Source: Candidatus Babeliales bacterium (GTDB taxonomy: Bacteria; Babelota; Babeliae; Babelales; Chromulinivoraceae). From it: 64,000 nucleotides of DNA. Under the pieces are notes generated by a model. That model did not search any database, was not told the origin of the DNA, and saw nothing but the letters and a program-made list of their open reading frames with translations. The DNA lies in assembly GCA_018061805.1 (NCBI GenBank), contig JAGOTL010000003.1:1416-65415 (forward strand). The letters run 5' to 3'. This document shows positions 1 through 64,000 of the stretch, in pieces. Numbering within the stretch: position 1 is the first letter of the stretch; the number at the start of each line of letters is the position of its first letter. The position numbers were made by a program, and so were the translations under genes.

Positions 1-2
1 TA

Positions 3-1616
3 CGTTTTCGTTTTAAATGGGGTACAGCTACTGAAGCAAAAACAGCAGATAGTTTTGTAACGGTTGTAGATTTGCCATTGACGGTTAAAGGTACAGCAAC
101 AAATAAACATTTACTATGGATCCGTGAAGGTTGGTTAAAGGTTGCATTAGGAGATGATCCTGATTACAATCACTTTTTCCAAGTTGGTTTAATACCGTAT
201 CAAGTTGGTCGAGGTATTAGCCTTGGTGCAGCATATGATGCAGCAGGATTTTTAGGTTTTAATCCAGGGTTTCAAATTGATCAATATGCACCTGGTGCAG
301 TGATAAGCTATAATCCTATTAAAGATCGTTTTATGATCGATGCGTATGTTGCTCTTTTGGAAAATCTTCAAACGTCTCTCACTGAAAATTTAGAAATTAT
401 TCGTAAAAACGAATTGAATTCTTGTGGTCAACGTGGTGTTGGTAGACAATCTATTTTAAGCGCTATACGTGCAGATATACTTGTATTTGAAGCAGAGCAT
501 TATAAATTTAATATCGAACCGTATTTGGTATATCAACATGCACCTGATCAAGATTTAGAATTTAAAAATGATGCTAATTCATATACATCAACAGCGGGTT
601 GTGCGGTTGAAGGTATTTATAAAAATTGGAATTGGGGCTTTGAGTTAGGTTTTAACTTCGGTGAATATGATATTTTAGCGTGGGATCGTAACGAAATTAA
701 ATTTGCAAAAAATAATGACACAGGCTATGTGTATGAGCAATATTCAAAAGTATATACACAGGATCCTGCAACAGTTGCAAAACCGCTTGGTGCACCTGTG
801 ACAAACTCAGTAACAAGTTTTCTAAAAGGGTCACCAACTACAGTTGCTATGAATGGTAAAGAAATTGGTACTGTTGATATTAATGGTACTCCTACACCTC
901 TTTATAATGCTTTTAACCGATTTCGTCCTGAGCAACGCAGAATACTTGGTGGTTATTTTGGTGTAGCAGATTTTACATGGGATGTTATTCCTAAAGTGTT
1001 ATCATGGTCGTTTGGAATAGGATATGCATCGGGTTATAACGATCCGTTACGTGACGTTAATAAAACTCCGTCAACGATTTTGCTCAATGAGCAATTTAAT
1101 GCGTTTGTGCCTATACAATCTGTATATTTTGGTACACGTTTGAATCACTTGGTGCTTTTTAACCAAGGGGTTCCTCGATTTAACGTTGTGTTGCCAAACG
1201 CAGATTTAAGTAAAAACAACGTAACGCCTGTGCTACAAACAGATACTATTAATGAAATGACAAACATAGCATTTATTGGTACGAATTTTTCATGCAAAGT
1301 TCCTCAGTTAAAAGAATATAAAGTGACGTTAGTTCCAAATATTATTTGTTATTGGATTCCTGAACCAGCAAGCTTCTTGCTCGATCTAAATAATCCAGAT
1401 TCTAAAACAACAGCAAGTAACTTTTTAGGTACAGAATTTACGGCAAAATTTAGCGCTATATTCTTTACAAAATTAGCACTGCAAGGTTATTTGGGTGTTT
1501 TAGTTCCTGGTAATCATTATAGAAATATGAGTGGAACTATAGTAAGCAAATACAAATTACCGACAGGTTGTGATACAGCATGCGTTGGTAACATTGGTTT
1601 AGCATATCTATTTTAA
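3..1616 (+). CDS. Outer-membrane beta-barrel protein, 5'-truncated by window edge
   Basis: Frame is open from nt 3 (no stop upstream of the listed TTG at 72), so the gene begins before the window. Gly/Asn/Tyr/Thr-rich alternating beta-strand pattern. C-terminus ...NIGLAYLF ends in Phe, the usual OMP/BAM signature. Confidence 0.6.
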   Translation, partial: RFRFKWGTATEAKTADSFVTVVDLPLTVKGTATNKHLLWIREGWLKVALGDDPDYNHFFQVGLIPYQVGRGISLGAAYDAAGFLGFNPGFQIDQYAPGAVISYNPIKDRFMIDAYVALLENLQTSLTENLEIIRKNELNSCGQRGVGRQSILSAIRADILVFEAEHYKFNIEPYLVYQHAPDQDLEFKNDANSYTSTAGCAVEGIYKNWNWGFELGFNFGEYDILAWDRNEIKFAKNNDTGYVYEQYSKVYTQDPATVAKPLGAPVTNSVTSFLKGSPTTVAMNGKEIGTVDINGTPTPLYNAFNRFRPEQRRILGGYFGVADFTWDVIPKVLSWSFGIGYASGYNDPLRDVNKTPSTILLNEQFNAFVPIQSVYFGTRLNHLVLFNQGVPRFNVVLPNADLSKNNVTPVLQTDTINEMTNIAFIGTNFSCKVPQLKEYKVTLVPNIICYWIPEPASFLLDLNNPDSKTTASNFLGTEFTAKFSAIFFTKLALQGYLGVLVPGNHYRNMSGTIVSKYKLPTGCDTACVGNIGLAYLF

Positions 1617-1648
1617 TAGTGAACTTTTTAAAGTATTGAGTAAAAAAT

Positions 1649-3421
1649 ATGAAACAAAGAACAACATATTGTGGACTTGTGCAACAACAGCATGTTGGTA
1701 CAACAATCACATTGCTTGGATGGGTACATCGTCGTCGTGATCATGGTGGATTAATTTTTATTGATCTACGTGATCGTGAAGGGATCATGCAGATTGTGTT
1801 TAGCCCTGATTTTAATGTACAAGCTCACGAGTTAGCGCATACGTTGCGCAGTGAATATGTTGTTGCCGTAGTTGGTACTGTAATTGCTCGAGAACCGCAC
1901 TTAGTGAATAAAGATCTTAAAACTGGTGCGTATGAACTACAAGTACATGATCTTGAGGTTTTAAATAAATCAGTTGTTTTACCGTTTACGATGGAAGAAG
2001 CGGCTGATGTTGATGAAGAAACACGATTAACATATCGTTATTTAGATTTGCGTCGTGCTGAAATGTATCGCAACTTTAAATTGCGTAGCGACGTTACTTT
2101 TTTTGTGCGTGAATTTTTTAGAAATCAAGGTTTTTTAGAAATAGAGACTCCTGTTTTAACTAAAAACACACCAGAAGGTGCACGAGAATTTTTAGTGCCG
2201 TCACGCATACATGAGCATAGTTTTTATGCATTACCTCAATCTCCTCAGATGTACAAACAGTTATCAATGGCAGCTGGATTTGATAGATATGTACAAATAG
2301 CGCGTTGTTTTAGAGATGAAGATTTGCGTGCTGATCGTCAACCAGAATTTACTCAAATTGATGTTGAAATGTCTTTTGTACAAGAAGAAGATGTTATGAC
2401 AACAATTGAATCATTGTTGCACCATGTTTTTAAGCAATCTATGAATTTGGAAATTCCAAAAAAATTTGAACGTATTACCTATGATGAAGCTTTTTCAAAA
2501 TATGGTTCTGATAAACCTGATTTGCGTTATGGACTTCAAATTAATGATGTAAGTTCTTTATTTGAAAAAACAGAGCTTAAATTTTTACAAACGGTATTGT
2601 TGCAAGGTGGTAAAGTTGGCGCGATTCATGTCAACCAAAAACAATTTACACGATCTGAACTTGAAGGTTGGGTAAACAAAGCGATGCATTTGGGAGCAAA
2701 AGGTTTATTGTGGATACGCTTTAATGAACAAGGTGAGGCAGAATCGCCTGTTTCAAAATTTTTACCAGCAAACTTTTTACAACAAGTTCAATCTATAATT
2801 CCATCTGTTAAAGCTGGAGATACTTTATTTTTGATAGCGGGAAAATACAGCGAAGCCTGGACACTTTTGGGTCGCTTGCGTTGTAATTTAGCATCAGATT
2901 TAAACATTATTAATCATGACGAATATCGTTTCTGTTGGGTTGTAGATTTTCCACTATTTGAATATGATGAAGCAGAAAAAAGATGGAATTCTGTACACCA
3001 TCCATTTACAAGTCCAAAGGCTGGTTGGCAAGATTTGGCGCTAGGCGATATTAAAGCTCGTGCATACGATGTTGTATTAAACGGGTATGAGCTTGGTGGT
3101 GGATCAATTCGTATTCATGACATAGAATTTCAAAAGAAAATGTTTGCATTTTTAGGTCTTGATGAATCAAAAATGCAAGAAAAATTTGGAGCATTGCTTA
3201 CAGCATTAGAAATGGGTTGTCCTCCGCACGGTGGTCTTGCGCTTGGTTTAGATCGTATCATTATGTTGATGACGAAATCTAAATCGATTCGTGATGTAAT
3301 AGCCTTTCCAAAAACACAAAAAGGCCTTGATGCAATGATGAAAGCTCCAGGCGAAGTAGATGAAAAAGATTTAGTGATGTACGGTCTGAAATATCTACCA
3401 AAAAAAGAAGATAAGAAATAA
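1649..3421 (+). CDS. aspS: Aspartyl-tRNA synthetase (bacterial type with insertion domain)
   Basis: 590 aa. Class IIb motifs FRDEDLRADRQPEFTQID, GGGSIRIH, PPHGGLALGLDRI. N-terminal OB-fold region. Full length. Confidence 0.97.
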   Translation: MKQRTTYCGLVQQQHVGTTITLLGWVHRRRDHGGLIFIDLRDREGIMQIVFSPDFNVQAHELAHTLRSEYVVAVVGTVIAREPHLVNKDLKTGAYELQVHDLEVLNKSVVLPFTMEEAADVDEETRLTYRYLDLRRAEMYRNFKLRSDVTFFVREFFRNQGFLEIETPVLTKNTPEGAREFLVPSRIHEHSFYALPQSPQMYKQLSMAAGFDRYVQIARCFRDEDLRADRQPEFTQIDVEMSFVQEEDVMTTIESLLHHVFKQSMNLEIPKKFERITYDEAFSKYGSDKPDLRYGLQINDVSSLFEKTELKFLQTVLLQGGKVGAIHVNQKQFTRSELEGWVNKAMHLGAKGLLWIRFNEQGEAESPVSKFLPANFLQQVQSIIPSVKAGDTLFLIAGKYSEAWTLLGRLRCNLASDLNIINHDEYRFCWVVDFPLFEYDEAEKRWNSVHHPFTSPKAGWQDLALGDIKARAYDVVLNGYELGGGSIRIHDIEFQKKMFAFLGLDESKMQEKFGALLTALEMGCPPHGGLALGLDRIIMLMTKSKSIRDVIAFPKTQKGLDAMMKAPGEVDEKDLVMYGLKYLPKKEDKK

Positions 3422-3436
3422 ACATAGTTACTTTGC

Positions 3437-3471
3437 AAAAGAGATGGTGTTAAAATACCATCTCTTTTTTT
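3437..3471 (+). terminator. Rho-independent terminator after aspS
   Basis: Stem aaaagagatggt / accatctctttt with 8-nt loop, followed by a T-run. Confidence 0.75.
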
Positions 3472-3586
3472 ATGCCTAATGTGAGCTTAGGCGTTGCAAA
3501 AGGATTTAAATCTATCCCTTAATATTGATTTAGCGGCTTTAAAAACTGTATTTTAAAACTAAATACGTAAAAAAGGGGTGGGGATC

Positions 3587-4903
3587 ATGAAACACAAAGT
3601 ACTCATATGTTTTATTGGAATTTGTTCAATAATTCAAAATATATCGATAGTCGCGTCAGAGCGTAGAAAGTCATCAATTAAAAGTCCTAAAAGCAGAACA
3701 GAGGCGTTTATAGCAGAATGTAGCAATGGTAAAGTTGCTAAAGCAAAAGCATTGCTTGTTTCTTCGGTTAACAAAGATGGTTCATTAGTTTTTAATAAAG
3801 ATCTTGATGTCAATGGTGTTGATAAGCATGGTGACACAGCCTTGATAGCAGCTTGTAAAGGAGGGCATCTGAATGTTGTTGAGTTTTTATTATCACTGAG
3901 TAAATCTAACCAAGCGCCACTCATAGATATCAATAAACAAGGCGAGGATGGTAAGACTGCATTGCTGAGCACGTGTGAACGGTTATTTATGGTGAGCAAT
4001 GATGTAGAAGCACGATACAACCCTCATTTTAATATTATAAAAAAATTATTACAGGCTGGTGCAGATACAACTATTGTTGATAAAAATAACGAAATGATGG
4101 TTAATGTTTTAGCTGATGGCTTGAAAGAGTACAATGGTCTTGTTAATAAACAGCTTAAAAAAGAAATTAAAAAAATGATTGGTGTGTACGACGCATTGAC
4201 AGAGCTAACGGTAAAGCCAACGCCACAAATGATTCAATTTTTAGAAGCGTATGGATCATTTGTAGAAGGTAAGCCGCAAGCGCTGCATGATTTTTTGTTT
4301 AAAAACAAAGTATCCTTTGAAAGTATTATGGATGTTTTGCAGGTTACTTGTAAAACAGATAGCATTGGCCACCTGGTAGATTGGTATGTGGATCTATATC
4401 CAGATGATCGGGAACTCAGACGCATAGCAGATAGATATAAACAACATTTTACGGATTATATAACTGCAGACTTACAAAAAAGTACCACAGAAGAAGATTT
4501 TTCTTCACCAGACATTGAATCATATGATTTAGCAAAATCAACAAGTAGCTCTTTGTTTGAAGAAGAGCAGCAAGATTCTTTAAACGCTTCTGTAAAATTG
4601 CCATCGATCATGCGACGTCCATCAAACTCTGCTGTGAGATCAAAAGATATCCAGGAAGTAAATGAGAAAGCCAATGCTTCTTGGATTGATGATGTACGCG
4701 AGTTAGAGCCATTTACCGTAGTATCTCAGGCACCTAAAGGATTACCTCCATTGGCTCGCCGTCAATCAAGTTTTAATCTGAATAATAGACTCTCTAAAAA
4801 TTCACAATCATTTGTGGATAAAAAACGCGCAGCTGTTTTAGAACAACAAGCGTTGAGTCGGCAAGAGTCTTTATCAGATATAGAATTTTCAGATGCTGAA
4901 TAA
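3587..4903 (+). CDS. Secreted ankyrin-repeat protein with Ser/Glu-rich disordered C-terminal tail
   Basis: ATG at 3587 preceded by aaaaggggtgggg RBS (the listed GTG 3578 is less likely). N-terminal signal-like MKHKVLICFIGICSIIQNISIVAS. ANK motifs GDTALIAACKGGHLNVVEFLL and DGKTALL. Confidence 0.8.
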   Translation: MKHKVLICFIGICSIIQNISIVASERRKSSIKSPKSRTEAFIAECSNGKVAKAKALLVSSVNKDGSLVFNKDLDVNGVDKHGDTALIAACKGGHLNVVEFLLSLSKSNQAPLIDINKQGEDGKTALLSTCERLFMVSNDVEARYNPHFNIIKKLLQAGADTTIVDKNNEMMVNVLADGLKEYNGLVNKQLKKEIKKMIGVYDALTELTVKPTPQMIQFLEAYGSFVEGKPQALHDFLFKNKVSFESIMDVLQVTCKTDSIGHLVDWYVDLYPDDRELRRIADRYKQHFTDYITADLQKSTTEEDFSSPDIESYDLAKSTSSSLFEEEQQDSLNASVKLPSIMRRPSNSAVRSKDIQEVNEKANASWIDDVRELEPFTVVSQAPKGLPPLARRQSSFNLNNRLSKNSQSFVDKKRAAVLEQQALSRQESLSDIEFSDAE

Positions 4904-4926
4904 ATATTAAAAATATTTTATTATTT

Positions 4927-4960
4927 AAAAAAGAGATGGGCTGTAACCCATCTCTTTTTT
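4927..4960. terminator. Bidirectional rho-independent terminator between convergent ANK gene and clpB
   Basis: Stem aaaaaagagatggg / cccatctctttttt with 6-nt loop. A-run upstream and T-run downstream, so it can work on both strands. Confidence 0.75.
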
Positions 4961-4968
4961 ATTTGATA

Positions 4969-7533
4969 TTATTTATTAATAATTAAATGTTCATCTTTCA
5001 GATCAATTGTTATTTGTTTTGTATCAGGATGTGCAAGTAAATATTGTGATGTTGGCACAACGATGTATTGATGAATTGCTCGCTTAAGTGGACGTGCACC
5101 AAATTCTTGTTCAAAACCTTGCTGTGCAACAAAATCTAATGCTTTGTCAGAAATAGTGACAGCTATGTCTTTTTCTTTGAGCCTGTTTTCAAAATGTCTA
5201 AAATGTACTTTGGCAATGTTGCGAATAATATCTTCAGACAACATGTTAAAGTACACGATTTCATCTATACGATTTAAAAATTCAGGTCTAAATGTTTTAT
5301 GAAGTAGTTTTTGGATTTCTTGTTTTACTTGATCGTCAATTTTTTTAGCTTGTAAAATAATGTCTGATCCAATATTTGATGTCATTATGATCACGCAGTT
5401 TTTAAAGTTTATTGTGCGTCCTTGACCATCAGTCAGTCGTCCATCATCCAAGATTTGTAAAAAGACGTTAAATACTTCAGGATGAGCTTTTTCAATTTCA
5501 TCAAAGAGTACAATGCTGTATGGATTTCTGCGTACCGCTTCGGTGAGTTGTCCACCTTCTTCATGGCCCACATATCCAGGAGGAGAACCAATTAATCTTG
5601 ATACGGCATGTTTTTCCATATACTCAGACATATCAATTCGAATTAATTTATGTTCATCATTAAACAAATAATCAGCCAGAGTTTTTGCTACTTCTGTTTT
5701 ACCTACACCTGTAGGCCCAAGGAATAAAAACGAACCGATTGGTTTGTGTGGATCGGTAAGTCCTGCACGGTGTACTTGGATAGCGTGTACAATTTTTCTG
5801 ATAGCTTCATCTTGCCCAACGACGCGTTTTTTAAGTTCTGCTTCCATATCAAGCAGCTTCTTAGATTCTGAAGCTTGTAATTTTTGAACTGGAATTCCTG
5901 TCCAACGTGATAAGACTTTAGCAATATCTTCAGCTGTTACAGTTTCTTTTAAAAGGTTAGAGCCAGTTTTTTGTACAAGGTCTTGTTGTGTTTTTAATTC
6001 TTTTTCGAGTTGTACAAGTTTGCCGTATTTAATTTCAGATGCTCGTGCAAAATCACCCATGCGCTCAGCTTGATAGAATTCATAATTCGCAAGTTCTATT
6101 TTTTCTTTGATCTGTTGAATTTTTTCAAGAGGTGCACGCTCTGCTTCCCATTGATTAAGCAGTGTTTGATGTTGTTCTTTGAGTGCAGTAAGTTCTTTGG
6201 TTAAATCTTGTAAGCGTTCTTGCGATGCTTTGTTATCTTTTTCTTTGGTTAAAGCTACTTTTTCAATTTCAAGCTGACGAATTTTTCGTTCCATTTGGTC
6301 CAGAGATTCTGGTTTGGATTCGATTGCCATTTTAACCATAGATGCAGCTTCATCTACAAGGTCAATTGCTTTATCAGGTAAAAAACGATCAGGAATGTTT
6401 TTTGCAGATAGTTGTACTGCTTGTACCAAAGCATCATCGATAATTTTTATACCATGGTGAAGTTCATATTTTTCTTTAAGTCCGCGAAGGATTGATAAAG
6501 CATCTTCTATGGACGGTTCTTCAACGAGCACTTTTTGAAAACGTCGCTCAAGTGCAGCATCTTTCTCTATGTATTTTTTGTATTCTTTAATTGTTGTAGC
6601 GCCGATGCAATGCAGTTGCCCTCGTGCTAATGCAGGTTTTAGAAGGTTAGATGCATCCATACCACCACCGGTAGATCCTGCGCCAACAAGCATATGAAGT
6701 TCGTCGATGAATAAAATAATATGATCACCAGATTCTTCGATTGATTTTAAGATACCTTTGATACGTTCTTCAAATTCACCTTGGTATTTTGTTCCAGCCA
6801 TCAATGATCCCATATCAAGGGCATAAATGGTATTATTTTTTAAGCTTTCGGGCACATCATTGTTTATGATACGTTGTGCTATTCCTTCGACGATAGCTGT
6901 TTTACCCACACCAGGGTCACCAATGAGCACAGGATTATTTTTTGTTCTACGTGATAATATTTGGATAACACGACGAATTTCTTCGTGACGTCCGATAACG
7001 GGATCAAGTTTTCCTTGTTGTGCAAGTTTGGTAATATTTTGACAATATTTTTCTAAAATCTCATATTGTTTTTCTGCATTTTTATCGGTCACTTTTTTCC
7101 CTTTTCGTAAAGAATTTAAAAGATTTAAAACAGCGCCGTGGGTGTATTGATGCTCTTTTAAATAATCAGTTATTGCTGTTGGTAAAGTTTTTGTCATTGC
7201 AAATTGTAACAGCAAATGTTCCAAACTTATAAAAGCATCATCCATTTTTTGTGCTTCTTGTAAACAATGATTTAAAAATTGTTCGCATCCAGAATCAATA
7301 GAAAGTGATGTTGATGTAGAAGTAGGTAAACGTTTTAATTCTTGCTGTGTGATTTCAAATAAGCCTGTGATAGGTACCTGTAATCTTTTGTAAAATGATA
7401 TGCAAAATTCATTGTGTAAGCTTGTCCAAAAAAGATGAATAGTTTGGAGTGTAGGGTTTTTTTGTTGTTGTGCAAATTGGGCTGCATCTTGTAATAATTG
7501 TTTACAAGAATCGGTAAATTGATCAAAATTCAT
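4969..7533 (-). CDS. clpB: ClpB disaggregase (AAA+ chaperone)
   Basis: Two AAA+ modules (Walker A GDPGVGKT and GPTGVGKT). Long coiled-coil middle domain between them. Clp N-domain. Start taken at MNFDQF (ATG 7533, AAGGAAC RBS) rather than the upstream ORF start at 7593. Confidence 0.95.
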
Positions 7534-7601
7534 AGAAGTTCCTTTGATATATATCGTTCTTATTATACATACCAAAGGAACTGTAATATTCAAATATGTT
7601 T

Positions 7602-8771
7602 TTAAAGTTGTTCAATAACTTTTTTTATTGGTTCAAGAGGAACTTCTGCGCAGGATTGAAAAGCTGTCATATAGTGATGAATGTTTCTTTGCCAGTTGTA
7701 TTTATATGTATCTATAAAATTACTTGTTTGAATAGCAGTATATTTTAGACCAAAATTTTCGGATATAAACCAAAACGCTGAATCAACAAGTAGTTGAAAT
7801 ATTTCAATTACCTGTGTCCCCGGTTTACAAAATAAAATGTTGGTTAATCCTGCACCATGTTCTGAAACAACGACATCAGCATTGTTAAACAATAAAATTT
7901 GGTCAATCATTGACAGTGTACTGAGCTTATATCTTTCAAAGCCTTTTGCTTCAAAAATCTTGAAAATTTCATCTTCGTTTTTTATTTTTCGCATAGGAGC
8001 ATCGCTTCGTGAAGCAAAAACTTTTTTTGATAAAGGAATAGATGCTTCATGTTTTTGTGCTGCTTCAAGCAATTTATTGCGAACATAATTTGCAAGAGTT
8101 GGATGTAGCAATAGGCCAATATGATTTTTGAAACCGAAGTTCATGTTAATAACCATTGAAGGTACAATTAATTCATCAGCTTGAATGCAATAATCAAGAC
8201 TACGAGGTGCAATAATTTTACGAGTATCAACCCCCCATAACTCTAAGGTTTCTTTCATATAATTTGAGTATGCGTCAATATACAACCAATCATATTCTAT
8301 GCCATGCATTTCAAGAAGAGCAAGTCGTCCAAGAACTTCACCGATCCAGTGGCAATAGCTGTTGTACACATATTGGGCTATGACAGCAACTCTGCCGGGT
8401 ATTTTGTGAATAGATTCTTCATTGATTGGCACTATATTGCTTAAAAGGTGTGGTTGATCAGCCCATATCATTTCTTTTATAAATTGATCTTCAATGAGTA
8501 CAAACCCAAACTGTGACTGAACTTTCCCATGTGGAATATTTAGAATGAAACATTCTTTAAAATATCCTTCATGAGGAAATAGCGGGGCAGGGGGAAATTC
8601 AGGTATATTAAAATATACATTTCCCAAGCATGGCATGTATCCAATCTCAGGATGCTCTTGCAGTATATGAGCCAAAGGAGCTACGTTGAAACTAGATGCA
8701 GTGCTAGTGGTAAGTAATAATATAAAACCAATGGATATGTTCATGTAAGATGATAAGACCTGTTTGTGCAT
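7602..8771 (-). CDS. GT61/DUF563-type glycosyltransferase with N-terminal signal/anchor
   Basis: C-terminal pattern KKVFASRSDAPMRKIKNEDEI...DQILLFNNADVVVSEHGAGLTNILFCKPGTQVIEI matches the GT61 (DUF563) signature HGAGLTN. Start at ATG 8771 has an AAGGAA RBS with 6-nt spacing. Hydrophobic N-terminus NISIGFILLLTTSTASS. Confidence 0.65.
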   Translation of the reverse strand: MHKQVLSSYMNISIGFILLLTTSTASSFNVAPLAHILQEHPEIGYMPCLGNVYFNIPEFPPAPLFPHEGYFKECFILNIPHGKVQSQFGFVLIEDQFIKEMIWADQPHLLSNIVPINEESIHKIPGRVAVIAQYVYNSYCHWIGEVLGRLALLEMHGIEYDWLYIDAYSNYMKETLELWGVDTRKIIAPRSLDYCIQADELIVPSMVINMNFGFKNHIGLLLHPTLANYVRNKLLEAAQKHEASIPLSKKVFASRSDAPMRKIKNEDEIFKIFEAKGFERYKLSTLSMIDQILLFNNADVVVSEHGAGLTNILFCKPGTQVIEIFQLLVDSAFWFISENFGLKYTAIQTSNFIDTYKYNWQRNIHHYMTAFQSCAEVPLEPIKKVIEQL

Positions 8772-8858
8772 AAAGCATTCCTTTTTTGAAAACATAGATG
8801 TCATGAATTTGGCTGATTATATAACGGAACAAATGTTTTTTCAACGAAACATTTGTTT

Positions 8859-10091
8859 TTATTCAGGTGCAATTAAAGATCTTTTTTTTCTATGATAACT
8901 AATTGCAAATTGATGCGTTTTATCTCTGATTTGTAAGAGCAATGCATCTTCTGGATTGTGAGGATCAAGTTTTATATAATGTAAAAAATCTGCAGATATG
9001 ATTGTTTCTTCTTTTTTGGCCAGACCTACAAGTTCAGCTGTTCCTATCCATGGTTTAATAGCACTTATTTGTCCTTTGCCACCATCAACAATGATAAGAT
9101 TTGGGTACTCTGATTTGTTTTTATAGCGTCGTTGTACTATTTCACGTAGTGCAGCATAGTCATCTTGAGAGATAATAGAGTTAATTTTAAATCTGCGAAA
9201 CGATTTTGGTTCTGGTTGTCCATGTACATAGCGGATACAGCTTCCAACGATAGCAGAGCCTTGTAAGTGTGATATATCAAAACAATCTATGACATAAGGG
9301 ATATGTTTTAAATGCAGTTTTTTTTGTATTGCCTGCAGTATTGGTAAAAATTTCTCATTGCTTTCTGTGCGTTGTTTGCTTGGCATGGTGCTTAACTTTT
9401 CAAGGGTATCTGCAAATGCTTCAAAATTTTGCTTGTAGTTTACCAGTATGCGAGCTCGTTCATACTGTAAAGCTTGAGAAGCATTTTTTATTTCTTGGTC
9501 AATTTGTTTAATGGCAGATTTTAGATTGTTATTTAATAAATGTTTGGCGAGCGTGACGCGGATATTATAAAAATCAATATCAAAATCTTGAGAACAAGAA
9601 CCTGCGCATATACCGATATGATATTCTAAGCAACCGTTTGGTATTTTTTTAGAACAGAGTTTAAGTTGAAATGTTTCCATTAAAAAATTATAAATACTGC
9701 GAGCTACTTTTTTATTTAAAAAAGGCCCTACGTAGGATCCTTTTTTTAATTTTGTTCTAACGATTGATATAGTTGGTATTTTTTCATCTGAAAAAAATAA
9801 ATAAATAAAAGGATTTCCCTCTTTGAGCAGACTATTATATTTTGGTTGGTATTTTTTTATGAGATCAACTTCAAGGTACAATGCTTCAAGCTCACTGTTG
9901 ACAGGTATGGTTTCTAGACGTACAGCTTCATGCAGTATGCGTTCTACTTTGTGGGCATCAGGATTATTAAAATATGAAGCAATACGCGCAGCAAGAGATT
10001 TTGCTTTGCCTATATAGATAATTTCATCAGATGTATTGTAAAAAAGATAGACACCTGGTTTTTTAGAAATATTTTTAGGCCTTTGAAGCAT
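8859..10091 (-). CDS. uvrC: Excinuclease ABC subunit C, short form lacking C-terminal (HhH)2 domain
   Basis: GIY-YIG motif (GVYLFY...IIYIGKAKSLAARI). UVR-like segment (QALQYERARIL). C-terminal endonuclease module (IDCFDISHLQG...IIVDGGKGQ...HQFAISYHRKKR). Only 410 aa against roughly 600 for typical UvrC. Confidence 0.85.
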   Translation of the reverse strand: MLQRPKNISKKPGVYLFYNTSDEIIYIGKAKSLAARIASYFNNPDAHKVERILHEAVRLETIPVNSELEALYLEVDLIKKYQPKYNSLLKEGNPFIYLFFSDEKIPTISIVRTKLKKGSYVGPFLNKKVARSIYNFLMETFQLKLCSKKIPNGCLEYHIGICAGSCSQDFDIDFYNIRVTLAKHLLNNNLKSAIKQIDQEIKNASQALQYERARILVNYKQNFEAFADTLEKLSTMPSKQRTESNEKFLPILQAIQKKLHLKHIPYVIDCFDISHLQGSAIVGSCIRYVHGQPEPKSFRRFKINSIISQDDYAALREIVQRRYKNKSEYPNLIIVDGGKGQISAIKPWIGTAELVGLAKKEETIISADFLHYIKLDPHNPEDALLLQIRDKTHQFAISYHRKKRSLIAPE

Positions 10092-13000
10092 TATGAAATC
10101 CTTGAGCTGTCAGATTGTCTGAGTTTTAAGAATGCCGTTGTATTAAATTGAAAATTTGCTGATCCTGCAGCATTGTTTTGTCGATAAGTGATGTTGTGTG
10201 TTGGCAATGTATGACTGAATATAAATGGATGTGTTGATGTTGTAAACAATGTTGTTGGTGTAGCAGTGTAACCATTGTTACTTGCTTGCACTGTGTTTAC
10301 AGGCGTAAAGACAGGGCTTTGTTGAGCTTGTGAAGCTTTTTGTGCTTGTTGTTGAATATATAATGTTTGAGCTTGCGTAATAGTTTCATATGTAACTTGG
10401 CTTATAGTTTGATTTTGCACAAACAATGATAATTCTTTGAATACATTATATGTTTTTACAGGGGTAGGCACTGTTTGAGATGTTACAGGTGTTTCTTTGG
10501 TATACATATTTCCTGTGACTAAGCTGACAATTGCTTGTGCTTGTGGCGCTGTCGGAGGTAAGCCTACCTGAGCAGGAGAATTATCATTTTCAGGGGTAGA
10601 CGTAAAGATGACGTAATCAACTATTGGTTTATTGGTATTATCTTTGAGTGTTTGTAAGCAGGTATAAAGATATATGCCTTGCTGTAGCATTATTGGTTGT
10701 ATACAATCGAGCATAAAATTACCAAATTTAATTTTTTGTAAACTTTTTTCAACGGTAGAACGTTGTTTTACGATAAAATTGTGCAACGCAGTTGGTAGTA
10801 CTCCAAATGCTGATTTTTCATAGAGCTCTAAGGCTTGAGGTATTATTTTGATAATTTGTTTTTGCTGATTAAACACATAGCCAGTAACTAAGCTTATAAG
10901 CACGTTGCTTGCAGCATCATATTGGTCGTTTGGTGCTTTTCCAATGTTTGTTATTGTACCATTATTGTTGGATGCAAAGATAAGAAAATCAGCAGGATTT
11001 TGAGGATTAAACTTTTTAAGATCAGTGTGAACAGATGCATAGATATACTGACTAAATAAAATTGATTGCTTTGAAAATGGTGTTAAGGGAATGGATCCAA
11101 AGCTTGGATTTAAAGCATTGTGCAAGATGAGTCTATCTTTTTTTCCACGCTCTATTTCTGACACTTGATTTGTTTTTGGTCGGACATTGATATTTGTTTT
11201 TGGCGTAATTTGTGGACTTGTCTGATTCCATTGTATTGCAGCGCCAGAAGAAATAATACCGTACATTCTTTGGCTTTGCAGTGGAATGACTGAAACTGTT
11301 TTTTGAAATATTGGTACTGTATTTTCATCGATGTGTATCATGATAGTTAATTTATCGCGATCAAGTTTTGCTTTTAAAACATAGGTATGTTGCTCGTTGA
11401 GCTGTGCGCTTTGAGGCAACTCTTCTTGAAGTAACCAAGGTTGTTCATTCATGTTTTCATATACGCCAAACATTAAAGGACCTTGTGGATTTGTTCGGTA
11501 TAAAACAAGCATTTTTGATAAATATAATTCGTTGAGATCGACAACGTCAGGATTCAAGTAAGGCGTTGTTGATTGCTTGTTGTTGATAGCATTTTGTAAT
11601 GCATTAAAGTTAGCAGCGATATTTGCAGGTGTGGTTTTAAGAAGTGAAGCAATATATTCAGGAGCAAAATAGTTATGATAATTGCCACCTAAATATATTC
11701 CAACATGAAATTCTGATTCAAGAGTGTATAAAAATTGTAAATTGATATTTACTTCGAGTGGATCTAAAGGCTTCTTAGGAACCATAGTAGGAGTTAAGCT
11801 ATCAATTGCTATACATCGCTGATTAAACCATTGTTTGCTTACCTGATCATTGTTCGTGGTAAAGAGCTGAGGATCTTGTGCTATTTCTTGTGCGTATGGA
11901 AAATCAGGACGGCCTGTTGTTGTGGTGTAAAAACTTTGTGATGGATATAAATTTAAATAACCACTTGTAAGGCCCCACAGTGATCCTGTATTACCCGGTA
12001 TGAGCTGTGTTGAACTATTTGGCACAAGTTGCATGAGGTAAATTTGTGCTAGGACACCGACTATTTTTTGTTGGTATTGATTAACAGCTGCATCGTTATA
12101 ATTTTGAAATAAAGAAAGACCGAGAGAATAGTTACCAATTGCTGCTTGTTGTTTTAATTCTAATTCTTGTAAATAAGCTAAATCGTGTGCAGCTGTTGCA
12201 AGTTTACTTTGCGTATTTGTATTCCATAAATTTTGTAAAACAGATCCTTGCTGTGTTTGTTGTAGTGCGTTAAGTTCATCTTGGTTATATGCACCTATGA
12301 TTGATGTGAGATTGAATGCAATGTTCATAACAGCGCCTATAGGTGAGAAAATTTTTAAGCTGTTTTTTAAATAACGTAACGCTGTTTGTGGTTTAGTTTC
12401 GGATGCAATTTTTTCTGCAACTTCGACAGCTTTTTTTGCTTGAGATAGTTCTTTGGTTGCGCTTTGTACCTTGGCGTTGAGCTGTCGATACGTTTCTTGA
12501 TCGGCGCTTTCTTTATCAGTTCCTATTGATTCTGTTAGTTTTTCTTTGGCAGCTTGTAGTTTCGTTTGCAATTGAGATAATTCTTCTTCTTTAGTTTCTA
12601 CTTGTGCTTTTGCTTCTTGTGCAAGATCTTCATTAGATTTATCAAAAATATTACTTAAGCTTTTTGGTAGCGATTTGAAATTTTCAAGAGTACTTTCTAA
12701 TTTTTCTTGTGCTGTTGCAACGATTTTTGTACTCCATGAACGTGCAGTTTGTTTTGCAGCGCTTGTGATTGTGCTTAATGCTTTTTTTTGTGCACTTTCA
12801 GAAATTAATTTTGCTTCATTTGCCAATTTTTCACGTAAATTATTTTCAGCAGCAGTGACTTCATCTTGTGCGGTTTGTATTTTTACAGGATCATCAGATA
12901 CTTTTGCTTCAGATAATGTTTCTTCTGCATTTGATAATTCTTCTTGAGCTGTTGTTATTTCTTCTTGCAATGCGTCAACACTTGTTTTTTCTATAGAGCC

Positions 13001-15187
13001 CATGATCATGGCGTCTTCTTCAGCATTCACCGTAGCCCCCGCGCCACCTGTTGCAACATCAGTAACTACGTCAGCAGCAATACAAACAGCAACACCCATA
13101 ACTTGGTTAATGATTGATCGTTGAGACTCCAGGGCATTGGTTACTTTGTTTTCTGCAGCTTTACCAAATGCTACGGGATCAAATTTTTGTCCTGTGGAAG
13201 CATCATAAATACCTTGGCCAAGTAGTGATAAGGGATCAAACGATAAAAAGATAAAAGTTATTTCGCTCGATAAATCTATAAACAGTGTCGTGATAGAATT
13301 TATAATAACACCAACAGCTTGCATAACTGCTGCAATGTTTGCTTCATTCATTTTAACTTCTTGTGTATATGCAGTTGTAATATCTGTAACACAGTCTTGC
13401 AACGTGTCATGCCATGTATCTAAAAATTCATTGCGTCCTTGTTTGGTAAAAATAGCCATAGCTCCTTTACCAATGAGTGCTACAACATCAGATAAAATTT
13501 CAGTAACATCTACCACAGATTCTGCAGCCAGAATTCCACCTAGTCCAACAGTGTATCCTGTTATTTGTGCTGTGACTTGAGCAATAGCGCCTGCGGTACT
13601 GTCAATGACTTCTGAAATATCAGCACCCAGTTTTTGATCTTGAGTGATAACGCCTACTAAATCACCTGTAAGTTCACCAATTGGGGCTATGCCATTTTTC
13701 ATACTAGCAGTAAATTCATCGATACTGTTTTGAAGGTCAGTTGTTGCTTTGGTAAATTGTTGCTGCGCATCGGCGCTTAGTGTTTCGCCTTCACGCTCAG
13801 CACCTGGAACAAAAAAGAAAACTTTACACGCAATTCCGGCTATTCCCATACCAACTGCTTCTACAACATGCGCAATTGATTTTCCTGCATCTTCAACTCC
13901 TTTACCAAAATCTTCTGCCGCAGTGGCAATATCATGCCCTATGTCATCAAAAAATGATAAAAAGCTTTGTTGTTTTCCTGTTTGTTTTGGTGGTAGCTGT
14001 TGCGCGAGTGTTTGTATGGATCGAGGCGTTGGGTTAAGCATGGCACTTTTTTTACGAAAATCTTCCGGTTTAAAAGTTGCATGCGCAGGATGCAATGATT
14101 GGGTATGAATGTTTTCAGCTTTTGCTTTAGCAGATAACAGTTCATTGAGTAAAACATAGTCGTTAGCTTGATAGGGAAATAAGTTTGGCAACAATGCAGC
14201 ATTGCTCACTGTTTCTATAACTTGTATAAGGTTTGATTGGGTCATGTGATGTGTTATTTGGCCATACATTTCATAAAACATGTAGTAACCAAAGACATAT
14301 TCTTTTAAAGGGCTTTGTATTTTTTGAGAAGATGATAACAATTGTTGATTAGTGATCTCTTGTTGGTTTTCAATATTTGCGCGAGTTCCAAGCAATGCAT
14401 GTAAATCATGTGTAAGGTTGTAAAAAGAAGTTTGTCTAAATTCGACCACATATTGCTCTAAGGGAATCTCTTGATTCTTTTTTTGTATAATCGTTGGAAG
14501 ATTTTGCCAATTTGGAATTTGTGCAAGATAGTAGTTTTTTACATGCTCTTCAAGTTTGAGCTTGGTTCTGACGACAGCGTTCAGGGTTCTTAAGTTTGTA
14601 TAATCTTGATTATAGTACGATGTTTCAAAGTGTGGTAGATAGTTGAATTCTTGTTTTTCAGTATTGTGTAAAATTTGTAAGGCAATTGCAAAATAAGCAA
14701 AACAATCTGCAACCATGGTTTTACAGATCATTTGCCATAAAGGAGATTGTATAAGGTCTTGTGTTGTCAATGTTGTTTGCAACCATCCTTGCGATTGTAA
14801 CAATTGTGCTGTCGGTAGATGTGGAACATTCGTGTTGTTATCTTGTAAAAAAGGTGCAAAGTCAGGCCTGTATTGTTGAAATTTTGGATCAACGGATACC
14901 TTGTGAAGTTTTGCCATAAAAATAAGATACAAGTAACTGTTTTTTATGTGTTGAACTTGCAAGGTATCCATGTTGATTCCAGATGATCCAAAAATAGTAT
15001 CAATTTGAGACCATATTTTTTTGGTAAAAGCATCTTGTGGTTGCAGCCTTGAAAAAGGAAGAGCGCTAAAAACTTCAATAGAATTATGGTCATTCAGATA
15101 CGTTTTTAAGGGCGATATCTGTGACGCTGCGTGAGTGATGCATGGTATTATTATGAGTAATAATTTGAATATATAACCATAGTTCAT
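10091..15187 (-). CDS. Giant secreted protein of unknown function (1698 aa)
   Basis: Signal-like N-terminus MNYGYIFKLLLIIIPCITHAAS. Gly/Ala-rich hydrophobic segments around aa 415-720. Coiled-coil E/K/Q/A block around aa 735-935. Beta-sandwich-like module around aa 1110-1325. Q/T/P-rich tail. Its stop overlaps the uvrC start by 1 nt. Confidence 0.85.
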   Translation of the reverse strand: MNYGYIFKLLLIIIPCITHAASQISPLKTYLNDHNSIEVFSALPFSRLQPQDAFTKKIWSQIDTIFGSSGINMDTLQVQHIKNSYLYLIFMAKLHKVSVDPKFQQYRPDFAPFLQDNNTNVPHLPTAQLLQSQGWLQTTLTTQDLIQSPLWQMICKTMVADCFAYFAIALQILHNTEKQEFNYLPHFETSYYNQDYTNLRTLNAVVRTKLKLEEHVKNYYLAQIPNWQNLPTIIQKKNQEIPLEQYVVEFRQTSFYNLTHDLHALLGTRANIENQQEITNQQLLSSSQKIQSPLKEYVFGYYMFYEMYGQITHHMTQSNLIQVIETVSNAALLPNLFPYQANDYVLLNELLSAKAKAENIHTQSLHPAHATFKPEDFRKKSAMLNPTPRSIQTLAQQLPPKQTGKQQSFLSFFDDIGHDIATAAEDFGKGVEDAGKSIAHVVEAVGMGIAGIACKVFFFVPGAEREGETLSADAQQQFTKATTDLQNSIDEFTASMKNGIAPIGELTGDLVGVITQDQKLGADISEVIDSTAGAIAQVTAQITGYTVGLGGILAAESVVDVTEILSDVVALIGKGAMAIFTKQGRNEFLDTWHDTLQDCVTDITTAYTQEVKMNEANIAAVMQAVGVIINSITTLFIDLSSEITFIFLSFDPLSLLGQGIYDASTGQKFDPVAFGKAAENKVTNALESQRSIINQVMGVAVCIAADVVTDVATGGAGATVNAEEDAMIMGSIEKTSVDALQEEITTAQEELSNAEETLSEAKVSDDPVKIQTAQDEVTAAENNLREKLANEAKLISESAQKKALSTITSAAKQTARSWSTKIVATAQEKLESTLENFKSLPKSLSNIFDKSNEDLAQEAKAQVETKEEELSQLQTKLQAAKEKLTESIGTDKESADQETYRQLNAKVQSATKELSQAKKAVEVAEKIASETKPQTALRYLKNSLKIFSPIGAVMNIAFNLTSIIGAYNQDELNALQQTQQGSVLQNLWNTNTQSKLATAAHDLAYLQELELKQQAAIGNYSLGLSLFQNYNDAAVNQYQQKIVGVLAQIYLMQLVPNSSTQLIPGNTGSLWGLTSGYLNLYPSQSFYTTTTGRPDFPYAQEIAQDPQLFTTNNDQVSKQWFNQRCIAIDSLTPTMVPKKPLDPLEVNINLQFLYTLESEFHVGIYLGGNYHNYFAPEYIASLLKTTPANIAANFNALQNAINNKQSTTPYLNPDVVDLNELYLSKMLVLYRTNPQGPLMFGVYENMNEQPWLLQEELPQSAQLNEQHTYVLKAKLDRDKLTIMIHIDENTVPIFQKTVSVIPLQSQRMYGIISSGAAIQWNQTSPQITPKTNINVRPKTNQVSEIERGKKDRLILHNALNPSFGSIPLTPFSKQSILFSQYIYASVHTDLKKFNPQNPADFLIFASNNNGTITNIGKAPNDQYDAASNVLISLVTGYVFNQQKQIIKIIPQALELYEKSAFGVLPTALHNFIVKQRSTVEKSLQKIKFGNFMLDCIQPIMLQQGIYLYTCLQTLKDNTNKPIVDYVIFTSTPENDNSPAQVGLPPTAPQAQAIVSLVTGNMYTKETPVTSQTVPTPVKTYNVFKELSLFVQNQTISQVTYETITQAQTLYIQQQAQKASQAQQSPVFTPVNTVQASNNGYTATPTTLFTTSTHPFIFSHTLPTHNITYRQNNAAGSANFQFNTTAFLKLRQSDSSRIS

Positions 15188-15196
15188 ACATTATCC

Positions 15197-16444
15197 TTAC
15201 GCATTTGAAAGTACCGAAGAGGTAATGACAGAAGTAGCTTTTTGTTGTTGCTGTTGAGCAATATATTTTTCTATATCAGTTTTAAATTGTGAGATATCAC
15301 TTGAGTGAAATAAAAGTTGTTCAGGACTTTTTAATGAAAATTCTGCAACAGCTCCTGCTGAGATAAAACCAATACCATGGTATAAAAATAAAGAATCTGT
15401 AGAAGCTTGTGTGCTTGGAGTAGAAGATTTTTTTGTGCCTTTTGGAAGAGCGACTGATATTTTTACGTATTCTTTAGGCTCTGGCATAGACTCAGTCCAG
15501 ATTTTGCATGCAACATAATCAGGATAAGGTTTAATTTTGACGTGTATGATAAATGGTTGTGATGGTTGGTTTACGAACAAAGTTGTATTTAAGGGAATGG
15601 ACAATAATCCTTGAGCATTAAAAATTTGCTCCAAAGGACTATTGATGGTTGTTGTGTTAGTTGAATTGCTTTTTTCTATTTTTTGTTGAGCAAAATAACA
15701 CTTGATAGGGCTTGCGGGTGCAGAGTTATATAGACCAATGGTGCGATATTGATCGAGATCATAACTATTGCCTGATATCCATCGTGCTTTGTTAAAAATA
15801 ATACCAATAAAAAAAGGAGATTGAGTTTTGTACAATGTGATGTCGCATGTTATTTCATATGGTTTTCGTGTAATCCATTCAGTCCAAATAGAATTTTGAG
15901 CAGCCTGTTGCGCTGTTGCACAGGGGACGAGTTGCATTTGCCAAAAAGAATTAGTGTTTTCATCATATTGCCAGTTGCCCACTTGGAATATATTTTTCCA
16001 CAAAGGACCTTTTGGTGTGAGCATGGTAGCCTTTGCAAATTGTTGATCAGCTGTAACGGGATCAACAACATATTGCGATGGTTGTATTTGTAAACTCACA
16101 ATACTATCAATGTATTGTTGCATGTGTGCAAAATTAGATTGTTGTGTTTGCTGCATGTTTTGCATGAATTTAGATGCGCTTGAAAAAAGATTGAACATGG
16201 AGCCTAGTGATTGTTGTTGAGATTGTTGCACTGTTTGTAAAAAAGAACTTGAAGCAAGAGATAGATTGCTTTGGCTACTTTGTAAACCTTGTGAGATTTC
16301 TGAGTAGGTTGATGTAACAGTTTGGTTTGCAATACTTGCGCCTTCTTGAGCGCCCATCATAAGTGACATGTCACGAATCATATTGCCGTGAACTGTTGCA
16401 TTACCCAGCAATAGAAAACCATAAATATAGTGTATTAATTTCAT
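15197..16444 (-). CDS. Secreted protein with Q/S-rich N-region and concanavalin/DUF1080-like C-terminal module
   Basis: Signal-like MKLIHYIYGFLLLGNATVHG. aa ~145-375 (GNWQYDENTNSFWQ...FFIGIIFNKARW...LYHGIGFISAGAVAEF) resembles DUF1080/LamG-type beta-sandwich patterns. 9-nt gap to the giant gene. Confidence 0.75.
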   Translation of the reverse strand: MKLIHYIYGFLLLGNATVHGNMIRDMSLMMGAQEGASIANQTVTSTYSEISQGLQSSQSNLSLASSSFLQTVQQSQQQSLGSMFNLFSSASKFMQNMQQTQQSNFAHMQQYIDSIVSLQIQPSQYVVDPVTADQQFAKATMLTPKGPLWKNIFQVGNWQYDENTNSFWQMQLVPCATAQQAAQNSIWTEWITRKPYEITCDITLYKTQSPFFIGIIFNKARWISGNSYDLDQYRTIGLYNSAPASPIKCYFAQQKIEKSNSTNTTTINSPLEQIFNAQGLLSIPLNTTLFVNQPSQPFIIHVKIKPYPDYVACKIWTESMPEPKEYVKISVALPKGTKKSSTPSTQASTDSLFLYHGIGFISAGAVAEFSLKSPEQLLFHSSDISQFKTDIEKYIAQQQQQKATSVITSSVLSNA

Positions 16445-16453
16445 GTTAGTCCT

Positions 16454-18085
16454 TTATGGTTGGGTCAGTAGGGTTGGTGTTGCAAGTATAGAAGAGCTTG
16501 TCATTGATGTAGGAATAGTAGGTATTTCAGATGTTGATGGAGCAACTTGGTCTACAAAACCCTGTGTTGCAAATAAACGCCATTTTTGAAGTTGTTGTAA
16601 ACATTCAGGGCTGATAGCGATACTGTTTGGATCTGCACCATGTTGAGTTTGCACAATGATGTTGATGAGATGCTCTAAGCATGGATCAAGAATTTGCATA
16701 CCGATCAATGCTGAAAAATCTCCAAAGCAAGCACGCATTATTTTTGCAATGCCATCCCAAGAGTTAAGCCAATCAGGTTGCGCTATGACTTTTTCTTCAA
16801 ATAAATTTTCACCAAGGCGCATACAGATATATAAATGTGCTGAAGGGTTATTTTCAAAGTTACGTATGACTTGACCTAGGTTGTTTTTAAAATAAGCAAT
16901 CGGATGAGGTTTATTACCTACAAGAACAAGTTGTTGTTGAGCAGCTTGCACAATGTGTGCGGGCCATGGAACAGATTTTGTGGTAGCAGGGATTGTTTGA
17001 GCAATGTACGGAATAGTTTGCAAAGCACGCATATCGTCATAGCCAAAATAAAATAATGGAGGATTCATTTTAGTAAGAGAGGCAATGAATTTATCATCAG
17101 TTGGTGCTACGTCGCTGTACAGATATTGGTTAATTGTTTCTGCGATATCTACAAAAGCTGTAAAAAACTGAGGTTTTTTAGGATGCGGTGTTTGCATGTA
17201 GGCAGTATATTTTTGAAAAAAATTAAGATAGTCTACAATAGCTGTGAGATATGTTTTTTTGAGTTGAACAAGTTGAGGTTTTTTTTGTGGCTCCATTAAA
17301 ATAGAAAGATCCATGCTGTAATCATTTTGTACAGCTGTTTTGCCAATAAATGTTGCAAACATCTGAGGAAGCGACGTTACTCGTGTTTGTTGCTGTACTT
17401 TATCGTACAAAGTGTGTGTTGTGCAAGCTCGTATGTGGCTATTAAATTGTGACTCAATGATTGCCATGAGGTGATTTATAATCATTGTCTTGCTGTTCAT
17501 ATCATAATCTTGTTCAGAGCGTAAAAAGGCAGGAACGCTAACTGAAAGTTCCTTGGTGTGACTATTTTGCGCGATGCCAGGGTGTTGCAAATTAAAGTTA
17601 ATATAAACACCCATTAAATAATGGTACAACTCAATAAGAACATTGCTATGCACTTTTCTAAAAAATGTTACAAGCTTTGGGTCTTGTTTACATGTCGCAA
17701 GCATAGCATCAAACAATGATGCTAAATCTGGGTATTTAGAAAAAAGAGCAGCTCCTGCAGGATAATTTTTAAAAGCATTTTTGGAAGGTTTTAAGATAGA
17801 AAGTCCAGCGTTGCGTATGACAGGGATTGTTTTTAAAGGGGGCATAGCTTTAATAGCGCGAGTTTGTATACCCTGATGAACTTTTAGTTGGTTTGGCATG
17901 ATTCCAAGGAGGGGATATGTGTTGACAGTTTTTATAAGATTTGAAACAGCAGTATGATTGTTTAGAGTTGTTGCAGCGCTTATAAACATTGTATCAGCAA
18001 GAGTAGGTGATGGTTGTGCAGAGTAGCTGGTATGCGATGGAACAAACCAAAAACAAAGTATGATTGTAATAATTATTGCATTCAT
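16454..18085 (-). CDS. Secreted protein of unknown function (543 aa), first gene of the 3-gene cluster
   Basis: Signal-like MNAIIITIILCFWFVPSHTSYSA. Long ORF with no competing frame. 9-nt gap to the next gene. Confidence 0.75.
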   Translation of the reverse strand: MNAIIITIILCFWFVPSHTSYSAQPSPTLADTMFISAATTLNNHTAVSNLIKTVNTYPLLGIMPNQLKVHQGIQTRAIKAMPPLKTIPVIRNAGLSILKPSKNAFKNYPAGAALFSKYPDLASLFDAMLATCKQDPKLVTFFRKVHSNVLIELYHYLMGVYINFNLQHPGIAQNSHTKELSVSVPAFLRSEQDYDMNSKTMIINHLMAIIESQFNSHIRACTTHTLYDKVQQQTRVTSLPQMFATFIGKTAVQNDYSMDLSILMEPQKKPQLVQLKKTYLTAIVDYLNFFQKYTAYMQTPHPKKPQFFTAFVDIAETINQYLYSDVAPTDDKFIASLTKMNPPLFYFGYDDMRALQTIPYIAQTIPATTKSVPWPAHIVQAAQQQLVLVGNKPHPIAYFKNNLGQVIRNFENNPSAHLYICMRLGENLFEEKVIAQPDWLNSWDGIAKIMRACFGDFSALIGMQILDPCLEHLINIIVQTQHGADPNSIAISPECLQQLQKWRLFATQGFVDQVAPSTSEIPTIPTSMTSSSILATPTLLTQP

Positions 18086-18221
18086 TCATAGAGCCTTTTT
18101 TCATTTTTTTAAGATATAAAAAACTATTGTAAAAAAAGCAATGTTTTATTTTCGATTTTTGTTAGACTAATGAGCGTACATTCATCATTTTCTACTGTTC
18201 AACACAATTAAGGACATATAC

Positions 18222-19430
18222 ATGATTCCTCAAGGAAGATATATATTTTTAGGATTAATTTTAATTATTGTTGGCTATACTGCGCGTAAAACATATTTGT
18301 ATTATTTTGATCAATCTCAACCTGTTGTAACCATACAAGGTTTTGAAGATGGCAAAGGATACAGTGGCGATGTAGTTGGTTCAATTAAAGGAAGTTCTAA
18401 TTATAAAGTTTCACACATTTCTACATGGCTCGATGATGTTTTAGTGCATAGTGATTTTAAAATTAATCGCAAACAGTTTGAGCATCCTATCTCAATTCCT
18501 GCTAAATCAATACCTGATGGTCAGCATACTTTAAAAATTGAAGTAGTTGATAGTACAAAGCATCAAAATAAAACTTGTATGCAATGTGTTTTTTATACCG
18601 ATAATCTTGATTTGCAAACAGCTTTACCGACATTGTCATCAGCGTATAAGGTTCAGCAAGGTCGTTGTTTATATATTCAATTGCAAGTTAATAAGCCTGT
18701 TAAATCAGCTGTTGTGCATGTTTTAAATAACGATTACGAAATGTATCCTGAAATTAAAAGTGGGTTAATATACGAAGTACACATACCAATTGAATGTGAA
18801 CAAGATCCAGGTGAATATCCATTTACGGTTGATGTCGTAGATAGGCTTGGTAAAAAGATGAGCTTTGATGGTAAGTTTACCGTTATAGCATATCCTTTTA
18901 AGCGTAAAATTTTATCTATTACAGGTAATAAATTACAAACAGAACTTGAGTTTACTCCGCTGCAAGAACAAGACTTAGAAGAACGCATGGAAAAATTAGC
19001 AGCACAATCAGGCAAAGAAAAATTGTGGACAGGACCGTTTGATGTTCCAATTGTTATGAAAGGAATCACGACTGACTTTGGTGTGATTCGTACGTCACAA
19101 GAACGTGGCCGTAAAGTTCATAAAGCATTAGATATCGTATCAGATCCAAAATGTGTTATTTGGGCATCTCATAATGGTGTTGTTGTATTAAAAGATCGAT
19201 TTACACATACTGGTAACACTGTTGTGATAGATCATGGCTGTGGTGTGCTTAGCTTGTATTGTCATCTGTATGATTATACCGATATTAATGTTGGTCAAAA
19301 AGTTAAAAAAGGTCATCCGCTTGGTCATATGGGTATGACTGGTTATGCAAGTGGTGATCATTTACATTGGGAAATTCGCGTTAAAAATAGCGCTGTTGAT
19401 CCTATGCAATGGACTCAACGTTGGAATTAA
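18222..19430 (+). CDS. M23 (LytM-type) peptidoglycan metalloendopeptidase, membrane anchored
   Basis: N-terminal TM segment (YIFLGLILIIVGY). C-terminal M23 motifs HKALD (HxxxD) and GDHLHWE (HxH). AAGGA RBS before the ATG. Confidence 0.9.
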   Translation: MIPQGRYIFLGLILIIVGYTARKTYLYYFDQSQPVVTIQGFEDGKGYSGDVVGSIKGSSNYKVSHISTWLDDVLVHSDFKINRKQFEHPISIPAKSIPDGQHTLKIEVVDSTKHQNKTCMQCVFYTDNLDLQTALPTLSSAYKVQQGRCLYIQLQVNKPVKSAVVHVLNNDYEMYPEIKSGLIYEVHIPIECEQDPGEYPFTVDVVDRLGKKMSFDGKFTVIAYPFKRKILSITGNKLQTELEFTPLQEQDLEERMEKLAAQSGKEKLWTGPFDVPIVMKGITTDFGVIRTSQERGRKVHKALDIVSDPKCVIWASHNGVVVLKDRFTHTGNTVVIDHGCGVLSLYCHLYDYTDINVGQKVKKGHPLGHMGMTGYASGDHLHWEIRVKNSAVDPMQWTQRWN

Positions 19431-19481
19431 GTTTTTTCTTGATAAGAATGGGCACATAAGACGCAATAATATTTTAGTTTT

Positions 19482-19526
19482 AAAAATCCACTTAAGATAC
19501 TTCGGTATTCTGAGTGGATTTTTCAT
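19482..19526. terminator. Bidirectional hairpin terminator
   Basis: Outer stem aaaaatccact / agtggattttt enclosing an imperfect inner stem with a TTCG loop. A-run and T-run on either side. Lies between convergent genes. Confidence 0.7.
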
Positions 19527-19625
19527 TTAAACAGAGCCGTTTTAAAGCGCTAATTTCTAAGTAAACCACACAAGAAAGACAAAAGGTATTAAGTAAACGT
19601 TAGCTGTTAAAAAGTAACTTGAAAA

Positions 19626-20192
19626 TTACAGCATCACTGACGTATACAATCCTGAAAACAAATGTGATATTATCCAAACGTACCCAATAGTAATAAAGAA
19701 ACCTACGTAGTCCATGTTGCATAAAAAAGCTATAGGGCGTAAGAAGCAATATATTATTTTTAAAGGCAGTGGAAATTGTTTAATATGTCCTTTGACGTCA
19801 AGGTCTTTTTGGCTAGGTATGGCATGAAATAAAATAGAATATCCTATCCAGCTGTTTACAGTAAAAATGAAGTTTGTCATAACAGAGCTGGTATAGTATG
19901 GTAAATCGTAAGGAGTATTTTCAATCAACATATTAGGTAATAAGATTAATGATCCTAAAATGCTATTAATCCATAATGGTCCCGTTGCAATTAAAAATGT
20001 AGCGGTTCCTGAATGGTTGGTAGTATTTTCATGGATAACATAACCTGCTGTTTTAGAACCTATATTAAAGTAATTTGCTGCAAATACTTTTACCTTATAC
20101 ATATCACAAAAAAATCGATGAGCTATTTCATGTATAATGACACCTGGAAATGTTAAAAATGCTATAAGTTCACCGGGAATTATAAATACCAT
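19626..20192 (-). CDS. Polytopic membrane protein with HExxH motif (putative intramembrane zincin, DUF3267-like)
   Basis: 188 aa with several TM segments. HEIAH sits at the end of the first TM segment (FPGVIIHEIAHRFF). Confidence 0.5.
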   Translation of the reverse strand: MVFIIPGELIAFLTFPGVIIHEIAHRFFCDMYKVKVFAANYFNIGSKTAGYVIHENTTNHSGTATFLIATGPLWINSILGSLILLPNMLIENTPYDLPYYTSSVMTNFIFTVNSWIGYSILFHAIPSQKDLDVKGHIKQFPLPLKIIYCFLRPIAFLCNMDYVGFFITIGYVWIISHLFSGLYTSVML

Positions 20193-20194
20193 CT

Positions 20195-20761
20195 TTAATC
20201 CTTTGGTAAATCTTGAATTTGTACATTTATATAATATTGTTTTGCTTGAGAATCGTAATTAAGGCCAGATAGGAAAAAGTTTTGCTTTGTCTCTGACAAA
20301 CAAGATTTGAGTGCGGCAACATCATCGTTACTTAATAAAATGCCGTTTAAAACACGAAACCCTAAAACAAACGTAGATGTGTATATATCAGTATCAGAGC
20401 TTGATAAGAAGCAAAGCTGAGCAACGAGAACACGTAAAGGGGTGTAAGAAGGATATGTGTCTAGCAGCTTTAATGCATTATTGAGAGCATCGTTGTACAT
20501 TTTAGCGGATTTTTTTAGGGTAATGTTTTTCATTGCGCGATTGTACATTTGCCACCCTGAGGTGCAATTAATATAAAAATAGGTGCTGCTAAAAATAAAA
20601 CAAAACAAGATAAAGGCCGCAAATATTTTTATAAGAACAGGGTATTGATGTGGTACAAGTACGGGATGATCGAAGGTGTTTTTTACTTTTTGAATATCAG
20701 TATCAAGATTTGAAAATGGAATATTCTGAGTAGGTTGAGTATGTGTATGTTGTTGTTCCAT
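20195..20761 (-). CDS. Single-pass membrane protein of unknown function
   Basis: Start taken at MEQQHTH (ATG 20761, AGGG RBS). One TM segment (LIKIFAAFILFCFIFSSTYFY). 2-nt gap to the downstream HExxH gene. Confidence 0.55.
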   Translation of the reverse strand: MEQQHTHTQPTQNIPFSNLDTDIQKVKNTFDHPVLVPHQYPVLIKIFAAFILFCFIFSSTYFYINCTSGWQMYNRAMKNITLKKSAKMYNDALNNALKLLDTYPSYTPLRVLVAQLCFLSSSDTDIYTSTFVLGFRVLNGILLSNDDVAALKSCLSETKQNFFLSGLNYDSQAKQYYINVQIQDLPKD

Positions 20762-20854
20762 GTAAACCCTTTTTTGCGTTAGACAAGAACACATGTACCC
20801 CTTGAATCTCTTATTGCTTTTTAATTCTTTGGGGTTCGCTATATGTCTCTATAC

Positions 20855-22351
20855 TTATGATGCAAAGCTTAAGTTAACCCTAGAGAGCAAGTATTTAATG
20901 TCGTCATCTGCAAATCTTATACCAACACCCCAGAATGATGATGCGTTATCACTTACAAAGTCATCAAAACCAAACGTTGTATAAATGTTGTTAAACAAGA
21001 ATATTCTGTTGATCCATTTTAAATGGGGACGACGTTCAGTATTGAGTTGTAACCGTTGAATACCGCTAAAGTCAAACATTTCAAATGATGTGATCCATGA
21101 AAGAGATTTATTGGTGATTGGAATAAAGTAATCAGCACCAACACCAAATGTTCCTTCAAATAAACCAATACGCATAGCAAAGTTGTTATAAATTTTACCG
21201 AATTGGAAACCATATGCATACATTTGACGATGTTGTCTAATGGTTAAAGGTGCATGCATTCTACGGTTTAATGAAGCGATTTCATCAGATGGATCTGGAG
21301 ATATTTCATCATATGGTATTTCTTCATAGGTGTTGAGTCGAGAGTTGCAGTAGGTGTTATAAATATAATCCCTGCTTCCAAACCCACGCTCAGATGTTGC
21401 TATTTGACCTAGATAAAACGAATTATTGCTGGTGTGAATTCGTACGTTAAAATAACCTTTTGATGTTGTAAATTTAAATTGGTCAACTGGGCGATGTAAA
21501 TTTTCAGCATGAGCATCTAAAACAACGCTCATAGTTTCAATTTTTGATAGATAATTTTTAACGCCACTTACCGCTGTTTTGATGTCGCGATACATATCAT
21601 CTTCGTTGATAAGTTTACCAAGTAAGCCTTTACCTTCATCCAATTTTTGTGAAATTGATGAGAAGGTGCTAAATGTTTCGTGTGCTTCATCTGCAGCTTT
21701 TGTAATGGTATCAGCAGATGTGTGAATGTTATCAATTACATTTTTGATACTATCTTGGTTGTCGCCAATTGCATTATCAAGTGATGTTGATAAGCGTTCT
21801 ATTTTTGCAGATGCGCTTGATAAGTTTTCAACAAGTGATCGTAGTTGTTCTGTTTTTTCAGGTCCAGCAAAGGCTTCTTTCATGCTGTCTGTTACTTGTT
21901 CTACGTGTGATGCAATGTTTTTGAATTTTTGCAGTAATTCATCAATCGAAACAGCTTCACGGCCCGGACGAGCAAGTGTTTTACCAGAGCGTAACTTTGG
22001 AAGCATTGGGTCGCCGGGTATAAGTTCTAAATATTTAGTCCCGATTAAACCATCTTGTCGTACAACGGCATACGCATTGTCATATAAAGCATACTTGGTG
22101 CTAACCATGATCTGAGCTTGTGCTTTACCTGTATTGTTTAACTCGATGCTTTCTACCCATCCAACTTTAACACCAGCTATTTTGACTTCTGCTTTTTTTG
22201 AAAGGCCAGAAACGTCATCAAAGGAAACAGTGTATGGAGCGTATCCTGATGCTGAAAATCTAAATGCACCAATACCAATAGTCATAACGACAAATATTGT
22301 TATCGCAAGAATGACAAAGACGCCAACCTTGGTTTCAGTTTTAATCTGCAA
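20855..22351 (-). CDS. MCE/MlaD-domain protein with helical linker and beta-rich C-terminal extension
   Basis: N-terminal TM plus MCE domain (VSFDDVSGLSKKAEVKIAGVKVGWVESIEL...VRQDGLIGTKYLELIPG). Helical region with GLLGKLINEDDMY. The last ~210 aa have an alternating aromatic/hydrophobic beta pattern. Confidence 0.8.
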   Translation of the reverse strand: MQIKTETKVGVFVILAITIFVVMTIGIGAFRFSASGYAPYTVSFDDVSGLSKKAEVKIAGVKVGWVESIELNNTGKAQAQIMVSTKYALYDNAYAVVRQDGLIGTKYLELIPGDPMLPKLRSGKTLARPGREAVSIDELLQKFKNIASHVEQVTDSMKEAFAGPEKTEQLRSLVENLSSASAKIERLSTSLDNAIGDNQDSIKNVIDNIHTSADTITKAADEAHETFSTFSSISQKLDEGKGLLGKLINEDDMYRDIKTAVSGVKNYLSKIETMSVVLDAHAENLHRPVDQFKFTTSKGYFNVRIHTSNNSFYLGQIATSERGFGSRDYIYNTYCNSRLNTYEEIPYDEISPDPSDEIASLNRRMHAPLTIRQHRQMYAYGFQFGKIYNNFAMRIGLFEGTFGVGADYFIPITNKSLSWITSFEMFDFSGIQRLQLNTERRPHLKWINRIFLFNNIYTTFGFDDFVSDNASSFWGVGIRFADDDIKYLLSRVNLSFAS

Positions 22352-22363
22352 AATATTCTCCGT

Positions 22364-23395
22364 TTAAATTTGACTTGTTTTAATAGTATCAAAACGCATC
22401 AAATGTTGTTTGCTGTTTACTTTTACTATAGTAAAGATTGATGAATTTGTCTCTCCTATCTTTGCTTTAAGTAACAAGGAGAATATATTCGCTTCATACT
22501 GTGTCGTCAATATTGATTTTATATCTTGTGCCAGATCCTTATACTCTTTGTTGTAAAAAGGCTGTAAAAAAAGGTTCCAATCGCTATCCCATTTTGCAGA
22601 ATCTTTAAATTTTTCAATTATTTTTTTTAACTCTTCTGTTTCCAAATTTTGTTTTGGGTTGAGTTCTAAAATAACGCACCATGAATGCGAAAAGAGCCAA
22701 GGAGATATAGTGTCTTGTTCGGTGCATACGGTAAAAATATCAGTCAGATATATCTTTTTGTTGAATTGTGGATCTGATGGATCGACATACACAGCATCTG
22801 CAAATTGGTCTTTAAATTCTTTTATGGACAGTAATTCTGTGACATCATACACGGGAGTTTTGCGATTGCTGATAAATTGCTCAAACGGTTCCATCAGAGA
22901 TTTTTGGCCTGTGATAGCAGCTATGCGTCCAAATAACCACGTACATATTTTTTTGCGATCATCTGGTTGACCTTGATGTACAAACTTTTTATTTTTGATG
23001 TCAAATAAGCTGTTCAAATTAAGTTTGCCTTGTTCTGATTGCAAAAATAGAGCAAGAGAACCATTAATGCCATCATGTTCCTGTGTCAGTGATATTGTTT
23101 TTTCTTTGTTAAAATAAGGATAAATTTTAAGCATTGTTTGTTGGACAACAGATTGTTTTGTTTGATCTTTTTTTTGAGTGTCAGATTCTTCTTTTTTTTC
23201 TTGTTCTGGTGTCATAAGTGCTTGTATGAACGCAACGCCACTTTCTGATATCAAAAGTGCTTGCTGCTGTTGCATCATTTGGCGCATTACTTTTTGATAT
23301 ACCACAACTTTGCCAAAAGATATCGCAATAAGCACACTGCAGACAGATAAAATGCTAAACAGTAAAAATAAAATATAACCTTTTTGTTTGTGCAT
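22364..23395 (-). CDS. GspK-like minor pseudopilin
   Basis: 343 aa. N-terminal hydrophobic helix after MHKQKG, without the conserved Glu5. Last pseudopilin position in the operon, and size typical of GspK. Confidence 0.55.
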   Translation of the reverse strand: MHKQKGYILFLLFSILSVCSVLIAISFGKVVVYQKVMRQMMQQQQALLISESGVAFIQALMTPEQEKKEESDTQKKDQTKQSVVQQTMLKIYPYFNKEKTISLTQEHDGINGSLALFLQSEQGKLNLNSLFDIKNKKFVHQGQPDDRKKICTWLFGRIAAITGQKSLMEPFEQFISNRKTPVYDVTELLSIKEFKDQFADAVYVDPSDPQFNKKIYLTDIFTVCTEQDTISPWLFSHSWCVILELNPKQNLETEELKKIIEKFKDSAKWDSDWNLFLQPFYNKEYKDLAQDIKSILTTQYEANIFSLLLKAKIGETNSSIFTIVKVNSKQHLMRFDTIKTSQI

Positions 23396-23398
23396 AGA

Positions 23399-24343
23399 TT
23401 ATCCTTGTGTTGTAGCTACGGTAATTTCTGTGTGAGATGCGTTACTATCTTTTGGAGCAGGAGATTCTTTTGGTAAAGTTTTAGCCGTATTATTTTTATC
23501 TATTTTGACCAGTTCAAAAGGCTTTTCTTTGCAAACAGGTATCATGCAATAAGATTCATAATCAAATGTTTTTTGATCAGCTTTGCGTATAAGAGTTATT
23601 TTGATACGTACCGCATCAGGCATGGTAGGGATGTAATTTTCACTCGATGTTTTATCAGAGCTGCCCCATGAAGAAACCCATTTTAAGGTCCATGGATCAT
23701 CAGGGTTTTTCTTGCGCTCTTCGGGTGATTTTTCGATGAATCCATATTCAATCTGTATCGATTGCACGGACGATACAATGGTATAAAAATCTCCGCCCAT
23801 TATTTTTTCAGGATCTATGTATGGGCTTATCGAAGTTTCTTCTTTGCGTTGTATCATAAACGCAGAGGGTTGATTTGGGTCAGATACTACTTTGTATACA
23901 ACGCGTACAGATTGTTGCCCTTGTGCAGGATATGTCTGCATAGGATTTGAAGTTATAAACGTTATGTAATCAAAATGCTTTTGGTCTTTTTTTTCAGGGG
24001 CATATAAAAAAAGAGCTTTTAGACCTTGCTCATTTTGCTGCGTAGTTTCTGCAGGATTGCTATCTTTGGGTTTTTCTTGCTCTTTAGCATTTTGATTCGG
24101 TTCTTTAGGTGTTTCTTCAGATGGTTTTTGTGCAAGCCATAATGGGTATAAGCCTGCAAGATCTTGAGTAATTCGATTATGAAAAATCATGATCGCGCTG
24201 TCATTGGTTGCGATAAGATCTACCTTGTTTACGCCTTTGTTTATTTGATTATAAATAGTCAGAGCTGCGGTCATAAGCATAGCAGAAAGCATCATGCTGA
24301 TTAACATTTCGATGACTGAAAAACCAGATTGCTTGTTCATCAT
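23399..24343 (-). CDS. Minor pseudopilin (GspJ-like)
   Basis: Prepilin-type N-terminus MMNKQSG/FSVIEMLISMMLSAML. ATGA overlap with the upstream gene. Confidence 0.7.
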   Translation of the reverse strand: MMNKQSGFSVIEMLISMMLSAMLMTAALTIYNQINKGVNKVDLIATNDSAIMIFHNRITQDLAGLYPLWLAQKPSEETPKEPNQNAKEQEKPKDSNPAETTQQNEQGLKALFLYAPEKKDQKHFDYITFITSNPMQTYPAQGQQSVRVVYKVVSDPNQPSAFMIQRKEETSISPYIDPEKIMGGDFYTIVSSVQSIQIEYGFIEKSPEERKKNPDDPWTLKWVSSWGSSDKTSSENYIPTMPDAVRIKITLIRKADQKTFDYESYCMIPVCKEKPFELVKIDKNNTAKTLPKESPAPKDSNASHTEITVATTQG

Positions 24344-24813
24344 TGCCCTTTTGCAGCCGGTTGATTGGTATCAGTATTGTTTTTATTTTTATCATCGTTT
24401 TTTATCGTAGGAATGTATGCAAACGTATGTATTACTTTGGTGCTATCGTTTGTTTTTTGTGTGATATGTACTGCGCGGATATGTTTTGAAAATGGCTTAT
24501 AAAGCTCTGATTTTTCTGCAATAGGATGTAGCGTTAAAGTTATAGTTTCTTGCGGGTTTTTATGTTCTACAGATACAGACAAAGCGTTAACGTCTTCTTT
24601 GCGTATAGTAGCTTGTAAAATTTTATTGTTGAGTTGATACAGCAAATAGTTCATATCGTAACTGGGTTGTAACGCGGTGTGAGTTTTAAAGACTTTTGAC
24701 GTTATATTTGCTTGTACTAAAAAAATAGATGTCCCAAAGACTGCCAGAAGCGTTAGGGCAATCATCATTTCAATAAATGAAAAACCAGTATTTTTATTTT
24801 TGAAAGGTATCAT
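24340..24813 (-). CDS. Minor pseudopilin (GspI-like)
   Basis: Prepilin-type N-terminus ...KNKNTG/FSFIEMMIALTLLAVFG. 157 aa. Confidence 0.7.
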   Translation of the reverse strand: MIPFKNKNTGFSFIEMMIALTLLAVFGTSIFLVQANITSKVFKTHTALQPSYDMNYLLYQLNNKILQATIRKEDVNALSVSVEHKNPQETITLTLHPIAEKSELYKPFSKHIRAVHITQKTNDSTKVIHTFAYIPTIKNDDKNKNNTDTNQPAAKGQ

Positions 24814-25336
24814 GAAAGGTTGCCTGACTGTAAAAAGGATTTACGGTGATACTAAATTGAGGCGCTTTGTCTTCTAGTTCATCAATGATGTTAATCGTGA
24901 CAGGTTGGCTATTGCCATCGGGCATGATATAAAACCATGCATCTTGTAGTGATCCTGATGCAAATTCATCTTTGCCTTGGACAATAAAATTACGTACATT
25001 CATACGTTCTGGTACTTGTATTGTGCTTGTAAAAAGTGATGTTGGAACAGGTTCAAACTGTTTTCCAGGATTTTTTTCGTCACTATTTTTGACATGTTTT
25101 TTAACAAAAATTTTGTGTTCGTTAAAGCTCCACACAACTTGATGTACTGTTTTGGTAATGACAGCTTGTTGCATAGTTTCAGTTACCAGTGTTGCAAATT
25201 CTGTAAACAGTTCCTTTTGAGCTTTTCTTGGTTTGTTTGTAATAAATCGAGGAACTGCAAAAGACATAAAAATAGATATCATGAGTAAAAGAACAAGGAT
25301 CTCGATAAACGAGATCCCTGATGTTTTATTTTGCAT
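24794..25336 (-). CDS. Minor pseudopilin (GspH-like)
   Basis: Prepilin-type N-terminus MQNKTSG/ISFIEILVLLLMISIF. Start uncertain (ATG 25336, 25348 or 25384); 25336 gives a typical short leader. Confidence 0.65.
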   Translation of the reverse strand: MQNKTSGISFIEILVLLLMISIFMSFAVPRFITNKPRKAQKELFTEFATLVTETMQQAVITKTVHQVVWSFNEHKIFVKKHVKNSDEKNPGKQFEPVPTSLFTSTIQVPERMNVRNFIVQGKDEFASGSLQDAWFYIMPDGNSQPVTINIIDELEDKAPQFSITVNPFYSQATFHDTFQK

Positions 25337-25745
25337 AAATGCGTGCATCTTCTTTGTCTGGATCGCCAAGTGAATATAATTCAAATGGAGGGTTTATGCC
25401 TTTTTCATTTAATTTATAAACTAAATCTTGTCCCCAAGCATCTTTTGGCAATTCAGCGTTTTTATCTTCGTCACCTACGTATGGTCCTTGCCAGCCCGAA
25501 GCGTTTTCAGATTTTTTAACTAAATCAACTAATGCTGCTGGGTATGTACCAACATCGATTTTATAATTTTTAAGTGCATCTTTTACAACTTTGAGTGTGT
25601 TTGCTGTCGCAGTTGAACGACCACGGCCGAGCAGACCCATAACGCGAGGCCCTATAAGACCTGCTATGATACCAATAATCACCAAAGCAACCATCATCTC
25701 AATAAAGTTAAAACCTGGTTGTAGATTGTTATTTTTATATGTCAT
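25326..25745 (-). CDS. gspG: Type II secretion major pseudopilin GspG
   Basis: Leader ...NLQPG/FNFIEMMVALVIIGIIAGL. GspG body pattern YKIDVGTYP...GWQGPYV...DAWGQDLVY...YSLGDPDKED. AAAGGA RBS. Confidence 0.85.
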   Translation of the reverse strand: MTYKNNNLQPGFNFIEMMVALVIIGIIAGLIGPRVMGLLGRGRSTATANTLKVVKDALKNYKIDVGTYPAALVDLVKKSENASGWQGPYVGDEDKNAELPKDAWGQDLVYKLNEKGINPPFELYSLGDPDKEDARIYAK

Positions 25746-25766
25746 AAAATCCTTTCATCGTTTTTT

Positions 25767-26981
25767 TTAAACACCTGACATTTCATACATGCCAAGAATT
25801 GGTCCCATAACTGCCCACATAATAAAACCAACAACACCCGCCATAACAAATGTCATGATTGTCGGTATGTTATCAGTTAGTCTATCAGTTAAATCAGTTA
25901 ACTCTACTTCATAATTACGAGCAACTGTTAAAAGCATTTCGTCAAGTTTGCCGCTTTGTTCACCTGTGTTGATGAGGTATATTGCCATAGGAGGAAATAG
26001 ACCTGTTTCTTTTAAGAATGGAGTAATTTTACCTTGTTTGATAATTTTATCACGCGCTTGTTGCAAGGTTTCAAGAAGTACGGTGTTATCAATAATATCA
26101 CACACAATATCTAAAGCATTGGACAAATTAACACCACCCTCAAGAAGCATTCCTAGTGTGTTACTAAATTGTACAATCGCGCTGGTTCGTGCGAAATATT
26201 TGATTCCGGGTATTTTTAAAATAATGGCATCCATTGTTCTTTTGCCCGATGGAGTACTGTGCCAATATTGAAATGCAACAGCAATTCCCAAAATAGAAAG
26301 TAATAGATAAAGCCAATAGTTGGTGACAATGTACGAACCATTAAGGAGTAATTGTGTTGCAAAAGGAAGTTCTTGGCCAGTCGATTTGAGCATGCCTTGT
26401 AGGTTTGGAATAACGACAAGCATGATCACAACTACGACAACGACGATAACGCCGATTTGCACTAACGGGTAAAATAGAGCGCCACTTACTTTTTTCTGAA
26501 TCTCTTCTTGGCGTTGTAAGTAGGTGGTGAGTCGTTCTAAAATAGTTTCAAGTTTACCGCTGGCTTCTCCTGCGCGTACGAGTTGTATGTAAATTTTGGT
26601 AAAAGTTTTAGGGTAAGTTGCTAAGCCATCAGCTAAAGATTTACCTTCTTTGACACCGTCTTTAAGGCTGATAATAATTGAACGAAGTTTACCGGTAAAT
26701 TGTTCTGATAAAAGTTCAAGAGCTTGAAGTAGGGGCACTCCAGAACGCAAAAGTACGGCAAGTTGTTTGGTAAAAAAAACAAGATCGTTTACAGACACAG
26801 GTGTTTCAAAAAGCGAAGCAATAAATGATGCACCAGATTGTTCATCTTGTTGGCGTATTTCAACGGGGTACAATCCTTTAGTTGTTAATTGAGAACGAAT
26901 TGCTTCTGGAGATGCTCCGTCCAGATAACCGCTTATTTTTTTTCCTTCTTTTGATAAGGCTTTGTAAAAATAGAGCGCCAT
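25767..26981 (-). CDS. gspF: Type II secretion/type IV pilus platform protein GspF/PilC family
   Basis: 404 aa. Duplicated GspF domain with three TM segments (FTKQLAVLLRSGVPLLQAL...; ...FSNTLGMLLEGGVNLSNAL...). Confidence 0.9.
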   Translation of the reverse strand: MALYFYKALSKEGKKISGYLDGASPEAIRSQLTTKGLYPVEIRQQDEQSGASFIASLFETPVSVNDLVFFTKQLAVLLRSGVPLLQALELLSEQFTGKLRSIIISLKDGVKEGKSLADGLATYPKTFTKIYIQLVRAGEASGKLETILERLTTYLQRQEEIQKKVSGALFYPLVQIGVIVVVVVVIMLVVIPNLQGMLKSTGQELPFATQLLLNGSYIVTNYWLYLLLSILGIAVAFQYWHSTPSGKRTMDAIILKIPGIKYFARTSAIVQFSNTLGMLLEGGVNLSNALDIVCDIIDNTVLLETLQQARDKIIKQGKITPFLKETGLFPPMAIYLINTGEQSGKLDEMLLTVARNYEVELTDLTDRLTDNIPTIMTFVMAGVVGFIMWAVMGPILGMYEMSGV

Positions 26982-27109
26982 AAAAATCGTCCTTTATATT
27001 TCTGGTCATCAATCTTGTAAAACTTTTATTTTACTTTTATGTTAAAATAATAAAATGAGTAATAGAATGTTAAAAGTAAAAAAGTAAGTCACTGCGGGGG
27101 ATATTGTTT

Positions 27110-28186
27110 ATGAATGTTAAATTAATGCCACACGTACTTGCCATTGGTATAGTTTCTCACTTTACTAGTGTTGTATCGCAATCAACGGTAAAAGTCAAAA
27201 ATGATACAATGCAAACGGCAAAACAAATAGTTGTTGAAGAAAAACAAAGTAATCCAGTTGTTGTACAAGAAACCATATCAAACAGTGCGGCTTTAACGCG
27301 CCATGAAGTTGATCTGGTTACCTTTTTTTGTAAGCCTATTGATTTTACAGCTGAAGGAATAGCTTATTATTTTAAATATGTGTACAACCATCCAGAGTAT
27401 GTACATTATTTGCCATACAGCTTGTCGCACATGATTCAGTTTTTGGATTATGGTATTGCAAGTGGGCAAAATGAACAGTTTGCTGCATCAATTATCAAAA
27501 TGTTTATGCAAAAAATAAAAGCTGCACCATATATAGAAGCAGAATCTTTTGTAGAATTTATTCCTAAGTTGAGCAAGGCGATGCAGCCGTATCTTGAAAA
27601 AAAAGAAGCAAACATTGTTCAAGAAATGCAAATTGTGATTAAAGACAAATTGACACAGATTTTTTCAAAATATTTTTCATATTTCCAAAAAAATCCAGAT
27701 TCATTTATGACATCATTAGCAGAACAGATCGCTAAGCAAACAAACCAAAGTGTGACACAGCAACATATTGAAGTGCATCAGCTTAAAAAAGATATTTTAC
27801 GTTTCTTTGAACTGTGTGCCAATAAGCTTATTTGGTCATCCAAAGATGACTTACAGGTATGGTACAACTGTAATCGCATGGCGCATGAGTGTCAGATTTG
27901 CTTGGATAATAAAATGTTTTGCAATCAAAATGATTTAGATGATATGTGTTGGTCTTTGATTCATCGTTTTTGTTATTTTGTAGAGCTATCAGCTCATAAT
28001 TTATCTAAAGATTTTTATGCACAAGTATTGCACGATTTACAAACAAAGCCACTTAAGCTCGTAGCGCTTGAAGAGCAAGAAGATTTAATGACCAAGAAAA
28101 AAGATCATTTAATTCAGAAAATGCAGGTATGTAAAGATATGTGCAAAGGGTCTGAAGAGTTATGCATGTTGGTTAAACAACCGTAA
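27110..28186 (+). CDS. Secreted helical protein of unknown function, Cys-rich C-terminus
   Basis: ATG 27110 sits 10 nt after a GGGGG RBS. Signal-like MNVKLMPHVLAIGIVSHFTSVVS. No recognisable motif. Confidence 0.65.
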   Translation: MNVKLMPHVLAIGIVSHFTSVVSQSTVKVKNDTMQTAKQIVVEEKQSNPVVVQETISNSAALTRHEVDLVTFFCKPIDFTAEGIAYYFKYVYNHPEYVHYLPYSLSHMIQFLDYGIASGQNEQFAASIIKMFMQKIKAAPYIEAESFVEFIPKLSKAMQPYLEKKEANIVQEMQIVIKDKLTQIFSKYFSYFQKNPDSFMTSLAEQIAKQTNQSVTQQHIEVHQLKKDILRFFELCANKLIWSSKDDLQVWYNCNRMAHECQICLDNKMFCNQNDLDDMCWSLIHRFCYFVELSAHNLSKDFYAQVLHDLQTKPLKLVALEEQEDLMTKKKDHLIQKMQVCKDMCKGSEELCMLVKQP

Positions 28187-28222
28187 TTTTGCTCTTGTGT
28201 AAAATAATATTAGGAAAAAGAT

Positions 28223-29650
28223 ATGTTGAAAAAGTATATCGCGATATTTGTAGGCGTTATAAGTTTATTGGTAGTGGGTTGGACATTGTATAAGATGACT
28301 CATGTTTCGGTATATGAATCAGATCGATTAACCGGATTGGTTCATCAATATGATGCTACCACTTTTCCTTACCAATTATTGGGTAAGGATTTTTTATTTG
28401 GTGTTTCAACTGCAGCACCGCAAATTGAAGAGATTTTTAGTAAAAGTTTTAAAAATGTACCGTATGCTCCCAATACTTTAACCAAAAATTATATCGACAG
28501 GTTTAGGGTAGATGATGCATCAATTGAAAAATTTAAAAATTGGCAAGAACCAGGTGAGTCCTGTATGGGATATTCCCAAGCAAAACAGTTAGTGGATTTA
28601 GCTCGAGATCTTGGTTGTAATGCATATCGATTTACCATTGAATGGAGTCGTGTGAATCCTGAACCGGGTGTTTTTGTGCAAGATGTAATTGATCATTATG
28701 CAGAGTTGGCGCAATATGTCCGACAGCAGGGTATGGTACCTATGGTGTTTTTACATCATTATGTAGACCCGATCTGGTTTATGGATCAAGGTGGTTTTGA
28801 ATCGCGTGAGAACGTTGAGCATTTTAAAAAATATTGTCGCCTTATGATCGATGCATTAAGTCCGCATGTAGATATGTTTGTAGTGTTTAATCAGCCTGCA
28901 GCATATGCGCGTAAAGGATATATAGCTGGCGGTCAAATGCCGTTTATTAAAAATAAACCGACAGAACAAGGAACTTTTCCTCGAGCAGAAGCAGTATTGC
29001 ATACGATGTTGAATGTCGCTGTTGGCCTAGCAGAATATATTCATACAAAAGGAAAGTTAGCAGGTGTTTGTCATCAGTATGTACAGGCTGTGGTAGCTAA
29101 AGAAAAAACAAAGCAGCAACTATGGTATGCAGCTAACTTTGAGCGTTATTATAACCAGTTGTTTTTACAGTATTTTAAAGATAAACAAGATAAAGTTGAT
29201 TTTGTGGCATGGCAATATTATGCACGATTTAGATTATCTCTAACTCCTGATGGAGATGAAACAGTTATGCCTCTTGATCATGAATTAGCACTTAGAACAG
29301 ATGATGGTTTTAGATTTATGGATGAAGAAGGTTTTTATAACAGCTTAGAAGTGTGTGCACATCATTTCCCTGATAAGAAAATATATGTGACTGAAAATGG
29401 TTGTAATACAACAGATGAATCTTATGCAATTAATTTCCTGAATAAATATTTATCAGCATTATTTCTTGCAAAAAAACGAGGCATTAATGTGTGTGGGTAT
29501 TTCTATTGGACTTTAATTGATAATTATGAATGGGGCCGTAATTTTACCGCTCATTTTGGTATGTACACGCGTCTAGATCGCCAGATGAAAGAACGTGGCC
29601 AATATTATAAAAAAATTATACATGAGTATGAAAAATTTTATAAAAAATAG
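28223..29650 (+). CDS. Glycoside hydrolase family 1 homologue with N-terminal membrane anchor and NEP->NQP substitution
   Basis: GH1 blocks present: FLFGVSTAAPQIEE, YRFTIEWSRVNPEPG, VVFNQPAAYARKGY (acid/base position), IYVTENG (nucleophile), GYFYWTLIDNYEWGRNFTAHFGMY. TM segment YIAIFVGVISLLVVGW. Confidence 0.85.
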   Translation: MLKKYIAIFVGVISLLVVGWTLYKMTHVSVYESDRLTGLVHQYDATTFPYQLLGKDFLFGVSTAAPQIEEIFSKSFKNVPYAPNTLTKNYIDRFRVDDASIEKFKNWQEPGESCMGYSQAKQLVDLARDLGCNAYRFTIEWSRVNPEPGVFVQDVIDHYAELAQYVRQQGMVPMVFLHHYVDPIWFMDQGGFESRENVEHFKKYCRLMIDALSPHVDMFVVFNQPAAYARKGYIAGGQMPFIKNKPTEQGTFPRAEAVLHTMLNVAVGLAEYIHTKGKLAGVCHQYVQAVVAKEKTKQQLWYAANFERYYNQLFLQYFKDKQDKVDFVAWQYYARFRLSLTPDGDETVMPLDHELALRTDDGFRFMDEEGFYNSLEVCAHHFPDKKIYVTENGCNTTDESYAINFLNKYLSALFLAKKRGINVCGYFYWTLIDNYEWGRNFTAHFGMYTRLDRQMKERGQYYKKIIHEYEKFYKK

Positions 29651-29688
29651 ACACAGTGGGTTGGATTATTAAAAAAGGAGAAGGTAGA

Positions 29689-30594
29689 GTGAAAAAACAT
29701 GTGATAAGTTTGATTTTGTTGTTTGGGTACATGTCATGTGCTGAGACTTCATCTATAGGTGAAGGATGTTTAGCGCGTTGTTCAAAATACGATGATCAAA
29801 TGAAGTTGATTACTGCTCAGTTTGAAATGATGAAGCTTGAAAACTTTTATGCTACTATGGATAAGGCTGTATATTATGAATATGCACAGTCGCTTAGATT
29901 AATTGGTTTTGATTTGTCATTGTTTCGTAAGCTCATACAAGCTTTTATGGGCAGTGAGTATATGACTATACATGAAATAGACACAGCTTTGCTTTCATTG
30001 CAGCAAACATTGAAACCTCTTGAAAAAATAAAATTAAAAAAAGAAGATATTGAACGCTTTCAGCAAAATAGTGATTTGATTATGCAGCATTTGATCTTGC
30101 TTGGTAAAGTGTTGCAAGACCTAGAAGGTGTTAGAATTGAAACAGGCAAATATGGATATACCGACCAGCATCGTGCTTTGCTACAGCTGAGTGAGGATGC
30201 AAAAGATATAGTAGGTAAAATTAAAGCTGTTGATATTAAAAAGTTACAACCTTTTAAAGGTTACATGAAGTATATGGTTACCATAGCAAACACAGCTGTA
30301 AGTTTATCTGTGATAGCATTGCCTATTTGGCAAAAACGAGCAGAAATTAAAGAACAGTATGCAAAATTTCAACAGCAATATGCTCAAATTGGCGGTATTG
30401 CTGGAGCAGCGGGCTTTGTGCATGCGATGGATAAAGAAAAAATAAAACAATTGTTTACGCTCATTGATCAAAATTTTAATATAAGTCAGCATGTACTTGG
30501 ATTTTTGAAAACAAAAGGACAGAGTTATATGCAGAAAAAAATAAGAAAAATGCGCGGTGATGATGTCGAGTATCCTATCATAGGCAATCAATAA
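29689..30594 (+). CDS. Hypothetical signal-peptide protein with one internal TM segment
   Basis: GTG 29689 sits 8 nt after a GGAG RBS (the listed GTG 29656 is less likely). N-terminus VKKHVISLILLFGYMSC. Coiled-coil-like body. Confidence 0.6.
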   Translation: MKKHVISLILLFGYMSCAETSSIGEGCLARCSKYDDQMKLITAQFEMMKLENFYATMDKAVYYEYAQSLRLIGFDLSLFRKLIQAFMGSEYMTIHEIDTALLSLQQTLKPLEKIKLKKEDIERFQQNSDLIMQHLILLGKVLQDLEGVRIETGKYGYTDQHRALLQLSEDAKDIVGKIKAVDIKKLQPFKGYMKYMVTIANTAVSLSVIALPIWQKRAEIKEQYAKFQQQYAQIGGIAGAAGFVHAMDKEKIKQLFTLIDQNFNISQHVLGFLKTKGQSYMQKKIRKMRGDDVEYPIIGNQ

Positions 30595-30606
30595 GATTTA
30601 GAACAT

Positions 30607-30635
30607 AAAAAGACGCAGTTTAATACTGCGTCTTT
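30607..30635. terminator. Bidirectional rho-independent terminator
   Basis: Stem aaaagacgcagt / actgcgtctttt with 5-nt loop, between convergent genes. A second small hairpin cggct-ttta-agccg plus T-run follows near 30660-30678. Confidence 0.7.
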
Positions 30636-30675
30636 TTATTCTACTTCGCTTAATACTGCGGCTTTTAAGCCGTTT

Positions 30676-31974
30676 TTAGAATGTGACTGATAGTTGAGCA
30701 CCATATGATGAAGCTATAGCATCACGCATACCATTGGTTGCAACTTTCCAGAATATTTCAAATTGTGGGACAATTTTTTTAAAGTCTTCGTTGTGTGGAC
30801 AGAATATTCCAAAGAGTGAAAATTGGTGTCGTGTTTTTTCATCAAGGCTTATTGCTGAATTTATAACATCTGCATGAATACTTGAATTAAACGGAATAAG
30901 GACATCGCGACCTTGGCGCCAGTATTGATACAGTCCTTTAAGTTGGAAACGTTTACAAAAGCTGTATACGGAACCATTAAGGTTAAAGTTTTGAATAATT
31001 GCATGTTGTACATATGTTTGTGTTTGAATTGGAAACAAAAGAGTTGTTTGTGTTGCAAATGTTTTAACACGACGAATCTGTTCATTGCTCCAGTAGTACC
31101 AAAATTGTGCGCTAAATCCAAGATCTGCAACATTGCCTAAATTAAAACTTAGGCCACCACCAAAAGGTAAGCCGACTGCGCCATTGCTGCCAAAGTATAC
31201 AGGAAACACAACGTTGTCACAGCTTTTTAGGGCTGTAGGAACGATGATACCGATACGAGCATTTGCTTGTACGTTACGAAGTGTAGGTCTGCGTTGTGGA
31301 AAATCACGTTGCCATTCTGCAAGTACTGTAAGATCACCCAGTCCTTTAGTGTTCCAGTTACCGATATGAAGACCAAAATATTTTAAAGCATCTTGCGCAA
31401 AAGTATCGACCAATTCTTGTTGTATTGCAATATCAGAAAATAAAGCATTGGTACCAGAATATGTCCACTTGGTATTGCTCATCTTAGCAAAGTAAAAAGG
31501 TAAGTAAGCGCTTAAGTAAAATCCTTGACCAAGTCCGTATACGCCGCTTACTGCAAATTGACCACAAGATAAATTGGCAGTTGGAGTATATAAGCCGTTG
31601 TTAAGGTTGCTGACGCCGCCACCAGGACCACCAGCAATACTATCAAGTAGTTGCGTAAAAGGAGTGGTCAGCGTTTGTACGATGTTGCCATTGATGTCAT
31701 AACCTTGGTACATAGAAACGATATTTTGTTTTTCTTCGTAAACTTGCAATACATTAACCAGGAAAGTTGTGTCTTCTTTGTTGTCTGTTGCATATCCTTG
31801 TACTTTGTAACTTTTTTCACCGAGTACATTGATTTGCGCATTTCTCAGCCCAGGCTTTTTCATTTTAATGTTAATGTCATAGGGTAGAAACATACCAAGT
31901 GGTGGTAACGATGGTTGTACTGTGAAATGTGTGGTGCATAGCAAGAGTGCTAAACGTAGATGGATTTTGTTCAT
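30676..31974 (-). CDS. Outer-membrane beta-barrel protein
   Basis: Signal peptide MNKIHLRLALLLCTTHFTV. Alternating beta pattern. GLGDLTV motif. C-terminal ...GAQLSVTF ending in Phe. Confidence 0.7.
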   Translation of the reverse strand: MNKIHLRLALLLCTTHFTVQPSLPPLGMFLPYDINIKMKKPGLRNAQINVLGEKSYKVQGYATDNKEDTTFLVNVLQVYEEKQNIVSMYQGYDINGNIVQTLTTPFTQLLDSIAGGPGGGVSNLNNGLYTPTANLSCGQFAVSGVYGLGQGFYLSAYLPFYFAKMSNTKWTYSGTNALFSDIAIQQELVDTFAQDALKYFGLHIGNWNTKGLGDLTVLAEWQRDFPQRRPTLRNVQANARIGIIVPTALKSCDNVVFPVYFGSNGAVGLPFGGGLSFNLGNVADLGFSAQFWYYWSNEQIRRVKTFATQTTLLFPIQTQTYVQHAIIQNFNLNGSVYSFCKRFQLKGLYQYWRQGRDVLIPFNSSIHADVINSAISLDEKTRHQFSLFGIFCPHNEDFKKIVPQFEIFWKVATNGMRDAIASSYGAQLSVTF

Positions 31975-31994
31975 TAATTAATCCTTATTATTTC

Positions 31995-34775
31995 TTATGC
32001 ATTGGCATGAGCTTGAAAATCACCGGCACAAATTAAAGCACCAGCTGTCGACTCACGTACCATTCCTAAAATATTAGTACCTGCTGCAATAAATGTAAGT
32101 GGGCTATACGCACTTAACATTGGTAATATTACGTGGCTACTAGATATTCCTGATCGTATAGAACTAAAAAGTTGCTGTACAAAAGGAGTGGCCTGTGAGT
32201 TTGAAGGTTGATCGATTCCAATAAAATAACTGTTTGCAATGTTCCAAGATCCGTCCGTAAAATAACTGCTGACATAGGTGTCAAAAATTAAGAATGCAGT
32301 CAGCTTACCTTGTGTTGTGCTACCTGGTTGTGCAGCATACATATCGGGAAGTGATTCTACAACGCCATTTTGTATTGCAAAACGGTGGATACGAGCTTGC
32401 TGTGTTCCAAATGTGTTATCAAGTATGATCAGGTTGCTTAAATTTTTAAATTCACGATTCGGATTAGGAGTACCTGCTGTTGAAGCAGGAATTGCAATTA
32501 TTTGGCTAATTGCAGGAAGTCCTTGCGGAATAGTTATTTTTGAAACGTTGAGTGATTCAATTTTATATAATCCATCAGTTGTTCCCAGAAGCATGTATCC
32601 GTTATCAATAATCATAGTTAGGAAATACATGTTACTGTTAAGCTCTGAGCTTGTGATAACAGTTTCAATATTTAAATCTGCAGTTGGTGTAGCTTTAAAT
32701 TTATTTGGATCAAGTGCAATTCTATAGACCGCGCTGGTAGTTAGGATATAAATATATGTTTGATCCCACACTAATTTTTTAACTTGTGAAAAGTCGCCAA
32801 CTGTTTTCCAAGTTTGTCCTGCATTAAGGCCAGCGACACTTGCAAGGTTGCCGGTCCAAGAATATCCAGCAGCGTCATCGGTGAGCACTGAAACACCGCT
32901 CATACCACCAGCAAAAACCCAGTGATTTGCGCCATTATGTGCAATTTCAGCTGCGACTAAAGCTGTGTGGTCATTAATATCTGCACCTGTAAATGTAAGC
33001 ACATCTGCGCCTGTCATAACATTTGGCCCAAAAAAGCCAGCGTGAGGTACGGTTGTGGTATCTCCTGTTTGTCCAATAGATACCATGTTATGACTTGCAC
33101 CAATCAATAATGAAATGGCATTGTTAAAACCAGGTGTTGTTTGTCCAAAATTAAAGACACCTTGCAAACCTTGCATACCAGATTGCGATAAAAAAGGTGA
33201 CAAGTTTGTGTCGGCATTAAATGTTGTTTGATAGAGCGTGTTGAAATTTGGAATTGCGCCTGGAGTTTGGGCAGCTAAGTAAAAACCAGACAGAGATCTG
33301 CCATCTACAAAGCTATATTTCATTTGTTTGTCTGTTCCAAGTACGCGTGTCCATGGTGTCCAACCAACGATATGACCCTCTGGTGCCATGATCGCTTGTG
33401 AGCGATAGGTGCCAGGTGCTTGTGTTGCTGTGTAAACATTACCAATTACAGCGTACACACTATCACCTACAACATACATATCTTGTAGTAAGTTTGGTGC
33501 ATCAATTGGAAGTGGGTTTGCGCCACCGACACGTATTTGGTTAATGATTGCAGCATTTGCCGGATTAATTTGAGTAGGATCTGTGAGTGCTGTTGTAAAA
33601 TTACGTTCTATAAAAATAGTTGGTGTAGAACCAAAACGAGTTGCGACCTTTGTATAATCAGCTATTTTTCCAAAATCAGTACCCGTTGTAACCAGTGGCA
33701 GAGCATAAATTGTTTCAGGAGCAGCACCATCATCACGAACAAAAACGATATATATCAAGTTTGTGCTTGTTTGTAGTGTGTTTATATTTTTTATACGGAT
33801 CGTGTTGCCATTGTACGCAGAAATTGCGGTATCTACTCCGGCAACGGCGGCATCTTTTACAAGAGAAATATAGTCAAGAGAGTATGTTGTAGTGTTGCCA
33901 GTGACGATTGTTGTGAGCATTGGTATCATTGCACCGACAGCAACGCCGCCAGCAGCAGATGTAGCTTCAAGTCCAATAGCTGTGAAGCGCGAAGCAAAAC
34001 CAAAATTTACCTGAGGTCCAAAAGAAGCAAGGTCAGGACCGCCAGCTTTTAAGGCTGCGGTGCTTGTAGTAATTGGTTCTGATTTTAATAATGTTAAGTA
34101 CGGTAAAACATTGTCATTGTTGACCGATAGTCCTTTAGCTTGGCCGAGTACAGCTACTGCTGAAGCACCAGTTCCAAATACTCCTGTTGCATATGCAGTG
34201 TAGATATTGGTTGCATATGCTTGAATGGCAGCGATATTGTTACCAACACCAAAATCATACGTCAGTAAGTTGGTTACGTTTGGTTTTTTTTCAGTTGGAT
34301 TTTCATAATGTTCTATATTTTCAACGGCATACACTGCAGTTGGAAAAGCATCGACGGTAAATACAGGCTTGTGCATTGAAACATCAAAGTTGGTAAATGC
34401 ATTACCCCACATAGGATTTGTAGCAGAAGTTGCAGCCACTCTGTCACCTACGAAAGAAAGCAAAGTAGCGTTTTCGTTAGTCATAGGAGTGGTGCCAAGC
34501 ATTGCTCCAGGATTGATGTATGAAGCAGCTTGTACAATAAAAGATAAACCGTAGGGTTTTGAGTCGTCACTTGCGATAGGATTTTGGTTTGCAGTCCACC
34601 AACGAGCAAAAGAAGTGTCTGACTTGGGGTCATATTTTACAAAGCCAACATTGAAACTAAACGTTGTATTTGTAGCAGCATTAGGATCATTGGAGCTGAC
34701 TTGCACGGTGTATGTTTTTAATGAAAAACAAACCAGAAGCATTATGTAATTGAACGTTTTTTTCATTGTCTTCAT
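31995..34775 (-). CDS. Large secreted/surface protein (926 aa), Thr/Ala/Gly/Asn-rich with few charged residues
   Basis: Signal peptide MKTMKKTFNYIMLLVCFSLKTYT. Beta-rich low-charge composition. 20-nt gap to the downstream OMP gene. Confidence 0.8.
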   Translation of the reverse strand: MKTMKKTFNYIMLLVCFSLKTYTVQVSSNDPNAATNTTFSFNVGFVKYDPKSDTSFARWWTANQNPIASDDSKPYGLSFIVQAASYINPGAMLGTTPMTNENATLLSFVGDRVAATSATNPMWGNAFTNFDVSMHKPVFTVDAFPTAVYAVENIEHYENPTEKKPNVTNLLTYDFGVGNNIAAIQAYATNIYTAYATGVFGTGASAVAVLGQAKGLSVNNDNVLPYLTLLKSEPITTSTAALKAGGPDLASFGPQVNFGFASRFTAIGLEATSAAGGVAVGAMIPMLTTIVTGNTTTYSLDYISLVKDAAVAGVDTAISAYNGNTIRIKNINTLQTSTNLIYIVFVRDDGAAPETIYALPLVTTGTDFGKIADYTKVATRFGSTPTIFIERNFTTALTDPTQINPANAAIINQIRVGGANPLPIDAPNLLQDMYVVGDSVYAVIGNVYTATQAPGTYRSQAIMAPEGHIVGWTPWTRVLGTDKQMKYSFVDGRSLSGFYLAAQTPGAIPNFNTLYQTTFNADTNLSPFLSQSGMQGLQGVFNFGQTTPGFNNAISLLIGASHNMVSIGQTGDTTTVPHAGFFGPNVMTGADVLTFTGADINDHTALVAAEIAHNGANHWVFAGGMSGVSVLTDDAAGYSWTGNLASVAGLNAGQTWKTVGDFSQVKKLVWDQTYIYILTTSAVYRIALDPNKFKATPTADLNIETVITSSELNSNMYFLTMIIDNGYMLLGTTDGLYKIESLNVSKITIPQGLPAISQIIAIPASTAGTPNPNREFKNLSNLIILDNTFGTQQARIHRFAIQNGVVESLPDMYAAQPGSTTQGKLTAFLIFDTYVSSYFTDGSWNIANSYFIGIDQPSNSQATPFVQQLFSSIRSGISSSHVILPMLSAYSPLTFIAAGTNILGMVRESTAGALICAGDFQAHANA

Positions 34776-34916
34776 CCTTTATTGTTGTTCCGTTGCGCTT
34801 ATTGTGGTTTTAAACTTTTCTATTTGTAAAAAATATGGTAATGTAAAAGCAGTGTAGTACACAAGAAGCTCATGTATTGGTAGTTTACACAAAATTCAAA
34901 AAAATAGATCATTTTT

Positions 34917-36434
34917 ATGCATACAAAAATTTTTTCTGCAACCACTATTGGCGTACAAGCTCATCAAGTAGATGTGGAAGTTGATATATCGTTCGGTTTA
35001 ATTAATTTTTTTATTGTTGGTTTGCCTGATACGGCGATTAAAGAAAGTCGTCAAAGAATTGTCACGGCTTTAAAAAATTCTGGGTTTAAAATACCTGAAA
35101 AAAAGATTACCGTTAATTTAGCTCCTGCACATATTAAAAAAGAAGGTACGTTATTTGATCTTCCTATTGCGCTTGGTATTTTGCACGCAAGTAAAATGAT
35201 AGAAGTTGATCCAGCATTTTTACAAGAAACAATTATTATTGGTGAACTATCTTTAGATGGAGCTATTAAACCAATTCAGGGTGCTTTGGCTATTGCATGC
35301 GACGCACCAAAATTGGGTAAAAAAAGAATTATTTTGCCGTATGACAATGCGTGCGAAGCTGGTTTGATACAAGATGTAGAAATTTACGGCGTTAAAACAT
35401 TGGTCGAACTTGTTCATTTTTTACGACAAGAAACAAATATTACGCCAACCAAAACTGATCTGACAAAATATATAGCATCACAAAAATCTGATAACGTAGA
35501 TTTTGCAGATGTTAAAGGTCAAACATGGGCAAAACGCGCATTGCAAATAGCAGCGGCAGGCCGTCACAATGTTTTATTCTCCGGTCCTCCGGGCTCTGGT
35601 AAGACAATGCTTGCCAAAAGATTGTTAACCATAATGCCTGATATGACATACCATGAAATTATCGATACAACGAAAGTTTACTCTATTAGTGGTAAGCTGG
35701 CAGGCAAATCGTTGGTTACAGCGCGTCCTTTTAGAAGCCCTCATCATTCAGTATCTGCAGCAGGTTTGATAGGTGGTGGAACCTTTCCAAAGCCGGGTGA
35801 AGCGAGTTTGTCGCATCACGGGATCTTGTTTTTGGATGAATTGACCGAGTTTAAGCGAGATGTGCTTGAAGCTTTACGACAACCTTTGGAAAGCCGAGTA
35901 GCAGATATTTCCCGAGTACAACAGTCGATTCAGTATCCGGCATCATTTTTATTGGTAGCAGCTTTAAATCCATGTCCTTGTGGGCACTATGGGGATACGG
36001 TTAAACAATGTATTTGTTCTTTGCAGCAGATTCAAAAGTACCAAGCAAAGCTCTCAGGGCCGCTACTCGATCGTATTGATATTAAAGTCTCTGTTCAAGC
36101 TGTTAGTTATCAGGATGCAACTTCGGCTCAAATAGCTGACGCTGTTACGTCTGAGTCGCTTCGGATTGGAGTCCAGCAGGCACTCGCAATGCAAAAACGC
36201 CGTTTTGGGACAGATGCCAAAACCAATAGCATGATGACATCACAAGATATTGCTCAATTTTGCGTTGTTGACGATCAAGCAGAGATTTTACTTCAAAAGG
36301 CCTTTGCAAAGCTTCAATTGAGCATGAGAAGTTACCATAAAATATTGAAATTGGCTCGCACGATAGCCGACGTTGAAGGGTGCGAAATGATACAAAGTAA
36401 GCACGTCCAAGAAGCGATTATGTACAAATCTTAA
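34917..36434 (+). CDS. comM: Mg-chelatase-like AAA+ protein ComM/YifB
   Basis: N-terminal Lon-protease-like domain (VDVEVDIS..GL..F.IVGLPDTAIKESRQR; KKEGTLFDLPIALGIL). Walker A GPPGSGKT. ILFLDELTEF. 505 aa. Confidence 0.93.
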   Translation: MHTKIFSATTIGVQAHQVDVEVDISFGLINFFIVGLPDTAIKESRQRIVTALKNSGFKIPEKKITVNLAPAHIKKEGTLFDLPIALGILHASKMIEVDPAFLQETIIIGELSLDGAIKPIQGALAIACDAPKLGKKRIILPYDNACEAGLIQDVEIYGVKTLVELVHFLRQETNITPTKTDLTKYIASQKSDNVDFADVKGQTWAKRALQIAAAGRHNVLFSGPPGSGKTMLAKRLLTIMPDMTYHEIIDTTKVYSISGKLAGKSLVTARPFRSPHHSVSAAGLIGGGTFPKPGEASLSHHGILFLDELTEFKRDVLEALRQPLESRVADISRVQQSIQYPASFLLVAALNPCPCGHYGDTVKQCICSLQQIQKYQAKLSGPLLDRIDIKVSVQAVSYQDATSAQIADAVTSESLRIGVQQALAMQKRRFGTDAKTNSMMTSQDIAQFCVVDDQAEILLQKAFAKLQLSMRSYHKILKLARTIADVEGCEMIQSKHVQEAIMYKS

Positions 36435-36470
36435 TGCTGGATTAAGACGATCTGATCGGTCTTTTGCGAT

Positions 36471-36498
36471 TTGGAAAAAGTACCAGTTGTGGTATACT
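36471..36498 (+). promoter_or_regulatory. Candidate sigma70 promoter for the 36.5-39.9 kb cluster
   Basis: -35 TTGGAA (36471-76), 16-nt spacer, extended -10 TGgTATACT (36490-98). The AT-rich background makes false positives likely. Confidence 0.3.
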
Positions 36499-36555
36499 TA
36501 TAAGTAATATGGTGGGTTATTTTCTCATAAATCGGTGGTAAGGGATACGCCTGTG

Positions 36556-37230
36556 ATGAATTGGGGACAGTTTCATAAAAATCTAATAATTTTAACGTTA
36601 TGTATGGTTCAGACGGTATGTGCGTCAACGTTGTCTGATTTTCAAACAAAATATCAAAATATAGTTGTGCAGTTTCAAGCTATTGAATCTCAAAATAGTG
36701 CTTCAAGTCAACAAGCTATCGAACATTTTTTAAACAGTTTATATCAAACATCAGATACTTTTTTTAAGCAATTACAAAAAGATCTTCCTGTTGTAAAAAA
36801 ATTGGTAAAAAAGGCTGTTAAAAAAAATAAGCATGACACCATGGCGTCTGAGTTTGGTAAAAATATTGAACAGTTATATCGTTTCTTAAAAAAATACAGA
36901 TTGCAGTATGATATTATTTGCTTTCATAATAAGACGCGATCAACATGGAACAATCTTTTTAAAGCGGTAGATGAACTCAAAGACATAGCAATTTTGTTGC
37001 CTGAATACGGTATTGATTCTACAGGTTTACAAGGTTTAAAGACGCTGCGTTATCAAATGGATACTATTTTGCGAAAAGCAGATGAGTATGAGTATCGCTT
37101 ACATGCAGATTGGATTGATCTAAAATTGGCAAATTATGTTTTAAAAATAGAAATTATTCGTTTGCGCAACGGCGCAATTTTTCATCCTTTGTATAAAGGG
37201 ATGCCCGTAAAAACAAGTTATCCACGATAA
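36556..37230 (+). CDS. Secreted helical protein of unknown function
   Basis: Start taken at ATG 36556 (MNWGQFHKNLIILTLCMVQTVCAS, signal-like). Lys-rich helical body. Confidence 0.6.
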   Translation: MNWGQFHKNLIILTLCMVQTVCASTLSDFQTKYQNIVVQFQAIESQNSASSQQAIEHFLNSLYQTSDTFFKQLQKDLPVVKKLVKKAVKKNKHDTMASEFGKNIEQLYRFLKKYRLQYDIICFHNKTRSTWNNLFKAVDELKDIAILLPEYGIDSTGLQGLKTLRYQMDTILRKADEYEYRLHADWIDLKLANYVLKIEIIRLRNGAIFHPLYKGMPVKTSYPR

Positions 37231-37254
37231 TCATTGAGTGTAAGGACACAACAA

Positions 37255-38079
37255 ATGTTAAAAAAAAGCATGTTTATAGTAGCATTGTTAGGTGTAACAG
37301 AGTTGTATTCAGACAATAATCCTGCAGTTGTTGTGGGAGTTATTGGTGGAGCAACGGTTGTTGCTGGTACAGCGATTTATATCGCAGCACGTGAACCAAA
37401 TCCTATTAAAATAGATCGCGCGTATAAAACAATTGATTTGTATCAGATGCGCGTACAAAGCTATATGAAATATATGAATACTACAGAAGGTATTATGTAT
37501 TTTGTTAATCAACCACAATCATTCATGGAAATTGGGATTATGGTTGAACATGTTGAACAAGTCTATAAAGATATTAAAAAACGCTACGGTTCATGGTTTA
37601 CTCCGTGGAATTGGACGCATGAAATGAAAAAAGCGTATGACAATATTGGTGTGTTGTACAATGACATTGTTGTTTTAAAGTATGCATGTCAGTATGCGCC
37701 ACTTATTCGTGCATGTTCATATTGTCATCAAAGCTACACACCTGCTCAAATGTTAATTGCTGCTCGCGCAGTGTGTGCGGGTACAACATCATATCCATTG
37801 ATGGAATGTGTTGATCATATTCGTGATTTAGTGCGGACTATAAAATATGAACATCGTTTTATGCAGCATCATCCATTTACGCAAATTATGGAATATATTG
37901 TAAAATCACTTGTTGCAACATCTGAGTACATACAAGAACGTCAAGCATATGAACAATATAAGCAACAGCAACGTGTAGCTCAAGCCGCAGAATCGCAAGC
38001 ATCTGCCGCATGGGCGCAAGCAGAAGCTCAGAATAGACAAGCTCGTGCACTTGAAGAGCGCAATAGATTAGAGCGTTAA
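37255..38079 (+). CDS. Membrane protein, paralogue of 39122..39907, with Q/A-rich coiled C-terminal tail
   Basis: ATG 37255 sits 8 nt after an AAGGA RBS. Signal plus Gly/Ala-rich TM (VVVGVIGGATVVAGTAIYIAA). Shares TSYPLMECVDHIRDL...SEYIQERQAYEQYK with the paralogue. Confidence 0.7.
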   Translation: MLKKSMFIVALLGVTELYSDNNPAVVVGVIGGATVVAGTAIYIAAREPNPIKIDRAYKTIDLYQMRVQSYMKYMNTTEGIMYFVNQPQSFMEIGIMVEHVEQVYKDIKKRYGSWFTPWNWTHEMKKAYDNIGVLYNDIVVLKYACQYAPLIRACSYCHQSYTPAQMLIAARAVCAGTTSYPLMECVDHIRDLVRTIKYEHRFMQHHPFTQIMEYIVKSLVATSEYIQERQAYEQYKQQQRVAQAAESQASAAWAQAEAQNRQARALEERNRLER

Positions 38080-38084
38080 AAGTA
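38032..38084 (+). repeat. 53-bp perfect direct repeat, copy 1 (last 15 codons plus stop of the 37255..38079 gene)
   Basis: aatagacaagctcgtgcacttgaagagcgcaatagattagagcgttaaaagta is identical to 39003..39055 (checked base by base). Confidence 0.95.
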
Positions 38085-38115
38085 GATTTTAGGGATTTAT
38101 ATCAGGGACTTATAT

Positions 38116-38994
38116 ATGAAAAAGTGTTTAACGTTTATATTGTTGAGTAGTATTGGTATGCATGTTGATGCAGCCGATTTTTTTATTAATGCAGCCGATT
38201 TTTTTAAAGGTTTTAAGCAGGGCGTCAAGCAGGTTGTAGAATCTCATCGACATTATGTTTTTGATGAAAAAGCAGCTAAAGAAAATATAGTTTTTTCTAA
38301 TGGTAAAAACCTTAAAACACTTGAGGCTGAATTACAATCTAAATATCAAGGCACACCTATTTTTAGAGTGGTTAAAGACTATGGTTGTTTTACAGATGGT
38401 ATGCAGCACAAGGTTCTAAATCCTGCATATTCATGGCTCGATTACTCTCAACAAGACTTTGAAGAACAAAAATCAAGAAAAACAGGTGTTGTTTTAATGC
38501 CTGAAATGATCAATCAAATGAGTTATGATAGTGCAAACTTTATTACGTCTCATGAATTAGGCCATTCGCAATTGCCGTATGCGATACCGGTTATTTCAGC
38601 CTTGGCAAATATATCTTATTGGCCAATTGCTTATTATTGGAAAAAACGTTTTGGAGCAGGACCTTATAGAAATAGGCTCACAAAACACACATCAAAATTA
38701 CTTGCAGCTTATGGGATAACAACTTTTGCCAGCGGTGTAGCAGTAAATCTAGAAGAGCGTCGTGCAGATAATTTTGCGATAAAGCATTCAGATGCAAAAG
38801 CATTAAAAGGTGGCATAGAGTATCTTAAAACATCAAAAAATTCATTGCAAAATGAATATCAGAAACATGCGGTGTCTCGGTTTTTGCCTTTTAGTATAGG
38901 ATGGAAATATCTCGATCCTACTCATCCAAGTTTGGATAGTCGTATTGCAAAAATAGAACGCGCACTACATAAACGTTTTGCTAAAGATAATTAA
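38116..38994 (+). CDS. M48-family zinc metallopeptidase (secreted/periplasmic)
   Basis: Signal peptide MKKCLTFILLSSIGMHVDA. HELGH zinc motif. Downstream EERRADNFA and DPTHPSLDSRIAKIE, matching the M48 HExxH...ExxAD...HP..RI layout. In-frame 21-bp tandem duplication gives AADFFIN/AADFFKG. Confidence 0.75.
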   Translation: MKKCLTFILLSSIGMHVDAADFFINAADFFKGFKQGVKQVVESHRHYVFDEKAAKENIVFSNGKNLKTLEAELQSKYQGTPIFRVVKDYGCFTDGMQHKVLNPAYSWLDYSQQDFEEQKSRKTGVVLMPEMINQMSYDSANFITSHELGHSQLPYAIPVISALANISYWPIAYYWKKRFGAGPYRNRLTKHTSKLLAAYGITTFASGVAVNLEERRADNFAIKHSDAKALKGGIEYLKTSKNSLQNEYQKHAVSRFLPFSIGWKYLDPTHPSLDSRIAKIERALHKRFAKDN

Positions 38995-39002
38995 AGGTTA
39001 AA

Positions 39003-39055
39003 AATAGACAAGCTCGTGCACTTGAAGAGCGCAATAGATTAGAGCGTTAAAAGTA
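39003..39055 (+). repeat. 53-bp perfect direct repeat, copy 2 (non-coding relic of a gene 3' end)
   Basis: Identical to 38032..38084. Lies in the intergenic space after the M48 gene and is not attached to any ORF. Confidence 0.95.
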
Positions 39056-39121
39056 AAAATAATATTACTGTAAAAAAATTACAGTGTAAAAATTGTCGTT
39101 AGGTATATACGTGGAGGTTAT

Positions 39122-39907
39122 ATGTATATAAAAAAATGTTTCATGTTGATTGTTTGTTTGCTTAGTTTAGAGCAGACAGTTGTGAGTAGTGTGAAATACT
39201 ATGAAGTAAAAGAATTTTTATCTGAGCGTGCGTATTCGACATTAAATGCAGCTGATAAGAGCGCTGCAGTTTTGGCTGGAATCATGGGTTGTATTCTTGT
39301 AGGTGCAGCATGTAAAGAGGCTTACACTGAATTATCAAGAAAACTATCACGCAATAAGGATCTTGCAAACAGCATACAGCAAGCAGAAGCTGTTTATAAT
39401 CAATATCAACAGCGTATCAATGATGCCATTGAACAGATAAAAACTGTTTATGGAGTAGTGTCTTTTGTGAAATGTGAAAAAACAATGAGTGAATTATACA
39501 AATCGCACATAGGTGTTAATGGAATGTATGATGAAGTGTGTGCAGCGCGCACAAATTTTTCAAATTGTTATTATTCAGAAAAGCGTTCAAAACAGGTACA
39601 AGATACATATGACAAACTCACAGATTTGCAGAAGAAAGTTACTGTTTTAAAAGATATTTATAGATTTTGTTATATAATAACAGTGCATGATCGTTCAGAT
39701 TTAATAAATGCTATTAATAGACATTATATACAGTTTAGCGATTATCCGTTGGTACATTGTATGCAGGAGCTTAGAGTTCAGTTGCATTATTTATCCGAGA
39801 AGGGCGGTGGTAGTTTTGAGCAAATTTTAAAAAGTATGATTCCAAAAATTGCGCATTCTGTTGAGTATAAAAAAGAGCTTGAGGCGTATAACACGTCTAA
39901 GTGTTAA
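39122..39907 (+). CDS. Membrane protein, paralogue of 37255..38079
   Basis: Signal plus Gly/Ala TM (AAVLAGIMGCILVGAA). Conserved SDYPLVHCMQELRVQL...SVEYKKELEAYNTSK, colinear with the paralogue. Confidence 0.7.
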   Translation: MYIKKCFMLIVCLLSLEQTVVSSVKYYEVKEFLSERAYSTLNAADKSAAVLAGIMGCILVGAACKEAYTELSRKLSRNKDLANSIQQAEAVYNQYQQRINDAIEQIKTVYGVVSFVKCEKTMSELYKSHIGVNGMYDEVCAARTNFSNCYYSEKRSKQVQDTYDKLTDLQKKVTVLKDIYRFCYIITVHDRSDLINAINRHYIQFSDYPLVHCMQELRVQLHYLSEKGGGSFEQILKSMIPKIAHSVEYKKELEAYNTSKC

Positions 39908-39938
39908 TTATAAACATAAGCTTTATTTTAAGAAATTT

Positions 39939-39977
39939 AAAAATAGTGCCATCGTAAAGGTGGCACTATTTTTTTGA
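39939..39977 (+). terminator. Rho-independent terminator
   Basis: Stem aaaaatagtgcca / tggcactattttt with 9-nt loop, followed by a T-run. Confidence 0.75.
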
Positions 39978-40044
39978 ACTGATGCGTGGTTGTTTCTGAC
40001 TGTTTGTGATACACTACGTATTACAAATAAGCTTAGAGATTTTT

Positions 40045-42015
40045 ATGTTAGTACACGTTCGATTATTGCATTATGCATCCAAAATATTTACGTATCATGT
40101 ACCCGATCAGTGGCATAGTGATATTGATCGTGGTGTTTTGGTGCAGGTACCGCTTGGAAAGCAAATTGTGCCTGCAGTGGTTGAAAAAATAGCAGACGCT
40201 GATCAAACATTTTCTTTTGCAATACGATCTATTTCGGCAGTGTTTCCATTTCCTCATGACCCACATTTTATGCCATTTATTGCACAGGTTGCATCATACT
40301 ATCAGATAGAACAAGTGGTTTTGTTGAAGCGTTTACAGCTTTTTTTGGCAGAGACTCAGGTGCAAGAGGCGGTTGCTGATGTGCAGGTTCAAGATGTACA
40401 ATCGTTGGCACAGATACAATATACTAATGAGCAGCAGTTAGCTTGTGACACCATGATGCCGGCCGTTGAACAGCAGCGACATGAAACATTTGTACTTCAT
40501 GGAGTGACGGGTTCTGGTAAAACAGAAGTATATAAAAAATTAATTCAGAATGTACTTGAGCAGGGTAAAGCTGCTGTTGTGATGTTACCTGAAGTTTCTT
40601 TGGCGCTTCGATTTGAGCATATTTTTAAAAAAAGCTTTGCGCAGACATTGGTCGTTGGTTTTCATAGTGCTTCAACGGCATCATCTAAAAAAACATTGTG
40701 GCAAGCGTTGTTACATCAAACCCCTATGATTATAGTCGGTGTTCATTTACCGGTATTACTTCCGATTCAACACTTAGGACTCATCATTGTAGATGAGGAA
40801 CATGATCATGGGTATCAAGAAAAAAAACACCCAAAATTGCATTCCAAGGATATGGCGGTACTTAAAGCTTCGTTGTATAAGGTGCCTATAGTTCTTGGTT
40901 CTGCTACGCCAAGTTTATCCACATTGTGGAATGTGAACGCTCGCGGTTGGAAATTGTGCAGTATGACCCAACGTTATGCAGGTGCTTTTCCAAAAATACG
41001 TTTAGTGTCTTTAAAAAGGGGACAAAAGAAACAGTCTGGATGGCTACACAATGAGCTATACTTTGCGCTGCAAGATCGTTTACAGCGTGGCGAGCAGGCT
41101 ATTGTTTTTTTAAACAGACGAGGATACAGCTTTTTTGTGCAGTGTCCGTGTAGCTTTGTGTTTGAGTGTCATCAATGTTCAGTAAGCTTAACGCTGCATC
41201 AAGGCAACAAGCTTGTGTGTCACTATTGTGGTTATAATACCATGCTTGCAGCACAGTGCCCAACATGCCATGGCCATAGTGATGAATTTATTAAGCAAGG
41301 AATAGGTACTCAGCAAGTAGTTGCATTGTTGCAAAAACTTTTTCCACAAGCCCGCATTGCTCGAGCAGATTTAGATACAACATCAAAGAAAAAAAGTTGG
41401 TCACAGACTGTTGAGGCAATGTATGATAAGCAGATTGATATTTTAGTGGGGACACAATCGATTACAAAGGGATATCATTTCCCAGGAGTGACACTGGTAG
41501 GTGTTTTGTGGGCAGATTTGAATTTGCATTTTCCGATATATAATGCTGCAGAAACAACATTACAACAACTTATACAAGTGGCAGGCAGAGCTGGTCGACA
41601 ATCACATGATAGCTTGGTAGTTATTCAATCATTTGATCAGCATCCTATCTTTGATTTTATAGATGAAACAAAATACCTGCGTTTTTATGAACATGAAATT
41701 CAATTGCGCGCTCAAGCAGGTTATCCACCATGTCAGCACATTGCAGAGATTGAAATAAAATCAGATAACGGGCCACAGCTTTCTTTAGATAGTGCGTTTA
41801 TAGCACAACGCATGAAAGAAATTATTGCACAAAAAGGGTACGCAGTCGACGTGCTTGGTCCGGTGCAGTCACTTGTCTATAAAATCAAAAAAACATACAC
41901 CTATAAAGTTTTGCTCAAATCTACATCTCGTATCGATATGATTAAGCTGTTTCATGAATTAAAACAGTACCCTGTAGATTCTAAGGTCTATTTTACCGTT
42001 GATCCTGTTGCATAG
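40045..42015 (+). CDS. priA: Primosomal protein N' (PriA helicase)
   Basis: Walker A GVTGSGKT. DEEH box (IIVDEEHD). Cys-rich zinc-binding insert (CPCSFVFECHQCS...CHYCGY...CPTCHG). Start at ATG 40045 (MLVHVRLL), which gives the usual PriA N-terminus. Confidence 0.93.
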   Translation: MLVHVRLLHYASKIFTYHVPDQWHSDIDRGVLVQVPLGKQIVPAVVEKIADADQTFSFAIRSISAVFPFPHDPHFMPFIAQVASYYQIEQVVLLKRLQLFLAETQVQEAVADVQVQDVQSLAQIQYTNEQQLACDTMMPAVEQQRHETFVLHGVTGSGKTEVYKKLIQNVLEQGKAAVVMLPEVSLALRFEHIFKKSFAQTLVVGFHSASTASSKKTLWQALLHQTPMIIVGVHLPVLLPIQHLGLIIVDEEHDHGYQEKKHPKLHSKDMAVLKASLYKVPIVLGSATPSLSTLWNVNARGWKLCSMTQRYAGAFPKIRLVSLKRGQKKQSGWLHNELYFALQDRLQRGEQAIVFLNRRGYSFFVQCPCSFVFECHQCSVSLTLHQGNKLVCHYCGYNTMLAAQCPTCHGHSDEFIKQGIGTQQVVALLQKLFPQARIARADLDTTSKKKSWSQTVEAMYDKQIDILVGTQSITKGYHFPGVTLVGVLWADLNLHFPIYNAAETTLQQLIQVAGRAGRQSHDSLVVIQSFDQHPIFDFIDETKYLRFYEHEIQLRAQAGYPPCQHIAEIEIKSDNGPQLSLDSAFIAQRMKEIIAQKGYAVDVLGPVQSLVYKIKKTYTYKVLLKSTSRIDMIKLFHELKQYPVDSKVYFTVDPVA

Positions 42016-42129
42016 ATAGTCATACCTATTGTATAGATTGCTTTATTAATTACTTGTATTGATTTTTTATGTTGTAACATAATTATAATCTATAGCTTGA
42101 GTAGTTTTGATCATGCAAGAGGGTAGTAG

Positions 42130-44094
42130 ATGATTATTCAAATGATAGTATTACTATGTTTGCATTTTTCATATTTTTTATGTGCTTATCATAATGATGA
42201 ACCTACATTTCACGTTCATGGTACGATTGGGCGTGATATTGATACATTGCATAATGATGCAACACACAATTCTGAACCCAATTCTTTAGTTCACGTTGTT
42301 CAGTCTAATACGCGACCAATGAGTCAGTCAGAGTATAACCAACTTTGTAAGCAAGCAGTAGAGTTTGATGCGTATTGCAAAATGACATATGGCATGAATG
42401 CGCGTTCGCTAGAACATTGTATGTATCAAAAACCAGAAGCATTTATAGCGGATTTGTTGAGCAGAGATTATTTGCCTGATGTTGCTGTACTCGAGTTGCT
42501 TGCTATGTATAAGTATCGCCATGGTTATGAAGGTAAAAAAGAACATAAGATAGCACACCTTGTCAAAAAGGTTCAACAAGAGTTACAAAATCGAGAAAAG
42601 CAGCGCTTAGCTGCTTATACGGTTCAACCACAGCAATTAGTTCAATCACAAAAAAGTATACAACCAACGCAACAAGAATCTGCACAAAAACAAGCGCACA
42701 ATATTAAATCATTAGAACAAAAATATTCATCGTCAATGTTGTGTCATTCTTCTTATGGCTCATCATATCACAATGATCGACAACATGCTTTGCAGCACAC
42801 GCAAGCGCAAAGCTATGCAAAAACAGAGCAAACACATGAGCTTGATGCACAAACAGCGGGAATGCTTGAAGCTCACGGCATAGATAGTAAAAAATTTCAG
42901 AGTTTATCGGGAACAGTTTTTCAACATCAATTGTTTAAAGAATGTGCTGATCATTATAAAAAAGCAGCAATTGCTGTGTTTGAACAAGGACTTAAAAATA
43001 GTGGTATTGTTGCGCATGTCATTGAAATTACTAACGTAGCTTTTGCAAGTACGCAGCAGGAATCATGTGCATGGGCGGTAACGTTAAGTGACATAGCGGA
43101 AGTTTTGGCTGATACATCGCTGTCGCTGTGTAAAGGGTTGATTGAGTCTGGATGTAGCACCCTTGAAATCATTTGTAATCCAAAACAGTTGGTAGGGGCG
43201 ATGACAAGAGGTATGCAGTTTTTGGGAGGAGCTCTTGCCGCATATGATCAGCAACCAACTGTTGGGGTCGTACACTTGCAAGCGTGTCAGCAAGCATTTG
43301 CAGATGATGTTGTTTTGTTTAATCAGATGTGTGATCTGTCTAAAAAACATTTTATAGAATGGTGTCACAATAGTAGTGATCAAGAAAAGATACAAGAAGT
43401 AGTTAAGTTGGTTACAGATTTTACGATCACACCGTGGGTTGTTGGAAAAACAGTTAATGTGATAGGTAGAATTTTTTGTGAAGCGCAAAGCCTGGTTAAG
43501 TTTGGTCGCATAGTAGATTTGGCAGAAGAGTTAGGCTTAGGTTTTGAGCAAGCGCAGGAGTTGCTGTATGCAACTCAAGAAGGTTTGCAGCAGGTGCCAA
43601 CAACAGTTGCAGAAGTTGAAACAGTGGTAACGAGCTTGATAGAAAGTGAAGGGTTGTTCATAGAGTTGCAGAGCGAAGTTGCAGTGGTGATAGAAGAGGT
43701 TATAGAAATAGATGTTATAAGCAAAACAATTCAGGAGTTAAAGCAAACAGCTATAGTTCAATGTGAGATAGATACTTTGCGTTTATTAGAAAAAAATTTG
43801 GAAATAGCACAAAGTAGATCATTAAAGTCTATACGAATGCGAAAACTGTCCGATGGAAGAATAAGATATTATAGCGCAGAGACACCGGCTTTGAAAGTAG
43901 GCCCTACGCGTGGTTCTGCGTATGTAGCAGAATATGATTATAGGAGAGGTGTTGTAAGGGGTTGGTATGAAAGTTATGATTATATAGGTAATGTCAACAG
44001 AGTGCATCCTAAAATGTTAAATGGTAAGCAAGTCGATTCATTACATTACCCTCACACAAAAAAAGAATTAGAAATGCTTGCTCATAAAAATTAA
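42130..44094 (+). CDS. Sec-signal protein with compact basic C-terminal module (candidate secreted toxin/effector)
   Basis: GAGGG RBS. Hydrophobic N-terminus MIIQMIVLLCLHFSYFLCA. Q-rich linker. Helical Cys-containing body. Acidic V/E-rich stretch. Then the Arg/Tyr/Gly-rich last ~95 aa (RMRKLSDGRIRYYSAETPALKVGPTRGSAYVAEYDYRRGVVRGWYESYDYIGNVNRVHPK). Confidence 0.75.
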   Translation: MIIQMIVLLCLHFSYFLCAYHNDEPTFHVHGTIGRDIDTLHNDATHNSEPNSLVHVVQSNTRPMSQSEYNQLCKQAVEFDAYCKMTYGMNARSLEHCMYQKPEAFIADLLSRDYLPDVAVLELLAMYKYRHGYEGKKEHKIAHLVKKVQQELQNREKQRLAAYTVQPQQLVQSQKSIQPTQQESAQKQAHNIKSLEQKYSSSMLCHSSYGSSYHNDRQHALQHTQAQSYAKTEQTHELDAQTAGMLEAHGIDSKKFQSLSGTVFQHQLFKECADHYKKAAIAVFEQGLKNSGIVAHVIEITNVAFASTQQESCAWAVTLSDIAEVLADTSLSLCKGLIESGCSTLEIICNPKQLVGAMTRGMQFLGGALAAYDQQPTVGVVHLQACQQAFADDVVLFNQMCDLSKKHFIEWCHNSSDQEKIQEVVKLVTDFTITPWVVGKTVNVIGRIFCEAQSLVKFGRIVDLAEELGLGFEQAQELLYATQEGLQQVPTTVAEVETVVTSLIESEGLFIELQSEVAVVIEEVIEIDVISKTIQELKQTAIVQCEIDTLRLLEKNLEIAQSRSLKSIRMRKLSDGRIRYYSAETPALKVGPTRGSAYVAEYDYRRGVVRGWYESYDYIGNVNRVHPKMLNGKQVDSLHYPHTKKELEMLAHKN

Positions 44095-44103
44095 GGAAAA
44101 ACA

Positions 44104-44349
44104 ATGTATACGCAACAACAGTTTGGACGAGAGTTGAAAGAAAAAATTAAAAAGGGATCATCCCCTTCAGAAATAGGGTCATGGGCTCATGCAACGTATT
44201 ATGAATATTTATCTCAAATAGACCTAGATTTTGGAGAATTTTTATTGCAACTAGGCACTATGGAAATGGGTCCTGAATTTGAATTATCATATGAAAAATT
44301 ACATGAAATTGCAGATAGGTTGATAGCTGGCCAAGAAGTTAAGTTGTAA
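44104..44349 (+). CDS. Small acidic protein (81 aa), candidate cognate immunity protein
   Basis: Starts 10 nt after the stop of the 654-aa gene, with its own AAGGAA RBS. Acidic, no signal peptide. Paralogue at 44942..45187. Confidence 0.7.
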   Translation: MYTQQQFGRELKEKIKKGSSPSEIGSWAHATYYEYLSQIDLDFGEFLLQLGTMEMGPEFELSYEKLHEIADRLIAGQEVKL

Positions 44350-44405
44350 TCTAGAAATTATGATAAAAAATTTTATGTTCAGTATTGTTGAAGTTTTTCT
44401 AATTT

Positions 44406-44945
44406 ATGATTAAGCGAATTGTTTATGAATCTTCAGAAAGATATGGTTATTGGCAAGTGGCAAATGGTATAGCGCATGGTAAAAATGATATAGCTATGCT
44501 TTATCTGTCATTTAAATTACAGCATTCGGAGTGGGTTTTTGTTGATAAAGGCCATGATGAAGTGATTATAGTCAGCGAATTGACCAAAGAAGAGTATTTT
44601 AATGAAGAAGATCTTCCTACGTTGATTATGTCGCGAAAAAATTATGATGAAGTTATTAACGCATTGAATGAAAATCGTAATATGCCTAAGCAATATTTGG
44701 TTTTATCTCAAGATGATTTTGGGTGGATTTATTTAGAAGCAAAGGATGAATTATCTGAGCTGGATCTGATTTCCATCGAGCAAGATCAAAAAGCTGGGCA
44801 GGAGTGGGAAGTTGCGTGGAAAAAAAGAGCAAGTGAACATAAAGTGAAGCAGTTATTAAGATATTGGCATTATGAATTACGATGCTTAGCGATAAAAGTA
44901 TATAAAAAAGTGCGAGAATTTTTTGAAGATTTGTTTTTAATATGA
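44406..44945 (+). CDS. Acidic cytoplasmic protein of unknown function (179 aa)
   Basis: Clean ORF with an ATGA overlap to the next 81-aa gene. No obvious RBS and no recognisable motif. Confidence 0.55.
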   Translation: MIKRIVYESSERYGYWQVANGIAHGKNDIAMLYLSFKLQHSEWVFVDKGHDEVIIVSELTKEEYFNEEDLPTLIMSRKNYDEVINALNENRNMPKQYLVLSQDDFGWIYLEAKDELSELDLISIEQDQKAGQEWEVAWKKRASEHKVKQLLRYWHYELRCLAIKVYKKVREFFEDLFLI

Positions 44946-45187
44946 ATATAAAAAAACAATTTGGGCATGAGCTTAAAAAATATGTACAAACTAAAAAAAC
45001 AATATCTGCAATAGGTCATTTTGCATATTCTTATTATTTAGCAAACATTATGGATATTGATAAAGAATTTAGAAGATTTTTAATTGATTTGAGTACTATG
45101 GAAGATGGTTCTGAATTTGAATTATCATATGAGAAATTACATGAAATTGCAGATAGGTTGATAGCTGGCCAAGACGTTAAGTTGTAA
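44942..45187 (+). CDS. Small acidic protein (81 aa), paralogue of 44104..44349
   Basis: Same length. The C-terminal ~30 aa are nearly identical (TME.G.EFELSYEKLHEIADRLIAGQ.VKL). N-terminal two-thirds diverged. Confidence 0.7.
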   Translation: MNIKKQFGHELKKYVQTKKTISAIGHFAYSYYLANIMDIDKEFRRFLIDLSTMEDGSEFELSYEKLHEIADRLIAGQDVKL

Positions 45188-45249
45188 TTTAACACTATGA
45201 TAATTAAATTTTATTGCAGTTGCCCAGAAAACTTTTAAAGTCGTTGTTA

Positions 45250-45819
45250 TTATGTTGTTTGTACAGGTAAAGGATCTGGGATGGTAATAAAATTATTTTT
45301 ATAAAATTTTAATTCTTCTATTGATTCTTTAATATCATCAAGTGCTCGGTGAGTATTATTTTTTTTGAAGACAATATCTTTCCCTGCCCACTGGCTGATC
45401 ATAACTTTAAATGCAGTAACATCAACAGTGCGATAGTGTAAAAAATCAACAATGAGTGGCATTTCTTTGTTTAAAAAAAGTTTGTCAAACCACACGGTGT
45501 TTCCACATAAAGGAGCATTTCCTTTTTGGCAATGTTGTTCGATAAACTTTAAAATTTCTTCTTCAGCTTGCTCTGTTGTGATGCTTGACTGTTTGCTTGC
45601 TTGAATAAGTCCTGATGCGCCATGCGTTTCAATACACCAAGGATTCATGTTTTCTAAAACTTCATCAGGTTGATGAATTACCAAGTTTGGACCAGTTGCA
45701 ATGATGTTAAGTTCAGCATCGGTAACAATTGCAGCTATCTCTAAAATAACATCACGATGATAGTCGAGTCCTGTCATTTCTAAGTCGATCCACACCAAAG
45801 TATTGTGTTTATGTTTCAT
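45250..45819 (-). CDS. orn: Oligoribonuclease
   Basis: 189 aa DEDDh exonuclease: LVWIDLEMTGLD, ILEIAAIVTD, HRALDDIKESIEELKFY. Confidence 0.9.
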   Translation of the reverse strand: MKHKHNTLVWIDLEMTGLDYHRDVILEIAAIVTDAELNIIATGPNLVIHQPDEVLENMNPWCIETHGASGLIQASKQSSITTEQAEEEILKFIEQHCQKGNAPLCGNTVWFDKLFLNKEMPLIVDFLHYRTVDVTAFKVMISQWAGKDIVFKKNNTHRALDDIKESIEELKFYKNNFITIPDPLPVQTT

Positions 45820-45839
45820 ACATGATCCTTAGGGAAACG

Positions 45840-46316
45840 TTAAGATTTTTTTTGTCTTGCTATTTCGTCTTTGAACTTTTCGTCAAATGTCATAACAGTT
45901 TTTTTGGGAGATATTTTTTTCCCAGTGCGCATTATTGCTTGAGGCGTTATGGGTACTTGTGTTTCGTTATCATCTTCCCAGGGAGTTCCAAAGTCGGACG
46001 TTTGGCTTTGTTGTTTATAAGCTTTTGAAGAATCGCATTGTTCAAGATACTGAGCCGTTACCACAACGCGTATAGAGCTAAAAGATCTTTCTAAAAAGTG
46101 AGGCGTTTGATTTATAGGTGATGTCTCTTTTTTTTCATATCCGATAGAGTCATTAAGGATAGTGTCAGGAGATGTTTGTGGTTGGTTTGATGACGTTATA
46201 TTGAAAGATGTATTAAATGCTTGTTCAAATTCCATGTCACCAAGGATGCTTGCAGAAGAATAGGCACAAGAAGAGGATAAAAATAGTGCCAAAAATAGAT
46301 GTAAGAAATGTTTCAT
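45840..46316 (-). CDS. Small secreted protein of unknown function
   Basis: Start taken at ATG 46316 (MKHFLHLFLALFLSSSCAYSSA, signal peptide). Ser/Thr/Gln-rich. 20-nt gap to orn. Confidence 0.55.
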   Translation of the reverse strand: MKHFLHLFLALFLSSSCAYSSASILGDMEFEQAFNTSFNITSSNQPQTSPDTILNDSIGYEKKETSPINQTPHFLERSFSSIRVVVTAQYLEQCDSSKAYKQQSQTSDFGTPWEDDNETQVPITPQAIMRTGKKISPKKTVMTFDEKFKDEIARQKKS

Positions 46317-46475
46317 AAAAGACCTAAGTAAAGTAAAGCTATATATTAAGAATACCATTCTTAAGCCTTTTTAACAAATTTTGTCGTAAGATGATAGGTT
46401 AACAATTTAAAAAATAGAAGAGAACTGTTACACTAGTGCTTATAAATCTTGATCTGTATAAGCTGTGGGGTATTT

Positions 46476-54928: not shown

Positions 54929-56215
54929 TTACTGACTTAATTCTTTGCGATGTTTGAGCGTGAGTATAATGATACCAAATAAGTTTGGTAGTACAATTAA
55001 TGGTAAAATCAAATCAGCTATACGCCAAAGTGTTGGTGTGTCCATTATGGCACCAAGAAATATAAAAAGACTGACAAAACAATAATACAACGTCATGCCT
55101 TTGTTGTTGGTAAAAAAACCAAAGCATTTGCTACCGTTAAAGCTGTTGCCCAAAGTTGCGCCTAAAATACATATTGTAATAGTAGCAATTAAGGCAATTG
55201 GTCCAAAGTTTGGCAGCGATTGTTTAAATGCGATAAATGCTAAATCATTTGAAACGATTCCGAGTTGCCAGACGTTGGTGGTGAGAGCAATAAGTCCTGA
55301 AATCATACATAAAAAGGTGTTCATAAAAATAGAATACATACCTAAGATACCTTGTTGGATAGGATTGTCAGTTGCTGAGTATGCATGAGGAATAGCTGCA
55401 GTACCAACACCAGCTTCTGTCGTAAAAGCACCTTTGAAAATACCTTGGCGTAGGCCGACCAGCATTGACGCTCCGGCAAAACCACCGACAGCTGCAGTGG
55501 GTGAAAATGCATGTTGAAATACAGCGGCCAATGCGGCTTTAAGAGCAGGTATGTTTGAACCAAGAATGAAAAAAGCAGTGCCAATATAAAATATAAAAAG
55601 TAACGGTACAATTTTAGCTGCAAAATTACCAATAGTTTTGGTACCGCTCATAAGCATCATAAATATAAATAGGGCAAGAACGGTGCCGCTGATGTATTCG
55701 TCAACTCCTAGATGATTGTAGGTAATAGCCAGTGTTTTGGATTGTAGCGCAGACCATGCAGAAAAAAGAAAGATACTTAAAATGCCGTACCAGTTTGCCA
55801 AAAATGGATGTATTTGATACAGATAACCCGTTGGTCCACCCATGATAGAACCATCATGAGCATATCGTTTATATTTTACGGCAAATACAACTTCAGTAAA
55901 TTTTGTAACAGATCCAAAAATAGCATACATCGCTATCCAGAACAAAGCACCAGGCCCACCGATAGATATTGCAACAGCAGGAGAAATGATGTTGCCCATA
56001 CCAAGGCTGGTTGACATAGCGGTGTACAAAGCATGTAAAGGGCTTAATGTTTCTGTGGTAGATTCTTGTGATTTTTTAAGTTGAATAATTTTTATAAAAT
56101 CTTTGAATTTTCTAAATTGTGGAAAATTAGTAATAATTGATAAAAATATTCCTGCGCTCAGAAATATAAAAGCAAGAGGTACGTCAATGGCGGCGATAAG
56201 AGATGCAAGAGTCAT
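54929..56215 (-). CDS. agcS: Alanine/glycine:cation symporter (AGCS family)
   Basis: Polytopic. Contains GGPGALFWIAMYAIFGSVTKFTEVVFAVKYK and GAFTTEAGVGTAAIPHA, characteristic AGCS blocks. Confidence 0.8.
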   Translation of the reverse strand: MTLASLIAAIDVPLAFIFLSAGIFLSIITNFPQFRKFKDFIKIIQLKKSQESTTETLSPLHALYTAMSTSLGMGNIISPAVAISIGGPGALFWIAMYAIFGSVTKFTEVVFAVKYKRYAHDGSIMGGPTGYLYQIHPFLANWYGILSIFLFSAWSALQSKTLAITYNHLGVDEYISGTVLALFIFMMLMSGTKTIGNFAAKIVPLLFIFYIGTAFFILGSNIPALKAALAAVFQHAFSPTAAVGGFAGASMLVGLRQGIFKGAFTTEAGVGTAAIPHAYSATDNPIQQGILGMYSIFMNTFLCMISGLIALTTNVWQLGIVSNDLAFIAFKQSLPNFGPIALIATITICILGATLGNSFNGSKCFGFFTNNKGMTLYYCFVSLFIFLGAIMDTPTLWRIADLILPLIVLPNLFGIIILTLKHRKELSQ

Positions 56216-56274
56216 AATATTTCCTTTTGTTTATAAAGTAGGTAGTAGAGTATGCAGCTTATTGTAGGGTGTTT

Positions 56275-56871
56275 TTATTTTTTTGCTAGCAGTAGTAGCG
56301 CTTTTCTTAAGAGTAGATCAAACGGAATATTTTGAACTCCAATTTCTTGTTTTAACTGTGTTGTGGCAATTTTAATTTCTGTTGGTGAATAATGCAAAGA
56401 GTTTAGAGTCTGGTGTAAGTCTACCCATGCGGCAATAACCTGATTATCTTTTGATATTGTTCCTGTCTGAGCGAGCTTAGATACTTTGTCTTTGAGTTGT
56501 ATAATCAGCTGCTCTGCCTTTTTTGACCCGACGCCTTTGATGCTGCTTAAAACAGAACTGTTTTCTTGGCAGATTGCTTGTATGAACTCTGAAGCTGATA
56601 TGTTAGACAATATGGTAAGACCTAGTTTTGGGCCTATGCCCGAACAGCTAATGATGGTACAAAATAGATCTTTGTCGGTACTGTTTTTAAAACCAAATAA
56701 TGTTGGACCGTTTTCGGCAGACCAATGAAGATATACTTGTAATGTGATAGGCTGATCGATGGTACATTCGGCTGCGTGAGGACAAAATAGTTCAAAACCT
56801 ATGCCAGATTGAACGACGACAACTTTAAGTTCAGAAATATGTGAAATAGTGCCAAAAATAGAGCTAATCAT
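56275..56871 (-). CDS. ruvA: Holliday junction DNA helicase subunit RuvA
   Basis: 198 aa. N-terminal OB (MISSIFGTISH...VVVQSGIGFEL). HhH motifs (CSGIGPKLGLTIL, IKGVGSKKAEQLI). C-terminal domain III. Confidence 0.9.
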   Translation of the reverse strand: MISSIFGTISHISELKVVVVQSGIGFELFCPHAAECTIDQPITLQVYLHWSAENGPTLFGFKNSTDKDLFCTIISCSGIGPKLGLTILSNISASEFIQAICQENSSVLSSIKGVGSKKAEQLIIQLKDKVSKLAQTGTISKDNQVIAAWVDLHQTLNSLHYSPTEIKIATTQLKQEIGVQNIPFDLLLRKALLLLAKK

Positions 56872-56979
56872 AGATAATCTTCACTTTTTAAAAGGTTTTT
56901 TACGTGACCGCATGAACAGAGGGTAGATGATATAGGTTATTTTTTCAAATAAAATAATGATTGGAATGCTAAAACCTGT

Positions 56980-57007
56980 TTGACTTGTTATTCAAAACTG
57001 ATACAAT
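56980..57007 (+). promoter_or_regulatory. Sigma70 promoter of tRNA-Gly
   Basis: -35 TTGACT (56980-85), 16-nt spacer, extended -10 TGaTACAAT (56999-57007). The tRNA 5' end is 18 nt downstream. Confidence 0.6.
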
Positions 57008-57024
57008 TTTACTGTATCCAAATT

Positions 57025-57100
57025 GTGGGAATAGCTCAGCTGGTAGAGCGTTGCCTTGCCAAGGCAAAGGTCGCGGGTTCAAATCCCGTTTCCCACTCCA
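57025..57100 (+). tRNA. tRNA-Gly (anticodon GCC)
   Basis: 76 nt, folded by hand. Acceptor GTGGGAA/TTCCCAC. D arm GCTC-AGCTGGTA-GAGC. Anticodon arm TTGCC-TTGCCAA-GGCAA. T arm GCGGG-TTCAAAT-CCCGT. U73 and encoded CCA. Close to E. coli tRNA-Gly(GCC). Confidence 0.95.
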
Positions 57101-57231
57101 TTTTTTTCGTAATATATCTAATATTTTCAAATGTTTGCAAAATTAACCCCCTTTAGAGTATCTTGTAAGTATCTATCTCGTATAGATGAGATATTATTGT
57201 GGGGCTCAAGTATCGATAGACAAGGAATCTT

Positions 57232-57849
57232 ATGAAATCAGTTATTGCGCAAGGCACAACTGTAGCCAAAGCCATAGAAGAAGCTTTAAAAAAGGCAGAT
57301 ATGCCAAAAGAGTTTTTCGTAAAACTTTTAGAAGATGCACAGGGTGGTTTTTTAGGATTTGGTGCAAAAAAGGCTAAAATAGCTTTATTTTTTAAACCAA
57401 ATGCAGCACCAACTAAACATGATAATTTGTTGGATCGCAACGCATATGAAAACTTTTTTAATAATCCAACTATTCGCAAACAAATCGAACAACAGTTGAA
57501 AGAAGTTGGTATGGAAATTCAGCCAATTGTTCCCAAAAAGCAATCACCTCAGCCAGCGCCTGCTCCAAAAAGAGTAGAACAAGTACCAGTAGTAGCGCCA
57601 GTTAAACAAACTCAGGGTAACACAGTTCGCTCAATGCAACAGCGTCAGTTGCCAGTACACAATAAACCAAAACCACAACAAGATTATGATGTGCGTCCGC
57701 AAATAGATGAAACAGGTTCTGACGAAGGTCAGTCTCAATATAATCGTCCGCGTAGATCACGTTATTTTAGACCGCGTCATCGTTACAATCGCTCAAATAA
57801 TAACGATTCTAATGGATCTAACGGGTCTGGTTCTGCACCAACCGAGTAA
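57232..57849 (+). CDS. Jag_N-domain protein with Pro/Gln/Arg-rich disordered tail (no KH/R3H)
   Basis: N-terminus MKSVIAQGTTVAKAIEEALKKADMPKEFFVKLLEDAQGGFLGFGAKKAKIALFF matches the Jag N-terminal domain. Sits directly upstream of mnmE as jag does. The rest is low complexity (RPRRSRYFRPRHRYNR). Confidence 0.65.
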   Translation: MKSVIAQGTTVAKAIEEALKKADMPKEFFVKLLEDAQGGFLGFGAKKAKIALFFKPNAAPTKHDNLLDRNAYENFFNNPTIRKQIEQQLKEVGMEIQPIVPKKQSPQPAPAPKRVEQVPVVAPVKQTQGNTVRSMQQRQLPVHNKPKPQQDYDVRPQIDETGSDEGQSQYNRPRRSRYFRPRHRYNRSNNNDSNGSNGSGSAPTE

Positions 57850-57851
57850 AT

Positions 57852-59246
57852 ATGAATAGTCACATGCAGCATCTTACATCGCTACAGCAAACTATTGTAG
57901 CGTTATGTACTCCGCAGGGTTCGGGGGCTATAGGCCTTATCCGGCTTTCTGGGGATGATGTATTTGATATTGTAAAACGTTGCAGCAAGCTTGCTTCGGG
58001 TGCATCGCTTGATGCTGTGACAACCCATACGATTCATTATGGATGGGTAGTTGATCAAAACGGAAAACATCTTGACCAAGTTCTTTTCTTGGTGATGCGT
58101 GGACCTAAAACTTTTACAGGTCAAAATGTGGTAGAAATTACCTGTCACAATAATCCTTTTTTAATAGATGTATTATTGCGCCGCATGCTTGAATGTGGTG
58201 CACGCTTGGCTGGTAATGGTGAGTTTACACAACGCGCCGTTATGCTGGGTAAAATAGATTTGATTCAAGCAGAAGCTATTAATGATTTAATTCATGCGCA
58301 AACAGCAGCATCGTTGCAATACAGTCTTGCGCAGCTTGAAGGTAGCTTGTCATCGTGGATAGGACGCATAGAACAATCAGTGCTCGAGATGATGGCTTTT
58401 TGTGAAGGAAGTTTTGAGTTCTTAGATGAAGAGATGGAATTTTCAGATCACATAGCTGTGCGGTTAAAAGATTTGATACAGCATGTTGAAAAGTTGCTGG
58501 CATCATATCCAAAACAACAATACATTAAACAAGGCGTGCGTGTTGCATTGATAGGTTCTGTTAATGCTGGAAAATCATCATTGTTTAATTGTTTGCTTGA
58601 TAAAAAGCGTGCCATTGTAACACCTGTTGCAGGTACAACGCGTGATACGATTGAAGCAGGGGTTTTTAAGGAACAAGAATTTATTACCTTTGTTGATACA
58701 GCAGGTATTCGACAAACCGATGATGTAATAGAAAAAGAAGGTATCGATAGATCGCTTCAAGAAGCGGCAGGTAGTGACCTAATTTTATTAGTACTTGATA
58801 GTTCATGGTCATTGTCAGAAGATGTACGATCTGTATATCAAAAAATTATTGATCAGTATCGTGATAAAATTATTTTAGTTCATAATAAAATGGATCAAAA
58901 AACAACTGATAATCAATTACAATATTCTGGCGCTCAGTTGTCAGTATCAGCATCTGAACATAAAAACATTGATCAGTTGTATCATATTGTTTTTGAAAAA
59001 ATACAGCAGCTCAAAGGCTCACATAAAATTATTGGGTTGCTTAATCAGCGGCAATATGAATTGCTTGCTCGTTTCTTAAAAGATTTACAAGCTATACAGT
59101 CTATGGTACATGTGCGTCGGATTGATTATGAATTGGTTTCATGTCGATTGAAAGATGCGCTTATGTTGCTTTCAGAAATGACTGGTCGCAGCGTGAGTGA
59201 AGCTGCTTTAGACAAAGTGTTTCAAACATTTTGTGTTGGTAAATAA
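57852..59246 (+). CDS. mnmE: tRNA modification GTPase MnmE (TrmE)
   Basis: N-terminal TIVALCTPQGSGAIGLIRLSG. G-domain GSVNAGKSSLFN / DTAGIR. C-terminal FCVGK tetrapeptide. Confidence 0.93.
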   Translation: MNSHMQHLTSLQQTIVALCTPQGSGAIGLIRLSGDDVFDIVKRCSKLASGASLDAVTTHTIHYGWVVDQNGKHLDQVLFLVMRGPKTFTGQNVVEITCHNNPFLIDVLLRRMLECGARLAGNGEFTQRAVMLGKIDLIQAEAINDLIHAQTAASLQYSLAQLEGSLSSWIGRIEQSVLEMMAFCEGSFEFLDEEMEFSDHIAVRLKDLIQHVEKLLASYPKQQYIKQGVRVALIGSVNAGKSSLFNCLLDKKRAIVTPVAGTTRDTIEAGVFKEQEFITFVDTAGIRQTDDVIEKEGIDRSLQEAAGSDLILLVLDSSWSLSEDVRSVYQKIIDQYRDKIILVHNKMDQKTTDNQLQYSGAQLSVSASEHKNIDQLYHIVFEKIQQLKGSHKIIGLLNQRQYELLARFLKDLQAIQSMVHVRRIDYELVSCRLKDALMLLSEMTGRSVSEAALDKVFQTFCVGK

Positions 59247-59363
59247 AACCGTACTGTATCAATTTTCTGATGCTTATTTTTTAAGCAAAGCTTTCATAGC
59301 AGTTAGTCTGTTTACTTGATAATTTATCTTGTTTGCTTGTGATAATCTTAATCTTTGTATTTT

Positions 59364-59708
59364 TTATATTGCATTCGGATAATCTGCCAGCAATGCTCTA
59401 AGAATAAATGGTTTGTGTAATTTGACTATGTTAATAGTCGCAATAGCATTGGTTTTTACAATGTTTGTTTTGTCACAAGCGTGCAAATCTTCAAATGCAA
59501 TAATGTGTTCATCAATTATTACGCTAATTTCATCTATGGTTAATGTTTTGTTTGCGACATTTTTTGATAGAGATATTTTTTTATTAAAATATTCTTTGCC
59601 TATGTTGCGGAGTCGTACGTGCAGCGTTTGTTCGTCTGGCATTGTGAAAAGAGGGCCTGTAGCATACGCCACAGACCCTAAAAAACTTAATAGGATGATT
59701 GTTTTCAT
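59364..59708 (-). CDS. Small secreted protein of unknown function
   Basis: Signal peptide MKTIILLSFLGSVAYA. 8 nt downstream of the pal-like gene. Preferred over the overlapping plus-strand ORF 59413..59826. Confidence 0.5.
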   Translation of the reverse strand: MKTIILLSFLGSVAYATGPLFTMPDEQTLHVRLRNIGKEYFNKKISLSKNVANKTLTIDEISVIIDEHIIAFEDLHACDKTNIVKTNAIATINIVKLHKPFILRALLADYPNAI

Positions 59709-59716
59709 TGTGAGAA

Positions 59717-60361
59717 TTATTGATTTGAATCGATTGCGTAAAGTTCAACGCGACGGTTTACCCATTGTTCAGAGCGTGATCCACCTTTGCGTACTGGCAT
59801 TTCTTGGCCGCGCGGAGCTATTTTAATGCTTTGTGCATTTACGCCATTTTCAACTAATTTTTCTGCAACGTTGCGAGCGCGACGTTCTGAAATTGCTAAG
59901 TTGTAAGCAGCTGATCCAGCAGAGTGACAAGCGTGACCTTCAACCACAACAGTTTTACCTTTTTTAACCATAGCTTTTGCTTCTTGGCAATCATGGTTTA
60001 AAGAAACGTTTTCTGATGGTTTTACGTCATCTTTGTCAAAGTCAAAGTAGATTGTTTTAAATTGTTGTTTGCTTTTTTCTGCATCAATGTTTTCCCAAGA
60101 AAATGTCGGGTTATCACTATTTGAACCAGAATTGCTGTGCGCATGTTTTGACAATTTATCATCGAGTGCGAATGTTTTCATTGCATCAGCATCTAGATCT
60201 AAAGGATTGACTGATCGGTTATGTTTATTTTTTTTAGACTTTTTAGAGAAGAGTGAGCTGTTGTTTTTAGATTGGTCTGTAGATTTCTTTTTATTACAAC
60301 CACCTAAAACAAATAATAATCCAAGAGAAAGTGCAAGTAATGTTTTCGAATGCATTTGCAT
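59717..60361 (-). CDS. pal: Peptidoglycan-associated lipoprotein (Pal/OmpA-C family)
   Basis: Lipobox LFVLGGC. Low-complexity linker. OmpA_C-like domain (VVVEGHACHSAGSAAYNLAISERRARNVAEKLVENGV...NRRVELY). Confidence 0.8.
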   Translation of the reverse strand: MQMHSKTLLALSLGLLFVLGGCNKKKSTDQSKNNSSLFSKKSKKNKHNRSVNPLDLDADAMKTFALDDKLSKHAHSNSGSNSDNPTFSWENIDAEKSKQQFKTIYFDFDKDDVKPSENVSLNHDCQEAKAMVKKGKTVVVEGHACHSAGSAAYNLAISERRARNVAEKLVENGVNAQSIKIAPRGQEMPVRKGGSRSEQWVNRRVELYAIDSNQ

Positions 60362-60569
60362 AAGTAAGAACCTTTTTTATTTTTGATTAACAAACAATGA
60401 TGATTTAAGCACAGTTTATGTTGCTTGCTGAAAAAGTCAATTCGATCGTTGTTTTGAATTGTTTTATAGCGGCAATAGGACGGTTTTTTGGAGCTTATTT
60501 TCCTTTATGCAGGAAACGTGTATACTACAAGCGTGAGGTTGAAAAAATTATTTTAAAAAGTTGTACCAT

Positions 60570-62090
60570 ATGAAAAAAATTTTAATCAATAATAATCCGT
60601 GGGAAACTCGAGTAGCCATTGTGCGTTCGGGTAAACTTGAAAACCTGTTTTTAGGTCAAGTGACGGATACAGAGCTTGAGAGAGCCTTTTTTAAGGGGCG
60701 GGTTTTAAAAGTTTTGCCAGGTATCCAGACAGCCTTTGTTGATATCGGGCAGGGTCGTGCAGGTTTTTTGCACATCTCTGAAATAGATCATGATTTAGCT
60801 ATTAATCGTGTAATGGGACCTGATCAGGTCGATTTGTTTAAAGAATCTGATGAAGAAACGAAACCTAAGATGTCAGCGCAAAGATTAGATATATCTAAGA
60901 TTTTGCGTGAAGGTGAAGATTTGCTGGTACAAGTCAGCAAGGAGCCTGTGGATGAAAAAGGTGCCAAATTAAAAACATGTTTTACGTTGCCAGGACGTTT
61001 TATTGTTTTAACTCCTAATATTGCACGTATTGGTGTTTCTAAAAAGATTGAAGATCGCGCTGAGCGAGTGCGGCTTAAAGAAGTCGTTACGCAGTATTTG
61101 CCCGAAGGTATGGGAGCGGTGATACGTACCAATGCCGAAGGTAAAACTGAAAGTGAAATTTATAAAGATATTTCTTTTTTAATTTCTGATTGGAACAACA
61201 TTCTGTCTGCGTATGCAAAATCTGAGCCAAAGACAAAGCTGTATGAAGACATGGACATTTCTTTGCAGGTAATACGCGATCATTTAGATTCTGAAATTGA
61301 TGAAATTGTAACCGATAGTGCTTCTAACCAAGATGAAATCTATCGTTATTTAAGTCAGGTAGCTCCAGAGTTTAAATATGCTGTAAAATTATACACAGAT
61401 GCTTCTGATTTGTTTGAACGTTATGATATTAATCGCCAAGTTATATCTGCACTTGAAAAAAAAGTGATGCTGAAATCTGGTGGTTCTATCATTATTGAAA
61501 CGACAGAGGCTTTGACGGTTATTGATGTTAATACCGGTAAGTTTACGGGTAAAGGCAACTTAGAAGAAACTATTTTAAAAACAAACCTAGAAGCGGCTCG
61601 TGAAGTTGTATTGCAGCTTAAGCTACGCAACATAGGTGGTCTTATTGTTATTGATTTTATTGATATGAGTAATCAAAAGAATCGATTAAAATTAGTGACT
61701 GTTTTTGAACAAACACTCAAAGAACTTGATAAGTTTCAATCGGTTGTTTTGCAGGTATCAGAATTTGGTATTGTGCAAATGACTCGTAAAAGATCAGGTA
61801 AGCCTTTGATGCGTCTTTTGACAGACCTGTGTCATTGTTGCTCGGGACTTGGTCGTTTGCCATCTGTTCGAGCTGAAAGTTATGAAATCTTACGAAAAGT
61901 AAAACAGCTTTTGAATCAAAAAAAAGATCGTAAAAACTATTTATTTGAAGTGAACAAAGCTGTATTTGAATTTCTGGCAAGCAGTGAATTTAATTCAATT
62001 TTAGAATTAGAAAAACAGTATGGTTGTGTTTTGACATTAGTAAGTAATCAGCAGATAAATCGTCATGATTTTCGCTTGAAAGATAAATAA
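60570..62090 (+). CDS. rng: Ribonuclease G/E family endoribonuclease
   Basis: S1 domain (GRVLKVLPGIQTAFVDIGQGRAGFLHISE). DNase I-like core (TEALTVIDVNTGKF, GGLIVIDFIDM). Zn-link CHCCSGLG. ~506 aa fits RNase G. Confidence 0.9.
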   Translation: MKKILINNNPWETRVAIVRSGKLENLFLGQVTDTELERAFFKGRVLKVLPGIQTAFVDIGQGRAGFLHISEIDHDLAINRVMGPDQVDLFKESDEETKPKMSAQRLDISKILREGEDLLVQVSKEPVDEKGAKLKTCFTLPGRFIVLTPNIARIGVSKKIEDRAERVRLKEVVTQYLPEGMGAVIRTNAEGKTESEIYKDISFLISDWNNILSAYAKSEPKTKLYEDMDISLQVIRDHLDSEIDEIVTDSASNQDEIYRYLSQVAPEFKYAVKLYTDASDLFERYDINRQVISALEKKVMLKSGGSIIIETTEALTVIDVNTGKFTGKGNLEETILKTNLEAAREVVLQLKLRNIGGLIVIDFIDMSNQKNRLKLVTVFEQTLKELDKFQSVVLQVSEFGIVQMTRKRSGKPLMRLLTDLCHCCSGLGRLPSVRAESYEILRKVKQLLNQKKDRKNYLFEVNKAVFEFLASSEFNSILELEKQYGCVLTLVSNQQINRHDFRLKDK

Positions 62091-62102
62091 ATAAGGAACA
62101 TT

Positions 62103-63560
62103 GTGGAAAAGTCACTCGTTTTGGAAAAATATCCAGACTATCGTATGGATATAGGGATAGAGGTTCATGTTCAATTAAATACAAAAAGTAAAATTTTTTG
62201 TTCATGTTCAAACGATCTCACACAACAACCTAATGCTCATATTTGTCCGGTTTGTGCTGGTCACCCAGGTGTGTTGCCTGTTTTAAATCAACAAGTAGTT
62301 GAGAGTGCAATCAAGGCAGGTTTGGGTACCAACTGTACCGTTTCTGAAATATCAGAATTTGATCGTAAGCATTATTTTTATCCTGATTTACCAAAAAATT
62401 ATCAGATTACGCAAAACTATTTTCCCATTTGTAAGTCAGGTCATTTGATGATCAGACTGGAAGATGGTACTGAAAAAAAGATTCGTATCAATCGTATCCA
62501 CATCGAAGAAGATGCGGGTAAAAATATGCATTCAGATATAACTGGTGAAAGTTATGTCGATTTGAATCGTACAGGTACGCCACTCCTTGAAATCGTTTCA
62601 GAGCCAGATATTGAAAATGCAGCTGAAGCAAAAGCATATTTAAAAGCTTTGCGCTTAGTCATGCAATATGTAGGTGTGAGCGATTGTAACATGGAAGAAG
62701 GATCGTTTCGCGCAGATACGAACGTTTCTGTTCGCAAAAAAGATTCTCAGGAGCTTGGTACTCGCTGTGAGTTGAAAAATATTAACTCGTTTAAATTTAT
62801 ATCAGATGCTATTGAATACGAAGTAGAACGACAGATAACAGCTCTTGAATCTGGTCAAAGAATTCGTCAAGAAACGCGTTTGTGGGATTCTAAAAATAGA
62901 CGTAGTATTTCAATGCGCTCTAAAGAAGATTTGGCAGATTATCGTTATTGCACAGATCCTGATTTGTCATTGATACAAGTAACGCCGCAAAAATTACAAG
63001 AAACAAAAACTGTTATGCCTGAATTACCGTATGATAAATATCATCGTTATATTAATCAGTGGGGTTTGACACCTTATGAAGCAGACGTTGTAACTGCAGA
63101 CATTGAAAGTACGCGATATTTTGAAGCAGCTATGGCGGTATATCCAAAAAAATCTGTCGTAAATTGGTTTTTGCGAGATATTTTGGGATATGTTAATGAT
63201 ACAAAAATAACATTATCAGAATGCCCAATAACTCCTGTGTTTTTAGCAAAATTGGTTCGTATGCTTGATGAAAGTGTGATTAATAACACAGCAGCAAAAG
63301 AAGTGTTTGAAACCATTGCTCAAACAGGACAAGATCCTGAACTTATTGTGGAGCAAAAAGGTTTAAAACAAATTGGTTCTGCAGACGAATTAGAAAAAAT
63401 TGTTCTACAAGTTTTACAAGAAAATCCTGCGTTGATTGAACAATACAAAGCAGGTAAGCAAAATGTTTTTGGATTTTTTGTTGGTGCTTGTATGAAAGCA
63501 ACTGGCGGTAAAGGTAATCCGAAGATTTTGCAAGAGATGTTAAAAAAACATTTGCAATAA
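62103..63560 (+). CDS. gatB: Asp/Glu-tRNA amidotransferase subunit B
   Basis: GTG start 6 nt after an AAGGAA RBS. IGIEVHVQLNTKSKIFCSC, HICPVCAGHPGVLP, RIHIEEDAGK, CELKNINSF. C-terminal YqeY-like domain. Confidence 0.93.
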   Translation: MEKSLVLEKYPDYRMDIGIEVHVQLNTKSKIFCSCSNDLTQQPNAHICPVCAGHPGVLPVLNQQVVESAIKAGLGTNCTVSEISEFDRKHYFYPDLPKNYQITQNYFPICKSGHLMIRLEDGTEKKIRINRIHIEEDAGKNMHSDITGESYVDLNRTGTPLLEIVSEPDIENAAEAKAYLKALRLVMQYVGVSDCNMEEGSFRADTNVSVRKKDSQELGTRCELKNINSFKFISDAIEYEVERQITALESGQRIRQETRLWDSKNRRSISMRSKEDLADYRYCTDPDLSLIQVTPQKLQETKTVMPELPYDKYHRYINQWGLTPYEADVVTADIESTRYFEAAMAVYPKKSVVNWFLRDILGYVNDTKITLSECPITPVFLAKLVRMLDESVINNTAAKEVFETIAQTGQDPELIVEQKGLKQIGSADELEKIVLQVLQENPALIEQYKAGKQNVFGFFVGACMKATGGKGNPKILQEMLKKHLQ

Positions 63561-63564
63561 AAAG

Positions 63565-63589
63565 TAAGGCATCTTTCAAGGATGCCTTA
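63565..63589 (+). terminator. Possible terminator hairpin after gatB
   Basis: Stem taaggcatc / gatgcctta with 7-nt loop. The downstream T-run is weak (ttccatttt). Confidence 0.4.
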
Positions 63590-63609
63590 TTCCATTTTAA
63601 AGGGTTTGC

Positions 63610-64000
63610 ATGTTTAAAAAAATAATAATTCTTATTTTGTGTGTGCATAGTTTTGTGTTGCAACCGAAACAGGATATGGCCTTTTTAGGACATATCCGTA
63701 CAAAATATTTGCAATTATTAAAATATCATGATGATACACATGCTCAAAAATTAAAAAAAGCTTTTCAGGTGCTTGTGTTGAATAATAATCGACAAGTATC
63801 GCGTGTTATTCAGAATGACACTATTGCTTCAGCGCTGTGTGTTGCAGAAGAAAGCAATCAGTTTGTTAAAAAAGTTCAATCTGTTATTTTAATGCATTTG
63901 TATGAAATGCTTTTTACCAAGTACATAAAAACAGCAGAAAAATGTTTACACAAAATGATTTGTTCAAAAATGTTTTGGTCCAAAGAAAAGTTTTATTTAA
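63610..64000 (+). CDS. Hypothetical signal-peptide protein, 3'-truncated by window edge
   Basis: ATG 63610 opens a frame with no stop to nt 64000 (not in the ORF track because it is open-ended). N-terminus MFKKIIILILCVHSFVLQ. Confidence 0.5.
   Translation, partial: MFKKIIILILCVHSFVLQPKQDMAFLGHIRTKYLQLLKYHDDTHAQKLKKAFQVLVLNNNRQVSRVIQNDTIASALCVAEESNQFVKKVQSVILMHLYEMLFTKYIKTAEKCLHKMICSKMFWSKEKFYL

Follow-up and report, generated by a model that had tools for sequence, protein, structure and literature searches.

A conserved three-gene cassette of Dependentiae encodes exported proteins of no known family that probably build a cell-envelope complex

The Dependentiae, obligate protist parasites with a degenerate Gram-negative envelope, form a widespread phylum that is almost uncultured, and we know of no described host-entry or effector-delivery apparatus in this group. 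A block of three consecutive genes in a Candidatus Babeliales (Dependentiae/TM6) genome raises a question: what do three adjacent genes for exported proteins, none of which resembles a known family, make together, and where would their product act? The stretch of DNA analysed here, termed the window, is 64,000 nucleotides long. It carries the minus-strand open reading frames P1 (positions 16454 to 18085; 543 aa), P2 (15197 to 16444; 415 aa) and P3 (10091 to 15187; 1698 aa), arranged consecutively and head-to-tail. The block spans 7,995 nt, i.e. 12.5% of the window (about 12% according to a preliminary description of the locus), and its GC content equals that of the window.

The junctions, read directly from the sequence, agree with the gene geometry described previously (three minus-strand ORFs, 9-nt gaps and a 1-nt overlap with uvrC). 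P1 and P2 are separated by 9 nt starting with AGGA (positions 16445 to 16453, minus strand; TAA-aggactaac-ATG), and P2 and P3 by a further 9 nt (15188 to 15196, minus strand; TAA-ggataatgt-ATG), where an AAGGA overlaps the P2 stop codon. An AGGA Shine-Dalgarno-like motif is thus present at each gap, all three genes lie in the same reading frame across both gaps, and the P3 stop codon overlaps the uvrC start codon (TAATG). As far as can be judged from the DNA, the AGGA junctions and the TAATG overlap indicate a single translationally coupled unit. A sequence scan found no terminator-like site between P1 and clpB. Upstream of P1, an AT-rich divergent intergenic region of 136 nt (positions 18086 to 18221) is the presumed promoter region; it contains one weak -35/-10 match on the minus strand (18155-18126), in a scan that was not enriched over shuffled sequences. 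The trio is flanked by uvrC, clpB and an M23 gene. The M23 (LytM-type) peptidase, encoded divergently on the plus strand (positions 18222 to 19430) and recognised by Pfam, NCBIfam and its motifs, is membrane-anchored and keeps intact HxxxD and HxH catalytic motifs. The minus-strand uvrC (positions 8859 to 10091; Pfam and NCBIfam) is short, encoding 410 aa without the HhH2 domain. Also in the window, 2-9 kb upstream of the trio, the same strand encodes GspF/PilC, two pilin-like proteins and an MCE (MlaD-domain) protein.

The three proteins had been described as ORFans, which proved wrong. Database relatives numbered 95 for P1, 114 for P2 and 37 for P3, all of them unnamed or bearing Dependentiae-type labels, and an exhaustive HMM search gathered 143 P2 cluster representatives with a sharp family boundary (139 of 143 matches below 1e-10, none beyond). 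The P1-P2-P3 order was found again in 13 other loci, so that the arrangement is far beyond chance. A synteny survey, as the preliminary description had suggested, recovered the divergent M23 gene followed by P1-P2-P3 in 12/12 other Dependentiae loci having an upstream flank; these take in 11 GTDB species representatives, Chromulinavorax destructans SeV1 and a lineage with 1305-, 1108- and 1692-aa versions. This order is kept although identity to the window drops to ~22-30%, and no gene neighbours the trio more constantly than M23. In the cultivated C. destructans, trio genes of 595, 558 and 1583 aa adjoin uvrC, and ABC transporter and ATP synthase genes lie upstream of M23. Two candidate findings were rejected: an apparent P1-P2 fusion in locus L005 is an artefact of an N run, and a tblastn match of P3 residues 304-385 at positions 43141-43359 is spurious, being antisense to a 654-aa ORF.

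As for uvrC, it abuts the trio in 9 of the 12 loci with flank and has moved away or is absent in 4 loci. Its abutment, to which attention had been drawn earlier, is conserved synteny and offers no evidence for a common function; uvrC is a conserved downstream neighbour outside the complex proposed below. Sequence identity to L004 was 39-44% for the trio versus 69-80% for M23, UvrC and ClpB, the trio thus diverging faster than its housekeeping neighbours. Frozen gene order could by itself keep three functionally unrelated, lineage-specific exported proteins side by side: the flanking uvrC, clpB and M23 genes are syntenic too, and the window has many Pfam-negative ORFs whose N-termini look like signal peptides. 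We nevertheless consider this explanation very unlikely, as the order and tight spacing of P1-P2-P3 persist in distant genomes where wider synteny breaks (mlaD is lost upstream there, and uvrC is displaced), start/stop coupling occurs at each junction, P1 and P2 are both longer in the C. destructans and L016 lineages, and P2 is weakly similar to P3, in register (see below).

Signal peptides were judged by inspection and hydropathy in the window proteins and in ~150 homologues. P1, P2 and P3 each start with a charged n-region, a hydrophobic h-region and small residues before the mature part, i.e. the n-h-c organisation of Sec (SPase I) signal peptides, and such N-termini are conserved throughout the homologues of all three, in keeping with the Sec-type N-termini noticed beforehand. 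In P1, the signal peptide (residues ~1-22) is followed by a compact alpha+beta domain (~30-510) and then by a tail rich in Ser, Thr and Pro, which closes with a conserved LLxQP peptide; both termini are conserved in the family. Its AF2 model (pLDDT 87.8, pTM 0.87) had no structural neighbour in PDB or BFVD by Foldseek (best PDB E 0.37). Cys453 and the Cys of a DPC motif, 16 residues apart (CFGDFSAL...DPC), are well conserved, a pairing that fits an oxidising compartment. A secondary-structure estimate by Chou-Fasman and periodicity was wrong on the P1 control and was discarded.

P2 starts with a short signal peptide, followed by a Met-rich conserved mature N-terminus (NMxxDMAVMMGAQxGAS), a Gln-rich helical stretch and a conserved C-terminal module of 280 aa (...NKARWISG...YHGIGF...). 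Lipoboxes, defined as [LVI][ASTVI][GAS]C where the h-region ends, are canonical in the orthologues P0101 (LSGC), P0111 (LSGC) and P0116 (LAGC) and near-canonical in P0131 (TAGC); the window P2 is without one. Where P2 relatives carry long N-terminal extensions, these have no Pfam match and no relationship to P1 or P3. One P2 orthologue is labelled 'OmpH family' by NCBI, and 5 of 59 family members weakly match OmpH (PF03938; best E 0.0013). Such naming, together with the same-strand GspF/PilC, pilin-like and MCE genes of the window and the degenerate outer membrane of Babeliales, which miss most LPS genes (PMC4776705), would favour an envelope biogenesis or transport device over a static scaffold, e.g. 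a chaperone or conduit that serves outer-membrane components in the periplasm of an LPS-poor cell envelope, or an accessory to type II secretion/type IV pili. This seems improbable. The OmpH score of P0112 (15.8 bits) is far under the gathering cut-off (32.4 bits), the window P2 has no OmpH match, and the matches elsewhere are confined to the Gln-rich helical stretch and are probably compositional, so that an OmpH identity of P2 was rejected. The idea that the trio is linked to the pilus/type II secretion and MCE genes upstream of it was likewise dropped, since the adjacency is not kept in distant genomes, and no domain of known transport systems was found in Pfam or NCBIfam.

P3, an exported multi-domain protein with 37 homologues of 1140-2042 aa, begins with an all-alpha globular N-terminal domain (residues ~25-370; positions 14078 to 15115, minus strand, as for all P3 features) delimited by alignment and AF2, with pLDDT >90 over most of residues 50-360. 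It contains many invariant polar or aromatic residues (e.g. E177, N182, E188, T189, Y192, D195 and R200), and its model had no PDB neighbour by Foldseek (best E 0.2). For the region that follows, a Gly-zipper had been put forward; residues 411-730 (positions 12998 to 13957) instead form an acidic helical block that is hydrophobic and rich in Gly and Ala (pI ~4.2, G+A 24%, GRAVY +0.31), rendered by AF2 as long helices of low confidence. It holds the conserved motifs NSITTLFIDLSxE (~630-645) and HRxTINQVMGV...TGGAG (~688-718), and its hydrophobic property is kept even where the sequence has diverged. In character, the block is like the pH-triggered membrane-insertion regions of toxins. Its last helix (context HR-x-T-I-N...TGG) is of transmembrane (TM) grade in L010, L013, L015, L016 and C. 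destructans, with Kyte-Doolittle means of 3.16 in L010 (IVMSVVFVIVVSVIVVAIT), 2.52 in C. destructans and 2.11 in L013; none of the P3 helices from the clade of the window passes a Hessa-type insertion sum. The stretch after this helix is strongly acidic, with a net charge of -4 to -9 in 36 of the 37 P3 sequences, and the preceding one ranges from neutral to basic, as would suit a helix running in-to-out and a C-arm in the periplasm.

Beyond the block, and preceded by a DAxIMGA motif resembling the mature N-terminus of P2, comes a coiled-coil-like spacer (residues 731-945; positions 12353 to 12997), which is Ala/Glu/Lys-rich, variable in length and lowest in conservation and occupancy within the alignment. 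A long coiled coil had been proposed earlier; at ~730-945 it is a candidate backed only by this composition and by PDB sequence matches to coiled coils. The C-terminal part (positions 10094 to 11182) comprises a basic domain (residues 1336-1575, pI ~9) and a low-complexity tail (1576-1698) with a conserved RQxQAAGxxxFQ motif and short repeats on either side. Across lineages, the C-terminal half of P3 is conserved about as well as the N-domain.

A candidate shared module at P3 residues 1263-1353 (positions 11129 to 11401) is similar to the C-terminal portion of the module in P2: with a larger P2 HMM, P2 305-400 aligns with it weakly but in register in at least 16 P3-family members (best iE 4.5e-4). 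Against the P3 family, the P2 HMM gave 10 matches at iE<0.5 versus 1 each in reversed and shuffled controls. P2 HMM positions 21-26 are also in register with P3 718-723; this signal is mostly composition, the reversed control yielding nearly as many N-terminal matches. Of the 'shared beta-sandwich module' postulated previously, the weak in-register match thus stands, whereas whole-profile hhalign found nothing significant for P2 versus P3 or P1 versus P3; BLAST, too, revealed no relationship between P1 and P3. The strand motifs of the candidate module may resemble those of a Concanavalin-A-like lectin/glucanase jelly roll (e.g. DUF1080), with no sequence-level match to one in Pfam, PDB or an exhaustive profile search. 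The match to P3 supports the view that P2 and P3 are related, co-assembling subunits.

Searches against known families and systems gave no match for P1-P3 at E<=0.1 in Pfam or NCBIfam and none in PHROGs. PADLOC, run for anti-phage defence, returned one spurious 15.7-bit match, for P1, and PDB profile searches with all three families gave coiled-coil noise only. Pfam and NCBIfam detected no VRP1/TcA, RHS repeats, RTX repeats, autotransporter beta-domain or TPS/haemagglutinin domains, and P1-P3 carry none of the Pfam domains of Tc/ABC toxins, Rhs, RTX, autotransporter or two-partner adhesin systems. A Foldseek comparison, which the preliminary description had advised, likewise found no PDB neighbour for the P1 and P3 N-domain models. 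The trio families match no known family, nor a solved structure where modelled, and no profile in Pfam, NCBIfam, PHROGs, PADLOC or PDB places them in a characterised system. The earlier impression of proteins lacking any assignable motif and forming an uncharacterised multi-component unit is therefore consistent with our data (coupled junctions, phylum-wide order, no curated family match). No mention of P1-P3 was found in the main Dependentiae genome papers and later literature.

The export signals, the anchors in orthologues, the conservation, the coupling and the lack of known folds where modelled are established for the trio; we infer its assembly, only from synteny and coupling, as well as its topology and role. 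The trio probably builds a cell-envelope complex, and our leading, still tentative reading is a phylum-specific, bacterial-membrane-associated periplasmic complex that possibly works with the adjacent M23 peptidoglycan endopeptidase. P1, P2 and P3 would be subunits of this Dependentiae-specific complex, exported by Sec and kept in the bacterial envelope, and their coupled translation would favour balanced amounts. P3 would serve as the backbone, with its N-terminal alpha-domain and C-terminal 1000 residues in the periplasm and its central block associating with the inner membrane, probably through at least one helical hairpin; the block would be a true membrane anchor in some lineages and a weaker one in that of the window. 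The spacer would project the C-terminal module, basic domain and tail toward peptidoglycan or the outer membrane. P2, which would carry a lipid anchor in some lineages, would be a short relative of P3's 'Met-rich motif, helical region, C-terminal module' and probably co-assembles with P3; P1 would be a compact periplasmic partner whose fold has no PDB neighbour. Such a complex would most likely be structural or organising across the envelope (tethering, spacing or wall remodelling), with the M23 endopeptidase as a possible functional partner. An envelope function, already proposed in the preliminary description, is plausible because of the signal peptides, the P2 lipoboxes, the TM-grade P3 helices and the conserved, active-looking M23 neighbour, although the role itself is one we infer. 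The lack of phage or defence matches and the window-like GC content also count for the envelope model. Against it, a single clear TM helix in P3 orthologues, taken literally, would leave the C-terminal half in the cytoplasm, and the fast divergence of the trio also fits surface or host-facing proteins. With its sub-threshold helices, P3 of the window's clade could moreover be soluble and travel further, e.g. through the type II secretion system that these bacteria encode.

A rival reading, to our mind rather unlikely, is that the trio leaves the cell by type II secretion or vesicles as a surface or secreted host-interaction complex, in which P3 would use its acidic hydrophobic helices to enter the membrane of the acidified food vacuole, allowing escape or delivery, its C-terminal modules would bind the host, and P1 and P2 would be helper or co-pore subunits. 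Dependentiae are engulfed by phagotrophic protists and found in the host cytoplasm within hours, and 44% of C. destructans proteins have signal peptides, many being of unknown function (PMC6561590); the genomic surveys consulted mention no machinery besides Sec and type II secretion/type IV pili (PMC4776705), leaving a delivery device as a gap. The 411-730 block is hydrophobic yet acidic, its low-confidence AF2 helices are as expected of a state-changing region, the window-clade helices lie below the Sec stop-transfer threshold, and the faster divergence of the trio relative to its neighbours points the same way. Stop-transfer behaviour, in contrast, suggests that several P3 orthologue helices are far too hydrophobic to cross SecYEG unintegrated; with the very hydrophobic helix of L010, C. 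destructans and L016, retention in the inner membrane would be expected during Sec export. Judged by their lipoboxes, some P2 orthologues are probably lipoproteins. The C-terminal 'binding' half of P3 is about as conserved as the N-domain, and the known hosts are very diverse. Furthermore, P1-P3 resemble no family of toxins, adhesins, translocators or pore-formers (folds checked for P1 and the P3 N-domain), the gene context is housekeeping and the GC content equals that of the window. A secreted host-attack complex is thus less likely than an envelope complex; the 'host-attack' role suggested previously has no positive evidence and is weakened by these very hydrophobic helices. It is also improbable, in our estimate, that the trio is an unrecognised phylum-wide membrane-active machine made of protein families without detectable relatives, the missing device with which Dependentiae would breach the membrane of the host vacuole, remodel it or deliver effectors, with the acidic P3 block as membrane-inserting element, P1 and P2 as assembly and targeting subunits, and the many signal-peptide and ankyrin effectors as cargo.

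The trio takes up ~8 kb of a genome of roughly 1-1.5 Mb, in an order kept in all examined loci. Owing to this size, the retained order and the lack of a known family, or of a solved fold where tested, it is likely central to building the unusual envelope or to dealing with the host. It adds at least two high-confidence predicted folds without PDB neighbour (P1 and the P3 N-domain), and the 595-, 558- and 1583-aa genes of C. destructans are concrete targets in a cultivated species. Even as a merely lineage-specific structural scaffold, the trio would be a useful phylum marker cassette.

Compared with known systems, the trio shares with phage tape-measure proteins very long helical proteins with Gly/Ala-rich hydrophobic segments and the frequent company of M23 domains; it differs in having no PHROG match or nearby phage genes, a fixed position in the genomes examined, and an M23 gene that is separate, divergently transcribed and of cellular type. 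Three consecutive genes, helical proteins, signal peptides and hidden hydrophobic helices recall the tripartite alpha-helical pore-forming toxins (Hbl/Nhe/SmhABC, XaxAB). The components of ClyA-family toxins are, however, paralogous, of ~35-45 kDa and of ClyA fold, whereas P1 and P3 are unrelated and the trio proteins have 543, 415 and 1698 aa; P1-P3 had no match to Pfam HBL, and an Hbl-B (2nrj) or XaxAB (6gy6) fold for P1 was rejected as Foldseek noise (probability 0.04-0.10, TM 0.08-0.18; for Hbl-B, probability 0.10, TMq 0.12 and TMt 0.18). The translocation regions of single-chain AB toxins (diphtheria toxin T domain, large clostridial toxins, CNF1) resemble P3 in their acidic hydrophobic helices mid-protein, the P3 block lying between an N-terminal globular domain and putative C-terminal binding modules; P3 has no homology to them, its gene is chromosomal, syntenic and present in each locus examined, and the TM-grade helices of its orthologues would be incompatible with Sec-dependent release. 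With Skp/OmpH, P2 has in common a periplasmic location, a helical Gln-rich arm and the NCBI name of one orthologue, but its 280-aa C-terminal module is not in Skp. From Tol-Pal, the trio is set apart by the absence of sequence or profile similarity to TolA, TolB, Pal, CpoB or TolQR and of motor (tolQR-like) genes in its conserved neighbourhood, and P3 from TolA by its signal peptide of cleavable type, its periplasmic N-domain of 350 aa and the position of its hydrophobic block, which is central and not N-terminal. The likeness lies in design: as TolA, P3 in the proposed model would be an anchored protein with a long Ala/Glu/Lys-rich helical spacer and an outward C-terminal domain, encoded with periplasmic and lipoprotein partners and, as Tol-Pal, linked to wall remodelling and division.

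The three exported-protein genes, P1, P2 and P3, are consecutive open reading frames on the (-) strand, at 16454..18085 (543 aa), 15197..16444 (415 aa) and 10091..15187 (1698 aa), respectively, and the next frame after P3 is a short uvrC (8859..10091, (-)) with Pfam and NCBIfam domains. Reading of the junctions revealed TAA-aggactaac-ATG between P1 and P2 and TAA-ggataatgt-ATG between P2 and P3, each a 9-nt gap with an AGGA motif; consecutive trio frames in the window are separated by a stop codon and exactly three codons and, as each gap measures 9 nt, all three lie in one reading frame. The P3 stop overlaps the uvrC start (TAATG), so that coordinates and junction sequences agree with the head-to-tail arrangement, 9-nt gaps and 1-nt uvrC overlap of the preliminary description. 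At other loci the trio is joined by short gaps or by 4-11-nt overlaps instead of the window's arrangement. The GC content of the trio block is the same as that of the remainder of the window. Upstream, beyond an AT-rich spacer of 136 nt, a gene running the opposite way (18222..19430, (+)) encodes a membrane-anchored M23 peptidase whose HxxxD and HxH motifs are intact. The window's UvrC (410 aa) has GIY-YIG and UvrC_RNaseH (RNase-H-like endonuclease) domains, while HhH2, the C-terminal helix-hairpin-helix domain, was not found in it with Pfam or NCBIfam; UvrC orthologues at other Dependentiae loci are equally short (about 405-417 aa). No terminator-like site was found between P1 and clpB. A hairpin at 4926-4961, with a 15-bp stem and A and T runs on both sides, lies between the convergent ends of an ankyrin gene and clpB and is likely a bidirectional terminator.

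The trio had been described as ORFans, a label that proved wrong, as database searches returned 95 relatives of P1, 114 of P2 and 37 of P3. Proteins identical to these three have the NCBI locus tags KBD08_01045/50/55 (Candidatus Babeliales bacterium), and their genes are also present in GCA_020047435.1 and two SRA runs. Setting aside a few evidently mis-binned MAGs, every relative either has no name or bears the label Dependentiae, Babeliales or Chromulinivorax, and none of those of P1, P2 or P3 carries a precomputed Pfam domain. Searched exhaustively with the P2 profile HMM, 1.84 billion representatives yielded 143 hits, 139 of them below 1e-10 and nothing further out, which bounds this family sharply. 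Exact copies of P2 and P3 were seen in contig JAHZTN010014632.1 of GCA_020047435.1, an assembly of more than 14,000 contigs in which they lie on short contigs, and in SRR11088486/7; the project behind these data may therefore include the bacterium of the window as an associate or contaminant.

Synteny was surveyed in eleven loci of GTDB species representatives, the complete genome of the cultivated species Chromulinavorax destructans SeV1 and one divergent lineage with trio proteins of 1305, 1108 and 1692 aa. The P1-P2-P3 order is conserved at every locus examined; the divergent M23 gene lies upstream at all 12 loci that include that flank, and uvrC downstream at 9 of 12. At 22-30% identity the trio order is still intact, while neighbours such as mlaD, GT61 and clpB have relocated. 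Relative to one of these loci (L004), the trio proteins show 39-44% identity, as against 69-80% for M23, UvrC and ClpB. On such sequence comparisons the trio is an ancient, comparatively fast-evolving unit, and we regard mere frozen synteny as a very improbable account of it. In the divergent lineage (locus L016, 4319-8236) the P1 orthologue reaches 1305 aa through an insertion of about 600 residues midway in the P1 domain, and P2 (1108 aa) has a P3-like coiled-coil extension rich in Ala, Glu and Lys.

None of the three proteins had a meaningful match in Pfam, NCBIfam, PHROGs or PADLOC, in keeping with the earlier statement that no motif could be assigned to a known system; profile searches against PDB sequences returned coiled-coil noise only, and no mention of P1-P3 was found in the Dependentiae literature searched. 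The AlphaFold2 model of P1, built from its alignment, is confident and consists of a single alpha+beta domain (pLDDT 87.8, pTM 0.87), for which Foldseek gave a best PDB match of E 0.37 and TM 0.12 and nothing in BFVD. For P3 residues 1-740, a confident all-alpha N-domain (about residues 40-360) was predicted, followed by low-confidence long helices, and no PDB neighbour was found. Pfam-negative frames with signal peptides being common in the window, missing annotation alone is unremarkable; the trio stands out by its size, its coupling, its conservation at every locus and its confident predicted folds without PDB neighbours.

Inspection of homologues showed signal-peptide-like N-termini conserved across all three families, and canonical lipoboxes in several longer P2 orthologues. 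Mature P2 begins with a conserved Met-rich motif (NMxxDMAVMMGAQxGAS); after it come a helical, Gln-rich stretch and a conserved module at the C-terminus. From alignment, conservation and composition, P3 was divided into (i) an N-domain (residues 25-370), (ii) an acidic hydrophobic block (411-730; pI about 4.2, G+A 24%, GRAVY +0.31), (iii) a poorly conserved Ala/Glu/Lys-rich spacer (731-945), (iv) a conserved Gln-rich helical region (946-1100), (v) a conserved module (1101-1335), (vi) a basic C-terminal domain (1336-1575; pI about 9) and (vii) a low-complexity tail after residue 1575, in which a conserved RQxQAAGxxxFQ motif lies between short repeats. A coiled coil of about 200-400 residues would measure some 15-50 nm, according to whether it folds back on itself. 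The P1 C-terminus is a Ser/Thr/Pro tail that carries the conserved peptide LLxQP. Docking motifs in assemblies typically look like conserved terminal peptides on flexible linkers, and both tail peptides resemble such motifs.

BLAST and whole-profile hhalign found no relationship between P2 and P3. A larger HMM, for which about 240 sequences of the P2 family were used, matched at least 16 P3-family members in one register (P2 305-400 against P3 1263-1353), with a best individual E-value of 4.5e-4 and 10 matches below 0.5, as compared with one such match each for the reversed and shuffled controls; a shared module is therefore probable but weakly supported. An in-register alignment was seen as well between the N-terminal motif of P2 and DAxIMGA of P3 (about 718-732), but the reversed control gave nearly as many matches there, so that this signal is mostly composition.

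The hydrophobic character of the P3 block is kept in orthologues of diverged sequence, and the residues around its last helix are conserved (HR-x-T-I-N...TGG). The mean Kyte-Doolittle (KD) hydropathy of this helix reaches the level of true transmembrane helices in several orthologues: IVMSVVFVIVVSVIVVAIT in L010 (KD 3.16), IVMGVVLAVALTILTLGAA in C. destructans (KD 2.52) and the equivalent in L013 (KD 2.11), while that of L016 also passes. The helices of the window's own clade have KD 1.7-1.9, contain Asp or Glu and fail a Hessa-type insertion sum. The Sec pathway releases a highly hydrophobic helix laterally into the inner membrane, and P3 should therefore remain in the bacterial envelope, at least in the lineages with such a helix. 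In 36 of 37 family members a strongly acidic segment follows the helix, and the segment before it is neutral to basic, which by the positive-inside rule would place the C-terminal arm outside the cytoplasm and imply at least one earlier membrane crossing, i.e. a hairpin. The main rival, a secreted complex active on host membranes, would fit the acidic hydrophobic block, the uptake of Dependentiae into food vacuoles (PMC6561590) and a literature in which Sec and type II secretion/type IV pili are the only delivery systems described (PMC4776705); the transmembrane-grade helices and the P2 lipoboxes argue against it, and we consider it unlikely.

Several other genes of the window were recorded. 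The gene after uvrC (7602-8804, (-)) encodes a glycosyltransferase with a hydrophobic N-terminus; it belongs to GT61, a family that is mostly eukaryotic, and occurs in three tandem copies at one other locus (L006, 17970-21227). Upstream of the trio, 20855-26981 (-) is occupied by a cluster resembling type II secretion/type IV pilus genes, with a GspF/PilC gene (25767-26981, (-)) and two N-methyl pilin-like genes (23399-24813, (-)). Next comes a 498-aa MCE (MlaD-domain) protein that bears a helical extension of roughly 380 aa; distant genomes do not retain these neighbours beside the trio. Two adjacent Pfam-negative frames at 30676-34775 (-) (926 and 432 aa), with signal-peptide-like N-termini, may form a second operon of exported proteins. 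Four consecutive Pfam-negative frames of 231-292 aa lie at 36535-39907 (+), where two show weak mutual similarity (E 2e-5), and a further one of 654 aa lies at 42130-44094 (+); several of these have such N-termini. A 737-aa frame (46449-48662, (+)) comprises two tandem D-Ala-D-Ala ligase units, the N- and C-terminal Ddl domains each matching twice. Ankyrin-repeat proteins, typical of Dependentiae host-interaction gene content, are encoded at 3578-4903, 48719-50521 and 50588-52477 (+), two of them in tandem.

Overall, the best-supported reading, held tentatively and at somewhat short of an even chance, is that the three proteins form a complex specific to Dependentiae, which leaves the cytoplasm through Sec and remains in the envelope. 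P3 would form the backbone, membrane-associated and with two arms in the periplasm; P2 would be a P3-related partner, lipid-anchored in some cases, and P1 a globular subunit of the periplasm. The M23 endopeptidase, whose gene is the constant neighbour, may work together with this complex. Among Dependentiae, Babela massiliensis lacks most of the genes for peptidoglycan synthesis. The proposal draws on synteny and on localisation signals; by comparison, a role in biogenesis or transport has a slim chance. Aside from the ORFan label, the original observation is real, and its suggestion of an uncharacterised multi-component unit at the envelope or host interface finds partial support. The membership features tested against known systems (TolA-type, tripartite toxins and others) were all negative. 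The likeness of the trio to tripartite alpha-pore-forming toxins and to AB-toxin translocation regions is superficial, and the system nearest in working mode to the proposed P1-P3 model is a TolA-type trans-envelope strut with its partners.

Follow-up and report, generated by a model that had tools for sequence, protein, structure and literature searches.

Proteins that combine a signal peptide, a lineage-specific constant N-terminal domain and a polymorphic C-terminus were defined as a class by Zhang et al. 2012, with MAFB-N, Microscilla-N and Amoebophilus APD1/APD2 as examples (PMC3482391). The same paper (Biol Direct 7:18, Table 1) contains Ntox9, a computationally defined, uncharacterised toxin domain that is predicted there to act like colicin E3 and is reported on RHS, T5SS, MafB-N and PrsW carriers in chlamydiae, proteobacteria and others; its entry lists no immunity protein (PMC3482391). 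A literature search found no mention of Ntox9 outside that paper and no report of polymorphic toxins in Dependentiae/Babeliales, and the comparative-genomics paper on TM6 never mentions toxins (PMC4776705).

The window analysed here, a 64,000-nucleotide stretch from a Candidatus Babeliales bacterium, contains four consecutive genes that very probably form a polymorphic toxin-immunity locus of an amoeba-associated Babeliales (Dependentiae) bacterium, in which a toxin gene is followed by its cognate immunity gene, by an orphan immunity gene of the EndoU type and by a diverged second 81-aa immunity gene; toxicity and export are deduced from sequence. The type of system is already known, and its undescribed parts are the carrier domain and the immunity families. 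As far as the literature search shows, this is the first polymorphic toxin system for the phylum Dependentiae.

Gene arrangement and the constant body

The four intact ORFs lie on the + strand at 42130-44094, 44104-44349, 44406-44945 and 44942-45187 (654, 81, 179 and 81 aa), exactly where the sequence-only reading had placed them. The first (42130..44094, +) is the putative polymorphic toxin gene, with a signal peptide, a variable N-region, a conserved body, an acidic linker and a C-terminal toxin module; its product matches the body HMM at E 1e-215 and the toxin-core HMM at E 3e-43, and the NCBI entry 'hypothetical protein KBD08_01165 [Candidatus Babeliales bacterium]' has the identical sequence. 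Only 9 nt separate the toxin stop from the start of the first 81-aa gene, whose RBS overlaps the toxin stop codon (TAAGGAAAAACAATG context). An ATGA overlap joins the 179-aa gene and the second 81-aa gene, and no terminator-like site was found on the + strand within the four-gene cluster. Each part of the locus has significant homologues elsewhere in the same gene order, so the arrangement is far above chance. The gene upstream of the toxin is priA, and two ankyrin-repeat proteins are encoded just downstream of the locus, within the window. The locus occupies a different chromosomal position in each genome examined, and neither a conserved partner gene (a mafA analogue) nor a secretion gene was found consistently linked to the loci.

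The toxin begins with a predicted Sec signal peptide, aa 1-19 (MIIQMIVLLCLHFSYFLCA; 42130..42186, +), with a putative cleavage site. This prediction draws on hydrophobicity and homologue N-termini: the N-terminus is the only strongly hydrophobic stretch of the protein (KD19 2.12; next 1.33 at aa 509), and it is likewise hydrophobic in 11 of 11 homologues, which agrees with the earlier description of a cleavable-looking N-terminus. Several homologues have a K/R n-region, for example MKRLFLGFLVFASVLFSKN; the predicted signal peptide of the window toxin has no basic n-region.

The conserved body (aa ~201-525; 42730..43704, +) is recognised from homologue identity and AF2 modelling as an all-alpha segment with conserved Cys. 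Mean identity to homologues, per 25-aa bin, is 0.37-0.72 in the body, compared with 0.10-0.24 in the region preceding aa 200 and 0.08-0.15 beyond aa 526. About 20 homologues of the Babeliales type share the body (aa ~200-525); by sequence comparison it is a lineage-restricted constant domain. The protein has 16 Cys, 13 of them within aa 31-507, and at six of those 13 positions 7 or more of 11 homologues also have Cys. The AF2 model of the body consists of helices only, at low confidence (pLDDT <50 over most of aa 290-515), consistent with the long helical, Cys-containing body first described. The 654-aa protein has no Pfam or NCBIfam family at E<=1, and no fold match was found for the body's low-confidence AF2 model; homology to a non-toxin structural family thus did not emerge from Pfam, NCBIfam or the fold search. 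Nor did the profile search return a YD/RHS, LXG, PAAR, TPS or MafB module, none of which had been visible to the sequence-only reading.

The hydrophobic N-termini of all homologues, together with the lack of another hydrophobic segment, suggest that the 654-aa protein would cross the inner membrane by Sec. Type II secretion (T2SS) components are core to TM6/Dependentiae (PMC4776705), and export from the cell may proceed by that system or by another route. The body may supply surface anchoring or target-cell entry.

Exchangeable C-termini and the toxin module

The last block common to all variants is the junction motif E495-x-E497-x3-T501-x3-E505-x-E507 (EVETVVTSLIESE; 43612..43650, +), defined by invariant columns of alignment A1; directly past it, window-type and EndoU-type sequences are unalignable in the same alignment. 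Two unrelated C-terminal classes follow aa ~507, the basic module of the window or an EndoU RNase domain (PF14436). EndoU_bacteria scores above the Pfam cut-off (25.3 bits) in homologues P0007 (27.2) and P0008 (29.4). In an HMM map of 19 loci, the body is joined to the window-type core in six (five distinct sequences) and to EndoU in the others, so that comparison of homologues reveals the conserved body with variable C-termini that a polymorphic toxin should have. In the window, an acidic, V/E-rich helical linker (aa 508-544; 43651..43761, +) forms part of the exchangeable cassette; it is common to window-type homologues only and is modelled by AF2 as a single long helix. The earlier description of an acidic spacer followed by a basic C-terminus is reflected in pI values of 4.32 for aa 508-565 and 9.84 for aa 566-654.

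Body identities are discordant with those of the tip and the small protein. Relative to P0002, identity reaches 71% in the body, 53% in the tip and 43-48% in the small protein; relative to L005, it is 50% in the body, 82% in the tip and 81% in the first 81-aa protein. On these identities, the cassettes (linker plus tip) move independently of the body.

The C-terminal toxin module, or tip (aa 545-654; 43762..44091, +), is a probable Ntox9 domain with a lead-in helix and a six-strand beta core, as delineated by alignment A2 and AF2 (pLDDT 90-95 across most of the core). Conserved in alignment A2 are R577, R579-Y580-Y581, E584, E601, W612-x-E614, R624, H626-P-K628 and H639; the invariant R/Y/E/H/K residues sit in the ~75-aa beta core, and the candidate catalytic residues are all kept in the window's tip. 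The tip forms 716 representative clusters at E<=1e-3 and stands at the C-terminus in 126 of 127 motif-bearing proteins among the best 150. Its carriers extend to other phyla, with examples in Parachlamydiaceae and gammaproteobacteria, and include proteins with the TIGR03696 Rhs core directly upstream of the tip (88-90 bits), with RHS_repeat (10 of 40), with Fil_haemagg_2 and PT-VENN (2 of 40), with SpvB/TcdB and with PT-HINT, as well as two ankyrin-repeat proteins and one complete MafB in a mafA-mafB locus (L020). The proposal of an undescribed toxin and immunity family therefore holds for the body and the immunity families, which are new, and fails for the toxin module, which is widespread on Rhs, CdiA-type and MafB proteins and fits the 'Ntox9' of 2012.

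No Pfam, NCBIfam, PDB-sequence or fold match was found for the tip, so an RNase activity is suggested by analogy and by the prediction in one paper. Three observations point to it: the body's other tip has an RNase domain, the window's module agrees with the Ntox9 description, and invariant R/Y/E/H/K residues lie in the beta core. The tip's resemblance to colicin E3, previously flagged as a lead, found no support as homology with colicin E3/cloacin DF13 in profile, hhalign and fold tests alike. PF09000 has no match at E<=1 in the 654-aa protein or in any of 31 tip-family members; hhalign of the tip against 1E44_B residues 39-96 gives a probability of 0.75% over 16 columns; and no E3 structure is among the best 50 matches listed in a Foldseek PDB search of the tip (best E 0.095). 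In the 16-column register, the position of the E3 catalytic His is variable and that of the Glu is a conserved Arg in the tip family.

Short proteins, 77-231 aa in length, account for many of the database matches to the core. Along with the overlapping toxin/small-gene pairs, which resemble toxin-antitoxin (TA) operons, and a RelB-like gene near L006, they would suit a type II TA pair formed by the tip and the 81-aa protein, acting within the producer in addiction or abortive infection, with an N-terminal part unrelated to delivery. However, many of the short matches lie on contigs of ~0.5-3 kb, and several begin within the motif of the Rhs core, which makes them fragments or orphan CT cassettes. 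The toxin-first gene order, the position of the toxin in a 654-aa protein that has a signal peptide and a conserved body and of which it forms the C-terminal ~17%, and the presence of the core at the end of secreted Rhs, CdiA-type and MafB toxins also argue against an intracellular role, which is very unlikely. The L005 homologue has an in-frame stop within the linker, which, with the differing position of the locus between genomes, could indicate a decaying relic, what is left, without function, of a cassette that a reduced genome had acquired laterally. That explanation is scarcely credible for the window, where none of the four ORFs is broken, start contexts are proper, translation is coupled and the candidate catalytic residues are all retained; moreover, purifying selection is evident on the body and immunity families across lineages.

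Downstream immunity candidates

The first 81-aa protein (44104..44349, +), acidic and without a signal peptide, is the candidate for cognate immunity, given its linkage to the tip and its homologues. A gene of its family lies directly 3' of the window-type tip in 9 of 10 loci examined; such pairs occur in the window, L001/L002, L005, L012, L013, L008, L009 and, twice, L021, and span Babeliales, Parachlamydiaceae, Fastidiosibacter and an Rhs island. After an EndoU tip, the next gene belongs to a 132-179-aa or ~213-aa family in each of the 11 complete loci; in none of them is it an 81-aa gene. Small genes are thus linked to the homologues and co-vary with the type of C-terminus, in keeping with what the sequence-only reading had anticipated. 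Divergence of the tip correlates with that of the small protein (Mantel r = 0.51, p = 0.007; 9 pairs), a correlation that is partly shared phylogeny. None of 37 members of the 81-aa family has a Pfam match, and no significant match to known immunity families (Pfam Imm*, SUKH, SuFu, CdiI, cloacin immunity) was obtained for the window's 81-aa and 179-aa proteins, the 81-aa family or the EndoU-linked families. A relation between the 77-aa gene downstream of the MafB gene in L020 and the 81-aa family is not detectable.

The 179-aa protein (44406..44945, +) might have been taken for a bystander. It is instead an orphan immunity candidate, as a member of an EndoU-linked family: it is homologous to a 132-137-aa gene directly after EndoU-type toxins (BLAST E 1e-12, 5e-16), and its family HMM also matches L010 (E 3.5e-34) and L011 (E 1.1e-26). 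No EndoU toxin was found in the window. A trailing EndoU-type immunity gene is also carried by L001 and L005.

The second 81-aa-family gene (44942..45187, +), an extra (orphan) immunity candidate, was correctly recognised as a paralogue joined by the ATGA overlap. It shares 56% identity with the first 81-aa protein (E 1e-30), its N-terminal half being the diverged one, and its nearest relative (60%) is in L013, where that gene is cognate to another toxin subtype. Its DNA is mosaic relative to the first gene, 85% identical with only two synonymous differences in the 3' half and 52% identical in the 5' half. The earlier description of the small proteins as acidic applies to the first 81-aa protein (pI 4.77) and the 179-aa protein (5.22); a small correction concerns the second 81-aa protein, which at 6.27 is barely acidic.

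It is plausible that the tip acts as a small, metal-independent RNase, lethal to cells that do not have the matching small protein, and that the 81-aa protein binds it directly in the cytoplasm and so blocks it. Spare immunity genes would guard against the variants of neighbours, or they may have been left behind when the present cassette displaced an earlier EndoU one. The likely targets would be competing bacteria in a shared protist host. Alternatively, the exported protein could act on the protist itself, for example on its ribosomes or RNA, in the manner of Amoebophilus APD1/APD2, and the small proteins would protect the producer only before export. Babeliales are host-dependent, two ankyrin-repeat proteins are encoded just downstream, two tip carriers are ankyrin-repeat proteins, and further carriers come from amoeba-associated bacteria (Parachlamydiaceae); Zhang et al. 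also describe, in an amoeba symbiont, effectors that have a signal peptide and a lineage-specific N-domain (PMC3482391). However, host-directed effectors of the APD1/APD2 kind typically have no immunity genes (PMC3482391), whereas tip-specific immunity genes are linked here and several loci have spares or orphans. Spare immunity genes make sense only if toxin comes in from other bacteria, and the tip/immunity pair also occurs in classic antibacterial Rhs arrays. A host-directed role is accordingly unlikely.

Four features listed for polymorphic toxins (Zhang/Aravind 2012) can be recognised in this material: a constant body with alternative C-termini, a downstream family that tracks the tip, the same tip in other architectures, and orphan genes with cassette exchange. 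The interpretation as a polymorphic-toxin locus, as first proposed, is strengthened by them. The tip-specific and spare immunity genes imply attack by the organism's own kind, presumably in shared protist hosts.

Relationship to known systems

Colicin E3/cloacin DF13 (PF09000, PDB 1E44) offers a general likeness, in that a killer module at the C-terminus, small, basic and mostly beta, is paired with an immunity protein that is small and acidic, and a local one, the E-[YW]-D-x3-G-x-[VL]-x-G-[WY] hairpin that recurs in the window tip. Set against the published description of Ntox9 only, there being no Pfam or NCBIfam model to score against, the tip is probably Ntox9: it is mostly beta, with an ordered RxY (R579-Y-Y581), E (E584/E601), WxE (W612-x-E614) and H (H626) that are invariant or nearly so, and it occurs on RHS, T5SS/PT-VENN and MafB carriers in chlamydiae and proteobacteria. 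PrsW was not seen among 123 carriers scanned. Unlike the published entry, which has no immunity protein, the window-type tip is consistently linked to the 81-aa family, which is thus a candidate immunity partner for Ntox9, a tip with 716 clusters and no curated model, structure or listed immunity protein.

With Rhs/CdiA arrays the locus has in common a conserved junction, cassette displacement and orphan immunity genes, and Rhs orphan arrays (L008; Protochlamydia plasmid pPNK, L021) contain its own tip and 81-aa family. In contrast, the window protein has no YD/RHS repeats, DPxGL core, haemagglutinin repeats or VENN, and its junction is E-x-E-x3-T-x3-E-x-E. That Babeliales and Parachlamydiaceae have a toxin/immunity cassette in common would fit an exchange of genes between bacteria that live in the same protist hosts. 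More speculatively, and with low confidence, the Babeliales body could be a self-contained delivery device of a new type, either a soluble colicin-like receptor-binding/translocation domain or a surface anchor, that lets an obligately host-dependent bacterium without T5SS, T6SS or Rhs machinery push RNase tips into rival bacteria or host organelles inside the protist cell; the 81-aa and 132-213-aa proteins would then represent the first members of immunity folds that are new. In that case Dependentiae would offer a direct test of warfare between bacteria within a eukaryotic host cell.

Also among the nearest counterparts are MafB/MafI of Neisseria and the wider class to which they belong, which have a signal peptide, a constant domain restricted to one lineage and exchangeable tips that include EndoU. 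There, as here, an immunity gene lies directly downstream and is followed by extra immunity genes, and the window-type tip itself is found on one MafB. The differences are that the Babeliales body has no PF06255 (MafB-N) match, that priA rather than a mafA-like lipoprotein gene lies upstream, the true maf locus being L020, and that the host phylum is Dependentiae. The body thus adds a new constant domain to the MafB-N/APD class.

Gene order and surroundings of the locus

The locus comprises four genes on the + strand, all recovered by ORF scan where the sequence-only reading had placed them: the predicted toxin gene of 654 aa (42130–44094), a first 81-aa gene (44104–44349), a 179-aa gene (44406–44945) and a second 81-aa gene (44942–45187). 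The first 81-aa gene starts 9 nt 3’ of the toxin stop, with a Shine-Dalgarno sequence that overlaps this stop; a 56-nt gap separates it from the 179-aa gene, and the ATGA overlap claimed between the 179-aa and second 81-aa genes is confirmed. No + strand terminator-like site lies within the cluster, and a promoter and terminator scan gave no signal exceeding the shuffled expectation. The C-terminal 89 residues of the 654-aa protein have a pI of 9.84 and the acidic spacer before them 4.32, and the three small proteins, in gene order, have pI values of 4.77, 5.22 and 6.27. The proposed charge pattern therefore holds for the basic C-terminus, the acidic spacer, the first 81-aa protein and the 179-aa protein, but the second 81-aa protein is barely acidic.

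NCBI lists the 654-aa protein, with full identity, as ‘hypothetical protein KBD08_01165 [Candidatus Babeliales bacterium]’; by taxonomy look-up, Babeliales is included in Candidatus Babelota (Dependentiae/TM6). Both neighbours of the locus are housekeeping genes: priA lies upstream, and on the other side a convergent gene codes for an RNase T-family exonuclease. Pfam and NCBIfam give zero matches for any of the four proteins, bearing out the view that the 654-aa protein has no known trafficking module, and six-frame HMM scans of the window found no further copies beyond the reported genes.

Just upstream of priA, a small cluster of three consecutive + strand genes (37234–39907) codes for likely exported proteins of 281, 292 and 261 aa with hydrophobic N-termini; the 292-aa protein has a Peptidase_M48 match (25.7 bits, cut-off 20.3). 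Positions 46449–48662 code for a 737-aa tandem Ddl fusion: Dala_Dala_lig_N and Dala_Dala_lig_C each match twice, so that both D-Ala-D-Ala ligase units are complete. Two neighbouring genes at 48719–52477 code for ankyrin-repeat proteins of 600 aa and 629 aa; the 600-aa protein, encoded first, has a hydrophobic N-terminus and is built internally of highly repetitive units. In intracellular bacteria, such proteins are typical candidates for interaction with the host. Two - strand ORFs, of 1698 aa (10091–15187) and 926 aa (31995–34775), are without a Pfam match at E≤1e-5.

Constant body, alternative C-termini and predicted export

Ten homologues of the 654-aa protein align with a coverage of only 67–92%. 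Conservation is low over aa 1–200, high over ~250–525 and falls sharply after ~526; all homologues are conserved through E495-x-E497-x3-T501-x3-E505-x-E507 and then separate into two unalignable classes. The window-type C-terminus, here termed the tip (aa 545–654), is common to the homologues P0002, P0003 and the split P0004+P0012. The second, ‘GGH’ type matches the Pfam RNase domain EndoU_bacteria (PF14436), with P0007 (27.2 bits) and P0008 (29.4 bits) above the gathering cut-off of 25.3 and P0005, P0006 and P0011 below it. The conserved region before the tip, the body (aa ~201–525), has six Cys positions conserved among homologues. Comparison of related genomes, as the sequence-only reading had envisaged, thus gives a conserved N-terminal body with two alternative C-terminal classes.

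The body is seldom encountered: two loci came from one scan of 185,579 species-representative genomes and six from one metagenome scan. Single genomes can carry several body-type toxin loci. The neighbourhood locus L006 (1–5972) holds two in tandem that differ in EndoU subtype and immunity family, a second body gene lies at the end of the L005 contig (10114–10542), and one MAG carries the EndoU-type L003 and the window-type L013 ~70 kb apart (contig k141_474467). The toxin homologue of L005 (JGI Ga0394881_0004174) is interrupted in the linker by one in-frame TAA (7645–7650, ...DTLRLL*KNLEIAQSRSLKS...), giving 548-aa and 89-aa ORFs with the immunity genes intact; the stop may mark a pseudogene, be read through or stem from a sequencing error.

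A full-length AF2 model of the 654-aa protein has a pLDDT of 60.8, with most of aa 290–515 below 50, and the body is poorly modelled except for a small helical domain (aa ~61–170). Foldseek with this model found nothing for the body, which has zero Pfam, NCBIfam or fold matches. The N-terminus is the sole strongly hydrophobic segment of the protein, the hydrophobicity profile contains no transmembrane-like segment in the body, and all homologues start with a hydrophobic, signal-peptide-like N-terminus. No partner or secretion gene is conserved across the loci, the flanks being different in every locus examined. T2SS genes adjoin the toxin locus only at L007 (a GspE-like gene, MshEN+T2SSE, 8957–10669) and L012 (T2SS F and G genes, 1–1427); with so few loci, the proximity of these T2SS/type IV pilus genes may be due to chance. 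We infer a plausible route in which the 654-aa protein would be exported by Sec and then released by the T2SS, because the core gene set of TM6/Dependentiae includes T2SS components (PMC4776705).

Downstream genes and cassette exchange

Neighbourhoods (the L-numbered loci) were fetched and six HMMs were mapped across all loci. A window-type tip is directly followed by an 81-aa-family gene in the window, L001/L002, L005, L012 (two tandem genes), L013, L009 (Fastidiosibacter lacustris, E 1.4e-20), L008 (an Rhs orphan cassette, E 2.4e-9) and L021 (two Rhs-CT orphans on Protochlamydia naegleriophila plasmid pPNK, E 1.6e-17 and 2e-15). EndoU-type tips are never directly followed by an 81-aa gene in the loci mapped; they precede either a 132–179-aa family (L003/L004, L006a, L010, L011, L014–L016 and L019) or a ~213-aa family (L006b, L007 and L018). 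Tip identity correlates with small-protein identity (Mantel r = 0.51, p = 0.007, nine pairs), to which shared ancestry contributes, and the correlation is therefore supporting evidence only. The sole exception to the pairing of tip and 81-aa gene is L020, a Neisseria-type mafA-mafB locus.

At L020, an overlapping 77-aa gene (3304–3537, Logan SRR24915807_42349) has the size and position of the 81-aa family. Membership in that family was not supported, the family HMM giving no match and hhalign a probability of 0.4%, and the gene is either a very divergent relative or an independent immunity solution. The 132–179-aa and ~213-aa families are weakly similar at the C-terminus (E about 1e-5 to 1e-9; genes compared, L003 8127–8525, L006 5331–5972, L007 8131–8775, L010 7049–7462 and L011 6956–7363), and these EndoU-linked families may form one divergent immunity superfamily. 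The search for known immunity families that had been suggested for the 81-aa and 179-aa proteins matched none in Pfam, where the ~213-aa and other 132–179-aa proteins were also compared, or, for the window’s proteins, in NCBIfam.

The 179-aa gene is an orphan immunity candidate, because its product is homologous to the EndoU-linked 132–137-aa family (BLAST E 1e-12 and 5e-16; its family HMM also finds L010, 3.5e-34, and L011, 1.1e-26), yet HMM searches of the whole 64-kb window find no EndoU toxin. Similar trailing genes occur in L005, where a 134-aa gene shares 81% identity with the one after the EndoU toxin of L003, and in L001, where a 222-aa gene shares 58% identity with the one after the EndoU toxin P0006. 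An ancestral EndoU tip may have been displaced by the present cassette, its immunity gene being left behind; alternatively, such immunity genes may be kept against neighbours’ toxins. An EndoU tip remnant between the first 81-aa and 179-aa genes was rejected, the interval being 56 nt with no EndoU HMM match.

The two window 81-aa proteins share 56% identity, and the second is most similar (60%) to a small protein of L013 that is cognate to another subtype. Over codons 42–81 the two copies have 85% nt identity, with 29 codons identical and just 2 synonymous differences, whereas codons 1–41 are 52% identical at the DNA level. This contrast, with so few synonymous differences, suggests that gene conversion, homogenisation or recombination has recently affected the 3’ half; specificity probably resides in the 5’ (N-terminal) half.

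Compared with the window, P0002 (L001) is 71% identical over body aa 201–507, 53% in the tip and 43–48% in the small protein, whereas the corresponding values for L005 are 50%, 82% and 81%. From this contrast, the predicted tip-plus-immunity unit has a history different from that of the body. Alternative tips, downstream genes that track the tip, orphans and cassette exchange all support the original polymorphic-toxin interpretation; as judged from sequence, these four genes form a polymorphic toxin-immunity system.

Identity of the tip and relation to known systems

The tip has a core of ~75 residues (DGRIRYY..E..GPTRG..V.E...G.VR.W.E.YD..GNVNRVHPK...G....HYP) preceded by a conserved helix, and in its AF2 model six beta strands come after a long helix, most of the beta core having a pLDDT of 90–95. 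An exhaustive profile search with the core yields 716 representative clusters at E≤1e-3, of which 255 remain at E≤1e-30. Of the top 150 proteins, 127 bear the motif, and in all but one of these (126) it falls within the final 110 residues. Rhs carriers have TIGR03696 directly upstream (88–90 bits), RHS_repeat occurs in 10 of 40 long carriers, and CdiA-type carriers have Fil_haemagg_2 and PT-VENN; other carriers include one SpvB/TcdB protein, two ankyrin-repeat proteins, PT-HINT proteins and a single complete MafB. Because of these carriers, the predicted toxin module is a shared polymorphic-toxin tip.

In P0210 (2107 aa) the core is near the N-terminus (aa 133–241) instead of the C-terminus, and in P0031 (231 aa) it is fused behind DUF559 and MTES_1575 endonuclease-like domains. 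A tblastn core match (46% identity, E 1e-21) on the Cupriavidus metallidurans CH34 megaplasmid (NC_007974.2, 1447748–1448038) is without a listed gene in a plasmid gene table known to be incomplete.

A resemblance to colicin E3 had been offered as a lead. Aligned by hhalign with the verified 1E44_B sequence, the tip matches over exactly the 16 columns originally noted, at a probability of 0.75%; the local likeness is real but not significant. No tip family member matches PF09000 in Pfam, and the top 50 fold matches that Foldseek lists from the PDB include no E3 structure. Colicin E3 homology is rejected on these three negative results; what is shared over the 16 residues is a local hairpin. 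Foldseek against the PDB and BFVD gave no tip match with E≤0.001, and a sequence profile search of the PDB returned noise only.

Residues R579-Y580-Y581, E584/E601, W612-x-E614 and H626 of the window tip match, in order, the motifs of the toxin domain family Ntox9 in Table 1 of Zhang et al. (PMC3482391), and fold, carriers and taxa also agree with that description. By this published description, the tip is quite likely Ntox9, a family to which that paper assigns the Streptomyces protein gi 307326465. Zhang et al. (PMC3482391) proposed an E3-like mechanism for Ntox9, and by analogy a convergent E3-like metal-independent RNase mechanism is possible for the tip.

The suggestion of an undescribed toxin and immunity family stands for the body and the 81-aa family and gives way for the tip, which is shared and probably already known; the kind of system and the EndoU alternative are known. 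New are the constant body, the 81-aa predicted immunity family and its link to the tip, the two EndoU-linked predicted immunity families, and the occurrence in Dependentiae, for which no report of polymorphic toxin systems was found in the literature searched. The nearest known class (Zhang et al., section 37, PMC3482391) combines a signal peptide, a lineage-specific constant N-domain and polymorphic C-termini. MAFB-N, Microscilla-N and Amoebophilus APD1/2 exemplify it, and Zhang et al. (PMC3482391) suggest that these serve in surface anchoring or clustering.
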